Positions 1 through 64,000 of a stretch of 64,000 nucleotides of DNA are shown here, one piece after another. Where the stretch lies: positions 4,482 through 68,481 of the IMG/VR virus record IMGVR_UViG_3300033141_002294. One strand, 5' to 3'. The stretch is from a virus. The notes under the pieces are model-generated. The model made no database searches and was not told the DNA's origin. It worked only from the letters and a program-made list of their open reading frames with translations. Numbering within the stretch: position 1 is the stretch's first letter; the number at the start of each line of letters is the position of its first letter. Position numbers and translations under genes: made by a program.

Positions 1-990
1 CGCCCCGACCGCAGACAGGTCGCTGGTGATGCCCAGCGAGAGGACCGACCCGCTACTGGAGGCGGTGAGCCCCCGACAGGACAGGTCAGATGTAAGCGTA
101 GCACCGACGGCCGACAGGTCGGAAGTCACGCCAATGCTCAAGAACGAACCCGAACTGCTGACCGTAACACCCCGACTCACTTTGATGTCGCTCGTGACCG
201 ATAGCGACAGGGCAGAACCACTGCTGCTGAGGGTCAAGCCACGGGCGGAGATGTCCGAGGTTGCCGTCAGTCCGAGACAACTGACGTCAGACGTGACACC
301 GACGCTGAGAAACGATCCCGAACTGCTGGCGGTGAATCCCTGGCAGGTGATATCGCTCGAACTGGCGAGACTGTCCACCGTAGCATCGCTGGACAGGGTC
401 AGACTGCGCCCGGTAATGCCGCTTGTCACGCCCACCGACAGGAAACTCCCGCTACTCGACGCCGTAAATCCCTGGCAGGTAATGTCGCTGGAGGACGCCA
501 GGGAATCTACGGTTGCATCGCTGGACAGCGTCAGGGAACGTCCACTGATGCCGCTTGTTACGCCGACACTCAAAAATGAGCCACTACTCGATGCAGTGAA
601 TCCCTGGCAGGTGATGTCGCTACTCGACGCCACGCTGCCGACTGTGGCCTCACTCGAAAGAGTCAGGTTAATGCCGCTGATGCCACTACTGGAGGCGATG
701 GTCGCGCCGACTACCGCACTACTGGCGGTCAGGGTTTCGGCGGAGAAATCGCTCGTCAGTGTGAGCCCTCTGCCGGTAAACTCGCCGTCGGAGTCAATAG
801 ATGCCACGAGGGTTGTCGAACTGTCGTAGATGTTGACGCTCCGGGCACCGGCGGCGTCCCTCAGTTTGAGGTTGATGTCTCCGGTACTGCTGTCGGGGCG
901 GATGGTCACACCGCCGTCTTTACTGATTACCGTCTCGCCGAGGTCCGCACCCGGTGCATGGACCTGCCGACGGAACTTTTCAATACCCAT
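1..990 (-). CDS. Ser/Thr-rich repeat virion protein, probable head fibre (runs off the left window edge)
   Basis: Not in the ORF track. ATG at 990 with AGAGGTG RBS; frame open to position 1 (MGIEKFRRQVHAPG...). Has 11-aa repeat units such as SSDITCQGFTA/SSSGSFLSVGV and directly follows the major capsid gene. Confidence 0.75.
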   Translation of the reverse strand, partial: MGIEKFRRQVHAPGADLGETVISKDGGVTIRPDSSTGDINLKLRDAAGARSVNIYDSSTTLVASIDSDGEFTGRGLTLTSDFSAETLTASSAVVGATIASSSGISGINLTLSSEATVGSVASSSDITCQGFTASSSGSFLSVGVTSGISGRSLTLSSDATVDSLASSSDITCQGFTASSSGSFLSVGVTSGITGRSLTLSSDATVDSLASSSDITCQGFTASSSGSFLSVGVTSDVSCLGLTATSDISARGLTLSSSGSALSLSVTSDIKVSRGVTVSSSGSFLSIGVTSDLSAVGATLTSDLSCRGLTASSSGSVLSLGITSDLSAVGA

Positions 991-1098
991 ACGGGTCACC
1001 TCTGCGGGGTTGCTCGCTCCCCCAAGCGGCGGTTCCCCACAGGGTAGGGGCCTGCCTCCCGACAGGCCCCTACGTGGACATTGTTATTCGCTCTTGGC

Positions 1099-2100
1099 TC
1101 ACGCCACGATGCTGGTAAAGTACGCTCCGAGGTCCGCAGCCACGACCTTCATATCGTAGGCCATTCCGCCTTCAATACGGTCGGCCTCCAGCTTTTCCAT
1201 GCGGAATTTCTTCATCTTCACGCCCATGTTGTTCAGGCCGGTGTAGCCCGACCAAGTGAACGTATAGCCCGCACTCGGAGTGCGCAGGCCGGGGGCAGGG
1301 GCCGCATAGCACAGCAACGCGCTCTTGCCGTAGATGAACGACTTGGTATGGCTCGTCCGGCCTTCGGGTGTGGTGACCTTGATGCAACGAGGCACGAAGA
1401 TGCGGTCGACCTCGAACAGTCCGGCCAGAATCTCCGTGGTAACCACGCCGCGTTGGGTGTACTTGATGCGGTCGAGAATGTCTGGATGATGCTTCAGGCG
1501 GTCGAACACCTTCGGGCCGAGGACCAGTGTATTCGGCCATTTGCCCGTCTTCTCCATGATGCTGGTCGCCTGTTCCGACACATCCTCAATCGGCGTGGAG
1601 TCGACGTCATTCCACTGTACCACCTCGTCGGTGCTCGGGGCGGATGATACGCCGGTGATGTCGGTCGACCCAGTAGCGCCGGTCCAGACGCCGGTGGTCA
1701 TGTTGTCGGTGGCCCAGTCGATTTCGCGGGTCAGCAACAGGTTGCCCATAACGAACTCGGTGCCCTCGCGGTCCAATTGAATTACCGAGTCGGCATTGGC
1801 CCGCTCCTGGTCGGCGACGTCCTTGTGAAACGCGTACACGTCGCAGCGGTAGCTGTCAGTATTGAGCTTATACCCGCCACCTGCGGATTCTGTAGCCGGA
1901 GCGCGCTTTTGCGCTTCGGCCCGGAACCAGTAGTCCATGTCGTAGGTGTAGTAGATGTCACTCTGTTTCTGGACCGGGACTCGCGGGAATACCCGGTCCG
2001 CGATATACTCACTGGCGTCCTGCATGAATGCGATGCTGAGGTTGGTCAGCACTGCATTTTGATGCACGTCAGTTGCCGTTGGGTTCGGCAATGCATTCAC
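1099..2100 (-). CDS. major capsid protein
   Basis: 333 aa; LTNLSIAF..IADRVFPRVPVQKQSD N-terminus typical of HK97-fold MCPs; follows scaffold and decoration genes. Confidence 0.9.
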   Translation of the reverse strand: MNALPNPTATDVHQNAVLTNLSIAFMQDASEYIADRVFPRVPVQKQSDIYYTYDMDYWFRAEAQKRAPATESAGGGYKLNTDSYRCDVYAFHKDVADQERANADSVIQLDREGTEFVMGNLLLTREIDWATDNMTTGVWTGATGSTDITGVSSAPSTDEVVQWNDVDSTPIEDVSEQATSIMEKTGKWPNTLVLGPKVFDRLKHHPDILDRIKYTQRGVVTTEILAGLFEVDRIFVPRCIKVTTPEGRTSHTKSFIYGKSALLCYAAPAPGLRTPSAGYTFTWSGYTGLNNMGVKMKKFRMEKLEADRIEGGMAYDMKVVAADLGAYFTSIVA

Positions 2101-2171
2101 TCTCCCTTGAGTGCTGCTCGCCTACCCCTGGCGGCATTCCCCATATAGAGCCTGCAGAGTCGGTATCGGTA

Positions 2172-2552
2172 CTAGGTCGTGGCCGGTGTCTGGAGCAGCA
2201 TCGTCAGAATGTCGCCTGCCGAGCCGCTGGAGCCGGTGATGATCTGGCCCAACACGTAAGACCCGGCGGTCGAAGCCTGTCCACGCCCGACACTAGAGCA
2301 GGCCACTGATTCAGCCAGGCCGATACTCCCGTCGGTGTTGATCTTCGTGATGCTGCCCGGCAGGGCCACAGCGGCGTCATACCCGCTAGACGGGTTGTTC
2401 TGGAGTACACCAAGCACGCGGCCTCCAATGCCGGTTGACAGGTACACATAGCCGTCACTCGTCGCCGCAGAGACGAACCGATACTGGCCGGTGCTGCTAA
2501 GGTCCTCACCGGCGGTGAAGGGCCAAGTGCGGAGCAGTCCCTCTTGAGCCAT
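2172..2552 (-). CDS. capsid decoration/cement protein (DUF2190-like)
   Basis: 126 aa, FTAGEDL..QYRFV..LGVLQNNP pattern; immediately upstream of MCP. Confidence 0.75.
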   Translation of the reverse strand: MAQEGLLRTWPFTAGEDLSSTGQYRFVSAATSDGYVYLSTGIGGRVLGVLQNNPSSGYDAAVALPGSITKINTDGSIGLAESVACSSVGRGQASTAGSYVLGQIITGSSGSAGDILTMLLQTPATT

Positions 2553-3433
2553 TAACCAGCAGCCTCCCTTTCATATGCTTTGGCAACCTCCGGGTCGGTG
2601 GTCGCCATGCGAATTGCGTCACTGCGCTTCAAGTTCGAATCGGCCTTCATGAACTCATCGGCCTTCTTCTTGATGAGGTCCGAGACCGACGGAACCTCGT
2701 CGCTCGACTTGCCGATTTCCTGGAACAGCCCTGCGTCTACGGCCCGCGCCTGCTCGCCTGCCCACATCTCCCGCAGACTCTTGGCGAGTTCCGGATCGGC
2801 GTTTTCGGCCTTCTCCAGCATGGTAGCAAGCTCGTTCGTCGACTTGCCGAGCCGGTCGAACTTGACTACCTCCTGGCGCAAGTTGGCCCGCCGACGCTCC
2901 AACCTCTCGGCGTCCAGGTCCTCGCGGAGCTTCTTAATTAGCTCATCGCGCTTGGCAAGCTCGACTGTCAACTGGTCCTTGTCGTCCTTCTCTTCCTTGG
3001 CCTTCTCGACGTCGTCCTTGGGCTTGTCCTCGGCTGCCTTCTTCGCCTCAGCGATCTGCGCTTCAACGAGCTTGCGTTGCTCCTCGGGCAGGGTCTTCAG
3101 CACATCCTCGTAGCTCTTGACCTCCGTAGTCTCCTTGCCCTTCGGGTCCTCCGGCATGGGGTCTCCACGTCCTTTCTCGGTTGTCTGTTGCTGGTCGTCG
3201 GCCCCCACTTCCTTCATCAGATCGTCCAGACCCTTGCGTGTGGCCGTAATCCAACCGACCAGCCTGTCCTTCAAACTCACCGGTCCGCCTCCCTTCTCCA
3301 CAGGTTCCGGCTCCTCTCCTGCCTGCCGCCGCATCAGCATCACCTGTGCGCCGGGGCTGGAGCCTGCATCCACGCCGCTCACGAACTCCAAGCGCAAGTT
3401 TTTTAGCCTGTGCGGTTTCTTCGGCTCAGGCAT
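2552..3433 (-). CDS. scaffold-like prohead protein
   Basis: N-terminal RLKNLRLEFVSGVDAG motif followed by a highly charged coiled coil; lies between protease and cement genes. Confidence 0.7.
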   Translation of the reverse strand: MPEPKKPHRLKNLRLEFVSGVDAGSSPGAQVMLMRRQAGEEPEPVEKGGGPVSLKDRLVGWITATRKGLDDLMKEVGADDQQQTTEKGRGDPMPEDPKGKETTEVKSYEDVLKTLPEEQRKLVEAQIAEAKKAAEDKPKDDVEKAKEEKDDKDQLTVELAKRDELIKKLREDLDAERLERRRANLRQEVVKFDRLGKSTNELATMLEKAENADPELAKSLREMWAGEQARAVDAGLFQEIGKSSDEVPSVSDLIKKKADEFMKADSNLKRSDAIRMATTDPEVAKAYEREAAG

Positions 3434-4115
3434 CGTCTATCACCTCAATCTCCGCCGTCCCTCCAATCGAGAACATTGCGTACTCGCCGTCTTTGAACTT
3501 CTGCAACACCTCGTCACTGTGGGGTCTGAATCCCACCCACATACCGCGCCAGCCGTACGGTTTCGGCTGGCCGGGGAACATGGCCTCCAGCTTGCGGTCG
3601 TCAATGAAGGCACACTCAACAAGGTCCCCGGCTCGTTCCCAGTCGTGTTGCTGGTCCATGCCTCGGGCCTCGGCAACGAAATCATAGCAGGCACGTTCCA
3701 AGTCGATGTCCTCAATGATCGCGTTGTGACTGTCGAAGACCGGCTGGCGCCCGTCCTTGGTCACCTGCGCGTTGGTGTAGCCCCAGCCGAAGACGACGCC
3801 GAGTTCCTCATCGACATCCTCAACCTTGTAAATCTTCGCGTCGGCCTGCGTCACCGTCTCCTGCCATCTGCGCTTGACGGCGTCGGGATGTTCTGAGACC
3901 CATTTACGGGCCTGCTGCGCCGTAAACTTGTCCTTTGGAAAGATGAGCGACTGCAGTGTCATCGTGGTCTGGCCTTCCAGCCTGCCTACGACGCCTTTCA
4001 CGCCGCTGTCGCCCATACTGATGGTGCGGAACGACCCTTCCTGGAACTTCCCGGGATCTCTCACTCTGTAGCGATAGCTGCTGCTGGTTTCGTCCCAGCC
4101 GCCATCTTGGGGCAT
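3426..4115 (-). CDS. XkdF-like putative prohead protease
   Basis: ELGVVFGW, DSHNAII, LERACYDF, QQH and FKDGEYAMFSIGG motifs; head-module position. Confidence 0.75.
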   Translation of the reverse strand: MPQDGGWDETSSSYRYRVRDPGKFQEGSFRTISMGDSGVKGVVGRLEGQTTMTLQSLIFPKDKFTAQQARKWVSEHPDAVKRRWQETVTQADAKIYKVEDVDEELGVVFGWGYTNAQVTKDGRQPVFDSHNAIIEDIDLERACYDFVAEARGMDQQHDWERAGDLVECAFIDDRKLEAMFPGQPKPYGWRGMWVGFRPHSDEVLQKFKDGEYAMFSIGGTAEIEVIDDA

Positions 4116-4121
4116 TGGGGA

Positions 4122-5108
4122 TCACCTCCTGCGTTTCCTAAGTGCCTGCTTCACCTCACGGACAATCCGCTCCGTCCCACGCCCGTCGACCAGTTTCCGC
4201 AGGCCGCGGTGCATCCGCAGGCGGGTCCTGTAGGTCAATTGCTTTAGGGCACCGCGGAGCTTGTCCGGGTAGAACTCTCGCACCATACCGAGGTCGATAG
4301 CCAGTTCACGGCGCGCCAAATATTCGCTATTGGCCGCCTGATCATCGTTCGTGCGGACGATGATGGCTGGAACGCCCATCCGGGCAACCTCAAACAACAT
4401 CTGGCCGCCGCCAGTGATGGCAATATCGGCCAGCTTAAGGTGCGGGGCTAGCGTCGACACGCCCTGCAACACTGAGTAGTTACAGCCCAATAGCCGCAGT
4501 CTGTGTGGTTCACTATTGGCCCATTGCTTTATACATTTATCAATTGCCTCTCTTGACGACGAAGGCCCCACAACTACGGTAAGCCACAACCATGCTTGAT
4601 ACCCCGGCAAAGCTTCGAGAACACGCTTTGTAATCTCGGTGGTGTCCCCGCCGCCCATTACTACCAATAGGTGGAGGGGGCCTCTCTTTGGGATTCTGCG
4701 CTTTTCAGTTATGTATTCTGGCCTGTACTCCTCGCCGAGTATGGCGTATTTGCACCCTTCAAGCTTTCGGGTAATGCCATCCCATGTGCCAGACCATGGC
4801 CCTATGCGCCGTGCGTCGAACCTGGAATCGACAACAATGTCTGGAGGAACCGGGGCGGCGTAGTCTTCGGTCAGCACGATTACCAGATTGCCCGACTCTC
4901 TGTGCTGTTGGACCAGTCGTTCGGCCTCTTCGGTGCGCTTCCATACGGTGGCGCATCCTGCGATTCTTGCGTTGAAGCACGGTGCGTCTAGAATGGCTAT
5001 CCTTTCATTGCCCAACCCCGCGTTCTCCAGGGCTCCCTTCAGCCGCTCAACCCGCTTCACATGCCCCATGCCGATATTCGGGCCTGATTCGGTGTAGGTG
5101 GTGATCAT
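4122..5108 (-). CDS. PseG/SpsG-like GT-B fold UDP-sugar hydrolase
   Basis: Likely start MITTYTESGPNIGMGHVKR (GxGHxxR); LVVMGGGD, ADIAITGGGQMLFE, DDQ and VDGRGTERI motifs. Confidence 0.8.
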   Translation of the reverse strand: MITTYTESGPNIGMGHVKRVERLKGALENAGLGNERIAILDAPCFNARIAGCATVWKRTEEAERLVQQHRESGNLVIVLTEDYAAPVPPDIVVDSRFDARRIGPWSGTWDGITRKLEGCKYAILGEEYRPEYITEKRRIPKRGPLHLLVVMGGGDTTEITKRVLEALPGYQAWLWLTVVVGPSSSREAIDKCIKQWANSEPHRLRLLGCNYSVLQGVSTLAPHLKLADIAITGGGQMLFEVARMGVPAIIVRTNDDQAANSEYLARRELAIDLGMVREFYPDKLRGALKQLTYRTRLRMHRGLRKLVDGRGTERIVREVKQALRKRRR

Positions 5109-5356
5109 AGCAGGTCCTCGTAAACTATGGTGCAGAACATGAAAAGCCCGACGACAAAAGCGAAAAGCGCACCAGCCCCAGTCAGTATGTATTGGCTGTA
5201 GGGATAGGTATTTGCTATTACGTCGGCAGCCATCCACATCGCGAGTGCCCCGCCGCTTGCCAGTGCAGCCGCGCCGATAAATACCAGCAAGGCACGACCG
5301 ACAACCCTCACTCCTTCTCCTAATCCCCACCAAGCCCGGCTCAAGATGTCCTTCAT
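5105..5356 (-). CDS. small membrane protein
   Basis: 83 aa with two hydrophobic stretches; GAGGGG RBS. Confidence 0.55.
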   Translation of the reverse strand: MKDILSRAWWGLGEGVRVVGRALLVFIGAAALASGGALAMWMAADVIANTYPYSQYILTGAGALFAFVVGLFMFCTIVYEDLL

Positions 5357-5377
5357 CTTCGTACCCCCTCGATGATG

Positions 5378-5563
5378 TTACCCCGATTGACTATCGGTTG
5401 CTTTGAGCACTGCGCATGCAGCTAGGTATCCTCCCACGCATCCCAACGCCCAGCCCGGGTAGCCAAGTCCCAACCCTATACTCAACAACGCCCCGCCGGA
5501 ACCCATAAGCCCCACGAATAGCAGTACATCAAACAACGTCTCAGCCCACTCGGGAACTTCCAC
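5378..5563 (-). CDS. small membrane protein
   Basis: 61 aa, hydrophobic; GAGGGGG RBS. Confidence 0.5.
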   Translation of the reverse strand: MEVPEWAETLFDVLLFVGLMGSGGALLSIGLGLGYPGWALGCVGGYLAACAVLKATDSQSG

Positions 5564-5596
5564 GAAACTACCCCCTCACGAACAGAGCAGTGCAGC

Positions 5597-6646
5597 CTAA
5601 TCCCTTGGATTGATGCTAACGTCATCCAACATGACCGGCTCACCTTTCTGGCCCGGGAATATGACCTCGACTCTGTCGTGGTAGCGTAGGGCCTCGGCAG
5701 GGAGATGGAATCCGCTTGTAGCCGACGGAGTCGGGGCTGGCCGTACCGTTGTAATCAGGTCCTGCCATCGACCCACTTCGCGTTTTCTGACGTCTCTCGC
5801 CCAGTAACATGCCCTACGAATTTGGGGCTGCGCCTTGGTCACTGCCACCACTGCCTCTCGTGGCGGCCCGAAAGGTGCGGTTCCATCCTCAACGTCACGA
5901 ATCGCTTGCACCAGTGCCGCAAACTCATGCGGCTCCAGAGCATGGCCGTGGTCCGGGCCGTCCTGTTCGCGGCTCATGGTGATATGCTTTTCCACCATCC
6001 GCCCACCAAACGCCACCGAAGCCGCCGGCAAGCCTATGCTCGTCGTATGGTCGGAAATGCCAACATCGATACGCAGACCGGTGCGCCGAAACGCCTCCTG
6101 CTGGCGTTGCAGCATCGGCAGATGGTACATCACGGGCGTTGCCGGGTACACCGGCACACAGTGCAGAATGGTAATTTGCGGGTTGCTGCTGACAGACGAA
6201 ATCCAGTAAGCGGCTCGGGTTACGTCACGCCAGCTTGACGCTCCCTGTGACAACACAACGGGCCGTGATGGCCGCATTTCGGCCATGCGCTCAATCAACG
6301 CCCTGTACGTCAGGTCTCCCGAGGCGACCTTCCAGAACGGCACCCACAGCTCGTCCAGCAGTTCAACCGCCTCAAAGTCAAACGGCGTTGAGTTGAACGC
6401 TATGCCGCATTCTGCCGCGTAGTCGGCCAGTTCCTCGTGCCATTTCCTGGGCAACTGACACCGACGAATCAGGTCGTAGGCCCAATGCGTGGGGTGACAC
6501 AGCCCATCCTCCGTGTACGTCTGGAACTTGATACAGTCTACTCCGGCCTCGGCCGCCGCCTTGATGAGTTTCTTTGCCTCGTCCTTGTCGCCGTTGAAAT
6601 TCGCCCCTGCGTCGGCCACTGTCACGGTACGGGTCCAGTCGATCAT
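5597..6646 (-). CDS. NeuB/PseI/SpsE-family nonulosonic acid synthase
   Basis: ADAGANFNGD, IKFQTY, STPFD, KVASGD, LHCV..YP, GISDHT, EKHIT and GPDH motifs, with a degenerate C-terminal SAF-like tail. Confidence 0.9.
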   Translation of the reverse strand: MIDWTRTVTVADAGANFNGDKDEAKKLIKAAAEAGVDCIKFQTYTEDGLCHPTHWAYDLIRRCQLPRKWHEELADYAAECGIAFNSTPFDFEAVELLDELWVPFWKVASGDLTYRALIERMAEMRPSRPVVLSQGASSWRDVTRAAYWISSVSSNPQITILHCVPVYPATPVMYHLPMLQRQQEAFRRTGLRIDVGISDHTTSIGLPAASVAFGGRMVEKHITMSREQDGPDHGHALEPHEFAALVQAIRDVEDGTAPFGPPREAVVAVTKAQPQIRRACYWARDVRKREVGRWQDLITTVRPAPTPSATSGFHLPAEALRYHDRVEVIFPGQKGEPVMLDDVSINPRD

Positions 6647-6650
6647 GTTC

Positions 6651-7055
6651 TTACCCCTTTGCACTTGTTATGCCTATGGCCACCAAAATCACGGGCAGTA
6701 AGAGCGCCAGAATCGCCGACCCTATAGGCATCAACTTGCGCTCCAGTCGCCATAGGGCCGGTATAGAATCCGGCCCATGTTTCCACTCTCTGATCGCGCA
6801 TTTTTCCACCCACGCGCAACACCAGCCGCCGACAATTGGGATGCACGTCCCGACAATAAGGATGGTCAGAAACAAGACAAAGGCGATCAGCTGCCATCCC
6901 ATGCATAGCACATCCGGATGGGTTGCTACGCACAGCAGGCTGGCCACTCCTATAACGATCAGCACCAACCCGACGGCTTGGCGGCAGACAATCCACCATG
7001 TTTTGTCCATCAAGTCCCTCATCGCCCAATGCCATTCAGGTGTAGATGCGTACAT
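6651..7055 (-). CDS. membrane protein
   Basis: 134 aa with about three hydrophobic segments. Confidence 0.5.
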   Translation of the reverse strand: MYASTPEWHWAMRDLMDKTWWIVCRQAVGLVLIVIGVASLLCVATHPDVLCMGWQLIAFVLFLTILIVGTCIPIVGGWCCAWVEKCAIREWKHGPDSIPALWRLERKLMPIGSAILALLLPVILVAIGITSAKG

Positions 7056-7258
7056 GTGTTACCCCCTTGTCGCATGTCGGCCCCAGGCCAGGAATCGGCT
7101 CAATCACAGGAGCCACACCGCCCATACTGGCACATGCCATGCCGCAACCGCATACCACTTCAATACCAACACTGCGCCCCATGCGATGCCAATTATAAGC
7201 AGCGCTTTTCCGGCTTCCATGTTTTTACCCCCTTTGGTGTGGTTACCCCGCATCATGA

Positions 7259-7528
7259 TTACAGCCTCTCTCCTCGGCTATATCGCGTCCGCCGCTCCCG
7301 CATCGACAAAGGTTCTGTGGAATGATAGAGATACTCCAGATTTAGGGAGCGCTCTGGGTATCGTGCTCGGACAGCCGCACCAATCGGCAGGTCAAGGACG
7401 TCAAAGTGCCTGCCAAACCACATGCGCCAAATGCACAAATACAAAGTGCCGTCGGCGTCAATGTACCAAGACCAGTAGGCAAGAGGGAGCAACTGTTTGA
7501 TGTACCAGAGCAGGCTAGTCAGTTTCAT
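7259..7528 (-). CDS. hypothetical protein
   Basis: 89 aa with GGGAGGGG RBS. Confidence 0.5.
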   Translation of the reverse strand: MKLTSLLWYIKQLLPLAYWSWYIDADGTLYLCIWRMWFGRHFDVLDLPIGAAVRARYPERSLNLEYLYHSTEPLSMRERRTRYSRGERL

Positions 7529-7549
7529 GGCTACCCCTCCCCAAGTGTG

Positions 7550-8374
7550 TTACCCCAGTCTAGTGTCCTCCGTCTTAAGCCGAAACAGCATAGAACCGGT
7601 GCGTTGCTTCTGTCTGTCTTCCGCCGTCTCCATCTCCAGCCTCAGATATATTCGCCCGACGCCGGGCACCGTGAAGTATGCCCCTTGGTGTGGTAGAAAT
7701 GTTCTGGCCCGCAGTGTGTTCAGCAGATCGCGGGCTGTGTATTTCACGCCCAGGTCGATTTCATCAATTGCATCGAGATCAGACAGTCTGCGATGCGTTC
7801 CGGCTTCGGGGTCCTGCGGCGTCCGGGGAGCCGTGCCGTCCTTGATACTGGGCCACGTGCCTTGGAAGAGTTTTGCCCCTGCATCCAGCAGTTTGCTGTG
7901 CAGTGTCTCGCCTGTATCCCAGGGCTGCACGTCGACGCGCTCCTGCGCAATGATGTCCCCAGTATCAATGCCCTCATCCATCCAGTGCAACGTGACCCCC
8001 GCCGGTGTGCCGTCGATGATGGGCCAGACGTTGGGGCAGGCACCTCGATTGTAGGGGAGATAGCCGGTGTGGAGGTTGACGATGGGCAAACGGTCCAACA
8101 AATCCTTTGGCACTTTGTACCCAAAGCCAGCACTGATACCGATGTCGGGCTTGAGACCTAGGGCCTGTTTCCACCACGGCATGTCGCCCGGCTGTTCGCC
8201 AAACGGATCGCCACAGAAGACAGAGGCGTCCCAGTGGCAGCATCGAATATCCTTCTTGAGCCGCGCCGTCTCATCCGGGTGGACCACAAGGCCGACGACG
8301 TTCTCTCGCAGGTGCTGGAGGCTATAGGCTACGTCGGCTCCGAGTTGGCTATTCGCCAGCAGGAGGATGCGCAC
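7550..8374 (-). CDS. sugar N-formyltransferase (Fmt-like fold)
   Basis: VNLHTGYLPYNRGACPNVW, GVTLHWMDEGIDTGDII and C-terminal LRARTF.P..GAYF motifs; nucleotide-sugar gene context. Confidence 0.85.
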   Translation of the reverse strand: MRILLLANSQLGADVAYSLQHLRENVVGLVVHPDETARLKKDIRCCHWDASVFCGDPFGEQPGDMPWWKQALGLKPDIGISAGFGYKVPKDLLDRLPIVNLHTGYLPYNRGACPNVWPIIDGTPAGVTLHWMDEGIDTGDIIAQERVDVQPWDTGETLHSKLLDAGAKLFQGTWPSIKDGTAPRTPQDPEAGTHRRLSDLDAIDEIDLGVKYTARDLLNTLRARTFLPHQGAYFTVPGVGRIYLRLEMETAEDRQKQRTGSMLFRLKTEDTRLG

Positions 8375-8682
8375 GGATTCACCCCCGACATTTCACGTAG
8401 TTCCTGCGCACTCCGCCCCACGGTGTTTCTACAGGCCGCCGTGCACGTGCTGACTCCAGTTATCTCAAGCACGTCCTGCCACCGGCAATTGCAGATGGCG
8501 GTTTTCGGAATGTCGCCTACACGGTTGGGGCATTTCGGGATATCCGGCACCGAGCACCGATGCCCAGGCCGCACACATCGGCAGGTGACTGTCTCGGGGT
8601 CCCACATTCTACAAGTGGCCGTTTCCAGGGTGCCGTCGGGCCGCTTGTGGGCCGTCTTGGGACAGTTCTTCAGTTGCGACAT
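8329..8682 (-). CDS. Cys-rich hypothetical protein
   Basis: Many Cys residues; AGGAG RBS; overlaps both neighbours. Confidence 0.4.
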   Translation of the reverse strand: MSQLKNCPKTAHKRPDGTLETATCRMWDPETVTCRCVRPGHRCSVPDIPKCPNRVGDIPKTAICNCRWQDVLEITGVSTCTAACRNTVGRSAQELREMSGVNPCASSCWRIANSEPT

Positions 8683-9413
8683 TTTGCTACTCCTGTCTGA
8701 TTTGTGAGGCTCTCTTTTGCCCACCTGAGTACTGCCCCCGTATCCGGCTTAGGCCCGAGCTCGTCGAACACCTGCGTGAGCCAGTCGTAGTCGTTTTGGT
8801 CGTCGATGGATAGTTTGCAGGCGCGGCCGCTTCCGATGTAGGGTAGAATAGCTTCTGCTGAGACTCGCAGACTACGCACCTCGGACCACGGCACTGCCCG
8901 GTACCATCCCCACCGGGCCGGCAACCGGGATGTCACGTGCTCACGCTCGTCAGGGTACAGTCGGCCTGGGTTGATGCGCAGGAACTCCCACGCGTCCACT
9001 AGCTCGGCCCCGGCACCGTCTGTCATACAGCGCTTGGTCGCGTCGATGTAGGCAAACAGGCTGTCCTCCTCGGCTACGGTGACCATGCCTGCCAAAAGCT
9101 GCGGATCAACCAGCGGACAGTCTCCGGTAACCCTCAGGAACACGTCCGGTTGCTCCTGCTCCACCACAGCCCGAAACCGCCCGAAGACGTCATTCTCGTC
9201 GCCCTGCCACTTGTGCACTTTGCAACCCAGGGACTCAGCTAGCTCAATGATGGGCTTGTCCTCAGCAGGCGTGGTCACAACCACGTCAAGGACCGCCTGC
9301 TGTGTCCTCCTGATGACGTGCTCCAAAACAGGACGCCCGGCTAGGGGTAAGAGCACCTTGCCGGGCAGTCGAGAGGAGTCGAGGCGGGCCTGGATTATAG
9401 CGATGGTTTTCAT
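8670..9413 (-). CDS. SpsF-like cytidylyltransferase (CMP-nonulosonic acid synthetase)
   Basis: AIIQARLDSSRLPGKVL, GDENDVFGRF, RVTGDCPLVDP, REHVT and LSIDDQND motifs. Confidence 0.9.
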   Translation of the reverse strand: MKTIAIIQARLDSSRLPGKVLLPLAGRPVLEHVIRRTQQAVLDVVVTTPAEDKPIIELAESLGCKVHKWQGDENDVFGRFRAVVEQEQPDVFLRVTGDCPLVDPQLLAGMVTVAEEDSLFAYIDATKRCMTDGAGAELVDAWEFLRINPGRLYPDEREHVTSRLPARWGWYRAVPWSEVRSLRVSAEAILPYIGSGRACKLSIDDQNDYDWLTQVFDELGPKPDTGAVLRWAKESLTNQTGVAKCRN

Positions 9414-9715
9414 GGGCTATTGTCCACTCTAGCGTCATTGCCTTCGGGTAGCCTGATGTCGTTTGGGCGCGGACGGAGAGGGCGGTCTGTATCAAGCGGA
9501 GACGGCCAGTTGGTCCCATGGCGCAGAGTTGGTAGTACGTATATGTGGTATCTGTCTACGCAGTTCCAACTGCAGCAGTGGACAATCAGGTCGTTCTCAA
9601 ACTCTCCTTCCGGTGTGACGCAGACACGCACCAGCCCTATCCAGGACCCTGGTTCGGGTACGTCCAGACGGCGCGTTTTGCCGCAGATGTCGCAACGTAG
9701 TTGTGTTGTCAGCAT
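9410..9715 (-). CDS. Zn-binding hypothetical protein
   Basis: CDICG ... CCSWNC pattern. Confidence 0.5.
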   Translation of the reverse strand: MLTTQLRCDICGKTRRLDVPEPGSWIGLVRVCVTPEGEFENDLIVHCCSWNCVDRYHIYVLPTLRHGTNWPSPLDTDRPLRPRPNDIRLPEGNDARVDNSP

Positions 9716-9895
9716 GTCTCTACCCCCATTGTGGTTACTGACACCGTAGCGCTTCCTCGTCTTCCTCAGACACAAACTGCTGGCAGTAGCTCTTGAACGC
9801 AATCATGAACGCCTGCCAAGTCTCCTCGGCACTGAGTTGGTAATACTGCGTCCCTTCAGGCCGTTGGTGCAGGGTTGCTATGGTTTGTACCCCCT

Positions 9896-10765
9896 TTACT
9901 CCGGCACTACCAAACCCACTGAGCACCTGCACATCGGATGAGCCGTCGGCCCCGGCAATTGTATCCCTCTGACGTTATCCTGAAACATCCCACCTACGGG
10001 CTGTATCTGCCCGTCAAGCGCACGACAGATAGGGCAGACCCGGTCGTCCCTGGCGGCTATCCACTGCTGCATCGCATAGTTGGGAACCACGCCCTGCTCC
10101 TGTGCCTGCCTCCATGACTCCTGCGTTCCTTTCGCCTGGGCGTTGATGGTCTCTGTCCGTGCTATGCGCATCGCCCGTCGCCGGAGCATCTTGCGGCTGT
10201 AGGTGTCCGTCATGCGGTCGACCAGTTTGGCGGACCGATTGCCCTCAAGGGTAAGGCGTGTCCAGTAGTTGTGGACCGCTTTTGCCTCGCGCTCCGTCAG
10301 GCCGATGATTTCCCTGATGCGCTGGCCCATGCGGTAGGGAGGGTCACCACGGCGGAAGGCATCCTCGATGATACGCCTGATGCCCGCACGGGTGTTGTCG
10401 TACACCTCGGCGACCAGTTCCGCCCCGTGCTGCCGTATCCACTCCTCGGCGTAGGGGTTGCGCAGACCGAAGTTCAGGGTTATTCGCAGCTGCTCGGCCT
10501 CTTTGTAGGCAGAACGGAAGAATATCTCCCGCAAGATGCGGCCCCAACCGCGTTCTGCGGCCTCCCTGGACCGTTCCCACGCCATGGATTCAAGCACGAA
10601 GTGGGGGGCCCCGACCTGCACGGCCATAACGGCGGCCTCTTCGGAGACGGACTCCTTGAGCTTCGCCGTGCTGTCGTTGAACATCTGAACCCACCTGCCC
10701 AAATCTTTGTTGCTTGGGCGGGTGGGTTGCTTGCGACTCGGGGCCTTGATTACCAGTCGCTTCAT
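9896..10765 (-). CDS. head morphogenesis protein (Mu gpF / SPP1 gp7 family)
   Basis: RAMRIARTET, WIAARDDRVCPICRALDG and HPMCRC motifs; follows portal. Confidence 0.9.
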   Translation of the reverse strand: MKRLVIKAPSRKQPTRPSNKDLGRWVQMFNDSTAKLKESVSEEAAVMAVQVGAPHFVLESMAWERSREAAERGWGRILREIFFRSAYKEAEQLRITLNFGLRNPYAEEWIRQHGAELVAEVYDNTRAGIRRIIEDAFRRGDPPYRMGQRIREIIGLTEREAKAVHNYWTRLTLEGNRSAKLVDRMTDTYSRKMLRRRAMRIARTETINAQAKGTQESWRQAQEQGVVPNYAMQQWIAARDDRVCPICRALDGQIQPVGGMFQDNVRGIQLPGPTAHPMCRCSVGLVVPE

Positions 10766-12060
10766 AGCTCGTCCGCCTGCTCCTTGATTTGAGGCAGGCC
10801 CATGCGCTGGAGGACTGCATTCGTGATTTCCTCGTTCGGGAACAGCACCGCCCCGGCACCGCTCAGGGCAGTAATCATCTTGGCGATCTCCTCAAGCGGC
10901 ATCTGCTCCAGGTCACCGTGTGTAATCTCCGGCATGGTCTCGGGTTGCATGCCGTTATAGGCCAGGAGCTTGGGCACGGCGTGGCGGTTTATCTGTGCCG
11001 CGATGTGGTCGAGGTAGGCGTTTGTGGCGGTGGCGAACAGGTTGGTCTTTGAGGATGCCAGAGCAAACGAGCCGACCTTCTCCATGCCCAAGAATAGGAA
11101 CTCGGCCAGGGCGGTCATGGCGGTCCGCTGCTCATACCGAGTGATGATGGCGTTGGTGTCGAACTGTCTGGTGCCTCCGGTGGAGAGGAGGCGGAGCTTG
11201 AACCCGGTTTTGATGACGTTGCCGGCGGAATCGGAGATTTCCTCACATGGGACGACCAGACCCTCACGCTCATCGCGCTTGATTTCGGCCATCGCTGTCT
11301 TGAACGCCTCATACTGGGCTTTCTCATCGGTGTTGGCCGAAGGCAGTGTAATATGGGGCGGCACCTCCAGCACGGGCAACCCAGCCAGATCACGCTCTAC
11401 GCCGATAGCCTCAATCTCCTGGATCCGCTTCGTGAAATACCACGGCCTGAATGCATTGCGCAGAATAGACCGACCCTCAGGATTGCCCAGCATCTCCTTG
11501 GTGCGGAAAAGCAACAGCTTTTCTATTGGAATGAGCACTTCCGGCCCACCCGTCGGGTCCTGCTGGTACATGCCCTTCAGTTCGTTGTTGTCGTCAAACT
11601 CCCAGCCGGTGACCGTCTCGGGCGACCGTATCTCTAGCTTGCGCCAGCCGATACGCCCGTCAGTGTACCGGGAGTTTCGGGTCGGGTCCTTGGACTCACC
11701 GGCCCGCTGCTTGTAGCACAGTTCAAACGGCGCGAACCCAAACGGCAGCATCGACCCGAATATCTCTCCGATGAACGACGGCCAGGTATGGGACATATCG
11801 TCCATACACGAGGCGACGAACTCAGCCGCCTCCACACTGCCCTGGTCCGCATCCTCACCTGCGGAAACCTCCCACTCGACGCCTCGGCAGAGCATCTCCG
11901 TAACGAGGATGATAGCGCCAATGATGGGATCGTTGTCCCGCATCTCCTTGTAAACCCGGATGCCATTCGTACCCTTCAGTGTGTTGTGCATCTCCTGGTC
12001 TATGATTCTGCCATAGCGGGGCAGGCCGGTTCTGCCATATACTCTATACTGCTGGGCCAT
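10762..12060 (-). CDS. portal protein (Mu gp29/DUF935-like)
   Basis: GNPEGRSILR, EAIGVERDLAGLP and GSFALA motifs; follows terminase. Confidence 0.9.
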   Translation of the reverse strand: MAQQYRVYGRTGLPRYGRIIDQEMHNTLKGTNGIRVYKEMRDNDPIIGAIILVTEMLCRGVEWEVSAGEDADQGSVEAAEFVASCMDDMSHTWPSFIGEIFGSMLPFGFAPFELCYKQRAGESKDPTRNSRYTDGRIGWRKLEIRSPETVTGWEFDDNNELKGMYQQDPTGGPEVLIPIEKLLLFRTKEMLGNPEGRSILRNAFRPWYFTKRIQEIEAIGVERDLAGLPVLEVPPHITLPSANTDEKAQYEAFKTAMAEIKRDEREGLVVPCEEISDSAGNVIKTGFKLRLLSTGGTRQFDTNAIITRYEQRTAMTALAEFLFLGMEKVGSFALASSKTNLFATATNAYLDHIAAQINRHAVPKLLAYNGMQPETMPEITHGDLEQMPLEEIAKMITALSGAGAVLFPNEEITNAVLQRMGLPQIKEQADEL

Positions 12061-12064
12061 CTAA

Positions 12065-13510
12065 TCACACCTTCCAGGGAGAGCGGCGCTTGCCCCATTC
12101 ATCCGGTCGCCATTCAGTCTTGCGGGCTTTACTCTGCTCCAGCCTGAGCAGTGCCTGACTCATGGCATCGACCTGGTCGTCCGTTGCGGCGTTGGGAAAA
12201 GCGGTGGCCTCACTCAAAAAATCATTAATCCAGGCAGCCCGTCTGGGCAGATACACATTGCCCGACTGTACATAGGGAGCTACTGCAGCAGCCCGCGCCT
12301 CTTTTCCGCCCTGTGGCTGAACCGGGACTAGTCCGGCTATCTGTCGCCGCAGAGTAGCGATGACCGCCGGACCGTTTGCCTGGTCCTCAACGAGTTTGAG
12401 GCGGGCCTTCGGCCAGCGGTTGCTCATCGCAACTACCGACAGGATGGTGGCGGGAAAATTCATGCGCTGGCGCACCTGATCCAGTAGGTAGAAGTCGGCG
12501 TCCCTGCGGCCCCAGGCCTGACCTACCACGTAGGAGCCCTCCTGCGTGTTCTTGAATGCCATGTCCCAGGATTGAACGACCTCATCCAGGTCAACCGGGG
12601 CATCGTCGTACCATTGCCACCAGTCGCGGTGGAAGATATTGCCCTCGGGTGGGGCGGGACGTTGCTGGTACAGTGCAGACCATACATAGGGTCCAACCGC
12701 TTGCTTGATGCGCTCCAGTTGGTCTGTATCGAATCGCTCAGGCCACAAAGGCTCTCCGGGCTCGCGACCCAATTGGTCGTTATCCTCCGCCAGAGCAGGG
12801 AGGGTGATTCGCGTCCACCTGTCGCCGCCCGCCTTCTCTTCCTCGATGAGCCGTCCTGCGAGGTCGTCCTCATGCCAGCGGGTCATGATGAGGATAATGG
12901 CCCCGCCGGGCTCCAGGCGCGTGTATAGTGTGGACTGGTACCAGTCCCATTGTTTGTCCCGGATAACCTGTGATTGGGCCTCTTCTTGGTTCTTCAGCGG
13001 GTCGTCTATAATGGCGATGTCTGCTCCGCGGCCCGTGATGGGACCGCCTACGCCGACGGCTACCATGCCGCCGTCATGTCCCTTTAGGTCCCACCTGTCT
13101 GCCGCTGAGGAGTCATCCGCTACATCAACACCGAAGAGGAGGGGACCAGTTTGCTCCAGCAGGTCGCGGGCCTTGCGTCCAAAGCCTCGGGCGAGATCGG
13201 AGCCATAGGACGCCAGGATAATCCGGTTGTCGGGAAAGTTCCCCAACGCCCAGGCGGGGAAGTATTTACTTGTAAACTCGCTCTTGCCGTGCCGGGGAGG
13301 CATCTGGATCATCAATCGCAGGATGCGTTTGGCGGCTACGTCGGCGAGGGCGTCACTCAGGCGTAGCAGGTGTCTCGCAGGTATCCATCTGCGGTTGCTC
13401 GCCAGCCATGCGTACCCCGCCGGTAGCCCCAGCAAGGCGCTCGAATAGCTGATTGGCAGTAGCTCGGGCGTCTGGGTTGTTGATGATTTCCTGCCGGATG
13501 TCATACTCAT
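12065..13510 (-). CDS. terL: terminase large subunit
   Basis: MPPRHGKS (Walker A), ITGRGAD, IIDDP, LYQQRP, SWDMA and DDQVDA motifs. The true start may lie downstream of 13510. Confidence 0.95.
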   Translation of the reverse strand: MSMTSGRKSSTTQTPELLPISYSSALLGLPAGYAWLASNRRWIPARHLLRLSDALADVAAKRILRLMIQMPPRHGKSEFTSKYFPAWALGNFPDNRIILASYGSDLARGFGRKARDLLEQTGPLLFGVDVADDSSAADRWDLKGHDGGMVAVGVGGPITGRGADIAIIDDPLKNQEEAQSQVIRDKQWDWYQSTLYTRLEPGGAIILIMTRWHEDDLAGRLIEEEKAGGDRWTRITLPALAEDNDQLGREPGEPLWPERFDTDQLERIKQAVGPYVWSALYQQRPAPPEGNIFHRDWWQWYDDAPVDLDEVVQSWDMAFKNTQEGSYVVGQAWGRRDADFYLLDQVRQRMNFPATILSVVAMSNRWPKARLKLVEDQANGPAVIATLRRQIAGLVPVQPQGGKEARAAAVAPYVQSGNVYLPRRAAWINDFLSEATAFPNAATDDQVDAMSQALLRLEQSKARKTEWRPDEWGKRRSPWKV

Positions 13511-13976
13511 GCCGGGTTGTCACCTCGCCGGATTGCTGTTGATGCGCCGTGGGTTTGCCTGTGAGCAGTTGATGTTTCTCGACCGATTGAGCAAGGACGC
13601 CGACCACAGACCGAAGGAACAGGCCGCGAGGCTCCTTTTCCTTCGGCCCTTCCTCCATCAGTTGAGCGGCCACTTCGATAGCCTGAGAGCTAAGAGCAAG
13701 GAGGCGGGATGCAACGGCCTTGGCCTCGTCTGCCAGAGCGTTACTTGCTTTTTCAACGGCGCGGGTCACTACCTGTTCACTGACGGCCTTTAGTTTTTTA
13801 GAAGGCCGTTTGTTTGCTGTTTGTTTGTTTGTTTGTTCGCTCTGCTTGGCACACCAGCTGGCCACGGTGCCGAAGGGTATTCCCAACGCGTTTGCAGCTT
13901 CTCTAACGGACATTGTCTGACGCAGGGCAAGCGCTTTGACGCGGTCCTCTTCTGTGTACCGACGCCGCCCACCCAT
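13353..13976 (-). CDS. terS: terminase small subunit (N-terminal HTH)
   Basis: RYTEEDRVKAL..SVREAANALGIPFGTVASW HTH; GGAGTG RBS; directly upstream of terL. Confidence 0.75.
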   Translation of the reverse strand: MGGRRRYTEEDRVKALALRQTMSVREAANALGIPFGTVASWCAKQSEQTNKQTANKRPSKKLKAVSEQVVTRAVEKASNALADEAKAVASRLLALSSQAIEVAAQLMEEGPKEKEPRGLFLRSVVGVLAQSVEKHQLLTGKPTAHQQQSGEVTTRHEYDIRQEIINNPDARATANQLFERLAGATGGVRMAGEQPQMDTCETPATPE

Positions 13977-13993
13977 GTCTATCACTCCAAATG

Positions 13994-14020
13994 AAAAGAC
14001 CACACCTCTCGATGTGGCCT
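13994..14020 (-). terminator. intrinsic terminator between tRNA cluster and terS
   Basis: Minus strand GGCCACATC-GAGA-GGTGTGGTC followed by TTTTCATTT. Confidence 0.6.
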
Positions 14021-14035
14021 GGCTTTGAAATTTGA

Positions 14036-14121
14036 TGGGCCGGGCGGGGTTTGCACCCGCATCTCCGGGCTCCTCGCCCGGTGCTCTCAGAGTCGCCTCC
14101 ACTAAGTTGAGCTACCGGCCC
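14036..14121 (-). tRNA. atypical tRNA-like gene (anticodon position AGG, expanded D-loop)
   Basis: Acceptor GGGCCGG/CCGGCCC, D stem GCTC/GAGC, anticodon stem CCGGG/CCCGG with loop CGAGGAG, T arm GCGGG-TGCAAAC-CCCGC. Confidence 0.65.
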
Positions 14122-14130
14122 TTGTTACCA

Positions 14131-14295
14131 CTGATAGCAGTCACGGCCCCAAACCGACCCTTCGCGCCTGACCCCAACCGCTTGCGGGTTACCCCCGGCC
14201 GCCCACGCCCCTAGCCGGTCTCCCGGTCCCTCCCGGAAGTAGATTCCGGGGCTTCGGCGGCGTGGACGGCGTCATTCTCAACGCTGGGCCATCAG
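14131..14295 (-). ncRNA. putative multi-stem structured ncRNA
   Basis: Nested helices CTGATGGC/GCTATCAG, TGAC/GTCA and GCCGTCCACGCC/GGCGTGGGCGGC; hairpins CCGG-GAGA-CCGG and CCCGGAA..TTCCGGG; no credible ORF. Confidence 0.55.
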
Positions 14296-14414
14296 TAGCC
14301 GTACCACCAATCAACGAGTCGTTCACCAACCCAGCAGCCGGCGATGGCTACCAGGGGTAACACGACTATATAAAAGACAATGTTGATTATAGCCTTGAAG
14401 ACAATCTCGGCCAA
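14292..14414 (-). CDS. 40-aa single-TM peptide
   Basis: GGAGGGGG RBS, TTG start, (M)AEIVFKAIINIVFYIVVLPLVAIAGCWVGERLVDWWYGY; too short for the ORF track. Confidence 0.5.
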   Translation of the reverse strand: MAEIVFKAIINIVFYIVVLPLVAIAGCWVGERLVDWWYGY

Positions 14415-14430
14415 CTGTGCTACCCCCTCC

Positions 14431-14504
14431 TGGCTGGGGCGGCAGGACTCGAACCTACGCTAGCGGGTTCAAAACCCGCTGTCTTACCACTTGACTACGC
14501 CCCA
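14431..14504 (-). tRNA. tRNA-Gln(UUG)
   Basis: TGGGGCG acceptor stem, anticodon loop TTTTGAA, GGTTCGAGTCC T arm, encoded CCA. Confidence 0.92.
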
Positions 14505-14623
14505 AACAGCACCTGAAGAACAAATAGTGCGATGAATCCACATATGGCTACTATGATTATGCCAAAGCCAAAACCCAACCCCGCCATATCCATAGCCTCA
14601 TCGTACTCATCCCATTCCGACAT
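14495..14623 (-). CDS. 42-aa single-TM peptide whose stop codon lies inside the tRNA-Gln gene
   Basis: GAGAGG RBS; MSEWDEYDEAMDMAGLGFGFGIIIVAICGFIALFVLQVLFGA. Confidence 0.45.
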   Translation of the reverse strand: MSEWDEYDEAMDMAGLGFGFGIIIVAICGFIALFVLQVLFGA

Positions 14624-14654
14624 GATGCACCTCTCATTCGCAGAGACTACTCTC

Positions 14655-14705
14655 CCCTTACTATCATAGCATAAATGCCGTGAAACAGTTGTTCCATCTT
14701 ATATA
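14655..14705 (-). promoter_or_regulatory. putative late promoter
   Basis: Extended -10 TGCTATGAT without a consensus -35, in AT-rich DNA right after the putative late activator gene. Confidence 0.45.
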
Positions 14706-14713
14706 GTCTGCGC

Positions 14714-15181
14714 TTAATACCCGGCTGGCGTCAGCCCCAGTTCGGCAATGAATCGGCACAGAGCCCCCACTTCCTTGCGCCACAATGTGCTCTTTCCCGC
14801 CATGAGGGGTTTGACCTGTTCACCATTTATCTCCACCGCAAACATGTCTGCTGTTTCCACTATCGTATCCAGACTCAAACCTTCCGGCCCGTATCTCAAC
14901 CGGAGCAGCAGTTCCTGGTCCGGTTCCAGCCGTTTGACCGCTCTCTCCACATCAGCTACCCGCACCTGTAACGACACGTTGCGGCAGACCCTATTCGCCA
15001 TCGCCGACCCCCCGGCATTGTTTCCGAGGGGTAGCTGCATAATGTCCCCGCAGGCCGGGTAGCCATCCCATTCAGTCAACTGCATGACGGTGTAGTAGAG
15101 GCGCAACTTGCTACGGGCCTCGGCGTAGGTCATTTTACCCCAGTGGCGAGATATCGTACTACTAGCCACGCTGGTACCCAT
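14714..15181 (-). CDS. putative late-gene transcriptional activator (ArpU/RinA-like, sigma region 4 HTH)
   Basis: VERAVKRLEPDQELLLRLRY motif; last early gene before tRNAs and terminase. Confidence 0.6.
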   Translation of the reverse strand: MGTSVASSTISRHWGKMTYAEARSKLRLYYTVMQLTEWDGYPACGDIMQLPLGNNAGGSAMANRVCRNVSLQVRVADVERAVKRLEPDQELLLRLRYGPEGLSLDTIVETADMFAVEINGEQVKPLMAGKSTLWRKEVGALCRFIAELGLTPAGY

Positions 15182-15202
15182 GGTGTGCCTCCTTCTAGCC
15201 AG

Positions 15203-15658
15203 TCAGCAGACTGGTGGCAATTGTTCGGCCAATGCCTTTTCTGCTGTGCGCCTGCTCTTAGATGTGTACGCATATAATCCATTGACTAGACATTCACACT
15301 CCTGGGCGGTCAGGTGTGCTACTGGTATGCCCCTTCCGTTTGATGCACCTCGGCGTGCCCATTTATACAACCGCTCTAAGCTCTTAACTTGCAACACTAT
15401 CCGACCGTGTTTCACGATGCGCCCGGCTTGCCTGTAGCCAATGGTAGGCCCCGGTATACAGCTGCAGTAGTCAAATCCCTCGTATCTCTTGCTATAAAAG
15501 GTCGCTTTGGTGCCCTCGCCCAATACGATTGTGCAGTTCAGTATTGGCATTTCGGCAGAGAATGTCCCTTCTCGGCCTAGGATTGTGATAAGTACAGCAC
15601 CCACAACACCAAATCCTATAAGCATCGCAACTGGCGGCCACCAGCAGCTTCCTATCAT
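15203..15658 (-). CDS. hypothetical protein with N-terminal TM segment
   Basis: 151 aa ORF with RBS. Confidence 0.45.
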   Translation of the reverse strand: MIGSCWWPPVAMLIGFGVVGAVLITILGREGTFSAEMPILNCTIVLGEGTKATFYSKRYEGFDYCSCIPGPTIGYRQAGRIVKHGRIVLQVKSLERLYKWARRGASNGRGIPVAHLTAQECECLVNGLYAYTSKSRRTAEKALAEQLPPVC

Positions 15659-15690
15659 ACGTGTACACCCCTTTTCCTCCGCAAAACTAC

Positions 15691-15743
15691 AAAAAAACTA
15701 CAAACTGACCCAGGCCCCGGTGTCCCGATCCGGGGTGGGTCAG
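15691..15743 (-). terminator. intrinsic terminator closing the Cas/IbrAB operon
   Basis: CTGACCCA-CCCCGG..CCGGGG-CC-TGGGTCAG hairpin followed by TTTGTAGTTTTTTT. Confidence 0.7.
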
Positions 15744-15813
15744 CCAGATGGTGTTTCGCTCGCCTTGCTCGGGTGAGTCCTATTTCGACGTTTCCACTCG
15801 CCATTCCTGCCTG

Positions 15814-16902
15814 CTACAGGATTTTCGACCATTTCTCCACCATCTCGGGGCTCAACCCCCGGCTGACTACCGGCACGTTGTTCTCCCAGTCATTTAACAG
15901 TATCTGCCTGCACTGGTGCCGATGCACCGCTTCATTCTCCGCCTGCCCTGCAAAGCGCTTCCTAAATCGCTCCACCTTGTCCGTCGGCGTAGTGTCTAGC
16001 AGATAGTCGCGGTATTCCCTCCAGGTGCCGAAATGGGGGGGGAGCTCGTCGGCCGAGTACACCTGCCTGTCGTCTGCGTATAGCGCCGCACAGTGGATGC
16101 CCTGCAGCCTCCGTAGCAACCGCTCGTAGGTCTCCGGCTCGAACTCCTGGAGGTTGGCGAGGCAGTAGAATGCCTTCTCATGAATGAGGTTCGACACCCG
16201 CATATCACTGATGTTGTGGCCTATTTTGGCGAACATCTGGTCGTAGACGGGGTTGTACTCTAGGTTGTGGTCGGCGATATACTTCCAGATGTCGGGGAAG
16301 CACCAGTCGTAAATAGGGTAGAACCTCCAAGCCTGGGGGTTCTTAGTCTTCGTGCTCCACCATATGCCCTTGTAGCCCGGGTTCCTGGTAATTGCGCGAA
16401 ACCGGTTGAGGCTCTCTTTCGACCTGATACCCACTAGCATAGCGGTAGGCTCCTCAAACTGCGTCTCCAGCCAGTCGAAGAATTTGTAGAATCGCCTCGG
16501 GTAGTCCACATCGAGGGAGTGGATCGCGATGTCGCTCTTCTCCCGCATCCATTCCTCTCCCTCTCCCCAGGCGTAGAGGAAATACTCGCGGTGTGACGTC
16601 GCGTTAGTCATGTAGATCGGCACCTGATACCACATGGGAATGACCCGGGGATGGCGCATCATGCCGTCTATCAGGCGCACGGTTGCAGCATATTCGGCCT
16701 CCTGGTCGAGGAAAAACACTTTCACCTTTCTGTCACGCCGCTCTGCCTCCTCAATGGCCAGGTGAAACAAGACCGTGCTGTCTTTACCCGACGACACACT
16801 GACGACGATGTTGTCAAACTCGTCGAAGACCCTGGCAACCCGCTGCCTCGCGGCCTCCAGGACGTCTATGTCTTTGTACTCTACCAGTGCTGCCTTAGCC
16901 AT
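15814..16902 (-). CDS. IbrA/YbdN-like PAPS-reductase (PP-loop) family protein
   Basis: DVLEAARQRV, VSVSSGKDS PP-loop, GIRSKESLNR, YPIYDW..DIW and MRVS motifs. Confidence 0.9.
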   Translation of the reverse strand: MAKAALVEYKDIDVLEAARQRVARVFDEFDNIVVSVSSGKDSTVLFHLAIEEAERRDRKVKVFFLDQEAEYAATVRLIDGMMRHPRVIPMWYQVPIYMTNATSHREYFLYAWGEGEEWMREKSDIAIHSLDVDYPRRFYKFFDWLETQFEEPTAMLVGIRSKESLNRFRAITRNPGYKGIWWSTKTKNPQAWRFYPIYDWCFPDIWKYIADHNLEYNPVYDQMFAKIGHNISDMRVSNLIHEKAFYCLANLQEFEPETYERLLRRLQGIHCAALYADDRQVYSADELPPHFGTWREYRDYLLDTTPTDKVERFRKRFAGQAENEAVHRHQCRQILLNDWENNVPVVSRGLSPEMVEKWSKIL

Positions 16903-17674
16903 AGCGCAACCCCTCCGCAATGGCATTCGTCAGGTCCATCAGGCCCACCAGTTCGCTCACCAGATGCTCGTCGACCTTCAGGTCCGTGCGTACTACCTCA
17001 TGCTGCTCCCGGTCGAACAGTCTTGCTGGCGTGGGGACCCTGCGCTCAGGGCAGACATCTCTGGCATACCTCGCCAGCTTGGTGATTACCCCCCTGATGG
17101 TTGTCTCCGTCTCAAACAGGTATGTCTTCAGGTCCTCATACTCCAGCTTCTGCGCGGCCGTCGTCGGCACAACCCGGATCGTGGGTCTGCCGAAGTACTC
17201 TGCGTAGTCGCAAGTCACTGTGCCCTTCGCCCATCTCAGTATCTCCTCAGCCGAGAACGGGTTGAAGTCCGAAACATCCTCTTTCCACTGTTTCCAGCGG
17301 GTCTCTGCTATGTAGCTGTAGCTGTAGTCCAGGTACTGTGCGCCGACGAACCCGAAGTGGAACCACGTCCGCCAGGGTTCGCTGACGAACAGCGTCCGGT
17401 CTATCGACATCTTGCGGATGTCGCGCATACGATTGTAGACTATCTCCCATACGTGCTTCGTGCGGCTGGAGGGGGTTATGAGCCTGTTCAGCCCGACCAT
17501 CACGAGGTTGTCGAACCCCTTGATGCATCCCTGCGGGTCGTCCTCAAACCTCTCCCACTCGATTACCCGACTGCCCGGTATGTTTGGCGTAGGGTATGCC
17601 TTGTGCACCACGCAGACCGTTTTGCCGTCGAGTGGGGGGGAGAGGAACCCAATATCCTTACTCAGATAGATCAT
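16895..17674 (-). CDS. hypothetical protein, possibly a degenerate SNF2 N-terminal domain
   Basis: Coupled to both neighbours; EPWRTWFHFGFV..LDYSYSY and YEDLK..ITKL segments loosely recall SNF2_N, but Walker motifs are absent. Confidence 0.5.
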   Translation of the reverse strand: MIYLSKDIGFLSPPLDGKTVCVVHKAYPTPNIPGSRVIEWERFEDDPQGCIKGFDNLVMVGLNRLITPSSRTKHVWEIVYNRMRDIRKMSIDRTLFVSEPWRTWFHFGFVGAQYLDYSYSYIAETRWKQWKEDVSDFNPFSAEEILRWAKGTVTCDYAEYFGRPTIRVVPTTAAQKLEYEDLKTYLFETETTIRGVITKLARYARDVCPERRVPTPARLFDREQHEVVRTDLKVDEHLVSELVGLMDLTNAIAEGLRYG

Positions 17675-18279
17675 GGCGCGGCTCCCATGTACCGCGTGGC
17701 TACGTAGTAGACGCACTTGCGGTTGATGTCGGAGCAGATGAAACGCTTGCCGTGCTCCAATGCAGCGGCCGCGAGGTTGCCATAGCCGCAGTTAAAATCC
17801 AGGATCATGTCATGCCGCTGGCACACGTAGTGGACCACTATAGCCGGGGTCACCGCACCGAGAAGAGGGTGGAGGTTTGCGGCCAACGCATCTATCTCGG
17901 GCACATTGATAGCGGTGTTCCATACGCCCAATACGGCCGGATACCCACGGAGCTCGATGGGCCACGTTTCGGCAGGCTTCAGCGCTCTGACCATGTGCTT
18001 GCCTATCACCATGTACGTTGGGACCGCCAGGCGGACAATGACCCGCCGCATGGCCGCCAGGTAAGCCTTGTAGTCCCCGTCTTCAATACCTGCCCGGCTC
18101 CTGAACTTCCCGTACCCATCCCGCCAGGACGGTTCGGAGTAGATGGCATCCGCGTTCTCGAAATGGATATGGCCACCCCGGACAATATCATGCGCGAAAA
18201 CTACGCTGCCGCCAGCCTCGTAGCCCACCATCTCCGGCAACTCAAGCTCCGGCTTCAACGCCGAGTGGTAATCAGTCAT
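17671..18279 (-). CDS. atypical beta-class amino-methyltransferase
   Basis: AIYSEPSW in place of DPPY/W; SAM motif ILDFNCGYG; KRFICSDIN. Confidence 0.7.
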   Translation of the reverse strand: MTDYHSALKPELELPEMVGYEAGGSVVFAHDIVRGGHIHFENADAIYSEPSWRDGYGKFRSRAGIEDGDYKAYLAAMRRVIVRLAVPTYMVIGKHMVRALKPAETWPIELRGYPAVLGVWNTAINVPEIDALAANLHPLLGAVTPAIVVHYVCQRHDMILDFNCGYGNLAAAALEHGKRFICSDINRKCVYYVATRYMGAAP

Positions 18280-18913
18280 GGTTCCACGCCCCCCCCTGTT
18301 TGGCGACCCTGTCAATTGTTACCGCCAGCCGCCGTTTGTTCAGTTCCGTGCCGACAAACCGCTTCCCCATCGCAAACGCCGAACATGCCGTCAGCCCCCG
18401 CCCCATGCATGGATCGGCAACACAGGTCCAGTCCTCGACCTGCATAGCCAGCCCCGGTGTTGCCCCGTCGTCGTCGCCGGTGAAATCGTAGCTCTGCGGC
18501 TCGTCGCCGCCTCTCAATAGCACCATCGGATGTTTGCGGTAGTAGGTGATGGGCCACTCCTGGACTACAGGATACAGTTGCTGTAGGAGGTTGTGGTACA
18601 GGTGGACGTTCTGCCTGCCAATCTCCAAGTAGCATACTCGCGGGTTTGTATATGACAGATAGCTCAGCAGGACCTGGACCATCTCCTCGAATGTGTGGCG
18701 TTCTTCCAACCCTGCCTTGGTGTAGAATGAGTTGATGTTCCCCGTATTCCAGGGCGTATCAGTGTAGACCATGTCCGCTTCATGCATGTAGCCGGGCATG
18801 GAGTGGAAGATGTCCACTACTGCCAGCGTACTCCCGGTCTTCTGCTCCGTCCACACCTGCCCCGGCTCTATCGGGTAGCGTTCCCAACTGTCGCCATACG
18901 CCCAGCGGGTCAT
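18272..18913 (-). CDS. beta-class amino-methyltransferase
   Basis: ADMVYTDTPW (motif IV variant), VADPCMGRG, KRFVGTELN. Confidence 0.8.
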   Translation of the reverse strand: MTRWAYGDSWERYPIEPGQVWTEQKTGSTLAVVDIFHSMPGYMHEADMVYTDTPWNTGNINSFYTKAGLEERHTFEEMVQVLLSYLSYTNPRVCYLEIGRQNVHLYHNLLQQLYPVVQEWPITYYRKHPMVLLRGGDEPQSYDFTGDDDGATPGLAMQVEDWTCVADPCMGRGLTACSAFAMGKRFVGTELNKRRLAVTIDRVAKQGGAWNHD

Positions 18914-19413
18914 TCGATTTCACCCCACGCCGCACTGTATTCTGAACCGGCCAGGAGCTTCGCCGCCCCGCTCATCTGCTTCAGTCGTAGGAGCTCTTCC
19001 ACGCTCATGCCCAAGTGTTCGGCGATCCGCTCGTCCTCCCAACCCTTTTCGTAGAGCGACCGGACCAACTCCGACATCAGGTCCACCTGGTGTTTGCCCC
19101 GTGCCCGGTTGTGTCTGATGGTCGCGGCCATTCTCTGTTTGATGTCCTTGGCAATGACAACCACCGGGATTTCAGAACACTTGAAGTGGTTGACCAGCAG
19201 GGCGTAGCGATGGAACCCGTCAACCACAATGTACCTGCCCAGGTCCGGGTCATGGCAGACTACAATGGGTTGCGTGAGCCCGTCCTCTTCGATGCTCAGA
19301 CGAAGCAGTTCCATCTCCGGTGTCGCAACCTTGTTCGGGTTGTAGTCGTTCGCCTGGACCTTCTCGGCGGGAACCATCTGCACTTCGAGGCATGGGAATG
19401 TGATGTCAGGCAA
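18910..19413 (-). CDS. IbrB/YbdM-like ParB/Srx-domain protein
   Basis: ANDYNPNKVA, SIEEDGLTQPIV, IVVDGFHRY, ATIRHNRARGKH and a C-terminal HTH. Confidence 0.9.
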   Translation of the reverse strand: MPDITFPCLEVQMVPAEKVQANDYNPNKVATPEMELLRLSIEEDGLTQPIVVCHDPDLGRYIVVDGFHRYALLVNHFKCSEIPVVVIAKDIKQRMAATIRHNRARGKHQVDLMSELVRSLYEKGWEDERIAEHLGMSVEELLRLKQMSGAAKLLAGSEYSAAWGEIE

Positions 19414-20128
19414 AGTTCTTCACCTCCGGCACCCTGTTTGCCAACTGGCCATAGAGTTCCGGGTAGTACCGCTTCAGCCAGACGTACCTGCCGTACTCCC
19501 GGTTGGTCTCCCCGGCCCAGTAGCTCACTCGTAGTTCCTCCCGTGGGGCGATTGCCGTCTTATCATAGGCGGGGTGGTAGGGAATTCGGTGATGGTCGAT
19601 GTATACCCATACGTCCGCCTGCCTCCACCAGAGCATCGGCCACCCCTCCCACATCCCGTATTGCCTGGCCCAAAACAGGCTACCGTAGTGTGCCCCGCCC
19701 AGCCGCCTCCCCCGACTCTCTTCCGCCCGAATGCCGATTAGTCCTCCGTCATAGCCCTCGGCCACCAGTTGCCTCACCGGGTCATAGACTGTCGCCCTCA
19801 TCGTGCGCTCTTCAATGCGAGGGTCATCCAGGCCGTACTCGGCCAGCACGTCAAGAATGGGCCTGGTCCTGACCACTCGGAAGTTGATGTCCCACTCGGC
19901 CACCAGCCGCTGCATGTACTCCCATCCGTCCGGCAGGCAACTGTCGGCGTCGAGGTAGATGACCTCGATATCCGGCCTGATCTGGCGTGCAAACCACAAC
20001 ATCAATGTGCTGTCCTTCCCGCCCGACCATGCGAGGTATGGTCTCCGACACCGCGCCAGAAAGTCGCGGATCACCTGTTTTGTGGGTTCTCCCCGGACGC
20101 GCTCAATCCTCCTGGCTAGTGCGTCCAT
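19406..20128 (-). CDS. cysH: CysH-like PAPS-reductase family protein (type IV-B associated)
   Basis: AWSGGKDS PP-loop, GIRAEES..R, PMLWW..DVW.YI..IPYHPAYD; directly after csf3. Confidence 0.85.
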   Translation of the reverse strand: MDALARRIERVRGEPTKQVIRDFLARCRRPYLAWSGGKDSTLMLWFARQIRPDIEVIYLDADSCLPDGWEYMQRLVAEWDINFRVVRTRPILDVLAEYGLDDPRIEERTMRATVYDPVRQLVAEGYDGGLIGIRAEESRGRRLGGAHYGSLFWARQYGMWEGWPMLWWRQADVWVYIDHHRIPYHPAYDKTAIAPREELRVSYWAGETNREYGRYVWLKRYYPELYGQLANRVPEVKNFA

Positions 20129-20843
20129 GGAGTGCCTCCGCAGTCGGCAGGATGCATCGCGCCGCGTTCTCGGGATGCCAGTAGGGCGGCCTGATGCCCG
20201 CGATGTGTGGGCCGTCCGTCTGTGGGATGGCGCGCATCGGTTTGCCGGCGGAATCATGGCAAGACAGGTCCTCCGGCCAGGGTTCTACGCGCCATTCGGC
20301 AACCATCCCGTAGCCCATGCCGGTTTTCTTGCCTACCCCGATGATGGTATCCAGCAGGCTCCTGAGTTTGTCACCATTGCCCACGGCATACCATGTGAGT
20401 TCAGGCGTCACTAGGTACACTATCGGCATCCGGTACTCTTTGTAATACCCGCTGGAGGTTGGTACTCTGCCCCGGCGGCCGTCGAAGTCGACCCTCCTGG
20501 TAGCCTCGTCGACGTTGAATCGCTTATGCCAGTACGCTATGTGCTCTCCGTGCAACTCATACTGGGCGAATGAGCAGGCCCAGTACCATTCGCCGTCGGT
20601 CTCCCGGCGCTCCAGGGGCAGGGTGGGATGGAACAGGATGGCTCCCCCACACCGCCCCGCGGGGTTGTTGTAATACAGGTCCGGCCTGTGCCTGCGCATC
20701 CAGGCCGCGGCAATGATGCTGTCCAGGGGCAGGCGGCCATCGGTTGTGGCCACCTGCCCGGTCTCCAGGACTGCGGTAATCCTAAGCGGCTGCAATGCCC
20801 AGTACCTCGCGGATGGCGTCGGCATTCTTGTAGATGTATGCAT
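20103..20843 (-). CDS. csf3: type IV CRISPR Cas5-like protein Csf3
   Basis: PLRITAVL, LPLDSII, WYWACS, SGYYKEYRMP, WYAVG, Gly-rich loop GVGKKTGMGYG, MRAIP and GIRPPYWH. Confidence 0.88.
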   Translation of the reverse strand: MHTSTRMPTPSARYWALQPLRITAVLETGQVATTDGRLPLDSIIAAAWMRRHRPDLYYNNPAGRCGGAILFHPTLPLERRETDGEWYWACSFAQYELHGEHIAYWHKRFNVDEATRRVDFDGRRGRVPTSSGYYKEYRMPIVYLVTPELTWYAVGNGDKLRSLLDTIIGVGKKTGMGYGMVAEWRVEPWPEDLSCHDSAGKPMRAIPQTDGPHIAGIRPPYWHPENAARCILPTAEALHGRTSQED

Positions 20844-21705
20844 CGTAGTTGGTCAGAGCCGTTATCTTCGGCGGTTCCAGCGTAACCCAGCCCTCTCTTA
20901 AGGTGACCGATGCCTCCCTGCCTTCTCCGGTGCCCTCCGCCCAGTCCGCCTCCACAAGGCCGAATCCCAGACGGCTCATGCCCCCTATGTACGGTTGCCT
21001 GTTAAACTCGCGCAGACAGGACACAAACGCCCCGAGTTCCAACTGGGTCACGTCCACAAGGTCGATCCGCTGGTACAGCCTCGCGCCCGCACTCAGCACC
21101 TCAACGGTGTACCGCATCTGCTGGGGCCGGTCATCCTGCTGCGAGGGTTGTTCGCTCTGCACCTCGGCCAGATGCTCTCGCAGCAGTTCGCTCTTGGCGT
21201 CGTCGGTGCGCGTGAACGACCGTTCCTCCGTCCACTGGCCCCACGACGGGGCATTTGCATCCCTGTATCGTTCGGGCAATACTCTCTGCGCCTCGCGCAC
21301 CAGCGGCCACATGGCTCCAACCTTCATCTTGCCGCTCATAATCTGATTGCCGACACCACCGCCGAACAAGCTGAGCAGAGGCAGGGTCTCTCTGTACCGC
21401 CGGGCTTGGTCAACGTCGACTACATGTTTGCCGCCGATGGACCCGCCGGAAAACAGCAGGTAGAACATGTCTAAGGGCAGGCGGGGATTGCCCAGTCGCT
21501 CTAGGAGATACTTGGCTCCCAGGTCCCTCAACTGGCCACGGAATGCGTTACCCGAATAGCTGAAGCACTTCGCTGGACGGCCGTCTAGTCCGATAATCTC
21601 CGACTCCGACAGGTACGCCTCCGGGCCGGCAATCTCCCCGATATGGCTTAACGGTGACAACAGGGTAATGATTCCCTCCAGGCGGTAGTTCTGTGTCTTA
21701 TTCAT
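20782..21705 (-). CDS. csf2: type IV CRISPR Cas7-like backbone protein Csf2
   Basis: LSPLSHIG, SGNAFRGQLRD, LFSGGSI, PLLSLFGG, SFTRTDD, QQMRY.VE and Gly-rich loop IGGMSRLGFG. Confidence 0.92.
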   Translation of the reverse strand: MNKTQNYRLEGIITLLSPLSHIGEIAGPEAYLSESEIIGLDGRPAKCFSYSGNAFRGQLRDLGAKYLLERLGNPRLPLDMFYLLFSGGSIGGKHVVDVDQARRYRETLPLLSLFGGGVGNQIMSGKMKVGAMWPLVREAQRVLPERYRDANAPSWGQWTEERSFTRTDDAKSELLREHLAEVQSEQPSQQDDRPQQMRYTVEVLSAGARLYQRIDLVDVTQLELGAFVSCLREFNRQPYIGGMSRLGFGLVEADWAEGTGEGREASVTLREGWVTLEPPKITALTNYDAYIYKNADAIREVLGIAAA

Positions 21706-22174
21706 CCGATGCATCCTCCCCCTCTTTGTTGGCCAGTGGTTCTAGCGGTTTTTCGCGCTCCAGCCTGTCTCTCACCAGAGCAATCACGTAGCTGGTTTTG
21801 CCATACAGCGCTTTGGTGACGGCCTCGGCGTCTGCACGGTCGATGATGTTGACCCAGAACTCCCTGCGGTTCTCCTGCCCAGGGCCTACCAGTTCACCAG
21901 TTTCCGGGTTCTTGGCCAGCGTCACCGTCTCCAGTTCACCGGTGGTCATGAATCGCGGTTTGATATTCGAGCACTGGACCTTGGGCTTCAGCCGTTCAAT
22001 GAACTCCGGCAGATCGGCACTCCTCTTCGCGGCTGATTTGACCGCCCGCTCGATCCGGCCCCACATTTCGGGGTTAACCTTGAACCGCCTGGTATCCCTC
22101 GACCGATACACTCCGTACACCAGCAACGCACCAACCGCCGCCGCACCATCATTGGTCGCGAATCCATAAATCAT
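21698..22174 (-). CDS. type IV-B small subunit (Cas11-like)
   Basis: 158 aa helical protein directly upstream of csf2 with C-terminal VIALVRDRLERE; position matches the IV-B small subunit. Confidence 0.7.
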   Translation of the reverse strand: MIYGFATNDGAAAVGALLVYGVYRSRDTRRFKVNPEMWGRIERAVKSAAKRSADLPEFIERLKPKVQCSNIKPRFMTTGELETVTLAKNPETGELVGPGQENRREFWVNIIDRADAEAVTKALYGKTSYVIALVRDRLEREKPLEPLANKEGEDASDE

Positions 22175-22467
22175 CTGGCATACCCCCTCTTACACCGCTT
22201 GCCGTGCAACGCCGACTCTTCACCGAACACCGTTGGAATGCTGGGCCAGGCACCTTCACCCTCAACTACCGGGATGTAGACCGATCGACTTTCATACCAC
22301 CCCGCATATACCGGTCGCCCTTTGGTATCGACATCTACCGGAGTGCCCTGATCCTGCATCATGGCCTGTAGGGCTCTGATTGCCTCCGCCGCCGATACCT
22401 GAGCCACCCTCTCTTGAAACCTCTTGACAGCATGAGGCGTGACGAAATACGGCTGATCAAACTGCAT
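22171..22467 (-). CDS. small protein with HAxxRxxER motif (RelE/DUF4258-like BECR fold?)
   Basis: YFVTPHAVKRFQER; inserted between csf1 and cas11. Confidence 0.5.
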   Translation of the reverse strand: MQFDQPYFVTPHAVKRFQERVAQVSAAEAIRALQAMMQDQGTPVDVDTKGRPVYAGWYESRSVYIPVVEGEGAWPSIPTVFGEESALHGKRCKRGYAR

Positions 22468-23122
22468 TTGCCCGCGCCTCCAGTTTCCGGGCCAGCAGGA
22501 GCGCAAGGTCAAACCGACGCCGGGAGAGACGCAGTTCATCCAGCCGGGACGACAGAGCCTCGAATCGGTCTAGGCCCATACGCCTGATGCGCGCCGACTG
22601 ATACCGGCCCGTCCGAACCTCCATCTTGGAGAAGGTCGCCAGCGCCTGTTCAATCTGTTCCACGTCGACCCGTAACTGTTCCGGCCGAAACTGCGTCAGC
22701 GTCTCCTCGACAGCGATCCACGGCGCTTCGTTGCTGACGTTTACACGTGTTTTGAATACCAGATGTTTGTGCCCGCTTACGGCGATTGTCCCGACCCACG
22801 GTGGCTCGGGAGGGGACACCAGAATGTCGCGCCACTCTGTGCGCAATGGATGGCGCAACTCCGTCCGAGTGGCCAGCACAGAGCGGGTTCGAAATGGTTT
22901 ATGTTTGAGGCAGAACACGCAAGCCGCGCAGATAGACTGCCCTCCGCCACGGGCGAAATCCGGGTCGTTGAACGTATGGCTCACAACGTCTTTGACCAAA
23001 CGGCCCCAGCCGTGTGTCGGCCCCGCGCACAGCCAGCAATGGGCATCCGGCACCTCGGCGACGGAAATGTCATCATACCCGCTCACCATCGCCGCCTGAT
23101 AGACCAGTGCTGTGGGCATCAT
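22457..23122 (-). CDS. csf1: type IV CRISPR large subunit Csf1 (Cas8-like)
   Basis: CWLC..TFND..ICAAC Zn finger, PPEPPW and SGHKHL.FK..VN motifs. Confidence 0.85.
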   Translation of the reverse strand: MMPTALVYQAAMVSGYDDISVAEVPDAHCWLCAGPTHGWGRLVKDVVSHTFNDPDFARGGGQSICAACVFCLKHKPFRTRSVLATRTELRHPLRTEWRDILVSPPEPPWVGTIAVSGHKHLVFKTRVNVSNEAPWIAVEETLTQFRPEQLRVDVEQIEQALATFSKMEVRTGRYQSARIRRMGLDRFEALSSRLDELRLSRRRFDLALLLARKLEARANAV

Positions 23123-23337
23123 GGTGTTAGCCTCTTACTCCGTCCGTGTTCCCATATAGCGGTGATGCCTGTTACCAGCCAGCCAAGTCCTCCAGCTATG
23201 CCCAGCACATAATAACCTAGCGGGATTGAAACCCAAAGGTTTTCAGACAACGCTCCCAGTGACGCCCCAGTAATTAGGGACCCAGAAACAATGAGTATTA
23301 CTATGGGCCATGCCCGGCGATACTCATCAACAGTCAC
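23119..23337 (-). CDS. small membrane protein
   Basis: 72 aa with two hydrophobic helices. Confidence 0.5.
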   Translation of the reverse strand: MTVDEYRRAWPIVILIVSGSLITGASLGALSENLWVSIPLGYYVLGIAGGLGWLVTGITAIWEHGRSKRLTP

Positions 23338-23720
23338 GCCGCTCCCTCCTTGCTCTTTGCCTCGTCGCCAACTATCTCCAATCTTGCCCTGCCAACCACG
23401 TAGACCGCATCCGCAGACAGGTCCAGAACTCCGTATACCTGCCGCATTATCTGCTGGCTCTTGTCGTCATCCTGGAGCAGCAACACCTCGAACAGCTGGC
23501 GTCTCTGCGTCCAGGGCAGCACCCTTACCCACTGCTGTTTGCCTTCTGCGTCCGCCAGGATGTACAGTACGATGCCCCTAAGCCGGGCGTTCGGTACGTC
23601 CGGTATCTCCCATTTGACGATATCCAGCAGATTAATCGGCTCAGGCCGGGACATCGCCGGGTCCCATGCTTCGCCGAGGATGCGATAGGCGACGCTAGGA
23701 CTGAACTTTCGGCGGCCCAT
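23334..23720 (-). CDS. hypothetical protein
   Basis: Probable start MGRRKF, coupled to rusA. Confidence 0.45.
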   Translation of the reverse strand: MGRRKFSPSVAYRILGEAWDPAMSRPEPINLLDIVKWEIPDVPNARLRGIVLYILADAEGKQQWVRVLPWTQRRQLFEVLLLQDDDKSQQIMRQVYGVLDLSADAVYVVGRARLEIVGDEAKSKEGAA

Positions 23721-24121
23721 CAGCCCGCCCACTCCAGCGGTGTAGGTTCGAGTTCGATTTCCATGCGCTCCTGTTTCCGGTCTGCGCAGGCGTAGATTCT
23801 CGTACCCGGCCCCAACCCAATTATCTGGCGGTCGTTCTTCAGTAGTCCGGCGGTTTGGCAGGCATCGCACGCCGCCTTCAGGTAGTTATCCAGGTCGCCA
23901 TGCTGCCCGGCGAATCCGGTTTCGGTCCGTGCATGGAGGTAGATTCGCACCGTGATTGTAGCGTAGCCCTCTATGGGTTCAAGTGCCTGCTTCAGCCGCC
24001 ACGCCATTTCTTCCCTGTACGCAAGGTACCGCTGTGCCTGCCTCCGTACAAACTTGCCCCGCTGAGTCATTCGTACTGCCGGTACGGGTCTACCGGGGAT
24101 TACTATCGTTGTTTTCGCCAT
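23720..24121 (-). CDS. rusA: RusA-family Holliday junction resolvase
   Basis: IPGRPVP..R, GDLDNYLKA..DA and NDRQI motifs. Confidence 0.9.
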   Translation of the reverse strand: MAKTTIVIPGRPVPAVRMTQRGKFVRRQAQRYLAYREEMAWRLKQALEPIEGYATITVRIYLHARTETGFAGQHGDLDNYLKAACDACQTAGLLKNDRQIIGLGPGTRIYACADRKQERMEIELEPTPLEWAG

Positions 24122-24283
24122 CGGCATCCTCCCCCTTCATCCTCCTGATTGTAACCTCCACCTGCGGGGCCTCGTCCGGCCCGGCGTACTGCTTCCACAC
24201 AACCAGCGAGACGTCGTTGACCCAGTACAGGCCCTCCTGGATCCTCACGTCAATGTTCGTGCGCTCTCTCAAGTCCTTGTCCA

Positions 24284-25345
24284 TCATGTCACCCCCGCGA
24301 ATATCCGTTGTTGTTGCGTCTCCCGCTCTATCCGTCGCCGGGCCATCTGCACATACTCTGGATTAATCTCAATGCCAATACTATCGCGCCCGTACTGCTC
24401 GGCTACCAGCAAGGTTGTCCCCGCCCCACAGAAGGGGTCCAGGACAACGCACCTTCCCGAACCGTCGTTGTCGGGACAGATGCAGGTCGGTGCCCACTGG
24501 TTGGTCGGAGCGGTGGTCGGCCGCCAGTCGGTGCTGTCTGTCTTGGTCTTGGTATTGTGCGGCACATGGGCCGGTTCGCGCCCATTGCGGTGCCCAGTGC
24601 GCTCGACGACCCGTGCCCACGGCGCGCCGCAGATGGGACACGCACGGGGCGACGTCCCGGCGAGGATGCAACGGCGGGGCAGCTCGCGGGGAAATGTGGC
24701 GAAATGGGCCTCGGGGAATGGTTCGGTAGGGATAATCCAGACCGAACGGGCGTTGCGGCCAGCCGGGTGTAGGTGGTTGCTGCCCTCGTGGAGATTGCCT
24801 GAACCAACCCTGGGGACACCTACCGGGAGTCCCCGATACTTGGTCCGCCCTGTCTGGTGACCGCCCTGTGGCCAACGCACAGACGACTCCGGTTGGTGGG
24901 GTTCGCGAATAGCATCCGGGTCGTAGTAGTATTGCGGTTGCTGGCTGAGCAAGAAGATATACTCATGCGCTCCGCTGGGCCTGTCTTTTGTGCTCTCGGG
25001 TAAGGCGTTGTTTTTGTACCAGACGATGTCCCTGCGCCAATACCAGCCATCGTCCTGCAGGGCCAGGGCCACACGCGACGGGATGCCTACCAACCGTTTC
25101 CGCCGGTAGGTATCCCCGAGGTTGACCCACGCCGTACCATCCGGCCGCAGCACCCGCCGCACCTCCCGGAACACTTCAACCATGCGGGATACGTACTCCT
25201 GTGGCGTTTCCTCCAGCCCAATCTGTCCCGCCACTCCGTAGTCCCGTAGCCACCAGTAGGGCGGGGAGGTAACCACGCAATGGACCGATGCATCCTCCAG
25301 TTGGGCCAGTCCGTCCATGACGTCGGCGGTGATTATGCGGTACAT
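24284..25345 (-). CDS. N4-cytosine/N6-adenine DNA methyltransferase
   Basis: VTSPPY, HFATFP, VLDPFCGAGTT and GIEINPEY motifs. Confidence 0.92.
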   Translation of the reverse strand: MYRIITADVMDGLAQLEDASVHCVVTSPPYWWLRDYGVAGQIGLEETPQEYVSRMVEVFREVRRVLRPDGTAWVNLGDTYRRKRLVGIPSRVALALQDDGWYWRRDIVWYKNNALPESTKDRPSGAHEYIFLLSQQPQYYYDPDAIREPHQPESSVRWPQGGHQTGRTKYRGLPVGVPRVGSGNLHEGSNHLHPAGRNARSVWIIPTEPFPEAHFATFPRELPRRCILAGTSPRACPICGAPWARVVERTGHRNGREPAHVPHNTKTKTDSTDWRPTTAPTNQWAPTCICPDNDGSGRCVVLDPFCGAGTTLLVAEQYGRDSIGIEINPEYVQMARRRIERETQQQRIFAGVT

Positions 25346-25364
25346 GTGGCCACCTCCCTGCTAT

Positions 25365-26030
25365 TTACTCGCCGCCCTGCGTGGCTGGGGTGAATCCACG
25401 GCAGCAGTTGGGCTCGGGTCTTTGCGTGCCGTCGCAATCGGGGCACAGTGGACCTCCGTTGGGCGCTATTAATGGATGACCGCACCAATCGGGATATAAC
25501 GCCTCGCCCGCAGGACCATACTGACAATCAACGCAGGGGCAATCACGCTGCGTCCGTTTATATGCCTCCCAGGCTCCCAACAGTTCGCGCAGGGCCTCCT
25601 CTTTGGTGCCGCCGTCGGCCATCAACCCCGGATAGTCAGGCACCTCGGCTAGCCAGCCGCCACCCTCGTCGGCGGTAAGTTCGCGGGTATCGACGCGGGC
25701 GAAATCCACCACATAGACCTCCGCGTCAGGGTCCCAACTGCCGTTAATGTCAATCCATGTACAGGCAAATTCGTGCATGCTGCCGACACCCTCGCGCCAG
25801 ACATCCTCCTCTCCGATGTCCCCCAACCTCTCCCTGCGTACATCGGTAATCAGAATGTGGCAAACGGGCGGGGAGAAGAAACTCGTCCGTACCTGATGCA
25901 CCGTGTTTGCTTTGACTCTCTGGTAAGGCATACCCTTTTTCGGCCCGGTCCTCCGCCGCCAGTCCCGGCGGGTTTGTGTTTTCACGCCAGCGAGTATCTG
26001 TTGCGCTAGGTATTCTTTAAACAGTATCAT
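25365..26030 (-). CDS. ASCH domain fused to HicB-like and Cys-rich segments
   Basis: ILAGVKTQTRR..ERLGDI..EG (ASCH), then GGWLAEVPDYPGLMADGGTKEEAL (HicB N-terminal), then CxxC clusters. Confidence 0.7.
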   Translation of the reverse strand: MILFKEYLAQQILAGVKTQTRRDWRRRTGPKKGMPYQRVKANTVHQVRTSFFSPPVCHILITDVRRERLGDIGEEDVWREGVGSMHEFACTWIDINGSWDPDAEVYVVDFARVDTRELTADEGGGWLAEVPDYPGLMADGGTKEEALRELLGAWEAYKRTQRDCPCVDCQYGPAGEALYPDWCGHPLIAPNGGPLCPDCDGTQRPEPNCCRGFTPATQGGE

Positions 26031-26434
26031 GTGGCGTCACCCTGTTTCGCAGCCTCTGCCCGGATCGCCTGGACGCACCCATCCAGGTAGCCGGCGAGGC
26101 GGATGAGATTGGGCCAGTGAGGACGTATGGCGAAATCGATACAGGTGGTTGGTTCCCAGGCGTCACCAAGCACGCGGCTGAGACACGAACGCATGCGCTT
26201 GTGCATATACTCGACAAACACCAGGGCCTCACTGGGAGTGATGCGTTCCGCGCGCCGAATTCTGGGTTCGGGAATGGAAACATGTCCTGTTCGTTCTTGC
26301 CACTCCTCGTAGCAGCTATCCGAACAGAAGTCGCGCGCCATCCCATGGATGTAGTCACCGCGCCAGCCACGGGGCCGGATCCCCTGTGCCGTCTTTCCGC
26401 ACATGTCGCATGTGATGATTGTTTGTGTAGCCAT
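26027..26434 (-). CDS. Zn-binding hypothetical protein
   Basis: CDMCG ... FCSDSC pattern. Confidence 0.5.
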   Translation of the reverse strand: MATQTIITCDMCGKTAQGIRPRGWRGDYIHGMARDFCSDSCYEEWQERTGHVSIPEPRIRRAERITPSEALVFVEYMHKRMRSCLSRVLGDAWEPTTCIDFAIRPHWPNLIRLAGYLDGCVQAIRAEAAKQGDAT

Positions 26435-26820
26435 CAGAACGGCAGCTCCTCATCGTTTTCCGCATCCACAAACTCCGGGTCCGGCCCCGAATCCTCGGTT
26501 TGTTTCTGTTGCCGCTCACTACTGCCGAGGAATTGCACCCGATGGGCGATAACCTCGGTCGTCGTCCGCCTGTTGCCGTCGTCGGTCTCCCACGGTCGTA
26601 CCTGGATTCGCCCTTCGATGGCAACCATGCGGCCCTTGCTCATATGATTGGCAACGGCCTCTGCCGTCGCGCGCCAGCAGACACAGCGGATGAAGTCCGC
26701 CTCGTTCTTCGCAATCCGGTCTACCGCCAGCGTAAACGTCGTTACCGAGATGTTGTTGGTTGTCTTTCTCAGTTCCGGGTCCGCCGTCAGCCTGCCGATG
26801 AGTACCACGCTGTTAAGCAT
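26434..26820 (-). CDS. ssb: single-stranded DNA-binding protein
   Basis: LNSVVLIGRLTADPELR OB-fold and acidic ELPF tail. Confidence 0.95.
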   Translation of the reverse strand: MLNSVVLIGRLTADPELRKTTNNISVTTFTLAVDRIAKNEADFIRCVCWRATAEAVANHMSKGRMVAIEGRIQVRPWETDDGNRRTTTEVIAHRVQFLGSSERQQKQTEDSGPDPEFVDAENDEELPF

Positions 26821-27157
26821 GTTTGACCCTCCCGAATTCGGCGTTGTGTTTCGCCTGCCTCACTGCCGCCGGTGCGCCCTCGGGGTCCTGGAGAGAATGG
26901 AGAAGGGCTAGTGTGTTGAACAGCCCCTCCATGCTGCCAAACAGCCGCACCTCTCCAGCCGCCGGGCTGTATATCACGCCATACATCGCGTTCGCCAGGT
27001 CCAACGCCTGAAGGATGCGGCTGTAGCCCTCGGCCTGTGCGTCGACGTCCAGGTTCCACTGACCGGCTGCGGGAGCCGTCTCGTTGATCATCAAACAGGC
27101 GAGGTGTTGCAGGGCATCTCCTGTGCTGCTACCGGTATAGTGACGGTGTATGGTCAT
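26813..27157 (-). CDS. hypothetical protein
   Basis: GGAGG RBS; coupled ORF. Confidence 0.45.
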   Translation of the reverse strand: MTIHRHYTGSSTGDALQHLACLMINETAPAAGQWNLDVDAQAEGYSRILQALDLANAMYGVIYSPAAGEVRLFGSMEGLFNTLALLHSLQDPEGAPAAVRQAKHNAEFGRVKHA

Positions 27158-27573
27158 TTCGCCAGCACCTCCGGTGCTCTGTTTTTCAGGTACTCTGTCA
27201 GCCACTGCCGCGCCACCGACCATATCTGGTCGGACGGTGCTGGCTCTATGGGTACCCTAATCGCATACGCCGACGGGGCCAGCCACAGGCCCACCCCCGC
27301 ATCTATAAATGCCTCGCGCATCCTGGCGCTGACCAACCGCTCCGGCATGCACACAACAGAGTAGTCAACAGCCAGCAGATGGTCGGTAGCCTGCGCCAAT
27401 CCCCGTTTCCATGCATGCATTTTGAATTCTACTGCAACGTACCAGGGACCGCAGACCAATAGCATATCGATGCACCGAGACAGGCAGGGAACCTCCAGCA
27501 CACAGCGTACCCCCGCCGTGCGTAGGCGGCCGTAGATGGCGTTGGCGAAACAATGTTCGGGCCAGTGGATCAT
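27154..27573 (-). CDS. PD-(D/E)xK nuclease-like protein
   Basis: EVP..RCIDML..AVEFK..LAQA pattern. Confidence 0.6.
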   Translation of the reverse strand: MIHWPEHCFANAIYGRLRTAGVRCVLEVPCLSRCIDMLLVCGPWYVAVEFKMHAWKRGLAQATDHLLAVDYSVVCMPERLVSARMREAFIDAGVGLWLAPSAYAIRVPIEPAPSDQIWSVARQWLTEYLKNRAPEVLAK

Positions 27574-27790
27574 CGTCTAGTCCCCCTCAGGAACCCTTCG
27601 AACCATTCCTCGCGCCGCTGTATCGTCTCACCATTGGTGATGTCCACGGCGAGGATGTCCCTCGCCGGGTCGCTCCTCGGCGGCCGGGAGCCGAACGCCC
27701 AGCCGCCCAGCGCCAATTGAGTGTTCTGCCCCGGTGTGTACCGGCGGCGCTCTTGCGCATCGCCCTCCTCGGCCTTCTCCGCCCACATCC

Positions 27791-28645
27791 TCAGCCTGAT
27801 TTGCTGCGACACCAGCGCTCACTCCTCTTCGCGGCCGTCTCCTCACGGTAGCTGGATGCCGAGTTTCGTACCGTCAGACACTCGCCCATGAGCCTGTCGA
27901 CGGTGCGCTTGCTGATGCGCCACTCTAGCTCGTCCATGTCGGTGACATTTGAGGTGGCAATGATCGGGCGATTGCGGAGCAGCCGGGCGTTGACAATCGT
28001 GTATAGCCGTTCGCGCCGTTTGTCGGTAGGTTTGTCCGCCCCTAGGTCGTCCAGGATGAGCAGGTCGCAGTCGATCAGTGCAGCGTAGATGTCCGCCTCA
28101 TGCTCCCGCGAACCCAGCCGGTACGTTGCGTCCATACGGGTCCACAGGTCGGGGACCACCACCAGAACGGGCACGAAACCCCGCGCCCTAAGCGCGTGGT
28201 AAGCAGCGGCGACGAGGTGCGATTTCCCGTTGCCGGGCGGGCCAATCAACATCAGCCCCTCGCCCGTACTCATCTGCCTCGGCCAGCACGTTATGTACTC
28301 CCGCACTGCCCGTAATGCGTTCTCGGTGCCGGTTCGGGCCTCGAATGCATCCACGGTCATGTGCGTGTAGCGAGCCGGGAATTTCACCAACCCGAATTTC
28401 GCCTCAATCCTGCGCCGCCGCTCCTCCTCCGCCTGTCTCTGCCGCTCTTGTTCCTGCCTCTCAAACACACACGTACAGGTGCCCCGATAGGTGCGGGGCT
28501 CGCCGAATATCTCAGTCTCTATCGGGTTGACGGTCTGCCCGCAGTGTTCGCAAGTGTACGGTCTAGCCGATGATGAGGCGGTTGTACCGATTACCGCCGC
28601 CGTCTCGCTCCTCAGAATGTCGCCTACTCTCATCGGTTTTGACAC
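27791..28645 (-). CDS. DnaC/IstB-like helicase loader ATPase
   Basis: N-terminal Zn site, GPPGNGKS Walker A, LLILDDLG Walker B, TSN. Confidence 0.9.
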   Translation of the reverse strand: MSKPMRVGDILRSETAAVIGTTASSSARPYTCEHCGQTVNPIETEIFGEPRTYRGTCTCVFERQEQERQRQAEEERRRRIEAKFGLVKFPARYTHMTVDAFEARTGTENALRAVREYITCWPRQMSTGEGLMLIGPPGNGKSHLVAAAYHALRARGFVPVLVVVPDLWTRMDATYRLGSREHEADIYAALIDCDLLILDDLGADKPTDKRRERLYTIVNARLLRNRPIIATSNVTDMDELEWRISKRTVDRLMGECLTVRNSASSYREETAAKRSERWCRSKSG

Positions 28646-29504
28646 GGTTCCTCACCTCCTGTTCGCTTACATGGTTTCTGATGATGCCCCGTGTGTATCG
28701 TTCAGGTTTCTCCCTGTATGCCCGTAAGTGCCGGTTCACGCCGTACATCGCGGCATCCGATGGGAAACCCGACCAGTAGTCCATTTCGGTTGCGATGATG
28801 CGTGAGGAAATGGTCCCGGATCGTCGTCGTAATCGCTGGGCGTCCCAGTAGTCGGCTATTTGTTCTCGCTCCTGCTCCGAGTAGCGACTCCATGAGGTGT
28901 GACTCGCAGCAACCTGTGCAACGGCATCCCGGCTGCGGCAGGGGGGGGTAGTCTGGTCATCAGGTGGGTTAGGTGAGTCGTCGGACTCGGTTTGTAGCGA
29001 GTCCGACATTATATTAATATAGTCTCGTGTACGTGTACGTGTCTCGTGTACGGGTACGGGTACGGCAACATCTGCTGTCATTTGACAACATGTGCTGTCA
29101 TCTGCCGACGAATGACAACATGTACCGTCATTTGACGGCGAAGGATTTCCGTCATCGCTGTAAAGCACACCAGACGCGGGTTCCGGCCATTTCGATGTTG
29201 ATGATCTGCGGCGCTGATGCTTCTCCCAGCTGGTAATGTATAAATAAGGTTTCGAATCCACGATATACCTTGTAATGAGACCAGCCTTTTCCAGTTCACT
29301 CAACCAAGTCTCAATATCGGGCAGTGAGACTTTATCGACCATAGCAGTCATGCACTTGCCTCGCAGCGTTTTCATCCTGGCGTCGTATCGCCCGAAGTCG
29401 TCAGCCTGGACGACCAGTCGCCAAAACAGCCGCTCTGCCTCGGGCGAGATCGAGGCCAGTGTCTCAGACGTACAGATGCTCTCCTTTATACCCCTGTTCG
29501 GCAT
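28563..29504 (-). CDS. phage replication initiator
   Basis: MPNRGIKESICTS..ADDFGR wHTH N-terminus; internal iteron-like linker; upstream of the DnaC-like gene. Confidence 0.85.
   Translation of the reverse strand: MPNRGIKESICTSETLASISPEAERLFWRLVVQADDFGRYDARMKTLRGKCMTAMVDKVSLPDIETWLSELEKAGLITRYIVDSKPYLYITSWEKHQRRRSSTSKWPEPASGVLYSDDGNPSPSNDGTCCHSSADDSTCCQMTADVAVPVPVHETRTRTRDYINIMSDSLQTESDDSPNPPDDQTTPPCRSRDAVAQVAASHTSWSRYSEQEREQIADYWDAQRLRRRSGTISSRIIATEMDYWSGFPSDAAMYGVNRHLRAYREKPERYTRGIIRNHVSEQEVRNRVKTDESRRHSEERDGGGNRYNRLIIG
29005..29160. repeat. putative replication origin (iterons) inside initiator gene
   Basis: Repeated (c/t)gtcatttgac and tgacaacatgt units, gtacg(g/t) hexamer run and AT-rich attatattaatata. 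Confidence 0.65.
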
Positions 29505-29755
29505 TTACAACCCTCCCGAGCAAGGCGGGCCGGGGCCGGGACACGGGATGCACCCCGGCCCACCTGGCCTAACTCATGCGCTCAATGCCTCCTGTTTAGC
29601 CTGCCGGTACAAGCCGTCCAATCTGCGTCGCGCCGCTTCGAAGCACAGCAAGGCAGCATCCAGCGCCCCGGGATCGTTCGGATCGGCGAGGTCTACGGCA
29701 GACTGTGCATCGTGCATAGCCTGGATAGCAGCACGCCATTCTTGCATCCCGCCAA

Positions 29756-30448
29756 TCATACGCTCAGCCCCTCCTCTAACCACCACTTAGGCCGCCCGCA
29801 CGTCATGTCGCCTTCAGAACAGCTACCCCGCGCACAGGCGGGACCTGCGCTTTCGAACAACACCGGGGCCACCGATCGGGCCTTTTTCAACATGGACCAG
29901 GCCAGGTCGCGGATCTCCCATTGGGCGCGGCGGCAACAACGCACGGAAAAGAAATGCAGCAACTGGCGGGCATTCATCGTGAATACAATTGGGCTGAGCG
30001 CCGCACCCGGCAAGAGGTAGCGAGCATCCTCCCGTTCGATGCCCATGGCGATCAATTCGGTGTACACCCGGCGGGCCTGCTCCAGGAGCTCCCGACACTT
30101 GTCCCTGGCCCCAGGGTCGGCGACTATGCTCGGGGGGAGCCGCCATTCGGCCCTATCCATGCTCACATAGCGTTGGCTCTGGTGACTGTATGACGCTATG
30201 CGGTGGCGCACCAGTTGATGGGAGCAAACACGACTGACAGCCGCAGAGAAGGTGAATCCGACATGCTCCAGCGGCGACAGGTGGCGTTTGCGAATAAGTT
30301 TGCGAATGAGATCATGAGCTTCCTCCACCTGCAGCCCGGCCATCAACTCACTGACGCCCCGGCGAGAATAACAAACGCGAGCACTGGCCGCCACCGTTAG
30401 TTCAGGATCTGGTGAAAAAGCAACCAGGTTAGCCTCTATCGGTGACAT
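29756..30448 (-). CDS. thyX: FAD-dependent thymidylate synthase
   Basis: HLSPLEH, HQLVRHR..SYSHQSQRY, EDARYLLP and AQWEIR motifs. Confidence 0.95.
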   Translation of the reverse strand: MSPIEANLVAFSPDPELTVAASARVCYSRRGVSELMAGLQVEEAHDLIRKLIRKRHLSPLEHVGFTFSAAVSRVCSHQLVRHRIASYSHQSQRYVSMDRAEWRLPPSIVADPGARDKCRELLEQARRVYTELIAMGIEREDARYLLPGAALSPIVFTMNARQLLHFFSVRCCRRAQWEIRDLAWSMLKKARSVAPVLFESAGPACARGSCSEGDMTCGRPKWWLEEGLSV

Positions 30449-30755
30449 GTTTTTCACACCCCCCGTATTTGGGTCATTCATGGACCGCCGGTCGCCGGAC
30501 GAACCAGGCACACTCGCCAGCCGCTGCCCGTGCGCCATACTTCTAGATAGTCGAGATGCCCGATAACTGCCACTAGGCGGTCGTTACACATGTGTTCCCG
30601 AGTGTGCTTGTTGGCAATCGGCCTGAACAGGGACAATGGCATCTGAGCACAACCACGCCGGATAAACTCGGCGATGATCTGGTCCCGCAGGCGATCCAAA
30701 ACCACTACTGGCTGCCGGGTTAGTATGTCGATGATATGGGAGTAGTCGTTGTCCA

Positions 30756-31310
30756 TCATCTCATCACCTCCCCGCACTCGTTCCCCCACGCCGACCAACC
30801 GGATACCCGGCGGCGGGCAAACAACTCCAGCCTCGGACCGGGGCTGACCTCCTCCGCAATGGAGTAAATGGCATCCGGCTTGCGGCTATGCTCTAGCCGG
30901 GGCGCCCAGATGATGGTTGTACCCTGCGCCCGCGTACCATCCTGCCGCATCCGGTAGGGCGGTGTAGTATGGCGCGTCACGGCAAACAAACAATGCTCTG
31001 ACTTACCACGGAAATACTGGCCGAGTCCGGGGCCACCGGATTTGACCCAGGTGATAACTGTTACGTACCGGCACCCCCAGGCCCTGACGACCTCAAACGC
31101 CTGCTCTAGGTGGTTGTTCGTGGTCCACAAGTACAGGTGCCCTCCCCGCGGCGACCACAGGTCTTGCACGGGCAGCGCGGCGATTTCCTCAACGGGCATC
31201 AGCGGGTAGTGCTTGTCCGCTCCCCGCTTGCACTTGCCGCCTCCACGCTCGGGCCAGGGAGGGTCGGCCATGATGGTCCCCCACCTGTCGGTCGCGGGCC
31301 AGCCCATCAT
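30756..31310 (-). CDS. MT-A70 family adenine methyltransferase
   Basis: ADPPW, LYLWTTN, TWVK, EHCL, HSRKP and ELFAR motifs. Confidence 0.92.
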   Translation of the reverse strand: MMGWPATDRWGTIMADPPWPERGGGKCKRGADKHYPLMPVEEIAALPVQDLWSPRGGHLYLWTTNNHLEQAFEVVRAWGCRYVTVITWVKSGGPGLGQYFRGKSEHCLFAVTRHTTPPYRMRQDGTRAQGTTIIWAPRLEHSRKPDAIYSIAEEVSPGPRLELFARRRVSGWSAWGNECGEVMR

Positions 31311-31487
31311 CCCACCACCCCCGGCGTCTCGAAAACCTCGAACTCCCAAATGCTATCCCTGCAAAATGCTTCAGCAGCAGCCTCGGCCTCCTGCCGTGTT
31401 GCAAAGGTCTCCTCGGACTCTTCCTCCCCGCCCCCGAAGCATCCCTCGGGATCAAGGCCGCAACAATCAGGGCACCAGACGCGGTAT

Positions 31488-32654
31488 TTATAGGGCATTC
31501 CCTGCGGCCTCCTCTTGTCCGTGAGCCTCCGGCATCTGGTCCCACACCCGGCCGTCGAGTTCGCGGCCGTTGTGCTTCTTGCCCTGCTGGTACATGGTGC
31601 AGAAGGGCTGACCGAGAACTACTCTGCTACAGGGGGCCGCGAAGTCGCGCACCGGCCCCCACTCTCCCCACTGCTTGAAAAAGAACGGCACCCCTGCAGA
31701 CTGGCACTGCGCCCTGAGCGACCGCGCCCATTCGGGATGCATCGGTCGTGCGCCCGGGCCGGACTCGCCCCCGCAGACGACCCAGTTGAGGGCAGAAGTG
31801 CCCGGGGGCATCACAGTGGCAGACGGGGCCTGATACGACAGGCCAACCTCTGTGCAGTCGGGATCATGTTCCACCGGCCTCTCAGGAATTGCCCGATAGG
31901 TATGTCCGAAAGGGTATACGAAAGCGAACGTCGCAGCCGCTTCCTTGTCCGTTGTCAGGTAAACCTTGTCCGCCTTTTGCGGGCCGTTCGGGCAGAGTTT
32001 TTCGGCGTATTGCAGTAGGGTCGACTGACCGGTGACGCTGGGCGGCAGTAGTCTATCGCCACGCTCAAGTCCAGGAACGCCCCCATGGTAGTAACGGTGC
32101 AGGTAAGGGGTCAAGTCCACCGGCCCAAGCATCGGCTCCACGCTGACCCAATGCACCGCTGCCGGGATGTCCAACAGGATGGGGATACGCTTGTCCGCCT
32201 GCTCCTGGTTCTCGGCAGTCACACCTAGCCAGACGTTGGGGAGGTGGCCGTGTTTGCTGAGGAACCCGCAGCCCGGCGGGTCTGTGTGCCAATCGTAGAG
32301 TAGGTGACGGATGTTCTCCGGTCTCTTGGTGAGCAGGATGAAGGTATGCTGGTTGCAGCGTTGCATAACGTGGTAGATGCGGTCGACCCACTCCGCCTGG
32401 ATGTCATCATGGAACAGGTCGCCCATCGAACACACGAACACCCGCCTCGATTTCCGCCACTTCATCGGCTCCTCCAGCCTGTCCGGGTGGAACGTAACCC
32501 GGAAGGGGTCATCCGTCGGGTAGCCGTACCGACCACGCAACCGCTTGGCCGTCCTCGCGGCGTAGCAGTTCTGGCAACCCTCCGAAATCGGGGAACACCC
32601 GGTCACAGGATTCCACGATGCATCCGTCCACTCAATCTTGCTGTTGGCGCTCAT
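31488..32654 (-). CDS. DUF5131 (phage Gp37/Gp68) protein with inserted Arr-like ADP-ribosyltransferase domain
   Basis: IEWTDASWNPVTGC..GC.NCYA, SMGDLFH, LLTKRP, SVEPMLG and WVVCGGESG motifs; insert YYHGG...VYLT...EHDPD. Confidence 0.85.
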   Translation of the reverse strand: MSANSKIEWTDASWNPVTGCSPISEGCQNCYAARTAKRLRGRYGYPTDDPFRVTFHPDRLEEPMKWRKSRRVFVCSMGDLFHDDIQAEWVDRIYHVMQRCNQHTFILLTKRPENIRHLLYDWHTDPPGCGFLSKHGHLPNVWLGVTAENQEQADKRIPILLDIPAAVHWVSVEPMLGPVDLTPYLHRYYHGGVPGLERGDRLLPPSVTGQSTLLQYAEKLCPNGPQKADKVYLTTDKEAAATFAFVYPFGHTYRAIPERPVEHDPDCTEVGLSYQAPSATVMPPGTSALNWVVCGGESGPGARPMHPEWARSLRAQCQSAGVPFFFKQWGEWGPVRDFAAPCSRVVLGQPFCTMYQQGKKHNGRELDGRVWDQMPEAHGQEEAAGNAL

Positions 32655-32944
32655 CAGATATCTCCTTTATTTTGGCCAGCCGCCCTAGCCATGCTGACCA
32701 TGTCCTGCCCCACTCGTATGAGTGATTGTCCGATTCGGCCCTCATCGCCCCCACCGAAGAGGCAGTGTAGGCTGTAGGTAGCTGCGCACTTGGTACAGGC
32801 CAGACGCACTGCGCCATTAATAACCCTCACCCCGAGTAGCCCATTACAGACCGAGGGGGGTATCTCCCAGATCTCAGGGTGTTGTGCGCCCTCCCCATAC
32901 TCCCACTCGGCATGGACTGCGCTACACCGCAGGTGATCAGTCAC
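32654..32944 (-). CDS. small Zn-binding protein (paralog of 32941..33219)
   Basis: Shared MTD.LRC, C.G.L, L.CTKC and GRIGQ.L..G..MV motifs. Confidence 0.6.
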   Translation of the reverse strand: MTDHLRCSAVHAEWEYGEGAQHPEIWEIPPSVCNGLLGVRVINGAVRLACTKCAATYSLHCLFGGGDEGRIGQSLIRVGQDMVSMARAAGQNKGDI

Positions 32945-33219
32945 TCCGCATCACCCTCCTCGTCATCCGCCATGATAGCCTCGGCGGTGGCGTACCCATC
33001 GCCATATGCAGCCTCCCGCACCATCTCCACGCCCAGGTTGACGAGGGCTTGCCCAATGCGGCCACAGTGCGACAGGTCGCACAGGCCCATTAACTCGTAC
33101 TCCACGCCGCACTTGGTGCACCGGAGCGACAAGCTGCCGTCCTCGATATAGAGGGCAAGACGGCCGCCGCACTCGTGGTCCATGTACGGCTCGTGGTCAC
33201 ATCGCAGGCAGTCAGTCAT
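32941..33219 (-). CDS. small Zn-binding protein (paralog of 32654..32944)
   Basis: Same motifs as the paralog. Confidence 0.6.
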   Translation of the reverse strand: MTDCLRCDHEPYMDHECGGRLALYIEDGSLSLRCTKCGVEYELMGLCDLSHCGRIGQALVNLGVEMVREAAYGDGYATAEAIMADDEEGDAE

Positions 33220-33699
33220 CTCTTATCACCTTCCCCGGCCATCCGAGGTAGACCCGCTTGTGGCCGGTGTTGATGTGGATAATCCGCCTCCGGGGTACTC
33301 ACTCCGACCCCTCCCCCTCCAGCGCCGCAACGAACCGCTCAATGGCCTCCAGGACCTCGGCGCGCTGCCAGTCCTCAATCTCGTAGCACGAGACGTTTAC
33401 AGTGCCAACGTCATCTGTGCCACCGAAGGACAACACGCATGCATCGTCCAGATCGTCGAGCAGGTAGTCAACGGCCTCGGCCAGTTGCTCGTTACTCAAC
33501 CGCCCCAGCCTCTCACTCATCCCCGCCACTCTCCTCAACCCACACTATCAGCATGTTTCTGGCCTCTGGCGTAGGGGCTGCATAACTGTGGCCACACTCG
33601 CAGTAGGCGGCGATTGCGCCGCCCTTGAGTTGCCACAGCAGCACCTTACCACAGACGAGGCATCTATCATTGCGCAGGACCTGCTTGGTGTACAGCCCC

Positions 33700-34176
33700 T
33701 TACTCATCCCCACCACTCCCCTCCGGCGTGTATACCCATACGGACTTGGGATTGTATTCCTTGCCTCTCTGCCACCCGCCACCGGCCTTGCCGCCGCGCA
33801 CCGTGGCTGCCCTCTTCCATCCGTCAAACCTGTAGATGTCTCCGCTGTGGCGCGTACTGTCCGCATACGCCACCAGCGCCCTCACGGGCCAGTAGCGGGC
33901 CGACCATACACCGGGAGCAGTCACCCGCCACAGGCGCAGGGCGACACGGGTCAGGTCCCGGTGGTCCGGGTGGGCACACAGCCGGGCCAACTCAACGACC
34001 TCTTGCCGGTCGTACCCGGCACAGCGGGGGTTGGGGGTGCTGGCCGACACGGCGACAGCGACCGGATCGTCGCCGAGGTGGAGGCCGAATCCCTGCCGCC
34101 CGAAGGGCCGGTTGCAGCCCCCCAACCAGTGGCCCCACTGCTCCAGGCACTGGTCGGCCAGGGCGGGTTCAACCAT
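33700..34176 (-). CDS. Mom-like GNAT-fold DNA modification protein
   Basis: VVELARLC..LVAYADSTRHSGDIYRFDGW matches the Mom-family ELxRL / SYAD..H.G.IY...W pattern. Confidence 0.7.
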   Translation of the reverse strand: MVEPALADQCLEQWGHWLGGCNRPFGRQGFGLHLGDDPVAVAVSASTPNPRCAGYDRQEVVELARLCAHPDHRDLTRVALRLWRVTAPGVWSARYWPVRALVAYADSTRHSGDIYRFDGWKRAATVRGGKAGGGWQRGKEYNPKSVWVYTPEGSGGDE

Positions 34177-35380
34177 CCCTCACCGGACTAGGGCCTGATG
34201 ATTCCACGCCTGTTGCACCAGCATCCCCGGCACTCCCCTCCAACGCCCGCCTACCGGCGGGGGTGATGCGATAGCCGCGCGCAAATGACAACGGTTCCAC
34301 CAACCTCCTCCTGCGGAGTTGCCGCAGGGCGCACAGCATCGGGCCGCGTCCCGGCAATAGCCGGATGGAGCAGAGGGCAATCTTCGACGCGGCGCCGCCC
34401 TCACCGCCCAGAAACTCCAACACCTGCCGCTGGTTCGGCGTGAGGGTCATTGTCCCGCCTCCTCCGCGACGGCTTCCCCCAGCGCCGCCTCGCCTGCTGC
34501 GGAGAGGTAGTAACGGATTCCGTCGCTGCGACTGACGGACGACAGGTAGCCCTTTACCTCCAGGATGCGGAGGAGCCAAGCCTCGGTCCACGACAACGAC
34601 GCCCTGTATCCGCCAGACTTGTCAATGGCGGCCATGAGCCCCAATTCGGGCGCACGTGCGCGCCGCTCGCGGATGGCCGCCTCCCGCTCAGCGGCCTCGG
34701 CCAGCCGCTCCTGGGCGCCGATGAGGGCGCATCCGTCCTGAAATGCCATACAGGAGGGCAGACAACTCTGGCCAGACCACGGACACCGTTGCGTATGGAG
34801 CGCAATCCCTTCACTCACCGGTCTCCGCCTCCTCTCCCTGCCAGACACATTCCTCGCAGTTCCAATCCAGACACAGAGGGCATATCGCGGCATATGGAAG
34901 CTTGTACGTCTCTCCGCTGAGGGAGTTGTACTCCCACTGGTCTTGGGGCAATTCGCGCTGCGTACCCGGCACCTCGACCCCAAGGCAGTCGACAGCCTCG
35001 CGTGCGCCATTGTATTCTGACAGGACATCCCACTCTCGGAACGCGCTGTGAGGTATCATTCATACCCGCGCGGGATGCTCCCCGCAGTTCCCGCAATACC
35101 AACGGCCACTCATCCTCCAACCTCCTCTCCCCACTGGAGGACCCGGCCATCCTCCAGCATATCTGCCGTGCCGTCCAGGTCGCCGAGGCAGAAGTCTTCG
35201 CCCTGCTCCTGCATGGACCACAGCAGGCCCGGAGTCCGTCCCTTACCCGGCTCCCGGTGGAGGGCATAACACAGGTCCCCGTCGCCCGAGACCACGCAAT
35301 GGGCGGGTATCGGATCGCAGATGTCGTCGGGGCCTGCCACCTCTTCGCACCCCGGGCCACCGGGCACAACCCACACGCGT

Positions 35381-35779
35381 TCAGGCATCGCTCTTGGCCT
35401 CCTCCCTCTTAATCAGTAGCAACAACCGACACAGGGCGACGGCGAGGGTGGGGCCGGTGGCCTCCCTGCTTGTCCCGCGCAAGCCTGCGCGCCATCCAAC
35501 GACCGCGCCTCCACGTATGGCCTGCGACATAAACACTGGCCACTTAGTAGCCCACTCCACCTCGGACAGGATGGCGTCGACGGACTGGTGATAGTACGGG
35601 ACCTCTTTGGCCCCGTCAGCCTCCGAGTAGTAGTAGGCATCGCCCGCATACAGGTAGTCGCGCAGGGACATGATGTAGGCCGGTGCGGTCTCTGCGGTTA
35701 CCCACTCCACCGCGTATCCCAGCGCCTCCTGCACCGCAACGTCCAGTTCCCGGCCCTCCAGGGTCTGGGGGTCAGTCAT
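35381..35779 (-). CDS. phage ABA-sandwich-like protein
   Basis: [33 protein letters not shown] pattern. Confidence 0.6.
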
Positions 35780-36599
35780 TGTCGGCAACCTCCTCCGCCT
35801 GCTGGCGCAAGCGCATGTAGTCGGCCTCCTCGCGGGGCTCAAACACCGCAAACCTGCCGTCCACTGGCCCGACGGGCCAGTACCCCATCTGCCACACTTC
35901 CATGAGGGGCTCCCAGGGATTAGGGTGCGGAAGCCGGTCGGCCACGACGAGCCAGGCGGCACCCAGGGCGGCAGCCCGGGCGGCACCCCAGGCGGCAGCC
36001 CGGGCGGCCACGACGGGCCAGGCGACATCCCCGGCGACATCCCGGGCGGCATCCCAGGCGGCAGCCCGGGCGGCATCCCCGGCGGCATCCCAGGCGGCAT
36101 CCCCGGCGACAGCCCGGGATGAGACCCACTGTACAGGCACCGGCTGTGCGCCGTACGGCTCCAGCCGTCGCAGGTGCTCTGCGACCAGGGCCTCCACCCG
36201 CGCACGGTCGTGCGCCGGAGGCGCGAGCCAGGGATGCCCGGGCAGGGCCGCGATAAACTCCACCACCTGTTCCCCCTGCGGGCCGAACGCCTGGGCCAGC
36301 GGCAATTCCTCCTCGGCGCGGAGGCGGCGGACGCGCCATTTGTCGTCGCCCTCGATGATTATGTCCTCCAGGGCCGCCGACACCCGGAGCAACCGCAGCG
36401 GCCAGTGGTGGCCCCGGGACGCCAGGCCCGCCTGCTCCATGCGGGCGATGTGGAGGCCCGCCTTGCACAGTCCGGCCTCAGCGGGCGCGGGATTGGGGCA
36501 GGCCGCCTCCCGGCCTACCTCGTACTGCACCGTGCCGCTCCGGCAGTCGGTGTAGTCGTCCCGGACGATTTTGTACCCGGTGATGCGGTCGGTCATCAC
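35772..36599 (-). CDS. phage protein with Ala-rich AAWDAA repeat
   Basis: GYK..QYEVG..C..GLH..K.RVRRL N-terminal domain; 12-nt tandem repeat at about 35955-36118 encodes (AA(W/G/R)D)n. Confidence 0.7.
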
Positions 36600-36813
36600 T
36601 CCCCACCCCCATGCCGCCGCAGGAACTCAAGCATCTCATAGCCCCGCTCTGACGGGATGCAGCCCCTGCCCTCGCACCGCCAACACTGTGCTGCCACCGG
36701 CTCTGGGTTGCCGTCGCAGTCCGTGCCGGTCTCTGTTATGGTGCCTGTGCCTTCGCAGACGGGGCATGGAGCCTCCAGGCCGAGTTCCTGTTCGTATTCC
36801 ATGGTGCTGCCCA

Positions 36814-37188
36814 TCACTGTCCGCCCCCAAGCCCCGCCACTGAGGCCAAAATGTCCTTGACGGCGTAGTACTCGGGATTGACCAGCCGAGGCACGCCCCC
36901 GGCTGCGATTAGCAGCAGGCAGACAACGACGAGTGCGAGGAACAACCAGACGCCGAAGGTCTGATTTTCGATGTCCTCAAAGGCAGGCTTGGTGATACCC
37001 ACCAGCACCGCAATGACGACCAGAGCGGCAACGCCTGCCAGTGCTGTTTGCAGTAGGCCGACGATCCAATGGTGCCGGACCATGACCCCAAACAGATGGG
37101 TTGCCGTCGTGCCGAACTGAGCCGCCAGCACGTCCAGGACCTGACGCACCTGTTCGGCGAAATCGGAACTCAGATGTATGTCCATCAC
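36814..37188 (-). CDS. membrane protein
   Basis: Two TM segments and C-terminal LVNPEYYAV. Confidence 0.55.
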   Translation of the reverse strand: MMDIHLSSDFAEQVRQVLDVLAAQFGTTATHLFGVMVRHHWIVGLLQTALAGVAALVVIAVLVGITKPAFEDIENQTFGVWLFLALVVVCLLLIAAGGVPRLVNPEYYAVKDILASVAGLGGGQ

Positions 37189-38052
37189 TCATCCTCCTCC
37201 GCATCCAACGGCCTCTCGTGCCACTGGTAGCCACATCGAATACAGGTTCGCAACAGCGATTCGGGAAACAGGGGCTTGCCATGCGGCCACAGTGCGACAC
37301 TTGAGTGTCGCGTTCGTGCCACGCCCCCGCATTTCGGACAGGGACGGTTCTCGTCAAAGCGTTGCATACTCATCTCTCTCCCTTATTCAATCCGCTGATA
37401 CAGCAGACTGGCCAGCATCCCGAGGCGAACAACCTGGCGGGCCTGCAGCTTGTAGTTGTGGTCGCTGTCAAGCTCTTTGCGCAGAACTTGACTGGTCGCC
37501 TCAACCTCATCAAGCAGGTCGCAGGCCGTCTTTTCGCTCCGGCCCGGCCCTCCCGTGTTGACCCTGCGCAGCACCTTGCGGTGGAGTTCTTCCGCTTTTT
37601 GCTTCAGGTGGTCGGGACAAATGGCGCACTCGCCCCCAAACGGGCAGGTGTCGTAGCAGTCAATCCCCATTGGCCTCTCCCTCCCTCGGCTGGTGTTCCT
37701 CACACCCGGCATTGTAGCTGTCCAGCACCCAGTAATTATCCCAGTAGCATAACGGATAACCGCCCCAAACGCCGTAGTACTCACAGGTCTCGCAGGTGCG
37801 GTCCATTCCGCGAACCTCCTCTCATTAAGCGTGGCGGCGGGCCAGGGGCTGTCGGGGTGATGCACCCGCCGCCACGCTGCGTCAGGAACCTACGCTGCCC
37901 GAATGTGCGCCATCACACACTCGGCGCAGTTACGACTGCACTCGTCGCTGCATGCGCCCATGTCGATTTCCGCACAGGGAGGTTCATGCGCCTCATAGAG
38001 CATAATTTCCATGAGGCGGGCCAGCCGTTCATAGCTGACCTCGATTGTCCCT

Positions 38053-38475
38053 CTATCCTGCTGCTGCATTGTTGTTGTCCTCCTCTCCGAAATCTCCGAA
38101 CATATCCCTGCCCCAAGGGGCGGGTTGTACCGACTGCCAGTCGTCCGAGGTATCCAGCCGGGCGACCATCGCTAGATAGCGGCGGCTGTCATGAGCCCTG
38201 GCATGACAGCGGTTGCCGCAGAAATTGCCGCACATGGCAATCAGGTTAGCGGCCGTATCCTTACCGCCCTCGGACCGTAACCTGATGTGATGGGCATCGA
38301 GACTGGTGATGGTGCCGTAGGCCCCGCACCAGCGGCAGCGGTAGCCGTCCCTTGCCAGTACCTGCATTCTGATTGCTTTCGGGACGCCGTTATGTTTGCG
38401 CCGGAGCCCCGTGCGTGATTGCAGGTGGGTGTAGCTCTTCAGTGATGTCCGTCTCCGTAGACTCGACCACGCCAC
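38053..38475 (-). CDS. HNH endonuclease
   Basis: RDGYRCRWCG..DAHHI..GG....NL...C....CH motif. Confidence 0.85.
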   Translation of the reverse strand: MAWSSLRRRTSLKSYTHLQSRTGLRRKHNGVPKAIRMQVLARDGYRCRWCGAYGTITSLDAHHIRLRSEGGKDTAANLIAMCGNFCGNRCHARAHDSRRYLAMVARLDTSDDWQSVQPAPWGRDMFGDFGEEDNNNAAAG

Positions 38476-40704
38476 CTAGACCACCTCCACGCGGGAGCCT
38501 TCGCTCGTTTTGCTCACTATCAACTGACGCGGGAACTGGTCCTGCAACTCGCTCAGGTGTGTAATGCAGAGGACCAGCCCGAAGTCGGAAGCGATGGAAA
38601 ACAGTGCCTCCATCAGTCGCTGCCTGCCTACCGGATCGAGTGCGCCGAACCCCTCGTCGATGACCAGGAGACGCAGTTCGGCGCCGGCGCGGTGGGTCAG
38701 GAACTTGCTGAGAGCAACACGGAGGGCAAGATCACACATGAGGCGTTCGGCACCGGAGTAGGTCTGGTAGGGTCTCTCGTGCCCCTCGTCGGCAATGTAG
38801 ATGCGCAAAGCCTCGGAGACCGTACCCGATTTGGTCTCTACCTGCGTCTCCAACCGGAGTGACAGACGCCCGGCAGTCATACGGTCGAGGAGTTCGTTCG
38901 CCAGGGCCTCCACCTGTGGAACGGCGCACTCTATGATGAGCGCAGGCACCCCGCCGCGCTGGCCGAACGCCTCCACCAGCAGGCGGTAGGTCTGTAGCTG
39001 GTCCTCCAACCCGGCGATGGTCAGCCGTAGGATCTTGGCCTGCGCCTCCGCCTCAGCGCACTCTTCCAGTTGGCGGGACAGACGCCCGATGTCCTCTGCC
39101 TTCTGCTGTGCCTGGGTTACCCACAACCGCAGCGCTATCCGTGCCCGTTCAAACTTCTCGGCGATTGGAGACATCGCGGCCAACTTCACTCTTGCGTCGT
39201 CGATCCGGGTCCGGATGTCGGTGGCCTGTTGAGATACGGCGCGATGTCTATCGGCCAGCTTCTCGCGCTCACCCACCAACCGCGAATGTTCGCTCCGTGC
39301 TACCTCCAGGCGTGGGGCAAGGAATGCGAGTTCTTTCACGCTAGCTAGCTTGTCCCTGACGGCCTTGTGGACCGCCGGACCGTAGCTAGCTCGGTCGCGC
39401 TCCTCTTGGAGGCCCTTGAGCCGCCCATATGCCTCTGTGTCCAGTTCCGCCGCCCCACTCGCCGCAAGCGCTGCCTGTTCTTGCTGCAACCGCTCTAGCT
39501 CCGGCTCATCGCCCAGCAGTTGGCTCTCTGCGCTGTGGGCCTGCGCCAGCAGCGGGCACTTCTCGCGGTGGATGGGTTCGCAGGGCACCTCAGACAGTAC
39601 CGCAAGCACCCTCTTCTCGTGGTCGATCCGGCTTTCCAGACCAGCTATGGCGGCGGCCAATCGCTGCTCCTCCCGTGCCCTGGTCTCTCGCGCAAGCTGC
39701 TCACGAACGGCAATCTGCCGAGTCAGGCGGGCAATCTCCCAGTCTATCTCCGACAGCCGCGCGGCCTCGACGTCCATCTCCTCAAGCTCCTGGATCAGCC
39801 GCTCCGACTCGGAGACGGCGCGTTCGATGTCCTGCTGGCGATTGAGCAGGTCCGTGTATCTGTCGAGGTCAGCGCGAACGCGCTTCCCCTCTGCGGCAAT
39901 CTGCTCAAGCTCATCGTTCTTCGCCTTCAGGTCGGTGCGCAGTTGGGTCAGCGCCTGTTCCAGATCGGGCTTCGCCCTGAGCTTGGCATCGAGGGCGTTG
40001 ATCCGTCCCTGGAGGTTATCGATTTCCTCATCCGCCTCGTCCTTGGCCTGCCGTACCTCCGCCAGCCTGACTCGCAGTTCGTCGGCACGCCCAGCCATAA
40101 CCAGCAGCGGCTCCAGTTTGTTCTCCGCGACGTCCCTTTCTTTGGCCAACCGCCCGGCCTCAGACTTCGCCTCAGCCTGCAGCCGCCCATAGATGTCGAG
40201 CCCCAGGATACGGCCGAACACCGCTTTCCGTTCGGCGTTGGTCATGTCGGCGGTCAGGTTGTCGCTCTTGCCCTGGAGCACCAGGGCTGAGGCGGTAAAT
40301 GTGCGGTAGTCCATGCGGAGGATGCGCTCTATCTCCGCCTGCGTCTCGCGGATGGCTTTGCCGCCGAGTGGCACCCAGCCCTGTGGGCCGGAAACGTAGA
40401 ATTCAAGCTGAGTTTTACCTGCCCCCTTGAGGGAGCGGGTCCGCACGACGCGGTAGGTATCTCTCCCGAGGACGAACTCCACATCCGCCCGGCACTCCTC
40501 CGCTCCTTGACGAACGTAGTTGTCGAGTTCCTTCTGCCCGCCCTTGGAGCCCTCACCGAACAGGGCGTAGGTGAGGATGTCCAGTAGAGTGCTCTTGCCG
40601 GAACCGTTCGGCCCCACCAAAGCCACCATTTGCAGGTCGCGCAGATCGACATCGCCGATCTGATAGCTGCCGAAATCGCGCACCGACAGTTTAGTCGGCT
40701 GCAT
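38476..40704 (-). CDS. sbcC: SbcC/Rad50-like SMC ATPase
   Basis: GPNGSGKST, long coiled coil, YSGAE signature, IDEGFGALD and ITH. Confidence 0.92.
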   Translation of the reverse strand: MQPTKLSVRDFGSYQIGDVDLRDLQMVALVGPNGSGKSTLLDILTYALFGEGSKGGQKELDNYVRQGAEECRADVEFVLGRDTYRVVRTRSLKGAGKTQLEFYVSGPQGWVPLGGKAIRETQAEIERILRMDYRTFTASALVLQGKSDNLTADMTNAERKAVFGRILGLDIYGRLQAEAKSEAGRLAKERDVAENKLEPLLVMAGRADELRVRLAEVRQAKDEADEEIDNLQGRINALDAKLRAKPDLEQALTQLRTDLKAKNDELEQIAAEGKRVRADLDRYTDLLNRQQDIERAVSESERLIQELEEMDVEAARLSEIDWEIARLTRQIAVREQLARETRAREEQRLAAAIAGLESRIDHEKRVLAVLSEVPCEPIHREKCPLLAQAHSAESQLLGDEPELERLQQEQAALAASGAAELDTEAYGRLKGLQEERDRASYGPAVHKAVRDKLASVKELAFLAPRLEVARSEHSRLVGEREKLADRHRAVSQQATDIRTRIDDARVKLAAMSPIAEKFERARIALRLWVTQAQQKAEDIGRLSRQLEECAEAEAQAKILRLTIAGLEDQLQTYRLLVEAFGQRGGVPALIIECAVPQVEALANELLDRMTAGRLSLRLETQVETKSGTVSEALRIYIADEGHERPYQTYSGAERLMCDLALRVALSKFLTHRAGAELRLLVIDEGFGALDPVGRQRLMEALFSIASDFGLVLCITHLSELQDQFPRQLIVSKTSEGSRVEVV

Positions 40705-41812
40705 CGATACCCACCCCCTCCAGCAATGTGTGGGCCGCTGCTGTCACGGCTTTCCGCCGCGCATCCGGTAGGTCGCGCAGGCTGAGCCACTGCTCCAGGG
40801 CCTCCATCGGCCCGGTGGACTCAGTGACCTCCGCCCGCGCCCGAACCTCGCGCACAATCTCGGGCTGAATGGTGGCGACATGGTCTGCGCCGAACTGTTG
40901 CAATGCCGCCACAATCTCGGCCTCGTCGATGGGCTGCTCCGGGTTCAGCTTGTATCGGACCCGGACAATGGCGTCGCGGACCAACGGCATATCCGCAGGT
41001 CCATTCCAGTCGATCGTGACCAGCCGCTTAGCGGGCAGGTCGCACCACTCCACCGTCTTGGCGTCCAAGTCGACGATGTAGCATCCCCGCTCGTCGTGCT
41101 CCTCGCTCCAGTCGATGCGCTGCATGGCACCGCTGTAGAGGACGGGGGGCCAGTCGCTGAGCTTCTGGGGCTTGTGGATGTGCCCGAACAGCACCGCATC
41201 CCAGCCCATGGCGACGAGTTCGCCGACGGGAAGGGTCGGCTCGGATCCCATGCCGAGGACCTGTCCGCTGGAGCATTGAGCGCCGGAGATGGTCCAGTGG
41301 CCGATGAGGATAGACGGTATGTCCGGCTTGCGCTGTGCCGCCAGACCACGGGCGATGGCCAACAGGGCCGACGGGACATCAGGCACCTCATCAGAGATGA
41401 GGGTCTGAGGCTTCACCGCCGGAAGGACGGCGACCTGACACTCGGCAATCGTCGTCAGGCCCGGCCGGGAGTGACCCCATTCAGGGTTAATCTCGGCGAG
41501 AACCGCTGTGGGTCCTGGTCTGCCCGGCCCGGCGAGGTCGTGGTTTCCCGCACATCCCACGCACGGGATGCCCTCCGCCTCGAAACGCTTGAGAAGACGC
41601 ACGACCGACTGCAATTGCAGGGAGCCCGGACGTGCGTCGATGAAGAAATCACCGGGGAACATGGCGAGGTCAACGCGGTGTTCCCGCGCCTTTTGGAGGA
41701 GAGCGGATGCAAGAGTCTCCCATTCCTCGTATCGGCTCGACACACCCTCGCGCACCCGCTCATAGGTGCTGTAGTAACAATGCAGGTCGGGAGCCAGGAG
41801 GATGCGCATCAC
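40691..41812 (-). CDS. sbcD: SbcD/Mre11-like metallophosphoesterase nuclease
   Basis: DLH, GDFF, GNHD and GHIH motifs; adjacent to sbcC. Confidence 0.92.
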   Translation of the reverse strand: MMRILLAPDLHCYYSTYERVREGVSSRYEEWETLASALLQKAREHRVDLAMFPGDFFIDARPGSLQLQSVVRLLKRFEAEGIPCVGCAGNHDLAGPGRPGPTAVLAEINPEWGHSRPGLTTIAECQVAVLPAVKPQTLISDEVPDVPSALLAIARGLAAQRKPDIPSILIGHWTISGAQCSSGQVLGMGSEPTLPVGELVAMGWDAVLFGHIHKPQKLSDWPPVLYSGAMQRIDWSEEHDERGCYIVDLDAKTVEWCDLPAKRLVTIDWNGPADMPLVRDAIVRVRYKLNPEQPIDEAEIVAALQQFGADHVATIQPEIVREVRARAEVTESTGPMEALEQWLSLRDLPDARRKAVTAAAHTLLEGVGIDAAD

Positions 41813-42672
41813 TGCTCACCCCCCGACTCCAGCTCGGCCTCGGCTTTCTTCGCGCATTCGAGACACAGACAGCGCCCGTACTTATTATGTGTGCGGTCGC
41901 AGACCTGCTCTAGGGTGTAGGCACCGACAGGCTTAATCTCAGCGCCGCAGTCGAAGCACTCAGGCGGGCCGGTGAAATCGGGGTCGCCACTGTCGGTTAC
42001 CGGCGATCGTTCCTCCTGCCCGACCGCCGACTCGACATCGATGACCTGCACCTCCTGTTCAGGCGGGGAGTACAGGCGGTTGACTGCGCCAAGAGCAGCC
42101 GCAATTACCATCTGTTTGACCTGCGGGTCGGTCAGGTCTGGCGCAAACGAAATGCGCCGGATACGGAACGGTCGCCGGAGTTCTTGCGGCGTGTACGCCG
42201 CCTTCATGCCCAACAGCGAGCGGATGACACGGTTCTGAGCGCACGACTCGGCGATTGTGTCCATGTGCGCCCGCCTCTGGCGGACCGCGCGCTCAATGCT
42301 TTTTTCGGTGTGCTTGGGCTTGCCATCCTTGTCGACCTGCGCCTTCAGTCGCTCGGCGTAGGCATTTAGATCAACGGTGTAGCTGGCGCTGAACCCGCGC
42401 CACTGACCGTCGCCACCCTGAATGTAACCGACCGCCGAGGCGGTTACCCTGTCGTTGTTCGGCCGCTCAAACCGAGTCGGCGAGAATTGTATCCCCGCCG
42501 CCATCGCCAGCTTGGCATTGGCAACGCGGCTCAGGCAGAGTTTCCCGCCCTCGGTCTTGTATACCTCGTCTGCATTGTTCGGATTAATGCGTACTTCCGT
42601 CGCCGTCTCCTGATGCAGTGCGCTGATGTTCTGAACCAGCGCCGTAGGCATCAGGTCTATGCACTCAGTCAT
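41809..42672 (-). CDS. putative recombination (single-strand annealing-like) protein with C-terminal Zn finger
   Basis: AESCAQNRVIRSLLG motif and CFDC..CLEC; precedes sbcDC. Confidence 0.5.
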   Translation of the reverse strand: MTECIDLMPTALVQNISALHQETATEVRINPNNADEVYKTEGGKLCLSRVANAKLAMAAGIQFSPTRFERPNNDRVTASAVGYIQGGDGQWRGFSASYTVDLNAYAERLKAQVDKDGKPKHTEKSIERAVRQRRAHMDTIAESCAQNRVIRSLLGMKAAYTPQELRRPFRIRRISFAPDLTDPQVKQMVIAAALGAVNRLYSPPEQEVQVIDVESAVGQEERSPVTDSGDPDFTGPPECFDCGAEIKPVGAYTLEQVCDRTHNKYGRCLCLECAKKAEAELESGGEQ

Positions 42673-43236
42673 GAATCTCACTCCCTTGACGTGTGCCGTC
42701 TCGATGGAGTATAATGAGACGACAACAACATATTTCAAGCCCCCGGCCCCCGGCGACGCCTGTTATTGGCTACCGGGGGCCGCCCCTTTGCGAAGGGTCC
42801 TCAGCCGCTCTTCTCACCCCCTACGCACAGGCGAACCTTGATGTGTCCATCCGGCTCGACTCGTGCCGGACCCGCGAGCGCTCCCCGATGTAACTGCCCC
42901 TCGGAATCCAGCAGATACGTACCCCGGTTGCTGGTGATTACCCCTGCCACCAGCACTTCATCACGCTCGGCCAGGGCCTCACGCAATGACTCTAGGCGGG
43001 ACCGAAAGACGCTCTTGAGTCCGGCTATCCGCACCCGTTTCCACCTCCCTGAGAGCGATAGTCGCTGTATGTGCCAGGGCGGCTAGCTGGTTCCTGGTTA
43101 GTTCGATTTCCAACTCTGTATCAACATGACAGTAGGTGCATTCCTCAACGGCGAGAATGCACTTACCGCCCTGCCAATAGATCATTACCCGCGCCTGGGG
43201 CGTGACCGATAGTCTCGCTTTCATCCCCATCCCCTC

Positions 43237-43662
43237 CTAATACAACCCCCTCAGCGCCTCGGCCAGTCGCCGTCCCTTGTCACCGTCGCCGATGACTACG
43301 ACAACTGGACCTGTGCGCTGGGGTTGATTGGATTGTTCGTCCTCCATCCGGGCCAAACGGATCAGTTCCACGCTCGCCTGTGCCCGCGCCATATCGGGGT
43401 TGCGAGACACACGATACGCTTCGTCGTACAGCCTCCGGTAGACCGGAGCACCTCCGACGATTTGGTATGCCTCCAGCACTCGGGGTGAAAACAGCCGCCG
43501 ATCCGGCGTCGGGGCCAAAAAGGGCAACTGCCCTGCCTGACAGCGTTTGTGGACTGAGGATGCCGTAATGCCGAACATCCGCCCCACCTCAGCGGCTGTC
43601 AGCAAACCTTGTCCGGGTCGTGCATCCCCTGGTCGATCATCTTGTCGAAGTGCCTCTCCCAT
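43237..43662 (-). CDS. excisionase-like HTH protein
   Basis: LLTAAEVGRMFGIT..G.LP...P..RRLF; start uncertain. Confidence 0.6.
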   Translation of the reverse strand: MGEALRQDDRPGDARPGQGLLTAAEVGRMFGITASSVHKRCQAGQLPFLAPTPDRRLFSPRVLEAYQIVGGAPVYRRLYDEAYRVSRNPDMARAQASVELIRLARMEDEQSNQPQRTGPVVVVIGDGDKGRRLAEALRGLY

Positions 43663-44168
43663 CCGAGTTTGACCCCCTCTTCGAGTCCGTACTCACGGGC
43701 CATATGCACGAGGCAGTTGATGGCGGTGTAGACATCCCACACCTGTTCCATCAACTGTGAAACCTCCTCCATATCCAGCTCGCCCTTGTATATCTCATGG
43801 CAGAGTTTTGTGAGGACCGCCTGCACCTGCTCTGCCGATTCCTCCGCCTCCTCCACATAGCACGACCCGACCATCGCTGGGTGTCCATCGATCTGATTAG
43901 GCACCCAGCCGGTCGGGTACGGAGGGGGAGAGTCTTGGGGCGAGAGAACAAAATCGTGCTCGCTGCCGTCTTGCCCACTCATCCGAATGATAAGGGGCGA
44001 TTGCAAGGCACAGGCTATATCCATGAGTACGTTGAGTGACGGCGGTTTATGCCCGTTGGCTACTGCCCATATATGCTGTGACGACACTCCCGCCTTCCGG
44101 GCCAGCGCCCGCTGGGTAAGTTTGAGACGGGCCAGTGCGTCGGGGATGCCGACAATTTGTATATCCAT
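43599..44168 (-). CDS. Cro-like XRE HTH regulator
   Basis: LTQRALARKAGVSSQHIWAVANGHKPPSL; divergent from the repressor gene. Confidence 0.8.
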   Translation of the reverse strand: MDIQIVGIPDALARLKLTQRALARKAGVSSQHIWAVANGHKPPSLNVLMDIACALQSPLIIRMSGQDGSEHDFVLSPQDSPPPYPTGWVPNQIDGHPAMVGSCYVEEAEESAEQVQAVLTKLCHEIYKGELDMEEVSQLMEQVWDVYTAINCLVHMAREYGLEEGVKLGWERHFDKMIDQGMHDPDKVC

Positions 44169-44184
44169 TTTTCCCCCTCCCTGT

Positions 44185-44360
44185 GTACATCATACAACAT
44201 GGTGTTATATAAGTGCAAGGCAAGGCGGGGGTATTATGAGTCCATACGGGAGAGATGCGCCGACTTGTTATGCTATAATGCAACCAAACGGTGTATTAGC
44301 CCGATATTTAACGCCATACCGTCGTATTGACCAATACAACAAGCCGGTGTATGGTTGGCG
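44185..44360. promoter_or_regulatory. lysis/lysogeny switch with divergent promoters and operators
   Basis: Plus-strand extended -10 TGCTATAAT (44271-44279); minus-strand TTGCAC-18-TATGAT; two 19-bp boxes ATGCAACCAAACGGTGTAT (44278) and ATACAACAAGCCGGTGTAT (44334). Confidence 0.65.
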
Positions 44361-44426
44361 TAGGGGATTATGTGTAGAGGCTGCTGCTGCCTAGACACAT
44401 AGGGGGTGTAGGCAACGAGTACCGAG

Positions 44427-44834
44427 TTGCGCGAGATAGGACGACGGCTGGAGCAGATGCGCAAAGACAAGGGCCTCAGCCGACGTGAGGTCGCAGAGCA
44501 TTTGGGCACTACGATTCAGAGCATTTACAACTGGGAGCGCCATCGCGGCGGGAGAATGCCGCCCTATGAGGCTCTATTCGCGATGGTAGAACTGTACCAA
44601 CGGCACATCGGCGAGGTCTTTGGGATACCCGATCCCAAGCGGGTGTATCTGCGGGATATCACTCATCAGTTGCCCGATGACTTGGCTGAGTGGGTCTGTC
44701 AGGAGGGCAGTGAAGAGTTCCTGCTAATGGCCCGAGAGATAGATGAAAACAACATCGATCCCGACTTCATTCGCGGCATAATCAATATCATGCGGGCACA
44801 GAAACGTCATCAAAACGAGGAAGGGGACACATGA
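44427..44834 (+). CDS. CI-like repressor (XRE HTH)
   Basis: GLSRREVAEHLGTTIQSIYNWE; first gene of the integrase-oriented operon. Confidence 0.85.
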   Translation: MREIGRRLEQMRKDKGLSRREVAEHLGTTIQSIYNWERHRGGRMPPYEALFAMVELYQRHIGEVFGIPDPKRVYLRDITHQLPDDLAEWVCQEGSEEFLLMAREIDENNIDPDFIRGIINIMRAQKRHQNEEGDT

Positions 44835-45215
44835 ATGCCCATCGACAGAATACATCAGCCGCACATTCAGACACGTGCCGAACATGCATTTGAAGAAGTG
44901 GCGCTCCATAGCGGCACAACGACAGATTTAGGCACGGGATCGGCCGTCAATCTGTCCGGCTACGTATGTGCCTGGCTGGTCGTCGGTGTCTCTGATATTG
45001 CCTCCAACTCACGATTGACGCTTGAAATGCAATACCTCGCTGGCAGTAAGTGGGTTCGTATGCCCGATACTAAGGTTGAATACTCCGCAGCCACGACATC
45101 TCCACAGGCTATAGCAATAGACCTCCCACCGTCGGCGCAGGCCCGCATAGCATGGACGCTATCAGGTGACGCGCCCTCCGCGACGTGGTCAGCATCACTG
45201 CATCTGTCATCATAG
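44835..45215 (+). CDS. beta-rich protein paralogous to tail-module protein 52490..52885
   Basis: Aligns by eye with 52490..52885; abuts the repressor stop codon. Confidence 0.7.
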   Translation: MPIDRIHQPHIQTRAEHAFEEVALHSGTTTDLGTGSAVNLSGYVCAWLVVGVSDIASNSRLTLEMQYLAGSKWVRMPDTKVEYSAATTSPQAIAIDLPPSAQARIAWTLSGDAPSATWSASLHLSS

Positions 45216-45453
45216 GGCTGCAAACGAGGTGGGAATTATGGCAGCCCAGACAGCAATCCAAGAGCCTCCTGTCGTTTTAAAGATTGTACCGACAACCCAC
45301 GTTATCGTCTATTGTGCGATATCCAGCAACATCGCGCTCATCGGTCGGCCGTCAGAGTGACCGAGGAGTGATCAACCGTTTGCGTAGTCGGGTCGATCCG
45401 GGACCGGCTGCAACTGTCTCTGGGCGCTATGACAATAATGGGGGGTTGGTATA

Positions 45454-45882
45454 ATGTGGCGGTTAGGCATCATCGGACTCGTTGCCGTCCTGCTGGCCGG
45501 TTGCAGTGCAGCGACGCCGGAGGGCATAATCGGCAGGTCGACAAACGGTGGGTCCGGTGCAACCAGCATCACGATGTCTGAGGGCACGTTGACGATCCAC
45601 TATAATTTCATGCCGGTTCGGGCGACAACCGACTCCGAACTCCGCAAGGAGATAGGCCGGAAGTGGGCCGATAAGATCAAGCGGCTGTTTGACACCAGTC
45701 CCAGTCTGCGTACGGTGGTAGTCTGGGTGACGCTACCCTACGACGATGTATATGGAAAGCGTACCTGGAAACAGTACCTCAGATGGTCCATCAGTCGCAG
45801 CAAATATGAGCATATACAATGGGACCATTTCACCGACGACGACCTGCTGAGGATCGTAGACACCATCAAACCGCTGCAGTAA
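45454..45882 (+). CDS. lipoprotein, candidate superinfection-exclusion factor
   Basis: Signal peptide with LAGC lipobox; lysogeny-module position. Confidence 0.7.
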   Translation: MWRLGIIGLVAVLLAGCSAATPEGIIGRSTNGGSGATSITMSEGTLTIHYNFMPVRATTDSELRKEIGRKWADKIKRLFDTSPSLRTVVVWVTLPYDDVYGKRTWKQYLRWSISRSKYEHIQWDHFTDDDLLRIVDTIKPLQ

Positions 45883-45987
45883 GGGGGTATGGGGATGAGG
45901 GGTTTGCAGGCCGCAGGCTGGATGCTCGCGGGGATTTTGCTGGCGCTGGTGCTGATAGCAGTCTACCGTCTGGCGGCGGGCTAGACA

Positions 45988-47130
45988 ATGGGGTCTATCC
46001 GCAAGCGGGGTAAGGGCACCTGGACAATCATCTACAGCCTCGGTCGGGACCCGCAGACGGGCAAATACCGGCAGAAATGGGAGACAATCAGGGGCACGAA
46101 GGCACAAGCAAAGGCCGTCCTGGCAGAGCGTGAGGCTGCTGTTGCCAGGGGTCAGATGCAAGACACATCGCGGATGACCGTCGGGCAGTTTCTGACGCGA
46201 TGGTATGACTCGCATGTAACCCGAATCCGGCCCGCAACCGCCACAAGCTATGAGATACAAATTCGTTGCCACATCACTCCCGCTATCGGCAGCATTCTCC
46301 TGTCCAAGCTCACACCCTTGGACCTCCAGGAGCTCTACGCCGCCAAACTACAGGGTGGCCGCAGCGACGGCAAGCCGGGCGGCCTATCTCCGCAGTCGGT
46401 GAGATATATCCACGCCGTGATTCGCGAGGCGTTGTCCGATGCCGTGCGGTGGGGGATGGTCAGCCGCAATGTGGCCGACCTGATCGACCCACCTCGGCCC
46501 GATAAACAACGTCCGACTGCCTGGACAGTCGAGCAGGCAACCGTGTTCCTCCAGGCAACCCGCAACGATGCAGTTTACCCACTCTACCTGCTGGCCCTGA
46601 TGACCGGGATGCGGCGCGGCGAACTGCTGGCTCTAGAGTGGCAGGATATCGATTGGGAGCGGAGGACCGTGAGCGTCCAGCGTAGCGTGCAAAGGGTCGG
46701 CCGTCGGTTGATTGTCGGTGTGCCGAAAACCGAGCATAGCGTAAGGCAGGTCGCCCTACCCGACTCCTGTATCCAGGCCCTGCGGCATCATCGTACCCAT
46801 CAGTTGCAGATACGGCTAATAATGGGCGGGCGCTACCTCGACTGCCATCTGGTGTTCCCCGGTCCGGGGGGTGAGCATATGGAGCCCAGGGCGCTGACAC
46901 GACGCTATGAACGTGCAATCAAGCGCCTGCCGGTCCCGTACATCCCCTTTCATGGACTCCGCCACACCCACGCTACAACCCTGCTCAAACAGGGCATTCA
47001 CCCCAAGGTGGTAGCGGAGAGACTGGGGCATTCGCAGATTCGGACCACGATGGACACTTACAGCCATGTACTGCCCGGTATGCAGGAGGAGGCAGCCCGC
47101 GCAGTGGAGAGGGTGTTGGGCGAGTTTTAG
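45988..47130 (+). CDS. int: tyrosine integrase
   Basis: Arm-binding N-terminus, TGMRRGE, HGLRHTHAT, RLGH and YSHV motifs. Confidence 0.97.
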   Translation: MGSIRKRGKGTWTIIYSLGRDPQTGKYRQKWETIRGTKAQAKAVLAEREAAVARGQMQDTSRMTVGQFLTRWYDSHVTRIRPATATSYEIQIRCHITPAIGSILLSKLTPLDLQELYAAKLQGGRSDGKPGGLSPQSVRYIHAVIREALSDAVRWGMVSRNVADLIDPPRPDKQRPTAWTVEQATVFLQATRNDAVYPLYLLALMTGMRRGELLALEWQDIDWERRTVSVQRSVQRVGRRLIVGVPKTEHSVRQVALPDSCIQALRHHRTHQLQIRLIMGGRYLDCHLVFPGPGGEHMEPRALTRRYERAIKRLPVPYIPFHGLRHTHATTLLKQGIHPKVVAERLGHSQIRTTMDTYSHVLPGMQEEAARAVERVLGEF

Positions 47131-47422
47131 CAAATTCTTAGCAGGTTGCCTCGGCCCGTCCCCAGTCCGATGGAATTCGTCCCGAGCCATCGGACGCCGA
47201 AACCCCCGCAGTGCGGGGGTTTCCGGTTTTAACCTCCGTGGTCGGGCCGGCCGGACTCGAACCGGCGGCCTCTTGAACCCCATTTATGCGTCATGTCGCG
47301 CGCCCTGTGGCGGCCCGGCGCACGAATGCAGTTCCCACGGGGGTTTCGAGCGTCCTTCCCGGTTTGATTCGGGTCCACAGACGCCCATCGGCGCGGCAGG
47401 AGTTTTAGCAAATTATTAGCAG
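47122..47422. mobile_element. attP: tRNA-Pro(GGG) 3'-half core (47239-47284, minus) flanked by 23-bp arm repeats
   Basis: Minus strand AATGGGGTTCAAGAGGCCGCCGGTTCGAGTCCGGCCGGCCCGACCA; GAGTTTTAGCAAATT(C/A)TTAGCAG at 47122 and 47400; hairpin at about 47196-47228. Confidence 0.88.
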
Positions 47423-47479
47423 TCTGTCACGCTGTCCAGACGTAGCCCGTCTCGATATCTAAGTTCGCGGTCTAGGCAT

Positions 47480-47743
47480 CTACTCCATCGTGCCGTGCAA
47501 TGTCAGCGCCCAACCTGTACCCCTGCATTCGGGGCAATCCTCTGTTACATGCCCGTTGCAGGTAGCGCAGTCAACGAGTAGGGGGTCAGGTTGGTGATTA
47601 CCGCTGTATGCAACAACGGCATGAATGATTTGGTTCCTGCACATACGCATGACCGTCGGCCCGTCCGCTGACATGTGAGGAGCATCCTGGCCCCATTGGC
47701 GGATAAGTGTCCTGAGCCGTGATTCGAGGGTTGTCTTATTCAT
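47480..47743 (-). CDS. hypothetical protein with CxxCxG Zn motif
   Basis: CATCNG..CPECRGTG. Confidence 0.5.
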   Translation of the reverse strand: MNKTTLESRLRTLIRQWGQDAPHMSADGPTVMRMCRNQIIHAVVAYSGNHQPDPLLVDCATCNGHVTEDCPECRGTGWALTLHGTME

Positions 47744-47906
47744 CCCCCTCGCCCTCCTCCAGATACTTCGCAACCGGCGGATACGCCCGGATCGCCTCCA
47801 CCGCCAGGGCCGACATGCTCGACCCCGGTCCAGCCTCGAACGCAGCGCGACGCAGGGCCTCGCGCATGGCAGGGGATACGTAGACGTTGAGTTGGATGGT
47901 TTTCAT
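47736..47906 (-). CDS. ribbon-helix-helix DNA-binding protein (56 aa)
   Basis: Not in the ORF track; GGAGAGGGG RBS; MKTIQLNVYVSPAMREALRRAAF..SMSALAVEAIRAY. Confidence 0.65.
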   Translation of the reverse strand: MKTIQLNVYVSPAMREALRRAAFEAGPGSSMSALAVEAIRAYPPVAKYLEEGEGDE

Positions 47907-47919
47907 GTTGCCCCTCTCC

Positions 47920-48159
47920 TTATTTGATATGGCCGCCGGGATTGCGGATCAACCACAGCATATCGGTTGCGGACCACTTGCGGCGGGCCTCCGCCACCGA
48001 CTCGGCCTCGATGCTGTAGATGCGGCGGGCCGAGTAGCCGCCCTGTGCGCGGCAACCCCGGTTGTGGTCGGCACAACACCGTTCGGCCGCCTCATGAGAC
48101 TCATGCATCACGTCGCAGCCCTGGGGCGACTGCTCCCAACAGGTGTAATAACGCGCCAT
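47920..48159 (-). CDS. hypothetical protein
   Basis: GAGGAGGGG RBS; Cys/His-containing. Confidence 0.5.
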   Translation of the reverse strand: MARYYTCWEQSPQGCDVMHESHEAAERCCADHNRGCRAQGGYSARRIYSIEAESVAEARRKWSATDMLWLIRNPGGHIK

Positions 48160-48237
48160 CAGTATTCCCCTCCTCATCTGTATTTGCGGTCCCCCGCGAC
48201 CGGGGCCAGGCCCCGGTTTCGGCCCCTCCTGGCCTCG

Positions 48238-49152
48238 TCAGGCGGGGTTGGCGGCCTCTACCCCCATCAGTCGCCGGAATTCTTCCAGCGGCCTGAAGCC
48301 GCCTCCCGGCAGCCAGACCTGCGTATCAGGCCCATAGGCCGCCAGCCGCCGCCGTGCCTGGCGCACATACGCCAGGTCATCGTAGCGGGCTTGGCCCCGG
48401 CGGGCAATGGCTGCGGTCCACGCCGCCAGGGCCTCATCCCAGGCCCTGATTTTGGCGGCCCGCTCCTGCTGGGCCGCAGCATCCGTTCTGCTGGCGGCCT
48501 CCAGGCAGGTAGCACACAGATACCACTGCCCAACCTGGGGGCCGGAGTCGGCTCCTGTGACTTCATACTCGCCGCAGCAGGCACACCAGTTGTACCGGGA
48601 CCTGCGCCGCAGGACGTCGTGCTCGTAGGCTACCGCCCGCACGGCGTCCAACTTGCTATCGTCCACCGGCAGGCGGGGCCCGCCGTCACACCCCCTAATC
48701 ACAATGACCCCATCCACCACCCACCCCACAGGCAGGCGAGTGATGGTGACCGGGCCGAGCTCGCTCACGGTCCGTAGCACTTCCCCATCGAGGTTTTGGG
48801 CCTCGGCCGGGACCGTGCAGCTAAGTGTGCCCCCAACCGGCAACGCCCGCAGGCGCTGCTCCCAGGCGGCTACCGCCGTCTTGAGCGGATGCGGAGGAGC
48901 CTCCTCCACGACGGCGTCGGCCAACCAGTCCCGCAGTTCTGCGGCGGCGGTGCAGGCCGCCCTTTCGTCGGCCTCTATGCCGCCGATCATCCCACAGGAG
49001 ATCGGCAACTCATCCCACTCCCGGAGGGCATCCCAGAGTTCGGCGCCCTCCTGCCAGGTGAGGTACCCCCGGCGGTACTGTTTCCGGGCCCACTGCAGGG
49101 CCCGCTGCAGGTCGCGGTCGATGATGCGGATTCGGGCTGCTCCGGTTATCAT
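48238..49152 (-). CDS. hypothetical protein sharing its C-terminal domain with 49733..50212
   Basis: 304 aa; CxCC..CxxC, then AQQERAAKIRAWDEALAAWTAAI..LAYVRQARRRL. Confidence 0.65.
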   Translation of the reverse strand: MITGAARIRIIDRDLQRALQWARKQYRRGYLTWQEGAELWDALREWDELPISCGMIGGIEADERAACTAAAELRDWLADAVVEEAPPHPLKTAVAAWEQRLRALPVGGTLSCTVPAEAQNLDGEVLRTVSELGPVTITRLPVGWVVDGVIVIRGCDGGPRLPVDDSKLDAVRAVAYEHDVLRRRSRYNWCACCGEYEVTGADSGPQVGQWYLCATCLEAASRTDAAAQQERAAKIRAWDEALAAWTAAIARRGQARYDDLAYVRQARRRLAAYGPDTQVWLPGGGFRPLEEFRRLMGVEAANPA

Positions 49153-49682
49153 TTCGGTCCCTCCTCGTCCGCTTTCCGCAGATTATGCCGCTCGATATAC
49201 TCTTCCAGTTTCTCCCGGGACATGTACACATCGTACTGGTAACCGTCGCCATAGCCCTCCTGGAGGGTGTACAGCGTATCGGTTGTACCGTCGTTGCGCT
49301 CCACTACAACCCGCCTGATGAGCGGCAGGGTGGCGTAGCGGAGCCCCAGTTCATCACAGATCTCACGTTGCTTCACAATTTTTTTGATGGTAGTGAGCGT
49401 CTGGAGTCCGCCCTCGACCCAGCTGCCATCAGCACCCCAGACAGAAGATATGAGCCGGACCGCATCGGGCGACAAGCTGCCGCCCTTCGGCAATTCTTGG
49501 CTGAGGTGGACGCCTGTCGTAAAACGCCCGTCGGACCAGTAGGCCCAACTCCCCGTCACATGGACCGGCTCCACGCCGTCGGTGTAATCGACTTTCTCAG
49601 GCGGCGTGTGGTCTATGCCACACAACCGCTCGACCTCATCCTCGCAGGCGGTGACGTACCGGTTCGTTATCCAGCGTTTCAT
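49149..49682 (-). CDS. hypothetical protein
   Basis: 177 aa with AGGAGGAGGG RBS. Confidence 0.6.
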   Translation of the reverse strand: MKRWITNRYVTACEDEVERLCGIDHTPPEKVDYTDGVEPVHVTGSWAYWSDGRFTTGVHLSQELPKGGSLSPDAVRLISSVWGADGSWVEGGLQTLTTIKKIVKQREICDELGLRYATLPLIRRVVVERNDGTTDTLYTLQEGYGDGYQYDVYMSREKLEEYIERHNLRKADEEGPK

Positions 49683-49732
49683 TCATATTCCCTCCTCCTG
49701 TTTTGTGGTAGTAGCGCATGATGTTGCCTCCC

Positions 49733-50212
49733 CTACCCAATCTCCAGCAGCCGCCGTATCTCCTCCAATCCAACCATCTGCCCCGCAGGGAGCTGGACCT
49801 GGGTGTCGGGTCCCTCCTCCTCCAGCCGCCGCCGCGCCTGGCGCACATACGCCAGGGAGGTGGTCCGCTGGCTGGGGGTAAGCTCCTGGCCCTCAATGGC
49901 CGCCGTCCATGCCGCCAGGGTCTCATCCCAAGCCGCGATCTTCTCGGCTCGCTCCTGCTGTGCCGGGGAATCCTCGCCCAGCCCCAGGGCCGCGACCAGA
50001 CTCTCGATGCCGCCGAGGGTCCGCAGGGCGTGGCACCATTGGTCGGCGGTGCCCTTCGTCCGCACCTCTTGCCAGGTGCCGTCCGCCTGGCGGTCCAGGT
50101 AGCCGAGGCCCCGCCAGGGCTGCCGCCGCGTGCCGTGTTCGATCTCGATATAAATGCGACACCTGCCGTGTTTCTGCCAGGGGTTCGCCCGGTAGCCATT
50201 CCTCTGAGCCAT
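49733..50212 (-). CDS. hypothetical protein, first gene of moron-like operon
   Basis: GAGGAGGGG RBS just after a consensus promoter. Confidence 0.65.
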   Translation of the reverse strand: MAQRNGYRANPWQKHGRCRIYIEIEHGTRRQPWRGLGYLDRQADGTWQEVRTKGTADQWCHALRTLGGIESLVAALGLGEDSPAQQERAEKIAAWDETLAAWTAAIEGQELTPSQRTTSLAYVRQARRRLEEEGPDTQVQLPAGQMVGLEEIRRLLEIG

Positions 50213-50232
50213 TCCATCCCCTCCTCATCTAC

Positions 50233-50261
50233 ATAATAGCATAGTGGCATACGCCTGTCAA
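50233..50261 (-). promoter_or_regulatory. near-consensus sigmaA promoter
   Basis: TTGACA-17 bp-TATTAT with TG extension; imperfect palindrome GGCGTATGCC in the spacer. Confidence 0.85.
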
Positions 50262-50282
50262 GGGGTTTCCGCGAAAAAGATG

Positions 50283-50320
50283 AAAAAAAATTTGGCCCCA
50301 CCCCGAAAGGGGCAGGGCCG
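50283..50320 (-). terminator. late-operon terminator after holin
   Basis: GGCCCTGCCCC-TTTC-GGGGTGGGGCC followed by a T8 tract. Confidence 0.8.
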
Positions 50321-50334
50321 GAGGGGGCGAATGC

Positions 50335-50583
50335 TCAGCCACTAATGGTGTGTTTCCCGGCGCTCCAGAGTCCCGCCGCGCTCAGGCCGACGGCCAGGCC
50401 GACAATCAGCGCCCTGAACCACTCAGCATCGGCCAGGTAGGCGTGACTCAGAGACAGCACCACACCAAACCCGACGGCCAGCAACCCGGCGAACCGGGAG
50501 GGAAACCCGAAACCCTTGACCATCTGCACGATTGCAACGATGATGGCGACGGCACCGACTCCGCTGATGAGCTCAAAGTCCAT
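50335..50583 (-). CDS. holin
   Basis: 82 aa with 2-3 TM segments and GLAVGLSAAGLWS motif; follows endolysin. Confidence 0.8.
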   Translation of the reverse strand: MDFELISGVGAVAIIVAIVQMVKGFGFPSRFAGLLAVGFGVVLSLSHAYLADAEWFRALIVGLAVGLSAAGLWSAGKHTISG

Positions 50584-51313
50584 CAACCGCTCCTCCCTTC
50601 ATACCCGACAACAGCGCTAGGCAGTTGTGGGCGGACTCTTGGATATCTCTCAACTCACTCTTAACCGCTCCGATGTCCGGTCCCGGCTCCGTGCAGTCGA
50701 GCAACCGATACTGGCGCATGATCGCCAGGACCTTGTCCACATAGGTAATATCCGTTGCGTACCTGCCGCGCCAGACCCAGTAGACATAGGCCACAGGACA
50801 GGTGGGCCACTCGCGGGCGGTCGTGTATCTGCTAGCATCGACAATCAGGGCGGCATAATCGCGTAGGCTGTCGGCAGTAGACTCGTAGGCGCGAAACTTG
50901 GCCTGCACCCGGACCCTCTTGCCATCTCTATACTCCCACGTCTGGCGCTCCACGTATTCGCCATCGCCTGTCCACTTGATGCCGAACAGGTTGTTGCCCG
51001 GTGCAGACTCGCCGAAATTACTCTCTAGACACGCCTGGGCCAGGACGGCAGCGGCAGGCAGGCCATGTGCCCGCTCGATATGCTCCACATGAGGGCGTAG
51101 AGCCGCAATGAACAAAATCCGCTTGAGCGTGCCCAATGTCTCCGGTCCGGCAATACCGTCAATCTGCAGGGCATAGTACCGCTGAAACGCCGTGACGGCC
51201 TGCGCCGTCATCTGGTCGTAGTTGCCATCGGGCGTCCCGTCCAACCAGCCCAGATATGTGAGTTCTCGTTGCAGTCGGTCGACCTCCAGGCCCGAATCAC
51301 CTAGCCGCAGCAT
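50573..51313 (-). CDS. endolysin: PG-binding domain plus GH73 glucosaminidase
   Basis: LRLGDSG..AVTAFQ..DGIAGPET, then AQACLES, NNLFGIK and YATD. Confidence 0.92.
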   Translation of the reverse strand: MLRLGDSGLEVDRLQRELTYLGWLDGTPDGNYDQMTAQAVTAFQRYYALQIDGIAGPETLGTLKRILFIAALRPHVEHIERAHGLPAAAVLAQACLESNFGESAPGNNLFGIKWTGDGEYVERQTWEYRDGKRVRVQAKFRAYESTADSLRDYAALIVDASRYTTAREWPTCPVAYVYWVWRGRYATDITYVDKVLAIMRQYRLLDCTEPGPDIGAVKSELRDIQESAHNCLALLSGMKGGAVDGL

Positions 51314-51611
51314 CGCGGTAGTCTCCTCTCAGATGCCGTGTATGTTCAAGGATTTCACGGGTCATGGCGTTCTGGTCAGACAGGGCGGCGTTCATGCTGT
51401 TCAGGGTCTCCCGGAGTTCGCGCCTATCCTCGGATTCCTGTTGCTTGCAGGTGCGGAGATACGTAACCAACTCGGTCATCGTTTCGCCAAGCCCCTTCAT
51501 CGTACTCATCACCTGCAGGGTCGAGGGCAGAAATGCCTTGAGCACGTACACTAGTACTCCTAGAGCGGCTATGCCCAAACCTGCGTCCGCCAACTGCATG
51601 AACCAATCCAC
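51297..51611 (-). CDS. membrane-anchored coiled-coil lysis-cassette protein
   Basis: N-terminal TM segment followed by a coiled coil. Confidence 0.55.
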   Translation of the reverse strand: MDWFMQLADAGLGIAALGVLVYVLKAFLPSTLQVMSTMKGLGETMTELVTYLRTCKQQESEDRRELRETLNSMNAALSDQNAMTREILEHTRHLRGDYRDAAAR

Positions 51612-51629
51612 GTCCCGGCCACCTCCCAG

Positions 51630-52493
51630 TCAGTCAATCACAATCGCGGTGGGCACAGGGCGTTCCCGGCCGTCGCTGGGATGATTGATTACGTGCCCTT
51701 GCCAGACCAGCGTTGACGATCCACCCCCGTCGAGAGACATTGCATTGTTGCACCAGCCTGCTTGTCCGTGCAGGTCTGGTGTATTGAGCGCCATTCCCGT
51801 CACGTCACGCAACTGCGTCAGAGTTAGTCCCGCACTACCGTGCCGCCGACCGTCGGCGACGACGAACCACAGCATGGCGTCCGACCACCCGATGGCCGAC
51901 CGAGGCTGACGCCTCCGCAAATTCCAGCAGGTGCGCCCGATGTCCGCTTTCCCGTCGACAATCAACCGCGTATAGCTGGCGACGCAGTTCTCCACGCCGG
52001 ATTTCGCCAACAGACTGGCCCGTCCAGGGTGGCGCAGTATCCGTAGGTTGTCCACGTCGAGGATCGCCCACTCTCCGGCCCGGTTGTCTGCCAAATCATT
52101 GACGACAGTTCCTTCATATATAGTAGCGCCTATGGGAAGGCCGGAGCGCAGGTCGAAGAACCCGCCGTTGATGGCCGCTATGTGGCCCCGTGCGTGTCTG
52201 CTGACTGGCTGAGGACGACCTAGCACCATCCGCTGAGTGTAGCGCTTGCGGTCAAATCCAAGAGCATACACAGTGTTGTTGCAGATGCGCCACTCTCTTG
52301 CTACCACGCCTGTTGCCTCATACAGAGACGCACAGGTTTTCGGCCCCACAATCCCATCTACCGATAACCCCGCCTGCTGCTGGAACGCTACCACCGCCCG
52401 CCCCGTTTTTGGCCCATAGATGCCGTCAATCGGACCGGGGTCGTGCCCTGCGGCCCGGAGCCACAGTTGCAGCAGCTTGTCCCCGGCGCTCAT
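51630..52493 (-). CDS. PG-binding domain plus phosphodiester glycosidase (NAGPA-like)
   Basis: GPIDGIYGPKT..VDGIVGPKT; AAINGGFF, PRSAIG, DGR and LDGGGSS motifs. Confidence 0.88.
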   Translation of the reverse strand: MSAGDKLLQLWLRAAGHDPGPIDGIYGPKTGRAVVAFQQQAGLSVDGIVGPKTCASLYEATGVVAREWRICNNTVYALGFDRKRYTQRMVLGRPQPVSRHARGHIAAINGGFFDLRSGLPIGATIYEGTVVNDLADNRAGEWAILDVDNLRILRHPGRASLLAKSGVENCVASYTRLIVDGKADIGRTCWNLRRRQPRSAIGWSDAMLWFVVADGRRHGSAGLTLTQLRDVTGMALNTPDLHGQAGWCNNAMSLDGGGSSTLVWQGHVINHPSDGRERPVPTAIVID

Positions 52494-52885
52494 GATTTTA
52501 CTTGCAGGTTCGCGCTGAACGTAACCGACGGCTGATCGCCGCCTATAGTCCAGACAAGACGGACCTTCTGGCAAATCAACTCCGGCGTCACGTAAACCGT
52601 CTGGCCGATTTCGGTAATCTGCGCGATGGTGAGTCCGGGCACGGCGAACCACTTGCCCGACAGTCCGTTGTAACCCTGCAGTTCCAGGTCCATCGTCGGG
52701 GCCGCGCCGGACATGTCGGTCACATCGACCACCAGCCAGCCGTGCAGATAGCCGCCGATGTCGAAGGCGGAAGTTTCTCCATCCTGTGTGACAGTCCCGG
52801 AATCGTGGAGTACATTGTCATTCGGAGACCTGGCAAGGAGCACCTGACAGTCACTGATAGTCTTCAAGTTCGTGGTCAACTCCAA
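52490..52885 (-). CDS. small beta-rich virion (tail-tip) protein
   Basis: Last gene of the tail module; alternating beta-strand pattern. Confidence 0.55.
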   Translation of the reverse strand: MELTTNLKTISDCQVLLARSPNDNVLHDSGTVTQDGETSAFDIGGYLHGWLVVDVTDMSGAAPTMDLELQGYNGLSGKWFAVPGLTIAQITEIGQTVYVTPELICQKVRLVWTIGGDQPSVTFSANLQVKS

Positions 52886-52893
52886 TCACTCCC

Positions 52894-53136
52894 TCACGTA
52901 GTCAGCTTGGTCGTCACAATCGCACTATTGAGATCGAGCCCGCTGATAGCAACGGTGTCGCCTACGTTGAGGGTGAGGTCTACGTTGTATGGCAGCCAGC
53001 GGGTTACGGTGCTTGTAGCGGTACGCTTGATTTTGCACTCATGGTCCGTGCTGTTCACCTGACTCACAATCCAGTAGCGGGGCAGGGGCCGGGTCCCTGC
53101 GAGGACGATGTCGTCTATTTCCCGCGCAATACTCAT
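52894..53136 (-). CDS. small tail spike/OB-fold-like protein
   Basis: LTLNVGDTVAI motif; follows the Tal-like gene. Confidence 0.5.
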   Translation of the reverse strand: MSIAREIDDIVLAGTRPLPRYWIVSQVNSTDHECKIKRTATSTVTRWLPYNVDLTLNVGDTVAISGLDLNSAIVTTKLTT

Positions 53137-55496
53137 AGCTCACTCAACTCCGCCGTCACATCATATTTACTGCTCTCGGCATCATCGACCAGCGTCAGCC
53201 GTTCAACTGCGTATACGATCCCAGTGTCATCGTCCGGGTCCAGGCGCACCAAAATGCAGTCACCGGGTTCAACGTTCGATGCTGGAGACGGGCCGTCGGC
53301 AATATGCGTCAGTCTCGCCCGCGCCGTTTGTCTGCTGGCGCGTCGCAGCTGTTCCAACGCGAACAGGTCCAGCTTGTTCTGCGTGTTCGCCAGTGCGGCG
53401 TAGAGGATGGGGCTGGCACGGTCGCCGAGGTTCACCGTCGAGGTTTTTGACCATGCACTGTCGTTGGTCTTCGTCGTCTGCAGTGGATTAGTGGGACTGC
53501 CGTTGTCCGCCAGGATGATGTTGTGGATGTCCGCGTCGCTGTAAATCTGATGGGCCTCGAACGCCGAATCGAACTCCGGCATATCGTCCACCCAGGGTTC
53601 GGTGTCCGCGAAGCGGGCGGTCAAAAACCCAAAGCGGTCGTAGAACAACTCCCAGCCGAGGTCTCTACACAACTGGTACAGGCTTTCCCACTTAGTTGTG
53701 CCCCTACTCCAGGTGACTGCGGGGACCAACTGCTGAGTTGGCTGTATTGCCATGCGGGTTTCTCCGGCGTTGTTCGCGATTGTCTGTAGCAGGTCGAACA
53801 GCCGCCCCGTGGCGGTGCCTACCGTGGGATACTTGACTTCGACGAAGCGGACGGCGGGAGGCGGGCCGTACCAGCCCAAGAAGGTGATGCGGACATAGCG
53901 CTGGGTCGTGTATGAACTCGGAACCGCCAGCAACGCTTCTAATCGCGTCCCACAATCGAACCGGCCCACGTGAAACCACATGCTATGATCGGCTCTGTAG
54001 TAGCTCACTTCAACCTTATACCGCGTCAACGGATCACCGTCGGCCAGGCCAAGTCGGCACGACACCTGGCTCATGTTGACCGATGAGCCGCAGTCCAGTT
54101 CCAGGTACGGTGTAAGCTCGTCCGGGTCGGGCCTCCAGGGGGTTTCGTTATCCACCAGGGCGTCACTTGCGCTGTAGGTCGTGTCGGTCACAATGGCGAT
54201 GCTGGCCGTAATCGGGCCGCTGCTTTTGGTGATTTCTACCTTGATGTAGCGGGCGTTGCCCGTCGTTCCCGCTGTGTACGTGCTGCCGTCGGTCGAGAGG
54301 TAGATGGTCTCCGTCCCGTTGGTCGTGACCGCGATGGACTGTAAGTCCTCGGTAGCCTGGAGGTCAATGATTGTCGTGGACGTCAACAGTGTCAGGCCGC
54401 CCGCCGAGTAGTCTACAGAATAGTCGCCATCTAGGATGTCCCCAGATTCACTGTCGGGTTCCACCTCGGACTGAATTCCTCCGACTGTAGCCTCCAGCGC
54501 GGTCGAGCCGACACGTGCCTGTGATGTGATGTCGTCCCCAGCGGCCATGATCGTGGAGCCGGTAGCCGACGATGCTAACTGGCTGCCCTCGCTGGCGGAT
54601 GTGTCCTCATAGGTGGTTTCATCCTGCCACCGGGCCAACACAAGCCCTTTGCTGCGGTCGCGGCAATAGACAACACACTCCTCCAGGCCCGGCGGACCGG
54701 AGAGTTCGATTTCATCAATGTAGCCCTCGAACACCTGACCGATCTTGGCTTCTTTGTCCAGGCGGACGTAGTCGACGTCGGCGACGCCGTCGCCGTATGC
54801 ATAGTTTACCGCGACCAGGGGCCGGATGTAGTATGTGCCGGGATAGGCAAAAGCGGGGTCATAAATATTCATATGTCGCAGTCCGGCCGGTGTACCAGTT
54901 CCGCGCAGGTATCCGGTGTAAGTCGTCCACGAACCATCCGCGGTCTGCGTCTGCCCGGAGGCTGCGATATAGTGCTGGCTACCCAGATCTCGAAATATCC
55001 GCAGGTTAATGCCTCCGGCCGTGTAGCAATTCACGCCGCAGTATATGCCCTTGCCGCCGCTGGCGGGGTCCGACACCTGTGCAACCCGTGTTGTGAGACG
55101 GTAAAGCGCCGTGGGGTCAAATGTGATGTCAGTCGGGTATGTAAACCATTTATACCCGGTGAACCTTGCCTTCTTCCAGTAACTGCAGTCCGTGTCGTCC
55201 TCGTAGGTGACCGTTCCCGAGCCACCGGACACCGTCCACGAATCCAGATCATCATTGTTCATCTCCGCCGCGACTACCGACTCCCATCCCTGGTATCCGT
55301 CTCCCTGCCCACTGTCGTAGATGCGCACCAGGCGACCCAGGGTTTTGAGGTCCTGGAGATAGGTTTTGGGACACCGAAATGTGGCGGTACGCCGCACAGA
55401 CCGATTCCTGTCGGCGTCAATCTCGATACGATGGCAGTCAATAGTCTTGATGAGGGTCGTACCCGCTGAGTCGTAGAGCTTACAGACGAGACTCAT
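53133..55496 (-). CDS. tail hub (Tal-like) protein with inserted carbohydrate-binding-like domains
   Basis: RSVRRTATF, VFEGYID, CRDRSK and WELFYDRFG hub segments interrupted by beta-sandwich inserts. Confidence 0.7.
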   Translation of the reverse strand: MSLVCKLYDSAGTTLIKTIDCHRIEIDADRNRSVRRTATFRCPKTYLQDLKTLGRLVRIYDSGQGDGYQGWESVVAAEMNNDDLDSWTVSGGSGTVTYEDDTDCSYWKKARFTGYKWFTYPTDITFDPTALYRLTTRVAQVSDPASGGKGIYCGVNCYTAGGINLRIFRDLGSQHYIAASGQTQTADGSWTTYTGYLRGTGTPAGLRHMNIYDPAFAYPGTYYIRPLVAVNYAYGDGVADVDYVRLDKEAKIGQVFEGYIDEIELSGPPGLEECVVYCRDRSKGLVLARWQDETTYEDTSASEGSQLASSATGSTIMAAGDDITSQARVGSTALEATVGGIQSEVEPDSESGDILDGDYSVDYSAGGLTLLTSTTIIDLQATEDLQSIAVTTNGTETIYLSTDGSTYTAGTTGNARYIKVEITKSSGPITASIAIVTDTTYSASDALVDNETPWRPDPDELTPYLELDCGSSVNMSQVSCRLGLADGDPLTRYKVEVSYYRADHSMWFHVGRFDCGTRLEALLAVPSSYTTQRYVRITFLGWYGPPPAVRFVEVKYPTVGTATGRLFDLLQTIANNAGETRMAIQPTQQLVPAVTWSRGTTKWESLYQLCRDLGWELFYDRFGFLTARFADTEPWVDDMPEFDSAFEAHQIYSDADIHNIILADNGSPTNPLQTTKTNDSAWSKTSTVNLGDRASPILYAALANTQNKLDLFALEQLRRASRQTARARLTHIADGPSPASNVEPGDCILVRLDPDDDTGIVYAVERLTLVDDAESSKYDVTAELSEL

Positions 55497-57622
55497 TCGG
55501 TAGACACCTCCGTTAAGGACAGCATCACACCGCCGTGTAGGCCGGAGCCGGTCATGTAGATTTCTTCCTCGGCGATGGAGGTCACCTTACCTCGGAGAAC
55601 ATTGCCCCGGTCGTCCCGGTAGGTGGCCGCCGCCGAGGTTGAGAACAGGTCGTAGACGTCGTCGCGTCCGGTGCTGTTGCTGAACCTGATGTCCAAGTCA
55701 ACCTCCTGCGGTGCCCATCCCCTGTCCTGCACCTGATAGTGTCCGTCGAGGTCCAACCGCTTGCTCGACCGACGGCCCCGCGTGAATCGGGGAGGACGAC
55801 GCAGGTAGATTTGACTGTCGCCGATCCAGGAGCCCATGAACGTCACGGAGCCGGAAACGCCTGTCGACAGCGAGGACTCGGTCTCGTCGCTGGCGATAGC
55901 CGAAACGGCGTAAGTGTAGGTTGTGCCACTTGCCGCCGTCTCGTCGTCGTGGGAAGTGGTATCGAGGATGGACAGGTTGATCGCCTCATAGGCACTGGTG
56001 CCCGCCGAGGCCAGTCTGCGGTAGAGGTTGTAGCCAGACAGTATCTCCGCACTGCTGCTGGTCCAAGACAGTTGCACCTCAGCGGCAGACGATGCGCCGG
56101 TAGCCGCCAGTCCGCTAGGAGCAGTAATGCCAAATTGCATCCAAGTGGGGGTGGCATACTCGGACCATGTCAGGCCGGACTCGTAGCACCTGACGCGGGC
56201 ACGATAGAGGGTGTCGTAGCCGAGTCCGTCCCCGGTGACCATGGCATCATTTGCGCCGGTGGACGTCACCTCGCCCGAGTCGTAGATGACAGTGCCCTCT
56301 TCGTCCAGGACCTGCGTCTGATACTTGGATTGTGTGCCACCGTAGGTCCAGGTGAGGGTGGGCGTGACGTCGTTGTTGGCCGTGCTCGGGGCAACCTGGG
56401 AGCCGGAAGGGTAGGTCATGACGGGGGTAGGGAGGGTGTAGGTGAACTCCAGCTTGGGACGCTGGGAGGTCGTGCCGTAGTCGCCGGAGCGGAAATCTAC
56501 AACTGCGTTGGTTCCTGTGCTATTGGGATAGAGATAGAAACCATAGTGTGTGTAGGTGGCGTCGGCCCAGTGTTGCAGAAGAGAGGTTACATCCCAAGCG
56601 TGGAAGCCAAGATCGCTATCCGTTGTAAATGTAATCGTATCATAGACCGTGGAGCCCTTGTTGTTGGCCATGGTATTCCACGTCGCGGAGGACGACGCCC
56701 ACGAAGTTGAGCAGCGATAGAGTTGTGCTGGCAACGCAATAGTCGACGTGTTGGCGATGTTGTATGCATTAAGCGACAATGTTCCGGTTGTAACGGTAAT
56801 TGGTTTTCCCACATACGTGTCAAAGCCCGTGGTCTCCACTAGTACGTGTTTTTCAAATTTATCGCGACACCTCAGCTGAAGGTAGGTTTCTGTGCCGTAA
56901 TTATCCGCAGGGTCATCTTTGTGGATAAACGTATCCTTCCCCGGCCCCGGTTGGAGCGTTACGCTCGGGTCGACGGTCGCGGGCCATGCCCGATCCGGTG
57001 CGCTCAGCCAGTCGACATTGACGGTGAGAGTAATCGTATGCCCGCGCAGGGACACACTTACACTGCCTTCATTGCCCTCAGCATCGACAACGGTAGGGGC
57101 GGGAATGCGGGCGATTACGGCATCATCGGCGGTAAGGAGAATGACCTGTCCCTCCTGGCGGGCCTTAACGCCCACGGAGTGCATGGCGAAGGCATATTCT
57201 GTTGGGGCGTCGGCTCCATGCAGGACAATGTCTTCTTTGACACCCTCGGGACGAACGGACAGCCGCAGGTCGGCAGACTGCCACAGACCGGGGTAGGTTA
57301 TACTACCGCCATCAAGCTTTGGCTTGCACTGCTGGACTGCCTGTGGGGTAAACGATACGTGGCGGCCCGGACCAACACCAATACGCCAGTTGCCGCGACG
57401 GCCGAACCGCGACCAGTGTTGGCCCTTGCAGCGATATTCATACCCGGTCTGGGCCGCCCGGTCGTCCTTGCCAATGATGCCCCTGTACTGCTCCAGTTGG
57501 CCCGTGTCGCGGTCGTGGTAGTGCATCCCCTGTTGGACGACTACGCGACGCCTACCATCACCGATGTCATACGTCTTGCTATGCAGGGTGCGGAGTTCGG
57601 GCAACTCACGCATCGTTGTCAC
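55493..57622 (-). CDS. distal tail protein with DNRLRE-like and FN3 domains
   Basis: Follows the tape measure gene; PGKDTFI..NYG..ATWN..WDVT..RPKL, FN3 (APSGL..LSW..GYNLYR..YAVSA) and a short Dit-like C-terminus. Confidence 0.7.
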   Translation of the reverse strand: MTTMRELPELRTLHSKTYDIGDGRRRVVVQQGMHYHDRDTGQLEQYRGIIGKDDRAAQTGYEYRCKGQHWSRFGRRGNWRIGVGPGRHVSFTPQAVQQCKPKLDGGSITYPGLWQSADLRLSVRPEGVKEDIVLHGADAPTEYAFAMHSVGVKARQEGQVILLTADDAVIARIPAPTVVDAEGNEGSVSVSLRGHTITLTVNVDWLSAPDRAWPATVDPSVTLQPGPGKDTFIHKDDPADNYGTETYLQLRCRDKFEKHVLVETTGFDTYVGKPITVTTGTLSLNAYNIANTSTIALPAQLYRCSTSWASSSATWNTMANNKGSTVYDTITFTTDSDLGFHAWDVTSLLQHWADATYTHYGFYLYPNSTGTNAVVDFRSGDYGTTSQRPKLEFTYTLPTPVMTYPSGSQVAPSTANNDVTPTLTWTYGGTQSKYQTQVLDEEGTVIYDSGEVTSTGANDAMVTGDGLGYDTLYRARVRCYESGLTWSEYATPTWMQFGITAPSGLAATGASSAAEVQLSWTSSSAEILSGYNLYRRLASAGTSAYEAINLSILDTTSHDDETAASGTTYTYAVSAIASDETESSLSTGVSGSVTFMGSWIGDSQIYLRRPPRFTRGRRSSKRLDLDGHYQVQDRGWAPQEVDLDIRFSNSTGRDDVYDLFSTSAAATYRDDRGNVLRGKVTSIAEEEIYMTGSGLHGGVMLSLTEVSTE

Positions 57623-59998
57623 CTACCTTGTGATGTCATACCGCCGGGACCGGCGCAGGGCGGTCATGATCCGGTCCTCGACCGCTCTTCCTATGCGCTC
57701 CAGGTCCATGTCATTGCTGACCTGCGGATTGTTGATGTTGACCGTCACGTTGGTCGTGCCGCCCATGTCCCCGAGTTTGGCAAGAGGGACTACGAGTTCC
57801 GGTCCGGCTTCTCCGACCATCGCGGGGGTAGGGGAGGTAACCAGCCCGCCGTTGGCCAGACCGGGAGGGGCCACGCCGTAGCGGCGCTCGAACCACGCCC
57901 GTTGCCACTCGGGGGTTGCGGCGTGGTAGTCTCTTTGTACTTGTTGCCACGCGGCGGTCAATTGTTCGCGGCTGAGCATTGATCCGGCCCATTCGCGGGC
58001 CATGCCCATCCCGATGGGCAACCCACCCTGCATGGCGGCCAGCGCCCGCTGTAGGGCTCCGACGTAGCGGCTTTCAGCCGTCTCGGCGGTCTTCTCCATC
58101 TGTTCCTGCTGGGCCAGCAGGGCCTCGGTCGTCGCCCGGATTTCGGCCCCCAATTCGGCCTCCTGCAACTGAGTGTTCAGGAGTTCGAGATTCAGTTCTT
58201 GGGCTTCCATGCTGGTTGCCCCGGTCATGGCTATCTGCTGATCAAGGGCCGATTGCAGGACGGCGATTTTATCCCGCACTCCCTCAGCGACGGTGCCCAG
58301 GAGCTCGTTCCTGCGGGTTAGAATGTCGGTCTCATCGGCTACGCCGCGCATGGTGGCAAGCTCCGTCTGCATCGTCAGCGTCAGTGCCTGGAGACGGCTA
58401 TCGGCCAGCATGACTGCCTGCTCCATTGCGGTCAGGCCGTCGGTCGCTCCTCCAGTACCGCCTGCCGCATCGGCCACCGCCTGAATCTGCCGTGCCTGGG
58501 CCTTTGTTGTTTCCACAAACCGTCTCATGGCCCGGTCTTCCTCAAACATCCCAGCCGCAGATTCCGTAACTGGCAGAGCCGCTTCGCGGGCCGCCCTTTG
58601 CTGAATCGCCGCCAGGTCAGGGATGCCTCCAGGTGCAAACATGCTAGGGGCGATTGTCTCCACCGCGCCGGTCTCCTGCATCCTCTTGGCGAGGGATACG
58701 CCAGCACCGATTGATGCACCAGCTAGGCCGATGGGGCCGAGCATGCCCATTTTGGCGTACATGCCCGCGAGTGCCCTGGCTACAATCGGTGCGTTCGTGA
58801 TGATATTGCCCATCAGGATAAGGACCGGGCCTATTGCGGCCGCCAATAGACCGAAACCGATTATCGCCTTCTGGATGTCTGGGTCCAACTCTGCAAATGC
58901 CTTGGCATTGTCACGGATACCCTCTGCGAGGTCGACGACATAGGGCAGAAGAGTCTCACCGATTTCGATTGACGTCGCCGCTAGCTGCGCTTTCAATTCG
59001 GCGAACGTTTGGGCAGCCGTGCTCTGGACGGCCTCGAATCCCTCATCGGTCATGCCCAGACTGTTGTTGATGGACTCCGAAATCTGTACAAACGTCTCGC
59101 CCTGACTGGCTGCCGTACCTAGCACACCGGCGAGGGCACGGACATTAGGAATTACCTGCGCCAACATCTCCTCATTACCGGCAAATGCTCCGACCAGGTC
59201 GACCAGGGCTTGAGCTAGACCGCGCTCCTGGATGGACGCCCGCAGGTCATCTATGGTCATGCCGACCGTGGCCAATGCCTCACGTGACATTTTCGTGGGT
59301 TTGAGGACTAGACTCAATGTGCCGCGCAGAGCAGTAACGGCCTCCTCCGCCGAGACGCCGATGCGGGTGAATGTAGCAACAAACGCGCCCAACTGCTCAA
59401 ATGAGACGCCCGCCTGTGCCGCTATGCCCATCACACGACCGAGGCTGCCTGCAAGATCGGCGGCTTCCAGGTTACCCTCTCGAACCGTTGCGACCAGAAT
59501 GTCCGTTGCTCTAGCGGCAGACAGATTGGCGGGACCATATGCCTGCATCGCGCCGGTAACGGCCCTGGCTATCACTCGTGTTTCACCCAGGCCGATTGCT
59601 GATGCCTTCGCGGCAGCTTCAACGATTTTCAGCGACTCAGCCCCACGCACACCGGCAGAAGTGACTACAAACAGCGCTTCAGACAGTTCCTGTGGCGTTT
59701 TGCCGAGAGCAGGACCCATCGCCTTGATGCTATCCCGCCATTTATCCACCTGTTCGGCCGCTATGCCGACGAGGGTGTGGACCTTCATCATACTGGCTTC
59801 GAAATCCGTCGCCATTTTGATGCTCGCCCCGGCTATGAGGGCGATAGGGGCAGTGATATACGTGCTCATGGTCCGGCCCGTGGCTTTCATCTGCGATCCC
59901 AGCTTGCCGAGGTTTCTCCCGGCCCTGTCCATCGCCATGCTGAAATCTTTCGTGTCAGCAGTGATTTTGTACCCGAGTACGCCCAACAGAGTTGCCAT
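57623..59998 (-). CDS. tail tape measure protein (TP901 family)
   Basis: 791 aa, Ala/Gly-rich helical; C-terminal LANGGLVTSPT.AMVGEAGPELVVPL. Confidence 0.93.
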   Translation of the reverse strand: MATLLGVLGYKITADTKDFSMAMDRAGRNLGKLGSQMKATGRTMSTYITAPIALIAGASIKMATDFEASMMKVHTLVGIAAEQVDKWRDSIKAMGPALGKTPQELSEALFVVTSAGVRGAESLKIVEAAAKASAIGLGETRVIARAVTGAMQAYGPANLSAARATDILVATVREGNLEAADLAGSLGRVMGIAAQAGVSFEQLGAFVATFTRIGVSAEEAVTALRGTLSLVLKPTKMSREALATVGMTIDDLRASIQERGLAQALVDLVGAFAGNEEMLAQVIPNVRALAGVLGTAASQGETFVQISESINNSLGMTDEGFEAVQSTAAQTFAELKAQLAATSIEIGETLLPYVVDLAEGIRDNAKAFAELDPDIQKAIIGFGLLAAAIGPVLILMGNIITNAPIVARALAGMYAKMGMLGPIGLAGASIGAGVSLAKRMQETGAVETIAPSMFAPGGIPDLAAIQQRAAREAALPVTESAAGMFEEDRAMRRFVETTKAQARQIQAVADAAGGTGGATDGLTAMEQAVMLADSRLQALTLTMQTELATMRGVADETDILTRRNELLGTVAEGVRDKIAVLQSALDQQIAMTGATSMEAQELNLELLNTQLQEAELGAEIRATTEALLAQQEQMEKTAETAESRYVGALQRALAAMQGGLPIGMGMAREWAGSMLSREQLTAAWQQVQRDYHAATPEWQRAWFERRYGVAPPGLANGGLVTSPTPAMVGEAGPELVVPLAKLGDMGGTTNVTVNINNPQVSNDMDLERIGRAVEDRIMTALRRSRRYDITR

Positions 59999-60082
59999 GT
60001 CAGCACCTCCCTACATAGAGGCCGCACGGCAGCAGGGATGCGAGGAGGGGGTGCCCACAACCCTGCCACCGGCGACCACAAT

Positions 60083-60271
60083 TTAGCTTTTCGCCTTGCG
60101 CTTGGCCTCTTCGAGTGCCCTTTCCTCGGCCTCATGCTTCAGCCTGTAGTACGCCATCCATTCAGACAGTTCATGGCTGCTGATGCGGTCGAGGAGTTCC
60201 GCAACAGTCATACCGAGGTCGGCGGCTAGTCGGAAGTAGAACTGTCGGTCTGGGCGTCCTCGGAGTTTCCC
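60083..60271 (-). CDS. tail assembly chaperone gpT segment (-1 frameshift extension)
   Basis: -1 frame after GGGAAAC (60265-60271) reads LRGRPDRQFYFRLAADLGMTVAELLDRISSHELSEWMAYY... Confidence 0.8.
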   Translation of the reverse strand, partial: GKLRGRPDRQFYFRLAADLGMTVAELLDRISSHELSEWMAYYRLKHEAEERALEEAKRKAKS

Positions 60272-60627
60272 ACCAGTTCCTCGATGTCCTCACCGCTCAG
60301 GCCGTTGAGTTTCTGCGCGACGTTAAACAGCCGCTGGATCGCCGCGCATGACTTCTTGCCCAACGCGTCGATGTCGCCCTTGCTGAACATCGGCTTGCCA
60401 TCGTTGTCGACGATGCACCGAACCAGGAGTCGGGCGCGCAGGTTTTCGAAGTTCAGCTTCGTATTCCGGCCCCGGACCTGGAAGTTCTCGGCCTCGAACG
60501 CGTCCCGCTCCGTGCCAGTCATCCCACGCACCCGGACCTTGCCGCCCCATTCGGGGACGTCGACCTCGACGGTTTCAATGTCCTTGGCGCGAAGTATCTC
60601 GTCCCGAGAGAGAAACTTGCCCGTCAT
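60226..60627 (-). CDS. tail assembly chaperone gpG
   Basis: VDVPEWGGKVRVRGMTGTERDAFE..GN pattern; upstream of the tape measure gene. Confidence 0.88.
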   Translation of the reverse strand: MTGKFLSRDEILRAKDIETVEVDVPEWGGKVRVRGMTGTERDAFEAENFQVRGRNTKLNFENLRARLLVRCIVDNDGKPMFSKGDIDALGKKSCAAIQRLFNVAQKLNGLSGEDIEELVGNSEDAQTDSSTSD

Positions 60628-60647
60628 CTGTACCCCGTCCTTTCTGT

Positions 60648-61274
60648 CTAGCCGAACGTGATTGCCCTGTCGTCCGCGTCCAGGGTCCCAGACCACGATA
60701 CCGCTCCTTCCACCAACCCGTCGACGGCCGCCGACACATCATCGGTATTCAGGACCGCCCAGGCACGGGCGAAGTAGGTGTCCGTGCTCGCATGGAACAT
60801 CTCAATGACGCAGGGCTGCTGACTCGTGCTGGTGAGGATGTCGACGAACGTATTGTCTGAATACCACTCGCTGAGTGAACCGGACACGTCCTTCAAGCCC
60901 TGAATGCGGGTCCGCCAACTGTCGCCGAATACACTGTCGTCGAGGTTGTTTGCCGACACGGAGATGGTCCACGCATGGGCATTCGCCGCCGACGATAGGG
61001 GTACATAATCTCCTGAAAGCGTGACCGCTCCACGAGACGTTGCCGCCACTGCAAACGACACCGATCCGGCGAGTCTGTCCAGTGTGTAGGTCTCGGTGCT
61101 GGTGGACCCGTCCACATAGACAATCATCGTTGCCGTACTGCCCCAGGGCTCTTTGTTGATGTCTGTCGATGATACGTAGTAGACCTGGTAGTCGGTGCTC
61201 GCGCATGCCTCGGTGACGAACGCCACCGGCGCGCCGGAGACTTTTACCAACGCATGGTTGCCTGCATATGCCAC
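60648..61274 (-). CDS. second tail tube-like protein with internal insertion
   Basis: DDSVFGDSWRTRIQGLKDVSGS resembles 61312..61707. Confidence 0.7.
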   Translation of the reverse strand: MAYAGNHALVKVSGAPVAFVTEACASTDYQVYYVSSTDINKEPWGSTATMIVYVDGSTSTETYTLDRLAGSVSFAVAATSRGAVTLSGDYVPLSSAANAHAWTISVSANNLDDSVFGDSWRTRIQGLKDVSGSLSEWYSDNTFVDILTSTSQQPCVIEMFHASTDTYFARAWAVLNTDDVSAAVDGLVEGAVSWSGTLDADDRAITFG

Positions 61275-61311
61275 AGGGCTTCACCTCCCATTGATGTACT
61301 GCCCAGAGACA

Positions 61312-61707
61312 TCAGGTGGAAGCCCCGAACGTGGAGGCACCGACGAGTTCCGCGCTAAACGTTACTGCGCCATCGACCGAAGCTCCGATGTCGAACGAGT
61401 TCACGCGCACCAACTGCTTGAACCCCGTGGACCCGTCGGGCAAAACGGTGATGTAGAGGTCGGTGTTGTTGATGAGAGAGTCCTTGATCTTTACCTGCCC
61501 ATTGGTGTCGTCCGGGTCCCAGAATCCGCCCACCGAATACGTCACATCGCCAATGCCGTAGATGCGCTGCCGCCAGTCGTCGCCGAAATGCGTTACGTCG
61601 ATCGGACCACCGGAATTCGACATCGTAAACGAGTTGAGCTCGTCCACCGCCGTCAGTGTGCCACCGGTCGAAATCTTGATCACCACGTCCTTGCCGTCCA
61701 GAGACAT
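61312..61707 (-). CDS. major tail tube protein
   Basis: IDVTHFGDDWRQRIYGIGD..GGFWDPDD..GQ; follows the tail terminator. Confidence 0.82.
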   Translation of the reverse strand: MSLDGKDVVIKISTGGTLTAVDELNSFTMSNSGGPIDVTHFGDDWRQRIYGIGDVTYSVGGFWDPDDTNGQVKIKDSLINNTDLYITVLPDGSTGFKQLVRVNSFDIGASVDGAVTFSAELVGASTFGAST

Positions 61708-61830
61708 GTAGCCGTCACTCCCTGTCTGTTCTCACCTCCCCTGGTGGCAACCCCGATACAAGGATGCGCCCCGGCAGGCGGTGGGGTAAAGCCGCTTTTC
61801 GCCGCGTCCGGCTATCCAGGGCGCAAGGGT

Positions 61831-62241
61831 TTACGTTGTCTGGTACATGCAGCGGAAATTTAGCGCCCAGTGATAGTGACCGTTTTCATCCTGCTCAATC
61901 CAGATGGGGCCGCTCTGTTCGGCCCGCACGTCCATGTAGGCTGGGCTGCCGATGCTGGCACTCTGCAGGGTGTCGTATACACTCTGACAGAGGCTGTAGC
62001 CGGTGCTGAACCCGGTGCTGCGTACTCGCACCTGCACGGTGGGCCATCTGATTTCCGTCGCCGTGCCGAAAATGCGGGAAGCGGGCCCCCCGCCGGTGCC
62101 CTGGACGAAACAGGCGGTAGTCTCAATGCCCTGTGCAGTGGAGGGTGGGCGCAACGGACCGATAAACAGGTCTGAACCAAGGGTAGCGACGCCCTGCGTG
62201 GATAGATAGGTAGCGATATCCTCCGGGGGTTTGTGGCTCAC
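61831..62241 (-). CDS. tail terminator / neck protein
   Basis: PTVQVRVR and DENGHYHWALNF motifs; neck-module position. Confidence 0.75.
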   Translation of the reverse strand: MSHKPPEDIATYLSTQGVATLGSDLFIGPLRPPSTAQGIETTACFVQGTGGGPASRIFGTATEIRWPTVQVRVRSTGFSTGYSLCQSVYDTLQSASIGSPAYMDVRAEQSGPIWIEQDENGHYHWALNFRCMYQTT

Positions 62242-62696
62242 GTAGACCCGCCCTCCTCAGTGGGAGACTGCGGCACGTCACCCTGCAACTGCTGCCCGTA
62301 ATCCTGCATGTCCTGGTAGCGCTCGACATGTTCTCGCAGGTTGTCGGCCCAGCCGGGCGCATCCTCTTTGACCGGCTGCTCCAAGTACTTGGCCTGTCCG
62401 CCCGATGGGTGGTTCAGCGATAGGTCCTCATGCTGCTTGATGGCGTAGTCACTGGCGGGACCACCATAGCCCATCTCCAGCGAGATGAGACCGGCGATGA
62501 CGCGGGGCAAAGTTACGTATCCCGAACCGCGCAGAGTGCCGAGGTCGACGGGCACAAAATCCCGCTTGCTCCGGGTCATGGTCTTCGACGCTTCGATGTA
62601 AAGCCCGCTGGCTATGGCCCGTTTCTCATGCTCAATCTGCTTGCGGGTCCGCTCCTGTGCCTCTGTCACCCCGGTGATCCTAACGTGCTCTGACAT
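62238..62696 (-). CDS. HK97 gp10-like neck protein
   Basis: VPVDLGTLRGS, YAIKQHE and GQAKYLEQP motifs. Confidence 0.85.
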   Translation of the reverse strand: MSEHVRITGVTEAQERTRKQIEHEKRAIASGLYIEASKTMTRSKRDFVPVDLGTLRGSGYVTLPRVIAGLISLEMGYGGPASDYAIKQHEDLSLNHPSGGQAKYLEQPVKEDAPGWADNLREHVERYQDMQDYGQQLQGDVPQSPTEEGGST

Positions 62697-63024
62697 TGCC
62701 GCTCAACCATGTTTTGTGGTAATCGGTGTTGCCGTTCTCATCAACCCGCTCTGCTACGTGGGCAACGACACGCCCCTGCTCAGATGTGCTGTCTCCCGGC
62801 AGCCAGACACGGTCGTTGATGCCAATAGCCGAGGCGGTGATGAGCTTGTGACTGCTCATTAGTTCTTGGCCCGCTGCATCATGCAGTTTGGTTTGCTCTC
62901 CCACAATCCGGGCGGCCATCGTGGTTGCAACGGCATAGCTCATTTCGCCATAGTTGTTGATGGCAGTGGTCGGCGTTGCCACTTTGATTGTCTGGCCCAG
63001 CTGATCCTGTAGTTGTGCGTCCAT
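62680..63024 (-). CDS. head closure protein
   Basis: NNYGE..DAAGQE..NDRVWLP pattern; neck-module position. Confidence 0.7.
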   Translation of the reverse strand: MDAQLQDQLGQTIKVATPTTAINNYGEMSYAVATTMAARIVGEQTKLHDAAGQELMSSHKLITASAIGINDRVWLPGDSTSEQGRVVAHVAERVDENGNTDYHKTWLSGNVRAR

Positions 63025-63034
63025 GTGCACCACC

Positions 63035-63457
63035 CTATGTGCTGCTTGAACTCTGCGGATAATCGTCCATGGCGCGTTTGAAAAAGGGCTGAACATAATC
63101 GGTGTCCTGCGCTCTGGTGTCTTTTGTGGCCTCTGAGCGCCCGCCGACGAACAGCCGTGCACCGTAGCCTGCTTGCCTGCGCAGGATTTCCGCCCGCTTG
63201 GTGTAGGCCGCCGTTCGCTGACTGGCCTTGACCGCCAGTCCCTCATTTTCGGTATCCGCTTGCCGGGAATAGGTGGCCGCAATTGAATCACAGCACCACG
63301 CGGCTGCCAGGGAGTGATTGCTGGAGTAGTTGGTCAGGACCGCGTTAATCTCCTCATCCGTCAGCAGGGCGGTGTCTGTCGAGGTGTCGCCAATCAGAAA
63401 GCGGACCGTCGACAGTCCGCTTGAACCAACCGTTGTGCTGTTGTAGGTTGCGGTCAC
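63035..63457 (-). CDS. head-tail adaptor protein
   Basis: VRFLIGDT..LLTDEEI motif. Confidence 0.8.
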   Translation of the reverse strand: MTATYNSTTVGSSGLSTVRFLIGDTSTDTALLTDEEINAVLTNYSSNHSLAAAWCCDSIAATYSRQADTENEGLAVKASQRTAAYTKRAEILRRQAGYGARLFVGGRSEATKDTRAQDTDYVQPFFKRAMDDYPQSSSST

Positions 63458-63470
63458 CGCCCATCACTCC

Positions 63471-63806
63471 CTAAGCGCTGTATCGCTGTGTCTTGCCGTG
63501 AATCCAGACGTGGCCCTTGGTTCCTGCCGCTGTGGACTCGCCCAGCGTGACGGTGATTTTTCGGCCCGGCTGGACGGGAACACCTGCGGGGAACTCGATG
63601 CTGAATGTATCGTCGATGTAGTTGGTCCAAAGCGTCCCCGAACTGGTGGCCACCGTCAGAGTCTTCGGCGTCCCGGCTGCGGAGTACCCGCCGCTGATGC
63701 CGAAAATGATGTGCTGGCTGGCCGTGCTGGCGGCCTTCGTAACGCTCGGGGCGGTGCTCGATGCCGTAGAGCCCTCCAGCCAACCGAAAATGGCGTTAAT
63801 CCCCAT
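63471..63806 (-). CDS. Ser/Thr-rich small virion protein
   Basis: GGAGG RBS, start MGINAIF; beta-rich. Confidence 0.55.
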   Translation of the reverse strand: MGINAIFGWLEGSTASSTAPSVTKAASTASQHIIFGISGGYSAAGTPKTLTVATSSGTLWTNYIDDTFSIEFPAGVPVQPGRKITVTLGESTAAGTKGHVWIHGKTQRYSA

Positions 63807-63999
63807 CGCCTCTGCCTCCTTTATGCTTACGGCTGTGCGCTCCAAGGGCCTGTGGCGTTCTGAACACCTCGCCGCAGACGTCGCAGACATACTCGTCGGG
63901 CGCTTCCTCGATCCACTCCAGATTCAGCAGTTGCTTGATGCGATTCGGGCTGGTGATGGCCGATGACTGTAGCCTGTCGCCCGGCTCGTAGGTCGTACC
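63796..63999 (-). CDS. partial small protein with a C2H2 zinc finger (start lies beyond the right edge)
   Basis: Not in the ORF track; ...EYVCDVCGEVFRTPQALGAHSRKHKGGRGDGD*. Confidence 0.65.
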   Translation of the reverse strand, partial: GTTYEPGDRLQSSAITSPNRIKQLLNLEWIEEAPDEYVCDVCGEVFRTPQALGAHSRKHKGGRGDGD

Positions 64000-64000
64000 G

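Follow-up and report, generated by a model that had tools for sequence, protein, structure and literature searches.

Organization of the Phage Genome and Its Lysogeny Operon

The analyzed window of 64,000 nucleotides comprises bases 4482–68481 of a 68,481-bp IMG/VR virus record (IMGVR_UViG_3300033141_002294) with direct terminal repeats at its ends, and represents a temperate phage, possibly of a high-GC Firmicute, whose genome is in the free-phage layout. The forward direction of the phage corresponds to the minus strand of the window. In this direction, the Cro-like gene is followed by the early and replication genes and then by the terminase, whereas the tail genes are reached after the wrap through the record ends (Table 1). 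After the tape measure gene, the minus strand encodes a 708-aa protein, a tail protein of 786 aa that carries an F5/8-type-C domain and for which phmmer found no match in the PDB, an 80-aa gene product, and a small jelly-roll protein, hereafter the late copy. A diverged paralog of the latter, hereafter the lysogeny copy, is located in the repressor operon on the plus strand. A related 32.7-kb contig, the DNA of which is 92–97% identical, carries both copies in the same arrangement.

Table 1. Positions of the phage genes and sites considered in this study, numbered from the first base of the window.
Feature	Position	Strand	Remarks
Major capsid protein (MCP)	1099..2100		
GT28-like glycosyltransferase	4122..5333	-	
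NeuB-family nonulosonic-acid synthase	5597..6664	-	
Formyltransferase	7550..8374	-	
CMP-sugar cytidylyltransferase	8670..9413	-	
Portal	10762..12060	-	Followed by head genes
Large terminase	12065..13510	-	
Cro-like HTH protein	43599..44168	-	Heads the divergent early operon; Pfam HTH_3 (1.4e-7)
Three operator-like repeats, ATACAAC-N-GGTGTAT	44192..44352	.	Divergent cI/cro intergenic region
cI-like repressor, XRE-type HTH, 135 aa	44427..44834	+	Pfam HTH_31 (2.7e-10), HTH_3 (4.5e-8)
Lysogeny copy, 126-aa diverged jelly-roll paralog	44835..45215	+	Second cistron of the repressor operon
Possible 40-aa ORF	45238..45360	+	SD-like GAGGTGG; GC3 0.56; tentatively coding
Lipoprotein, lipobox LAGC	45454..45882	+	N-terminus MWRLGIIGLVAVLLAGCS; PHROG 8263, unknown function (2.5e-5)
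Possible 31-aa single-pass membrane peptide	45889..45984	+	From the ORF list
Tyrosine integrase (int)	45988..47130	+	Last gene of the lysogeny operon; Pfam Phage_integrase (2.6e-24), PHROG 1 (1.3e-84)
83-aa gene	50335..50586	-	Three hydrophobic stretches; no family match
PG_binding_1 + NAGPA phosphodiester glycosidase	51630..52493	-	Pfam NAGPA (1.4e-29), PG_binding_1 (3.1e-17)
Late copy, 129–131-aa jelly-roll	52490..52885	-	Last gene before the lysis cassette
Tape measure protein (TMP)	57623..59998	-	

The start codon of the lysogeny copy directly abuts the stop codon of cI (TGAATG), and an SD-like sequence, GAGGAAGGGG, is located about 8 nt upstream of it. Both the abutment to cI on the plus strand and the placement in the repressor operon, as given in the preliminary description of this locus, were thus borne out. 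The operator-like repeats belong to two families, D1 and D2, and lie at 44192, 44277, and 44333; a promoter-like site is present on the plus strand of the same intergenic region (44327..44355). From cI to int, this strand showed no terminator-like site. Being the second gene of the repressor operon, the lysogeny copy is probably made in lysogens, as judged from gene structure. A look-up of sequencing runs for 43500..47200 returned neither a run nor an RNA data set.

The cI-like repressor also matched PHROG families of transcriptional regulators and repressors, and the S24 peptidase domain was absent from it in the Pfam search. Since induction of this repressor, devoid of the autocleavage domain, needs another factor, the lysogeny copy could be an accessory that binds or modulates cI or senses an induction signal. 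The translational coupling to cI suggests co-production in stoichiometric amounts, and ImmA-type anti-repressors hold the same slot in other Gram-positive elements (ImmR-ImmA-int). However, no regulatory domain was found in the lysogeny copy, the family to which it belongs is otherwise associated with virions, and a jackhmmer search detected no homolog of the cI, Cro-like, or integrase proteins of the window among the ORFs of 85 loci of family members (see below). We consider an accessory role unlikely.

The other genes of the operon were also considered. The 40-aa ORF downstream of the lysogeny copy shares its low GC3 and is identical in the related contig, and the two may form one inserted cassette. 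The lipoprotein gave a single insignificant match against the PDB (phmmer, E 0.52). Both the lipoprotein and the 31-aa membrane peptide are candidates for Ltp/Sie-type exclusion proteins.

Several further features of the genome were recorded. In the lysis cassette, the NAGPA glycosidase is accompanied by a separate endolysin with PG_binding_1 and glucosaminidase domains (50573..51313). A membrane/coiled-coil gene of the cassette was read from its own sequence as putatively XhlA-like, and the 83-aa gene was read as a putative holin from its hydrophobic stretches. A second pair of paralogs (48238..49152 and 49733..50212, both on the minus strand) is encoded in the region that extends from the lysis cassette to the integrase end. 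Over their 80 C-terminal residues, the two share 63% identity (E 7e-24), and neither of them has a family match. The segment 48247..49731 is the sole part of this region without a blastn match to the related contig, which has 1392 bases there instead.

Inside the head module, a sugar-nucleotide block (4122..9413, minus strand) is located between a Mu-F-like gene and the gene of an XkdF-type protease, which this phage also encodes. The block points to glycosylation directed by the phage, with virion proteins as possible targets. In a locus of one family member (L017), a glycosyltransferase gene lies directly 5′ of the jelly-roll gene. A 126-aa ORF (2172..2552, minus strand) occupies the interval between the MCP gene and a 293-aa gene without a family match (2552..3433), a position that corresponds to that of gpD in lambda. 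It did not match the profile of the jelly-roll family and may be the head-module decoration protein of this phage. The minus strand also carries genes for tRNA-Ala(AGC) and tRNA-Gln(TTG) (14036..14121 and 14431..14504, respectively), as well as a PAPS-reductase-like gene (15814..16926) and a DNA methyltransferase gene (24284..25345).

Relationship Between the Lysogeny Copy and the Late Copy

A BLASTP comparison of the two copies gave 55.8 bits, with 37 of 115 positions identical (32%), 50% positives, and an E value of 7e-16, and tblastn within the phage's own record recovered the paralog match at E 5.5e-14. When the 68,481-bp record was searched with a profile of 48 family members, the late copy (E 3.5e-42) and the lysogeny copy (E 6.2e-26) were detected, and nothing beyond these two genes was matched in the whole record. 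The BLASTP, tblastn, and profile values place the similarity of the two copies far beyond chance; consequently, the paralogy with 52490..52885 that had first been noticed from the sequence alone was confirmed. The late copy had also been described as the last tail gene. No other ORF separates it from the lysis cassette, but the word "tail" in this label reflects its position only. Its stop codon overlaps the start of the NAGPA glycosidase gene (ATGA), which couples the two genes translationally. Translation of the late copy probably begins at the third codon, TTG in this phage and GTG in the relative.

Neither copy had a direct match in Pfam, PHROG, or PADLOC. The word-indexed homolog search returned only the queries themselves and near-identical proteins, and tblastn against GenBank phages gave nothing for either copy or for the relative P0006. 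Scans for the loci of the closest relatives, with P0004 and cI in viral contigs and with the family alignment A4 in metagenome contigs, yielded no informative locus. A hetero-dimer model of the late and lysogeny copies, from a run made without controls, lent no support to a pairing, with a score of 0.10 and the mark at 0.32.

A Family of Virion-Associated Jelly-Roll Proteins

The exhaustive profile search identified 468 representative proteins at E ≤ 1e-3. Most of them are 105–135 aa long; in some, the domain is located at the end of a longer protein (200–1,500 aa). A C-terminal motif of the W-T-I-G-G-T-x-P-S-F-T-F type was present in 63 of the 151 proteins that were fetched. The family corresponds to PHROG 5707/427 and to the C-terminal half of PHROG 9522. 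Among the 48 aligned members, matches were obtained to PHROG 9522 ("major tail protein") for 38, to PHROG 5707 for 22, and to PHROG 427 for 21, while three members weakly matched the Pfam Bbp16 model (PF21190; best E 6.6e-4). A 357-aa relative, P0143, scored 42 bits against PF21190, with the cut-off at 27.1. PHROG 9522 consists of a tail-tube domain (positions 1–133) followed by the family domain (134–241), and this architecture was seen in 238-aa proteins of two loci, L078 and L066. Two consecutive major-tail-protein genes occur in L078 (7515..8664), as well as in L066 and the L084-L092 groups; in L078, the first product (238 aa) has the C-terminal jelly-roll and the second (135 aa) consists of nothing but the tube domain.

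The genomic context was sampled in 85 loci of relatives (46 clusters at 80% identity), and proximity to the capsid gene was scored by means of homologs of four PHROG-verified major capsid proteins. In 34 of the 85 loci (15 of the 46 clusters), a homolog of the MCP was encoded on the same strand at a distance of no more than 750 bp, and in 13 loci (7 clusters), it was further away. In the other 38 loci (24 clusters), the four seed proteins detected no MCP homolog; because such a search finds only relatives of the seeds, the count of MCP-adjacent loci is an undercount. Adjacency to a PHROG-verified MCP was observed, for example, in L042, L069, and L040. In a prophage of Paenibacillus gyeongsangnamensis, the gene of a relative 38% identical to the late copy is flanked by those of a head-tail adaptor and of a protein that occupies the MCP position. 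The latter was called MCP by gene order only, and it had no significant BLASTP match to the MCP of the window and no phmmer match in the PDB. In Arthrobacter phage Ottawa, the domain is part of a 767-aa protein (gene 102) encoded two genes past the MCP gene, and in Arthrobacter phage Sonali, it is carried by the 857-aa gp26, which is annotated as a "virion structural protein." A language-model search gave DUF6385 (0.91), Bbp16 (0.88), and XepA (PF27453; 0.87) as the nearest named clusters, which serve as leads only.

Our conclusion is that these proteins share a promiscuous decoration domain of the virion surface, which stands alone beside the capsid gene or is fused to tail-tube or fibre-like proteins, and that the label of a tail-tip component is not supported. 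The domain seems to be related to Bbp16 and, in its structure, to XepA/YomS. The analysis thereby gives a context-based annotation to a large phage family, hitherto unnamed, with at least 468 representatives.

The structural character of the family raises the possibility that the lysogeny copy is still a virion protein, namely a second decoration or adhesin subunit that a different promoter would express during the lytic cycle and that would be incorporated into particles. Sonali offers a parallel, in that the gene of gp26, a structural protein bearing this domain, has the lysis genes on one side and the integrase on the other. Nevertheless, the lysogeny copy is located on the strand opposite to the late operon and is coupled to cI, and it has lost both the hallmark loop of the family and the N-terminal arm of its sister (see below). 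We consider such a role quite unlikely.

Predicted Fold and Closest Structures

The AF2 models of both copies are confident eight-strand beta-sandwiches, with a pLDDT of 89.8 for the late copy and of 84.8 for the lysogeny copy, the latter built from four sequences only. The top fold matches of both models were YomS/XepA (6i56, 6i5o; Z 11.1 to 11.9). Comparison with the cement protein of phage BPP-1, Bbp16 (3j4u_H), gave a Z of 10.0 and an rmsd of 2.7 over 104 aligned residues for the lysogeny copy, and a Z of 10.6 and an rmsd of 2.8 over 106 aligned residues, 22% of them identical, for the late copy. However, unrelated jelly-rolls (GOLD domains, IBDV VP2) were within about one Z unit of the best fold matches. 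At the sequence level, the sole PDB match of the family profile was the BPP-1 cement protein (positions 14–111), and at E 0.0048 this match was marginal.

The preliminary description had proposed that the lysogeny copy poisons tail-tip assembly or acts as an alternative receptor-binding subunit. The location of the late copy at the distal end of the tail module, past the TMP and the two large proteins that follow it, agrees with this proposal, and the best PDB match in Foldseek was a tail-tip domain of lambda gpJ (E 3.1e-4, TM 0.50). The gpJ match is weak, though, and the relatives are found mostly in head modules or on tail-tube proteins rather than at tail tips; as shown above, the family is a general virion-surface jelly-roll, adjacent to the MCP in 34 of 85 loci and fused to the tube domain in PHROG 9522. 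The best sequence link, weak as it is, leads to a capsid cement protein. Assignment as a tail-tip subunit on the strength of gpJ was accordingly outweighed by the family context and the Bbp16 link, and the tail-tip or receptor-binding version of the proposal is highly improbable.

The fold also resembles carbohydrate-binding modules (Z 8 to 10), a few relatives touch F5/8-type-C or DUF6385 models, and the phage has sugar-synthesis genes of its own. These observations would fit a host-directed factor of lysogenic conversion, i.e., a jelly-roll acting like a lectin on a glycan or wall precursor of the host and, for example, modifying the receptor. Against this, the likeness to carbohydrate-binding modules is at the level of a common fold, and neither a signal peptide, a lipobox, a hydrophobic stretch, nor an anchor was found at the N-terminus of the lysogeny copy (MPIDRIHQPHIQTRAEHAF), the GRAVY of which is -0.02. 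By its sequence, the lysogeny copy is best explained as a putative cytoplasmic protein, and a host-directed lectin is very unlikely.

Divergence of the Lysogeny Copy

In a tree of 34 sequences, the two copies were sisters (UFboot/SH-aLRT 88/88), with branch lengths of 2.51 for the lysogeny copy and 0.65 for the late copy, an approximately four-fold difference. The long branch of the lysogeny copy makes the sister placement less certain. Among the 39 columns conserved in the family, 21 were kept in the lysogeny copy and 32 in the late copy. The S-G-T-x-P-T-L-D loop between strands 2 and 3, the G of which is present in 98% of the family members, is gone from the lysogeny copy and replaced by A-S-N-S-R-L-T. 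In addition, the Q-V-L-L-x-R-A N-terminal arm common to the late copy and its closest relatives is absent. The C-terminal motif is largely retained (W-T-L-S-G-D-A-P-S-A-T-W), as are the core residues W73, R104, W107, T108, G111, P114, S115, and T117. The capsid contacts of the BPP-1 cement protein are described as involving the termini together with a loop in the vicinity of strands B to D (PMC3863775), and the loop lost in the lysogeny copy may be the equivalent of that capsid-contact loop. With the most conserved loop and the N-terminal arm both lost, a change of function is at least as good an explanation as faithful mimicry.

The composition of the gene is atypical as well. The GC3 of the lysogeny copy was 0.54, compared with a mean of 0.68 (sd 0.07) for the 76 ORFs of at least 100 aa, and with 0.65, 0.71, and 0.71 for its operon neighbors cI, the lipoprotein gene, and int, respectively. 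The GC content of the three codon positions is flat (0.57/0.54/0.54) and resembles that of the spurious antisense ORFs of the genome. Thus, the low GC3 is moron-like, yet it is also like that of spurious antisense ORFs. Between this phage and the related contig, the lysogeny copy differs by a single nucleotide, a non-synonymous change (A23V); because of this single difference, dN/dS is uninformative on purifying selection.

These data bear on the possibility of a neutral or decaying duplicate, according to which the moron hotspot past cI received a copy of a virion gene that has been drifting there without a selected function. The roughly four times longer branch, the loss of near-invariant residues, a GC3 similar to that of non-coding or antisense ORFs, the non-synonymous nature of the only substitution, and the lack of a matching defence or Pfam family all speak for such a duplicate. 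On the other hand, all 126 codons from the ATG to the stop can be read in frame, the stop/start junction is exact, an SD-like site is present, and neither frameshifts nor premature stops occur even though the duplication is old (32% identity). The core residues named above have been kept, and the fold was predicted with confidence from as few as four sequences. We therefore regard a functionless, drifting duplicate as rather doubtful.

Rarity of the Arrangement and Possible Function

A family match was found in 4 of the 401 genomes of the order to which the Paenibacillus belongs, and each of them had a single copy. Four further records were searched in full (the Paenibacillus genome and three viral contigs), and two matches occurred only in one viral contig, where they were adjacent, one in a 1,521-aa protein and the other in the next ORF. 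Hence, in the sample of 85 loci and 401 genomes, a family copy in the repressor operon was seen solely in this phage and its near-twin. A narrow full-text search of the literature returned no description of a decoration-protein paralog in a lysogeny operon.

Taken together, the position, the divergence, and the virion association of the family lead us to propose, tentatively and as the likeliest of the readings considered, albeit at less than even odds, that the lysogeny copy is a moron expressed in lysogeny, exapted from a virion-surface protein, and possibly interfering with related phages. The gene of the phage's own small virion-surface protein, of the decoration or cement type, was duplicated, and the duplicate became the second cistron of the cI operon, where it is coupled to cI in translation. 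Such a placement would lead to co-production with the repressor in lysogens. The duplicate has diverged about four times faster than its late sister while its jelly-roll core was kept. The paralogy, the fold, the association of the family with virions, the operon position, the faster divergence, and the unusual composition are thus shown by the data, whereas lysogenic expression, a binding partner, and an effect on other phages are inferred. In a lysogen infected by a related phage, the protein might bind the virion component that is the normal partner of the family, on the capsid or the tail surface, and thereby disturb or mark assembly of the superinfecting phage. The resident phage could be spared in that transcription of the cI operon would stop at induction, or in that its own partner would have co-evolved with the protein.

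Some of the results count against interference. No known effector was recognized in the lysogeny copy, and it had no PADLOC match (2023 library). Furthermore, no gene was identified by which the resident phage would escape its own inhibitor. The loss of the loop could mean that the ancestral binding site is gone, which counts against mimicry. A more specific form of the proposal holds that the decoration protein has been turned into an intracellular factor, co-expressed with the repressor, that recognizes the capsids or tails of related superinfecting phages as an assembly-spoiling decoy or as a sensor, with the late sister as the self-compatible structural version; we consider this form fairly unlikely.

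If the lysogeny copy does act on incoming phages, it would demonstrate a simple route to prophage defence, in which a virion-surface protein is duplicated, moved under the repressor promoter, and allowed to diverge. A defence protein would then have been born by duplication of a structural gene, and the structural copy and the diverged copy would constitute a ready-made pair for mapping what such a factor recognizes.

Comparison With Known Systems

Like both copies, Bbp16 (3j4u_H; PF21190) is an eight-strand jelly-roll of about 120–140 aa, and its gene adjoins the MCP gene, as do those of many family relatives. In contrast, both copies of this phage are located outside the head module and neither of them matches the Pfam PF21190 model; moreover, the S-G-T-x-P-T motif of the family is absent from Bbp16.

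The C-terminal domain of XepA and YomS, from PBSX and SPbeta of Bacillus subtilis, are small beta-sandwich proteins similar to both copies. Their genes are reported to sit between the tail genes and the lysis cassette (PMC6834076), and the map of SPbeta shows this position for the YomS-type gene. The slot is shared by the late copy only. The XkdF-type protease and the putatively XhlA-like gene of this phage are further points of likeness. No profile similarity to XepA/YomS was found, and hhalign of the family profile against YomS gave a probability of 0.5% (E 0.11). XepA is described as exported, absent from particles, and cytotoxic (PMC6834076).

The interval that separates the integrase gene from that of the repressor is described as a site of prophage exclusion genes (PMC7693887, PMC3952083). 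The lysogeny copy shares this genomic slot and the presumed expression state with the Sie/Ltp-type exclusion genes of Gram-positive temperate phages. However, the Sie/Ltp proteins described there are membrane-anchored or lipoproteins and act at DNA entry (PMC7693887, PMC3952083), whereas the lysogeny copy has no anchor, and the neighboring lipoprotein (45454..45882) fits this type better. In the account of the lactococcal phage Dub35A, cloned genes for cytoplasmic proteins from the same interval conferred no phage resistance (PMC7693887).

A functional parallel is provided by Tab and Tai, and our proposal would be a structural-paralog version of these assembly-interference defences. That prophage proteins can block virion assembly of superinfecting phages, the premise of the preliminary description, is established: both proteins are described as being made from the prophage in lysogeny, the invader replicates, but assembly of its virions is blocked (PMC10884400, PMC11364771). 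Self-immunity in these systems is attributed to a counter-protein of the lytic cycle (PMC10884400, PMC11364771). In their cited descriptions, Tab and Tai are not presented as paralogs of structural proteins (PMC10884400, PMC11364771), unlike the lysogeny copy. Tab and Tai serve as a working analogy for the lysogeny copy, the presumed lysogenic expression of which we infer from the structure of the operon.
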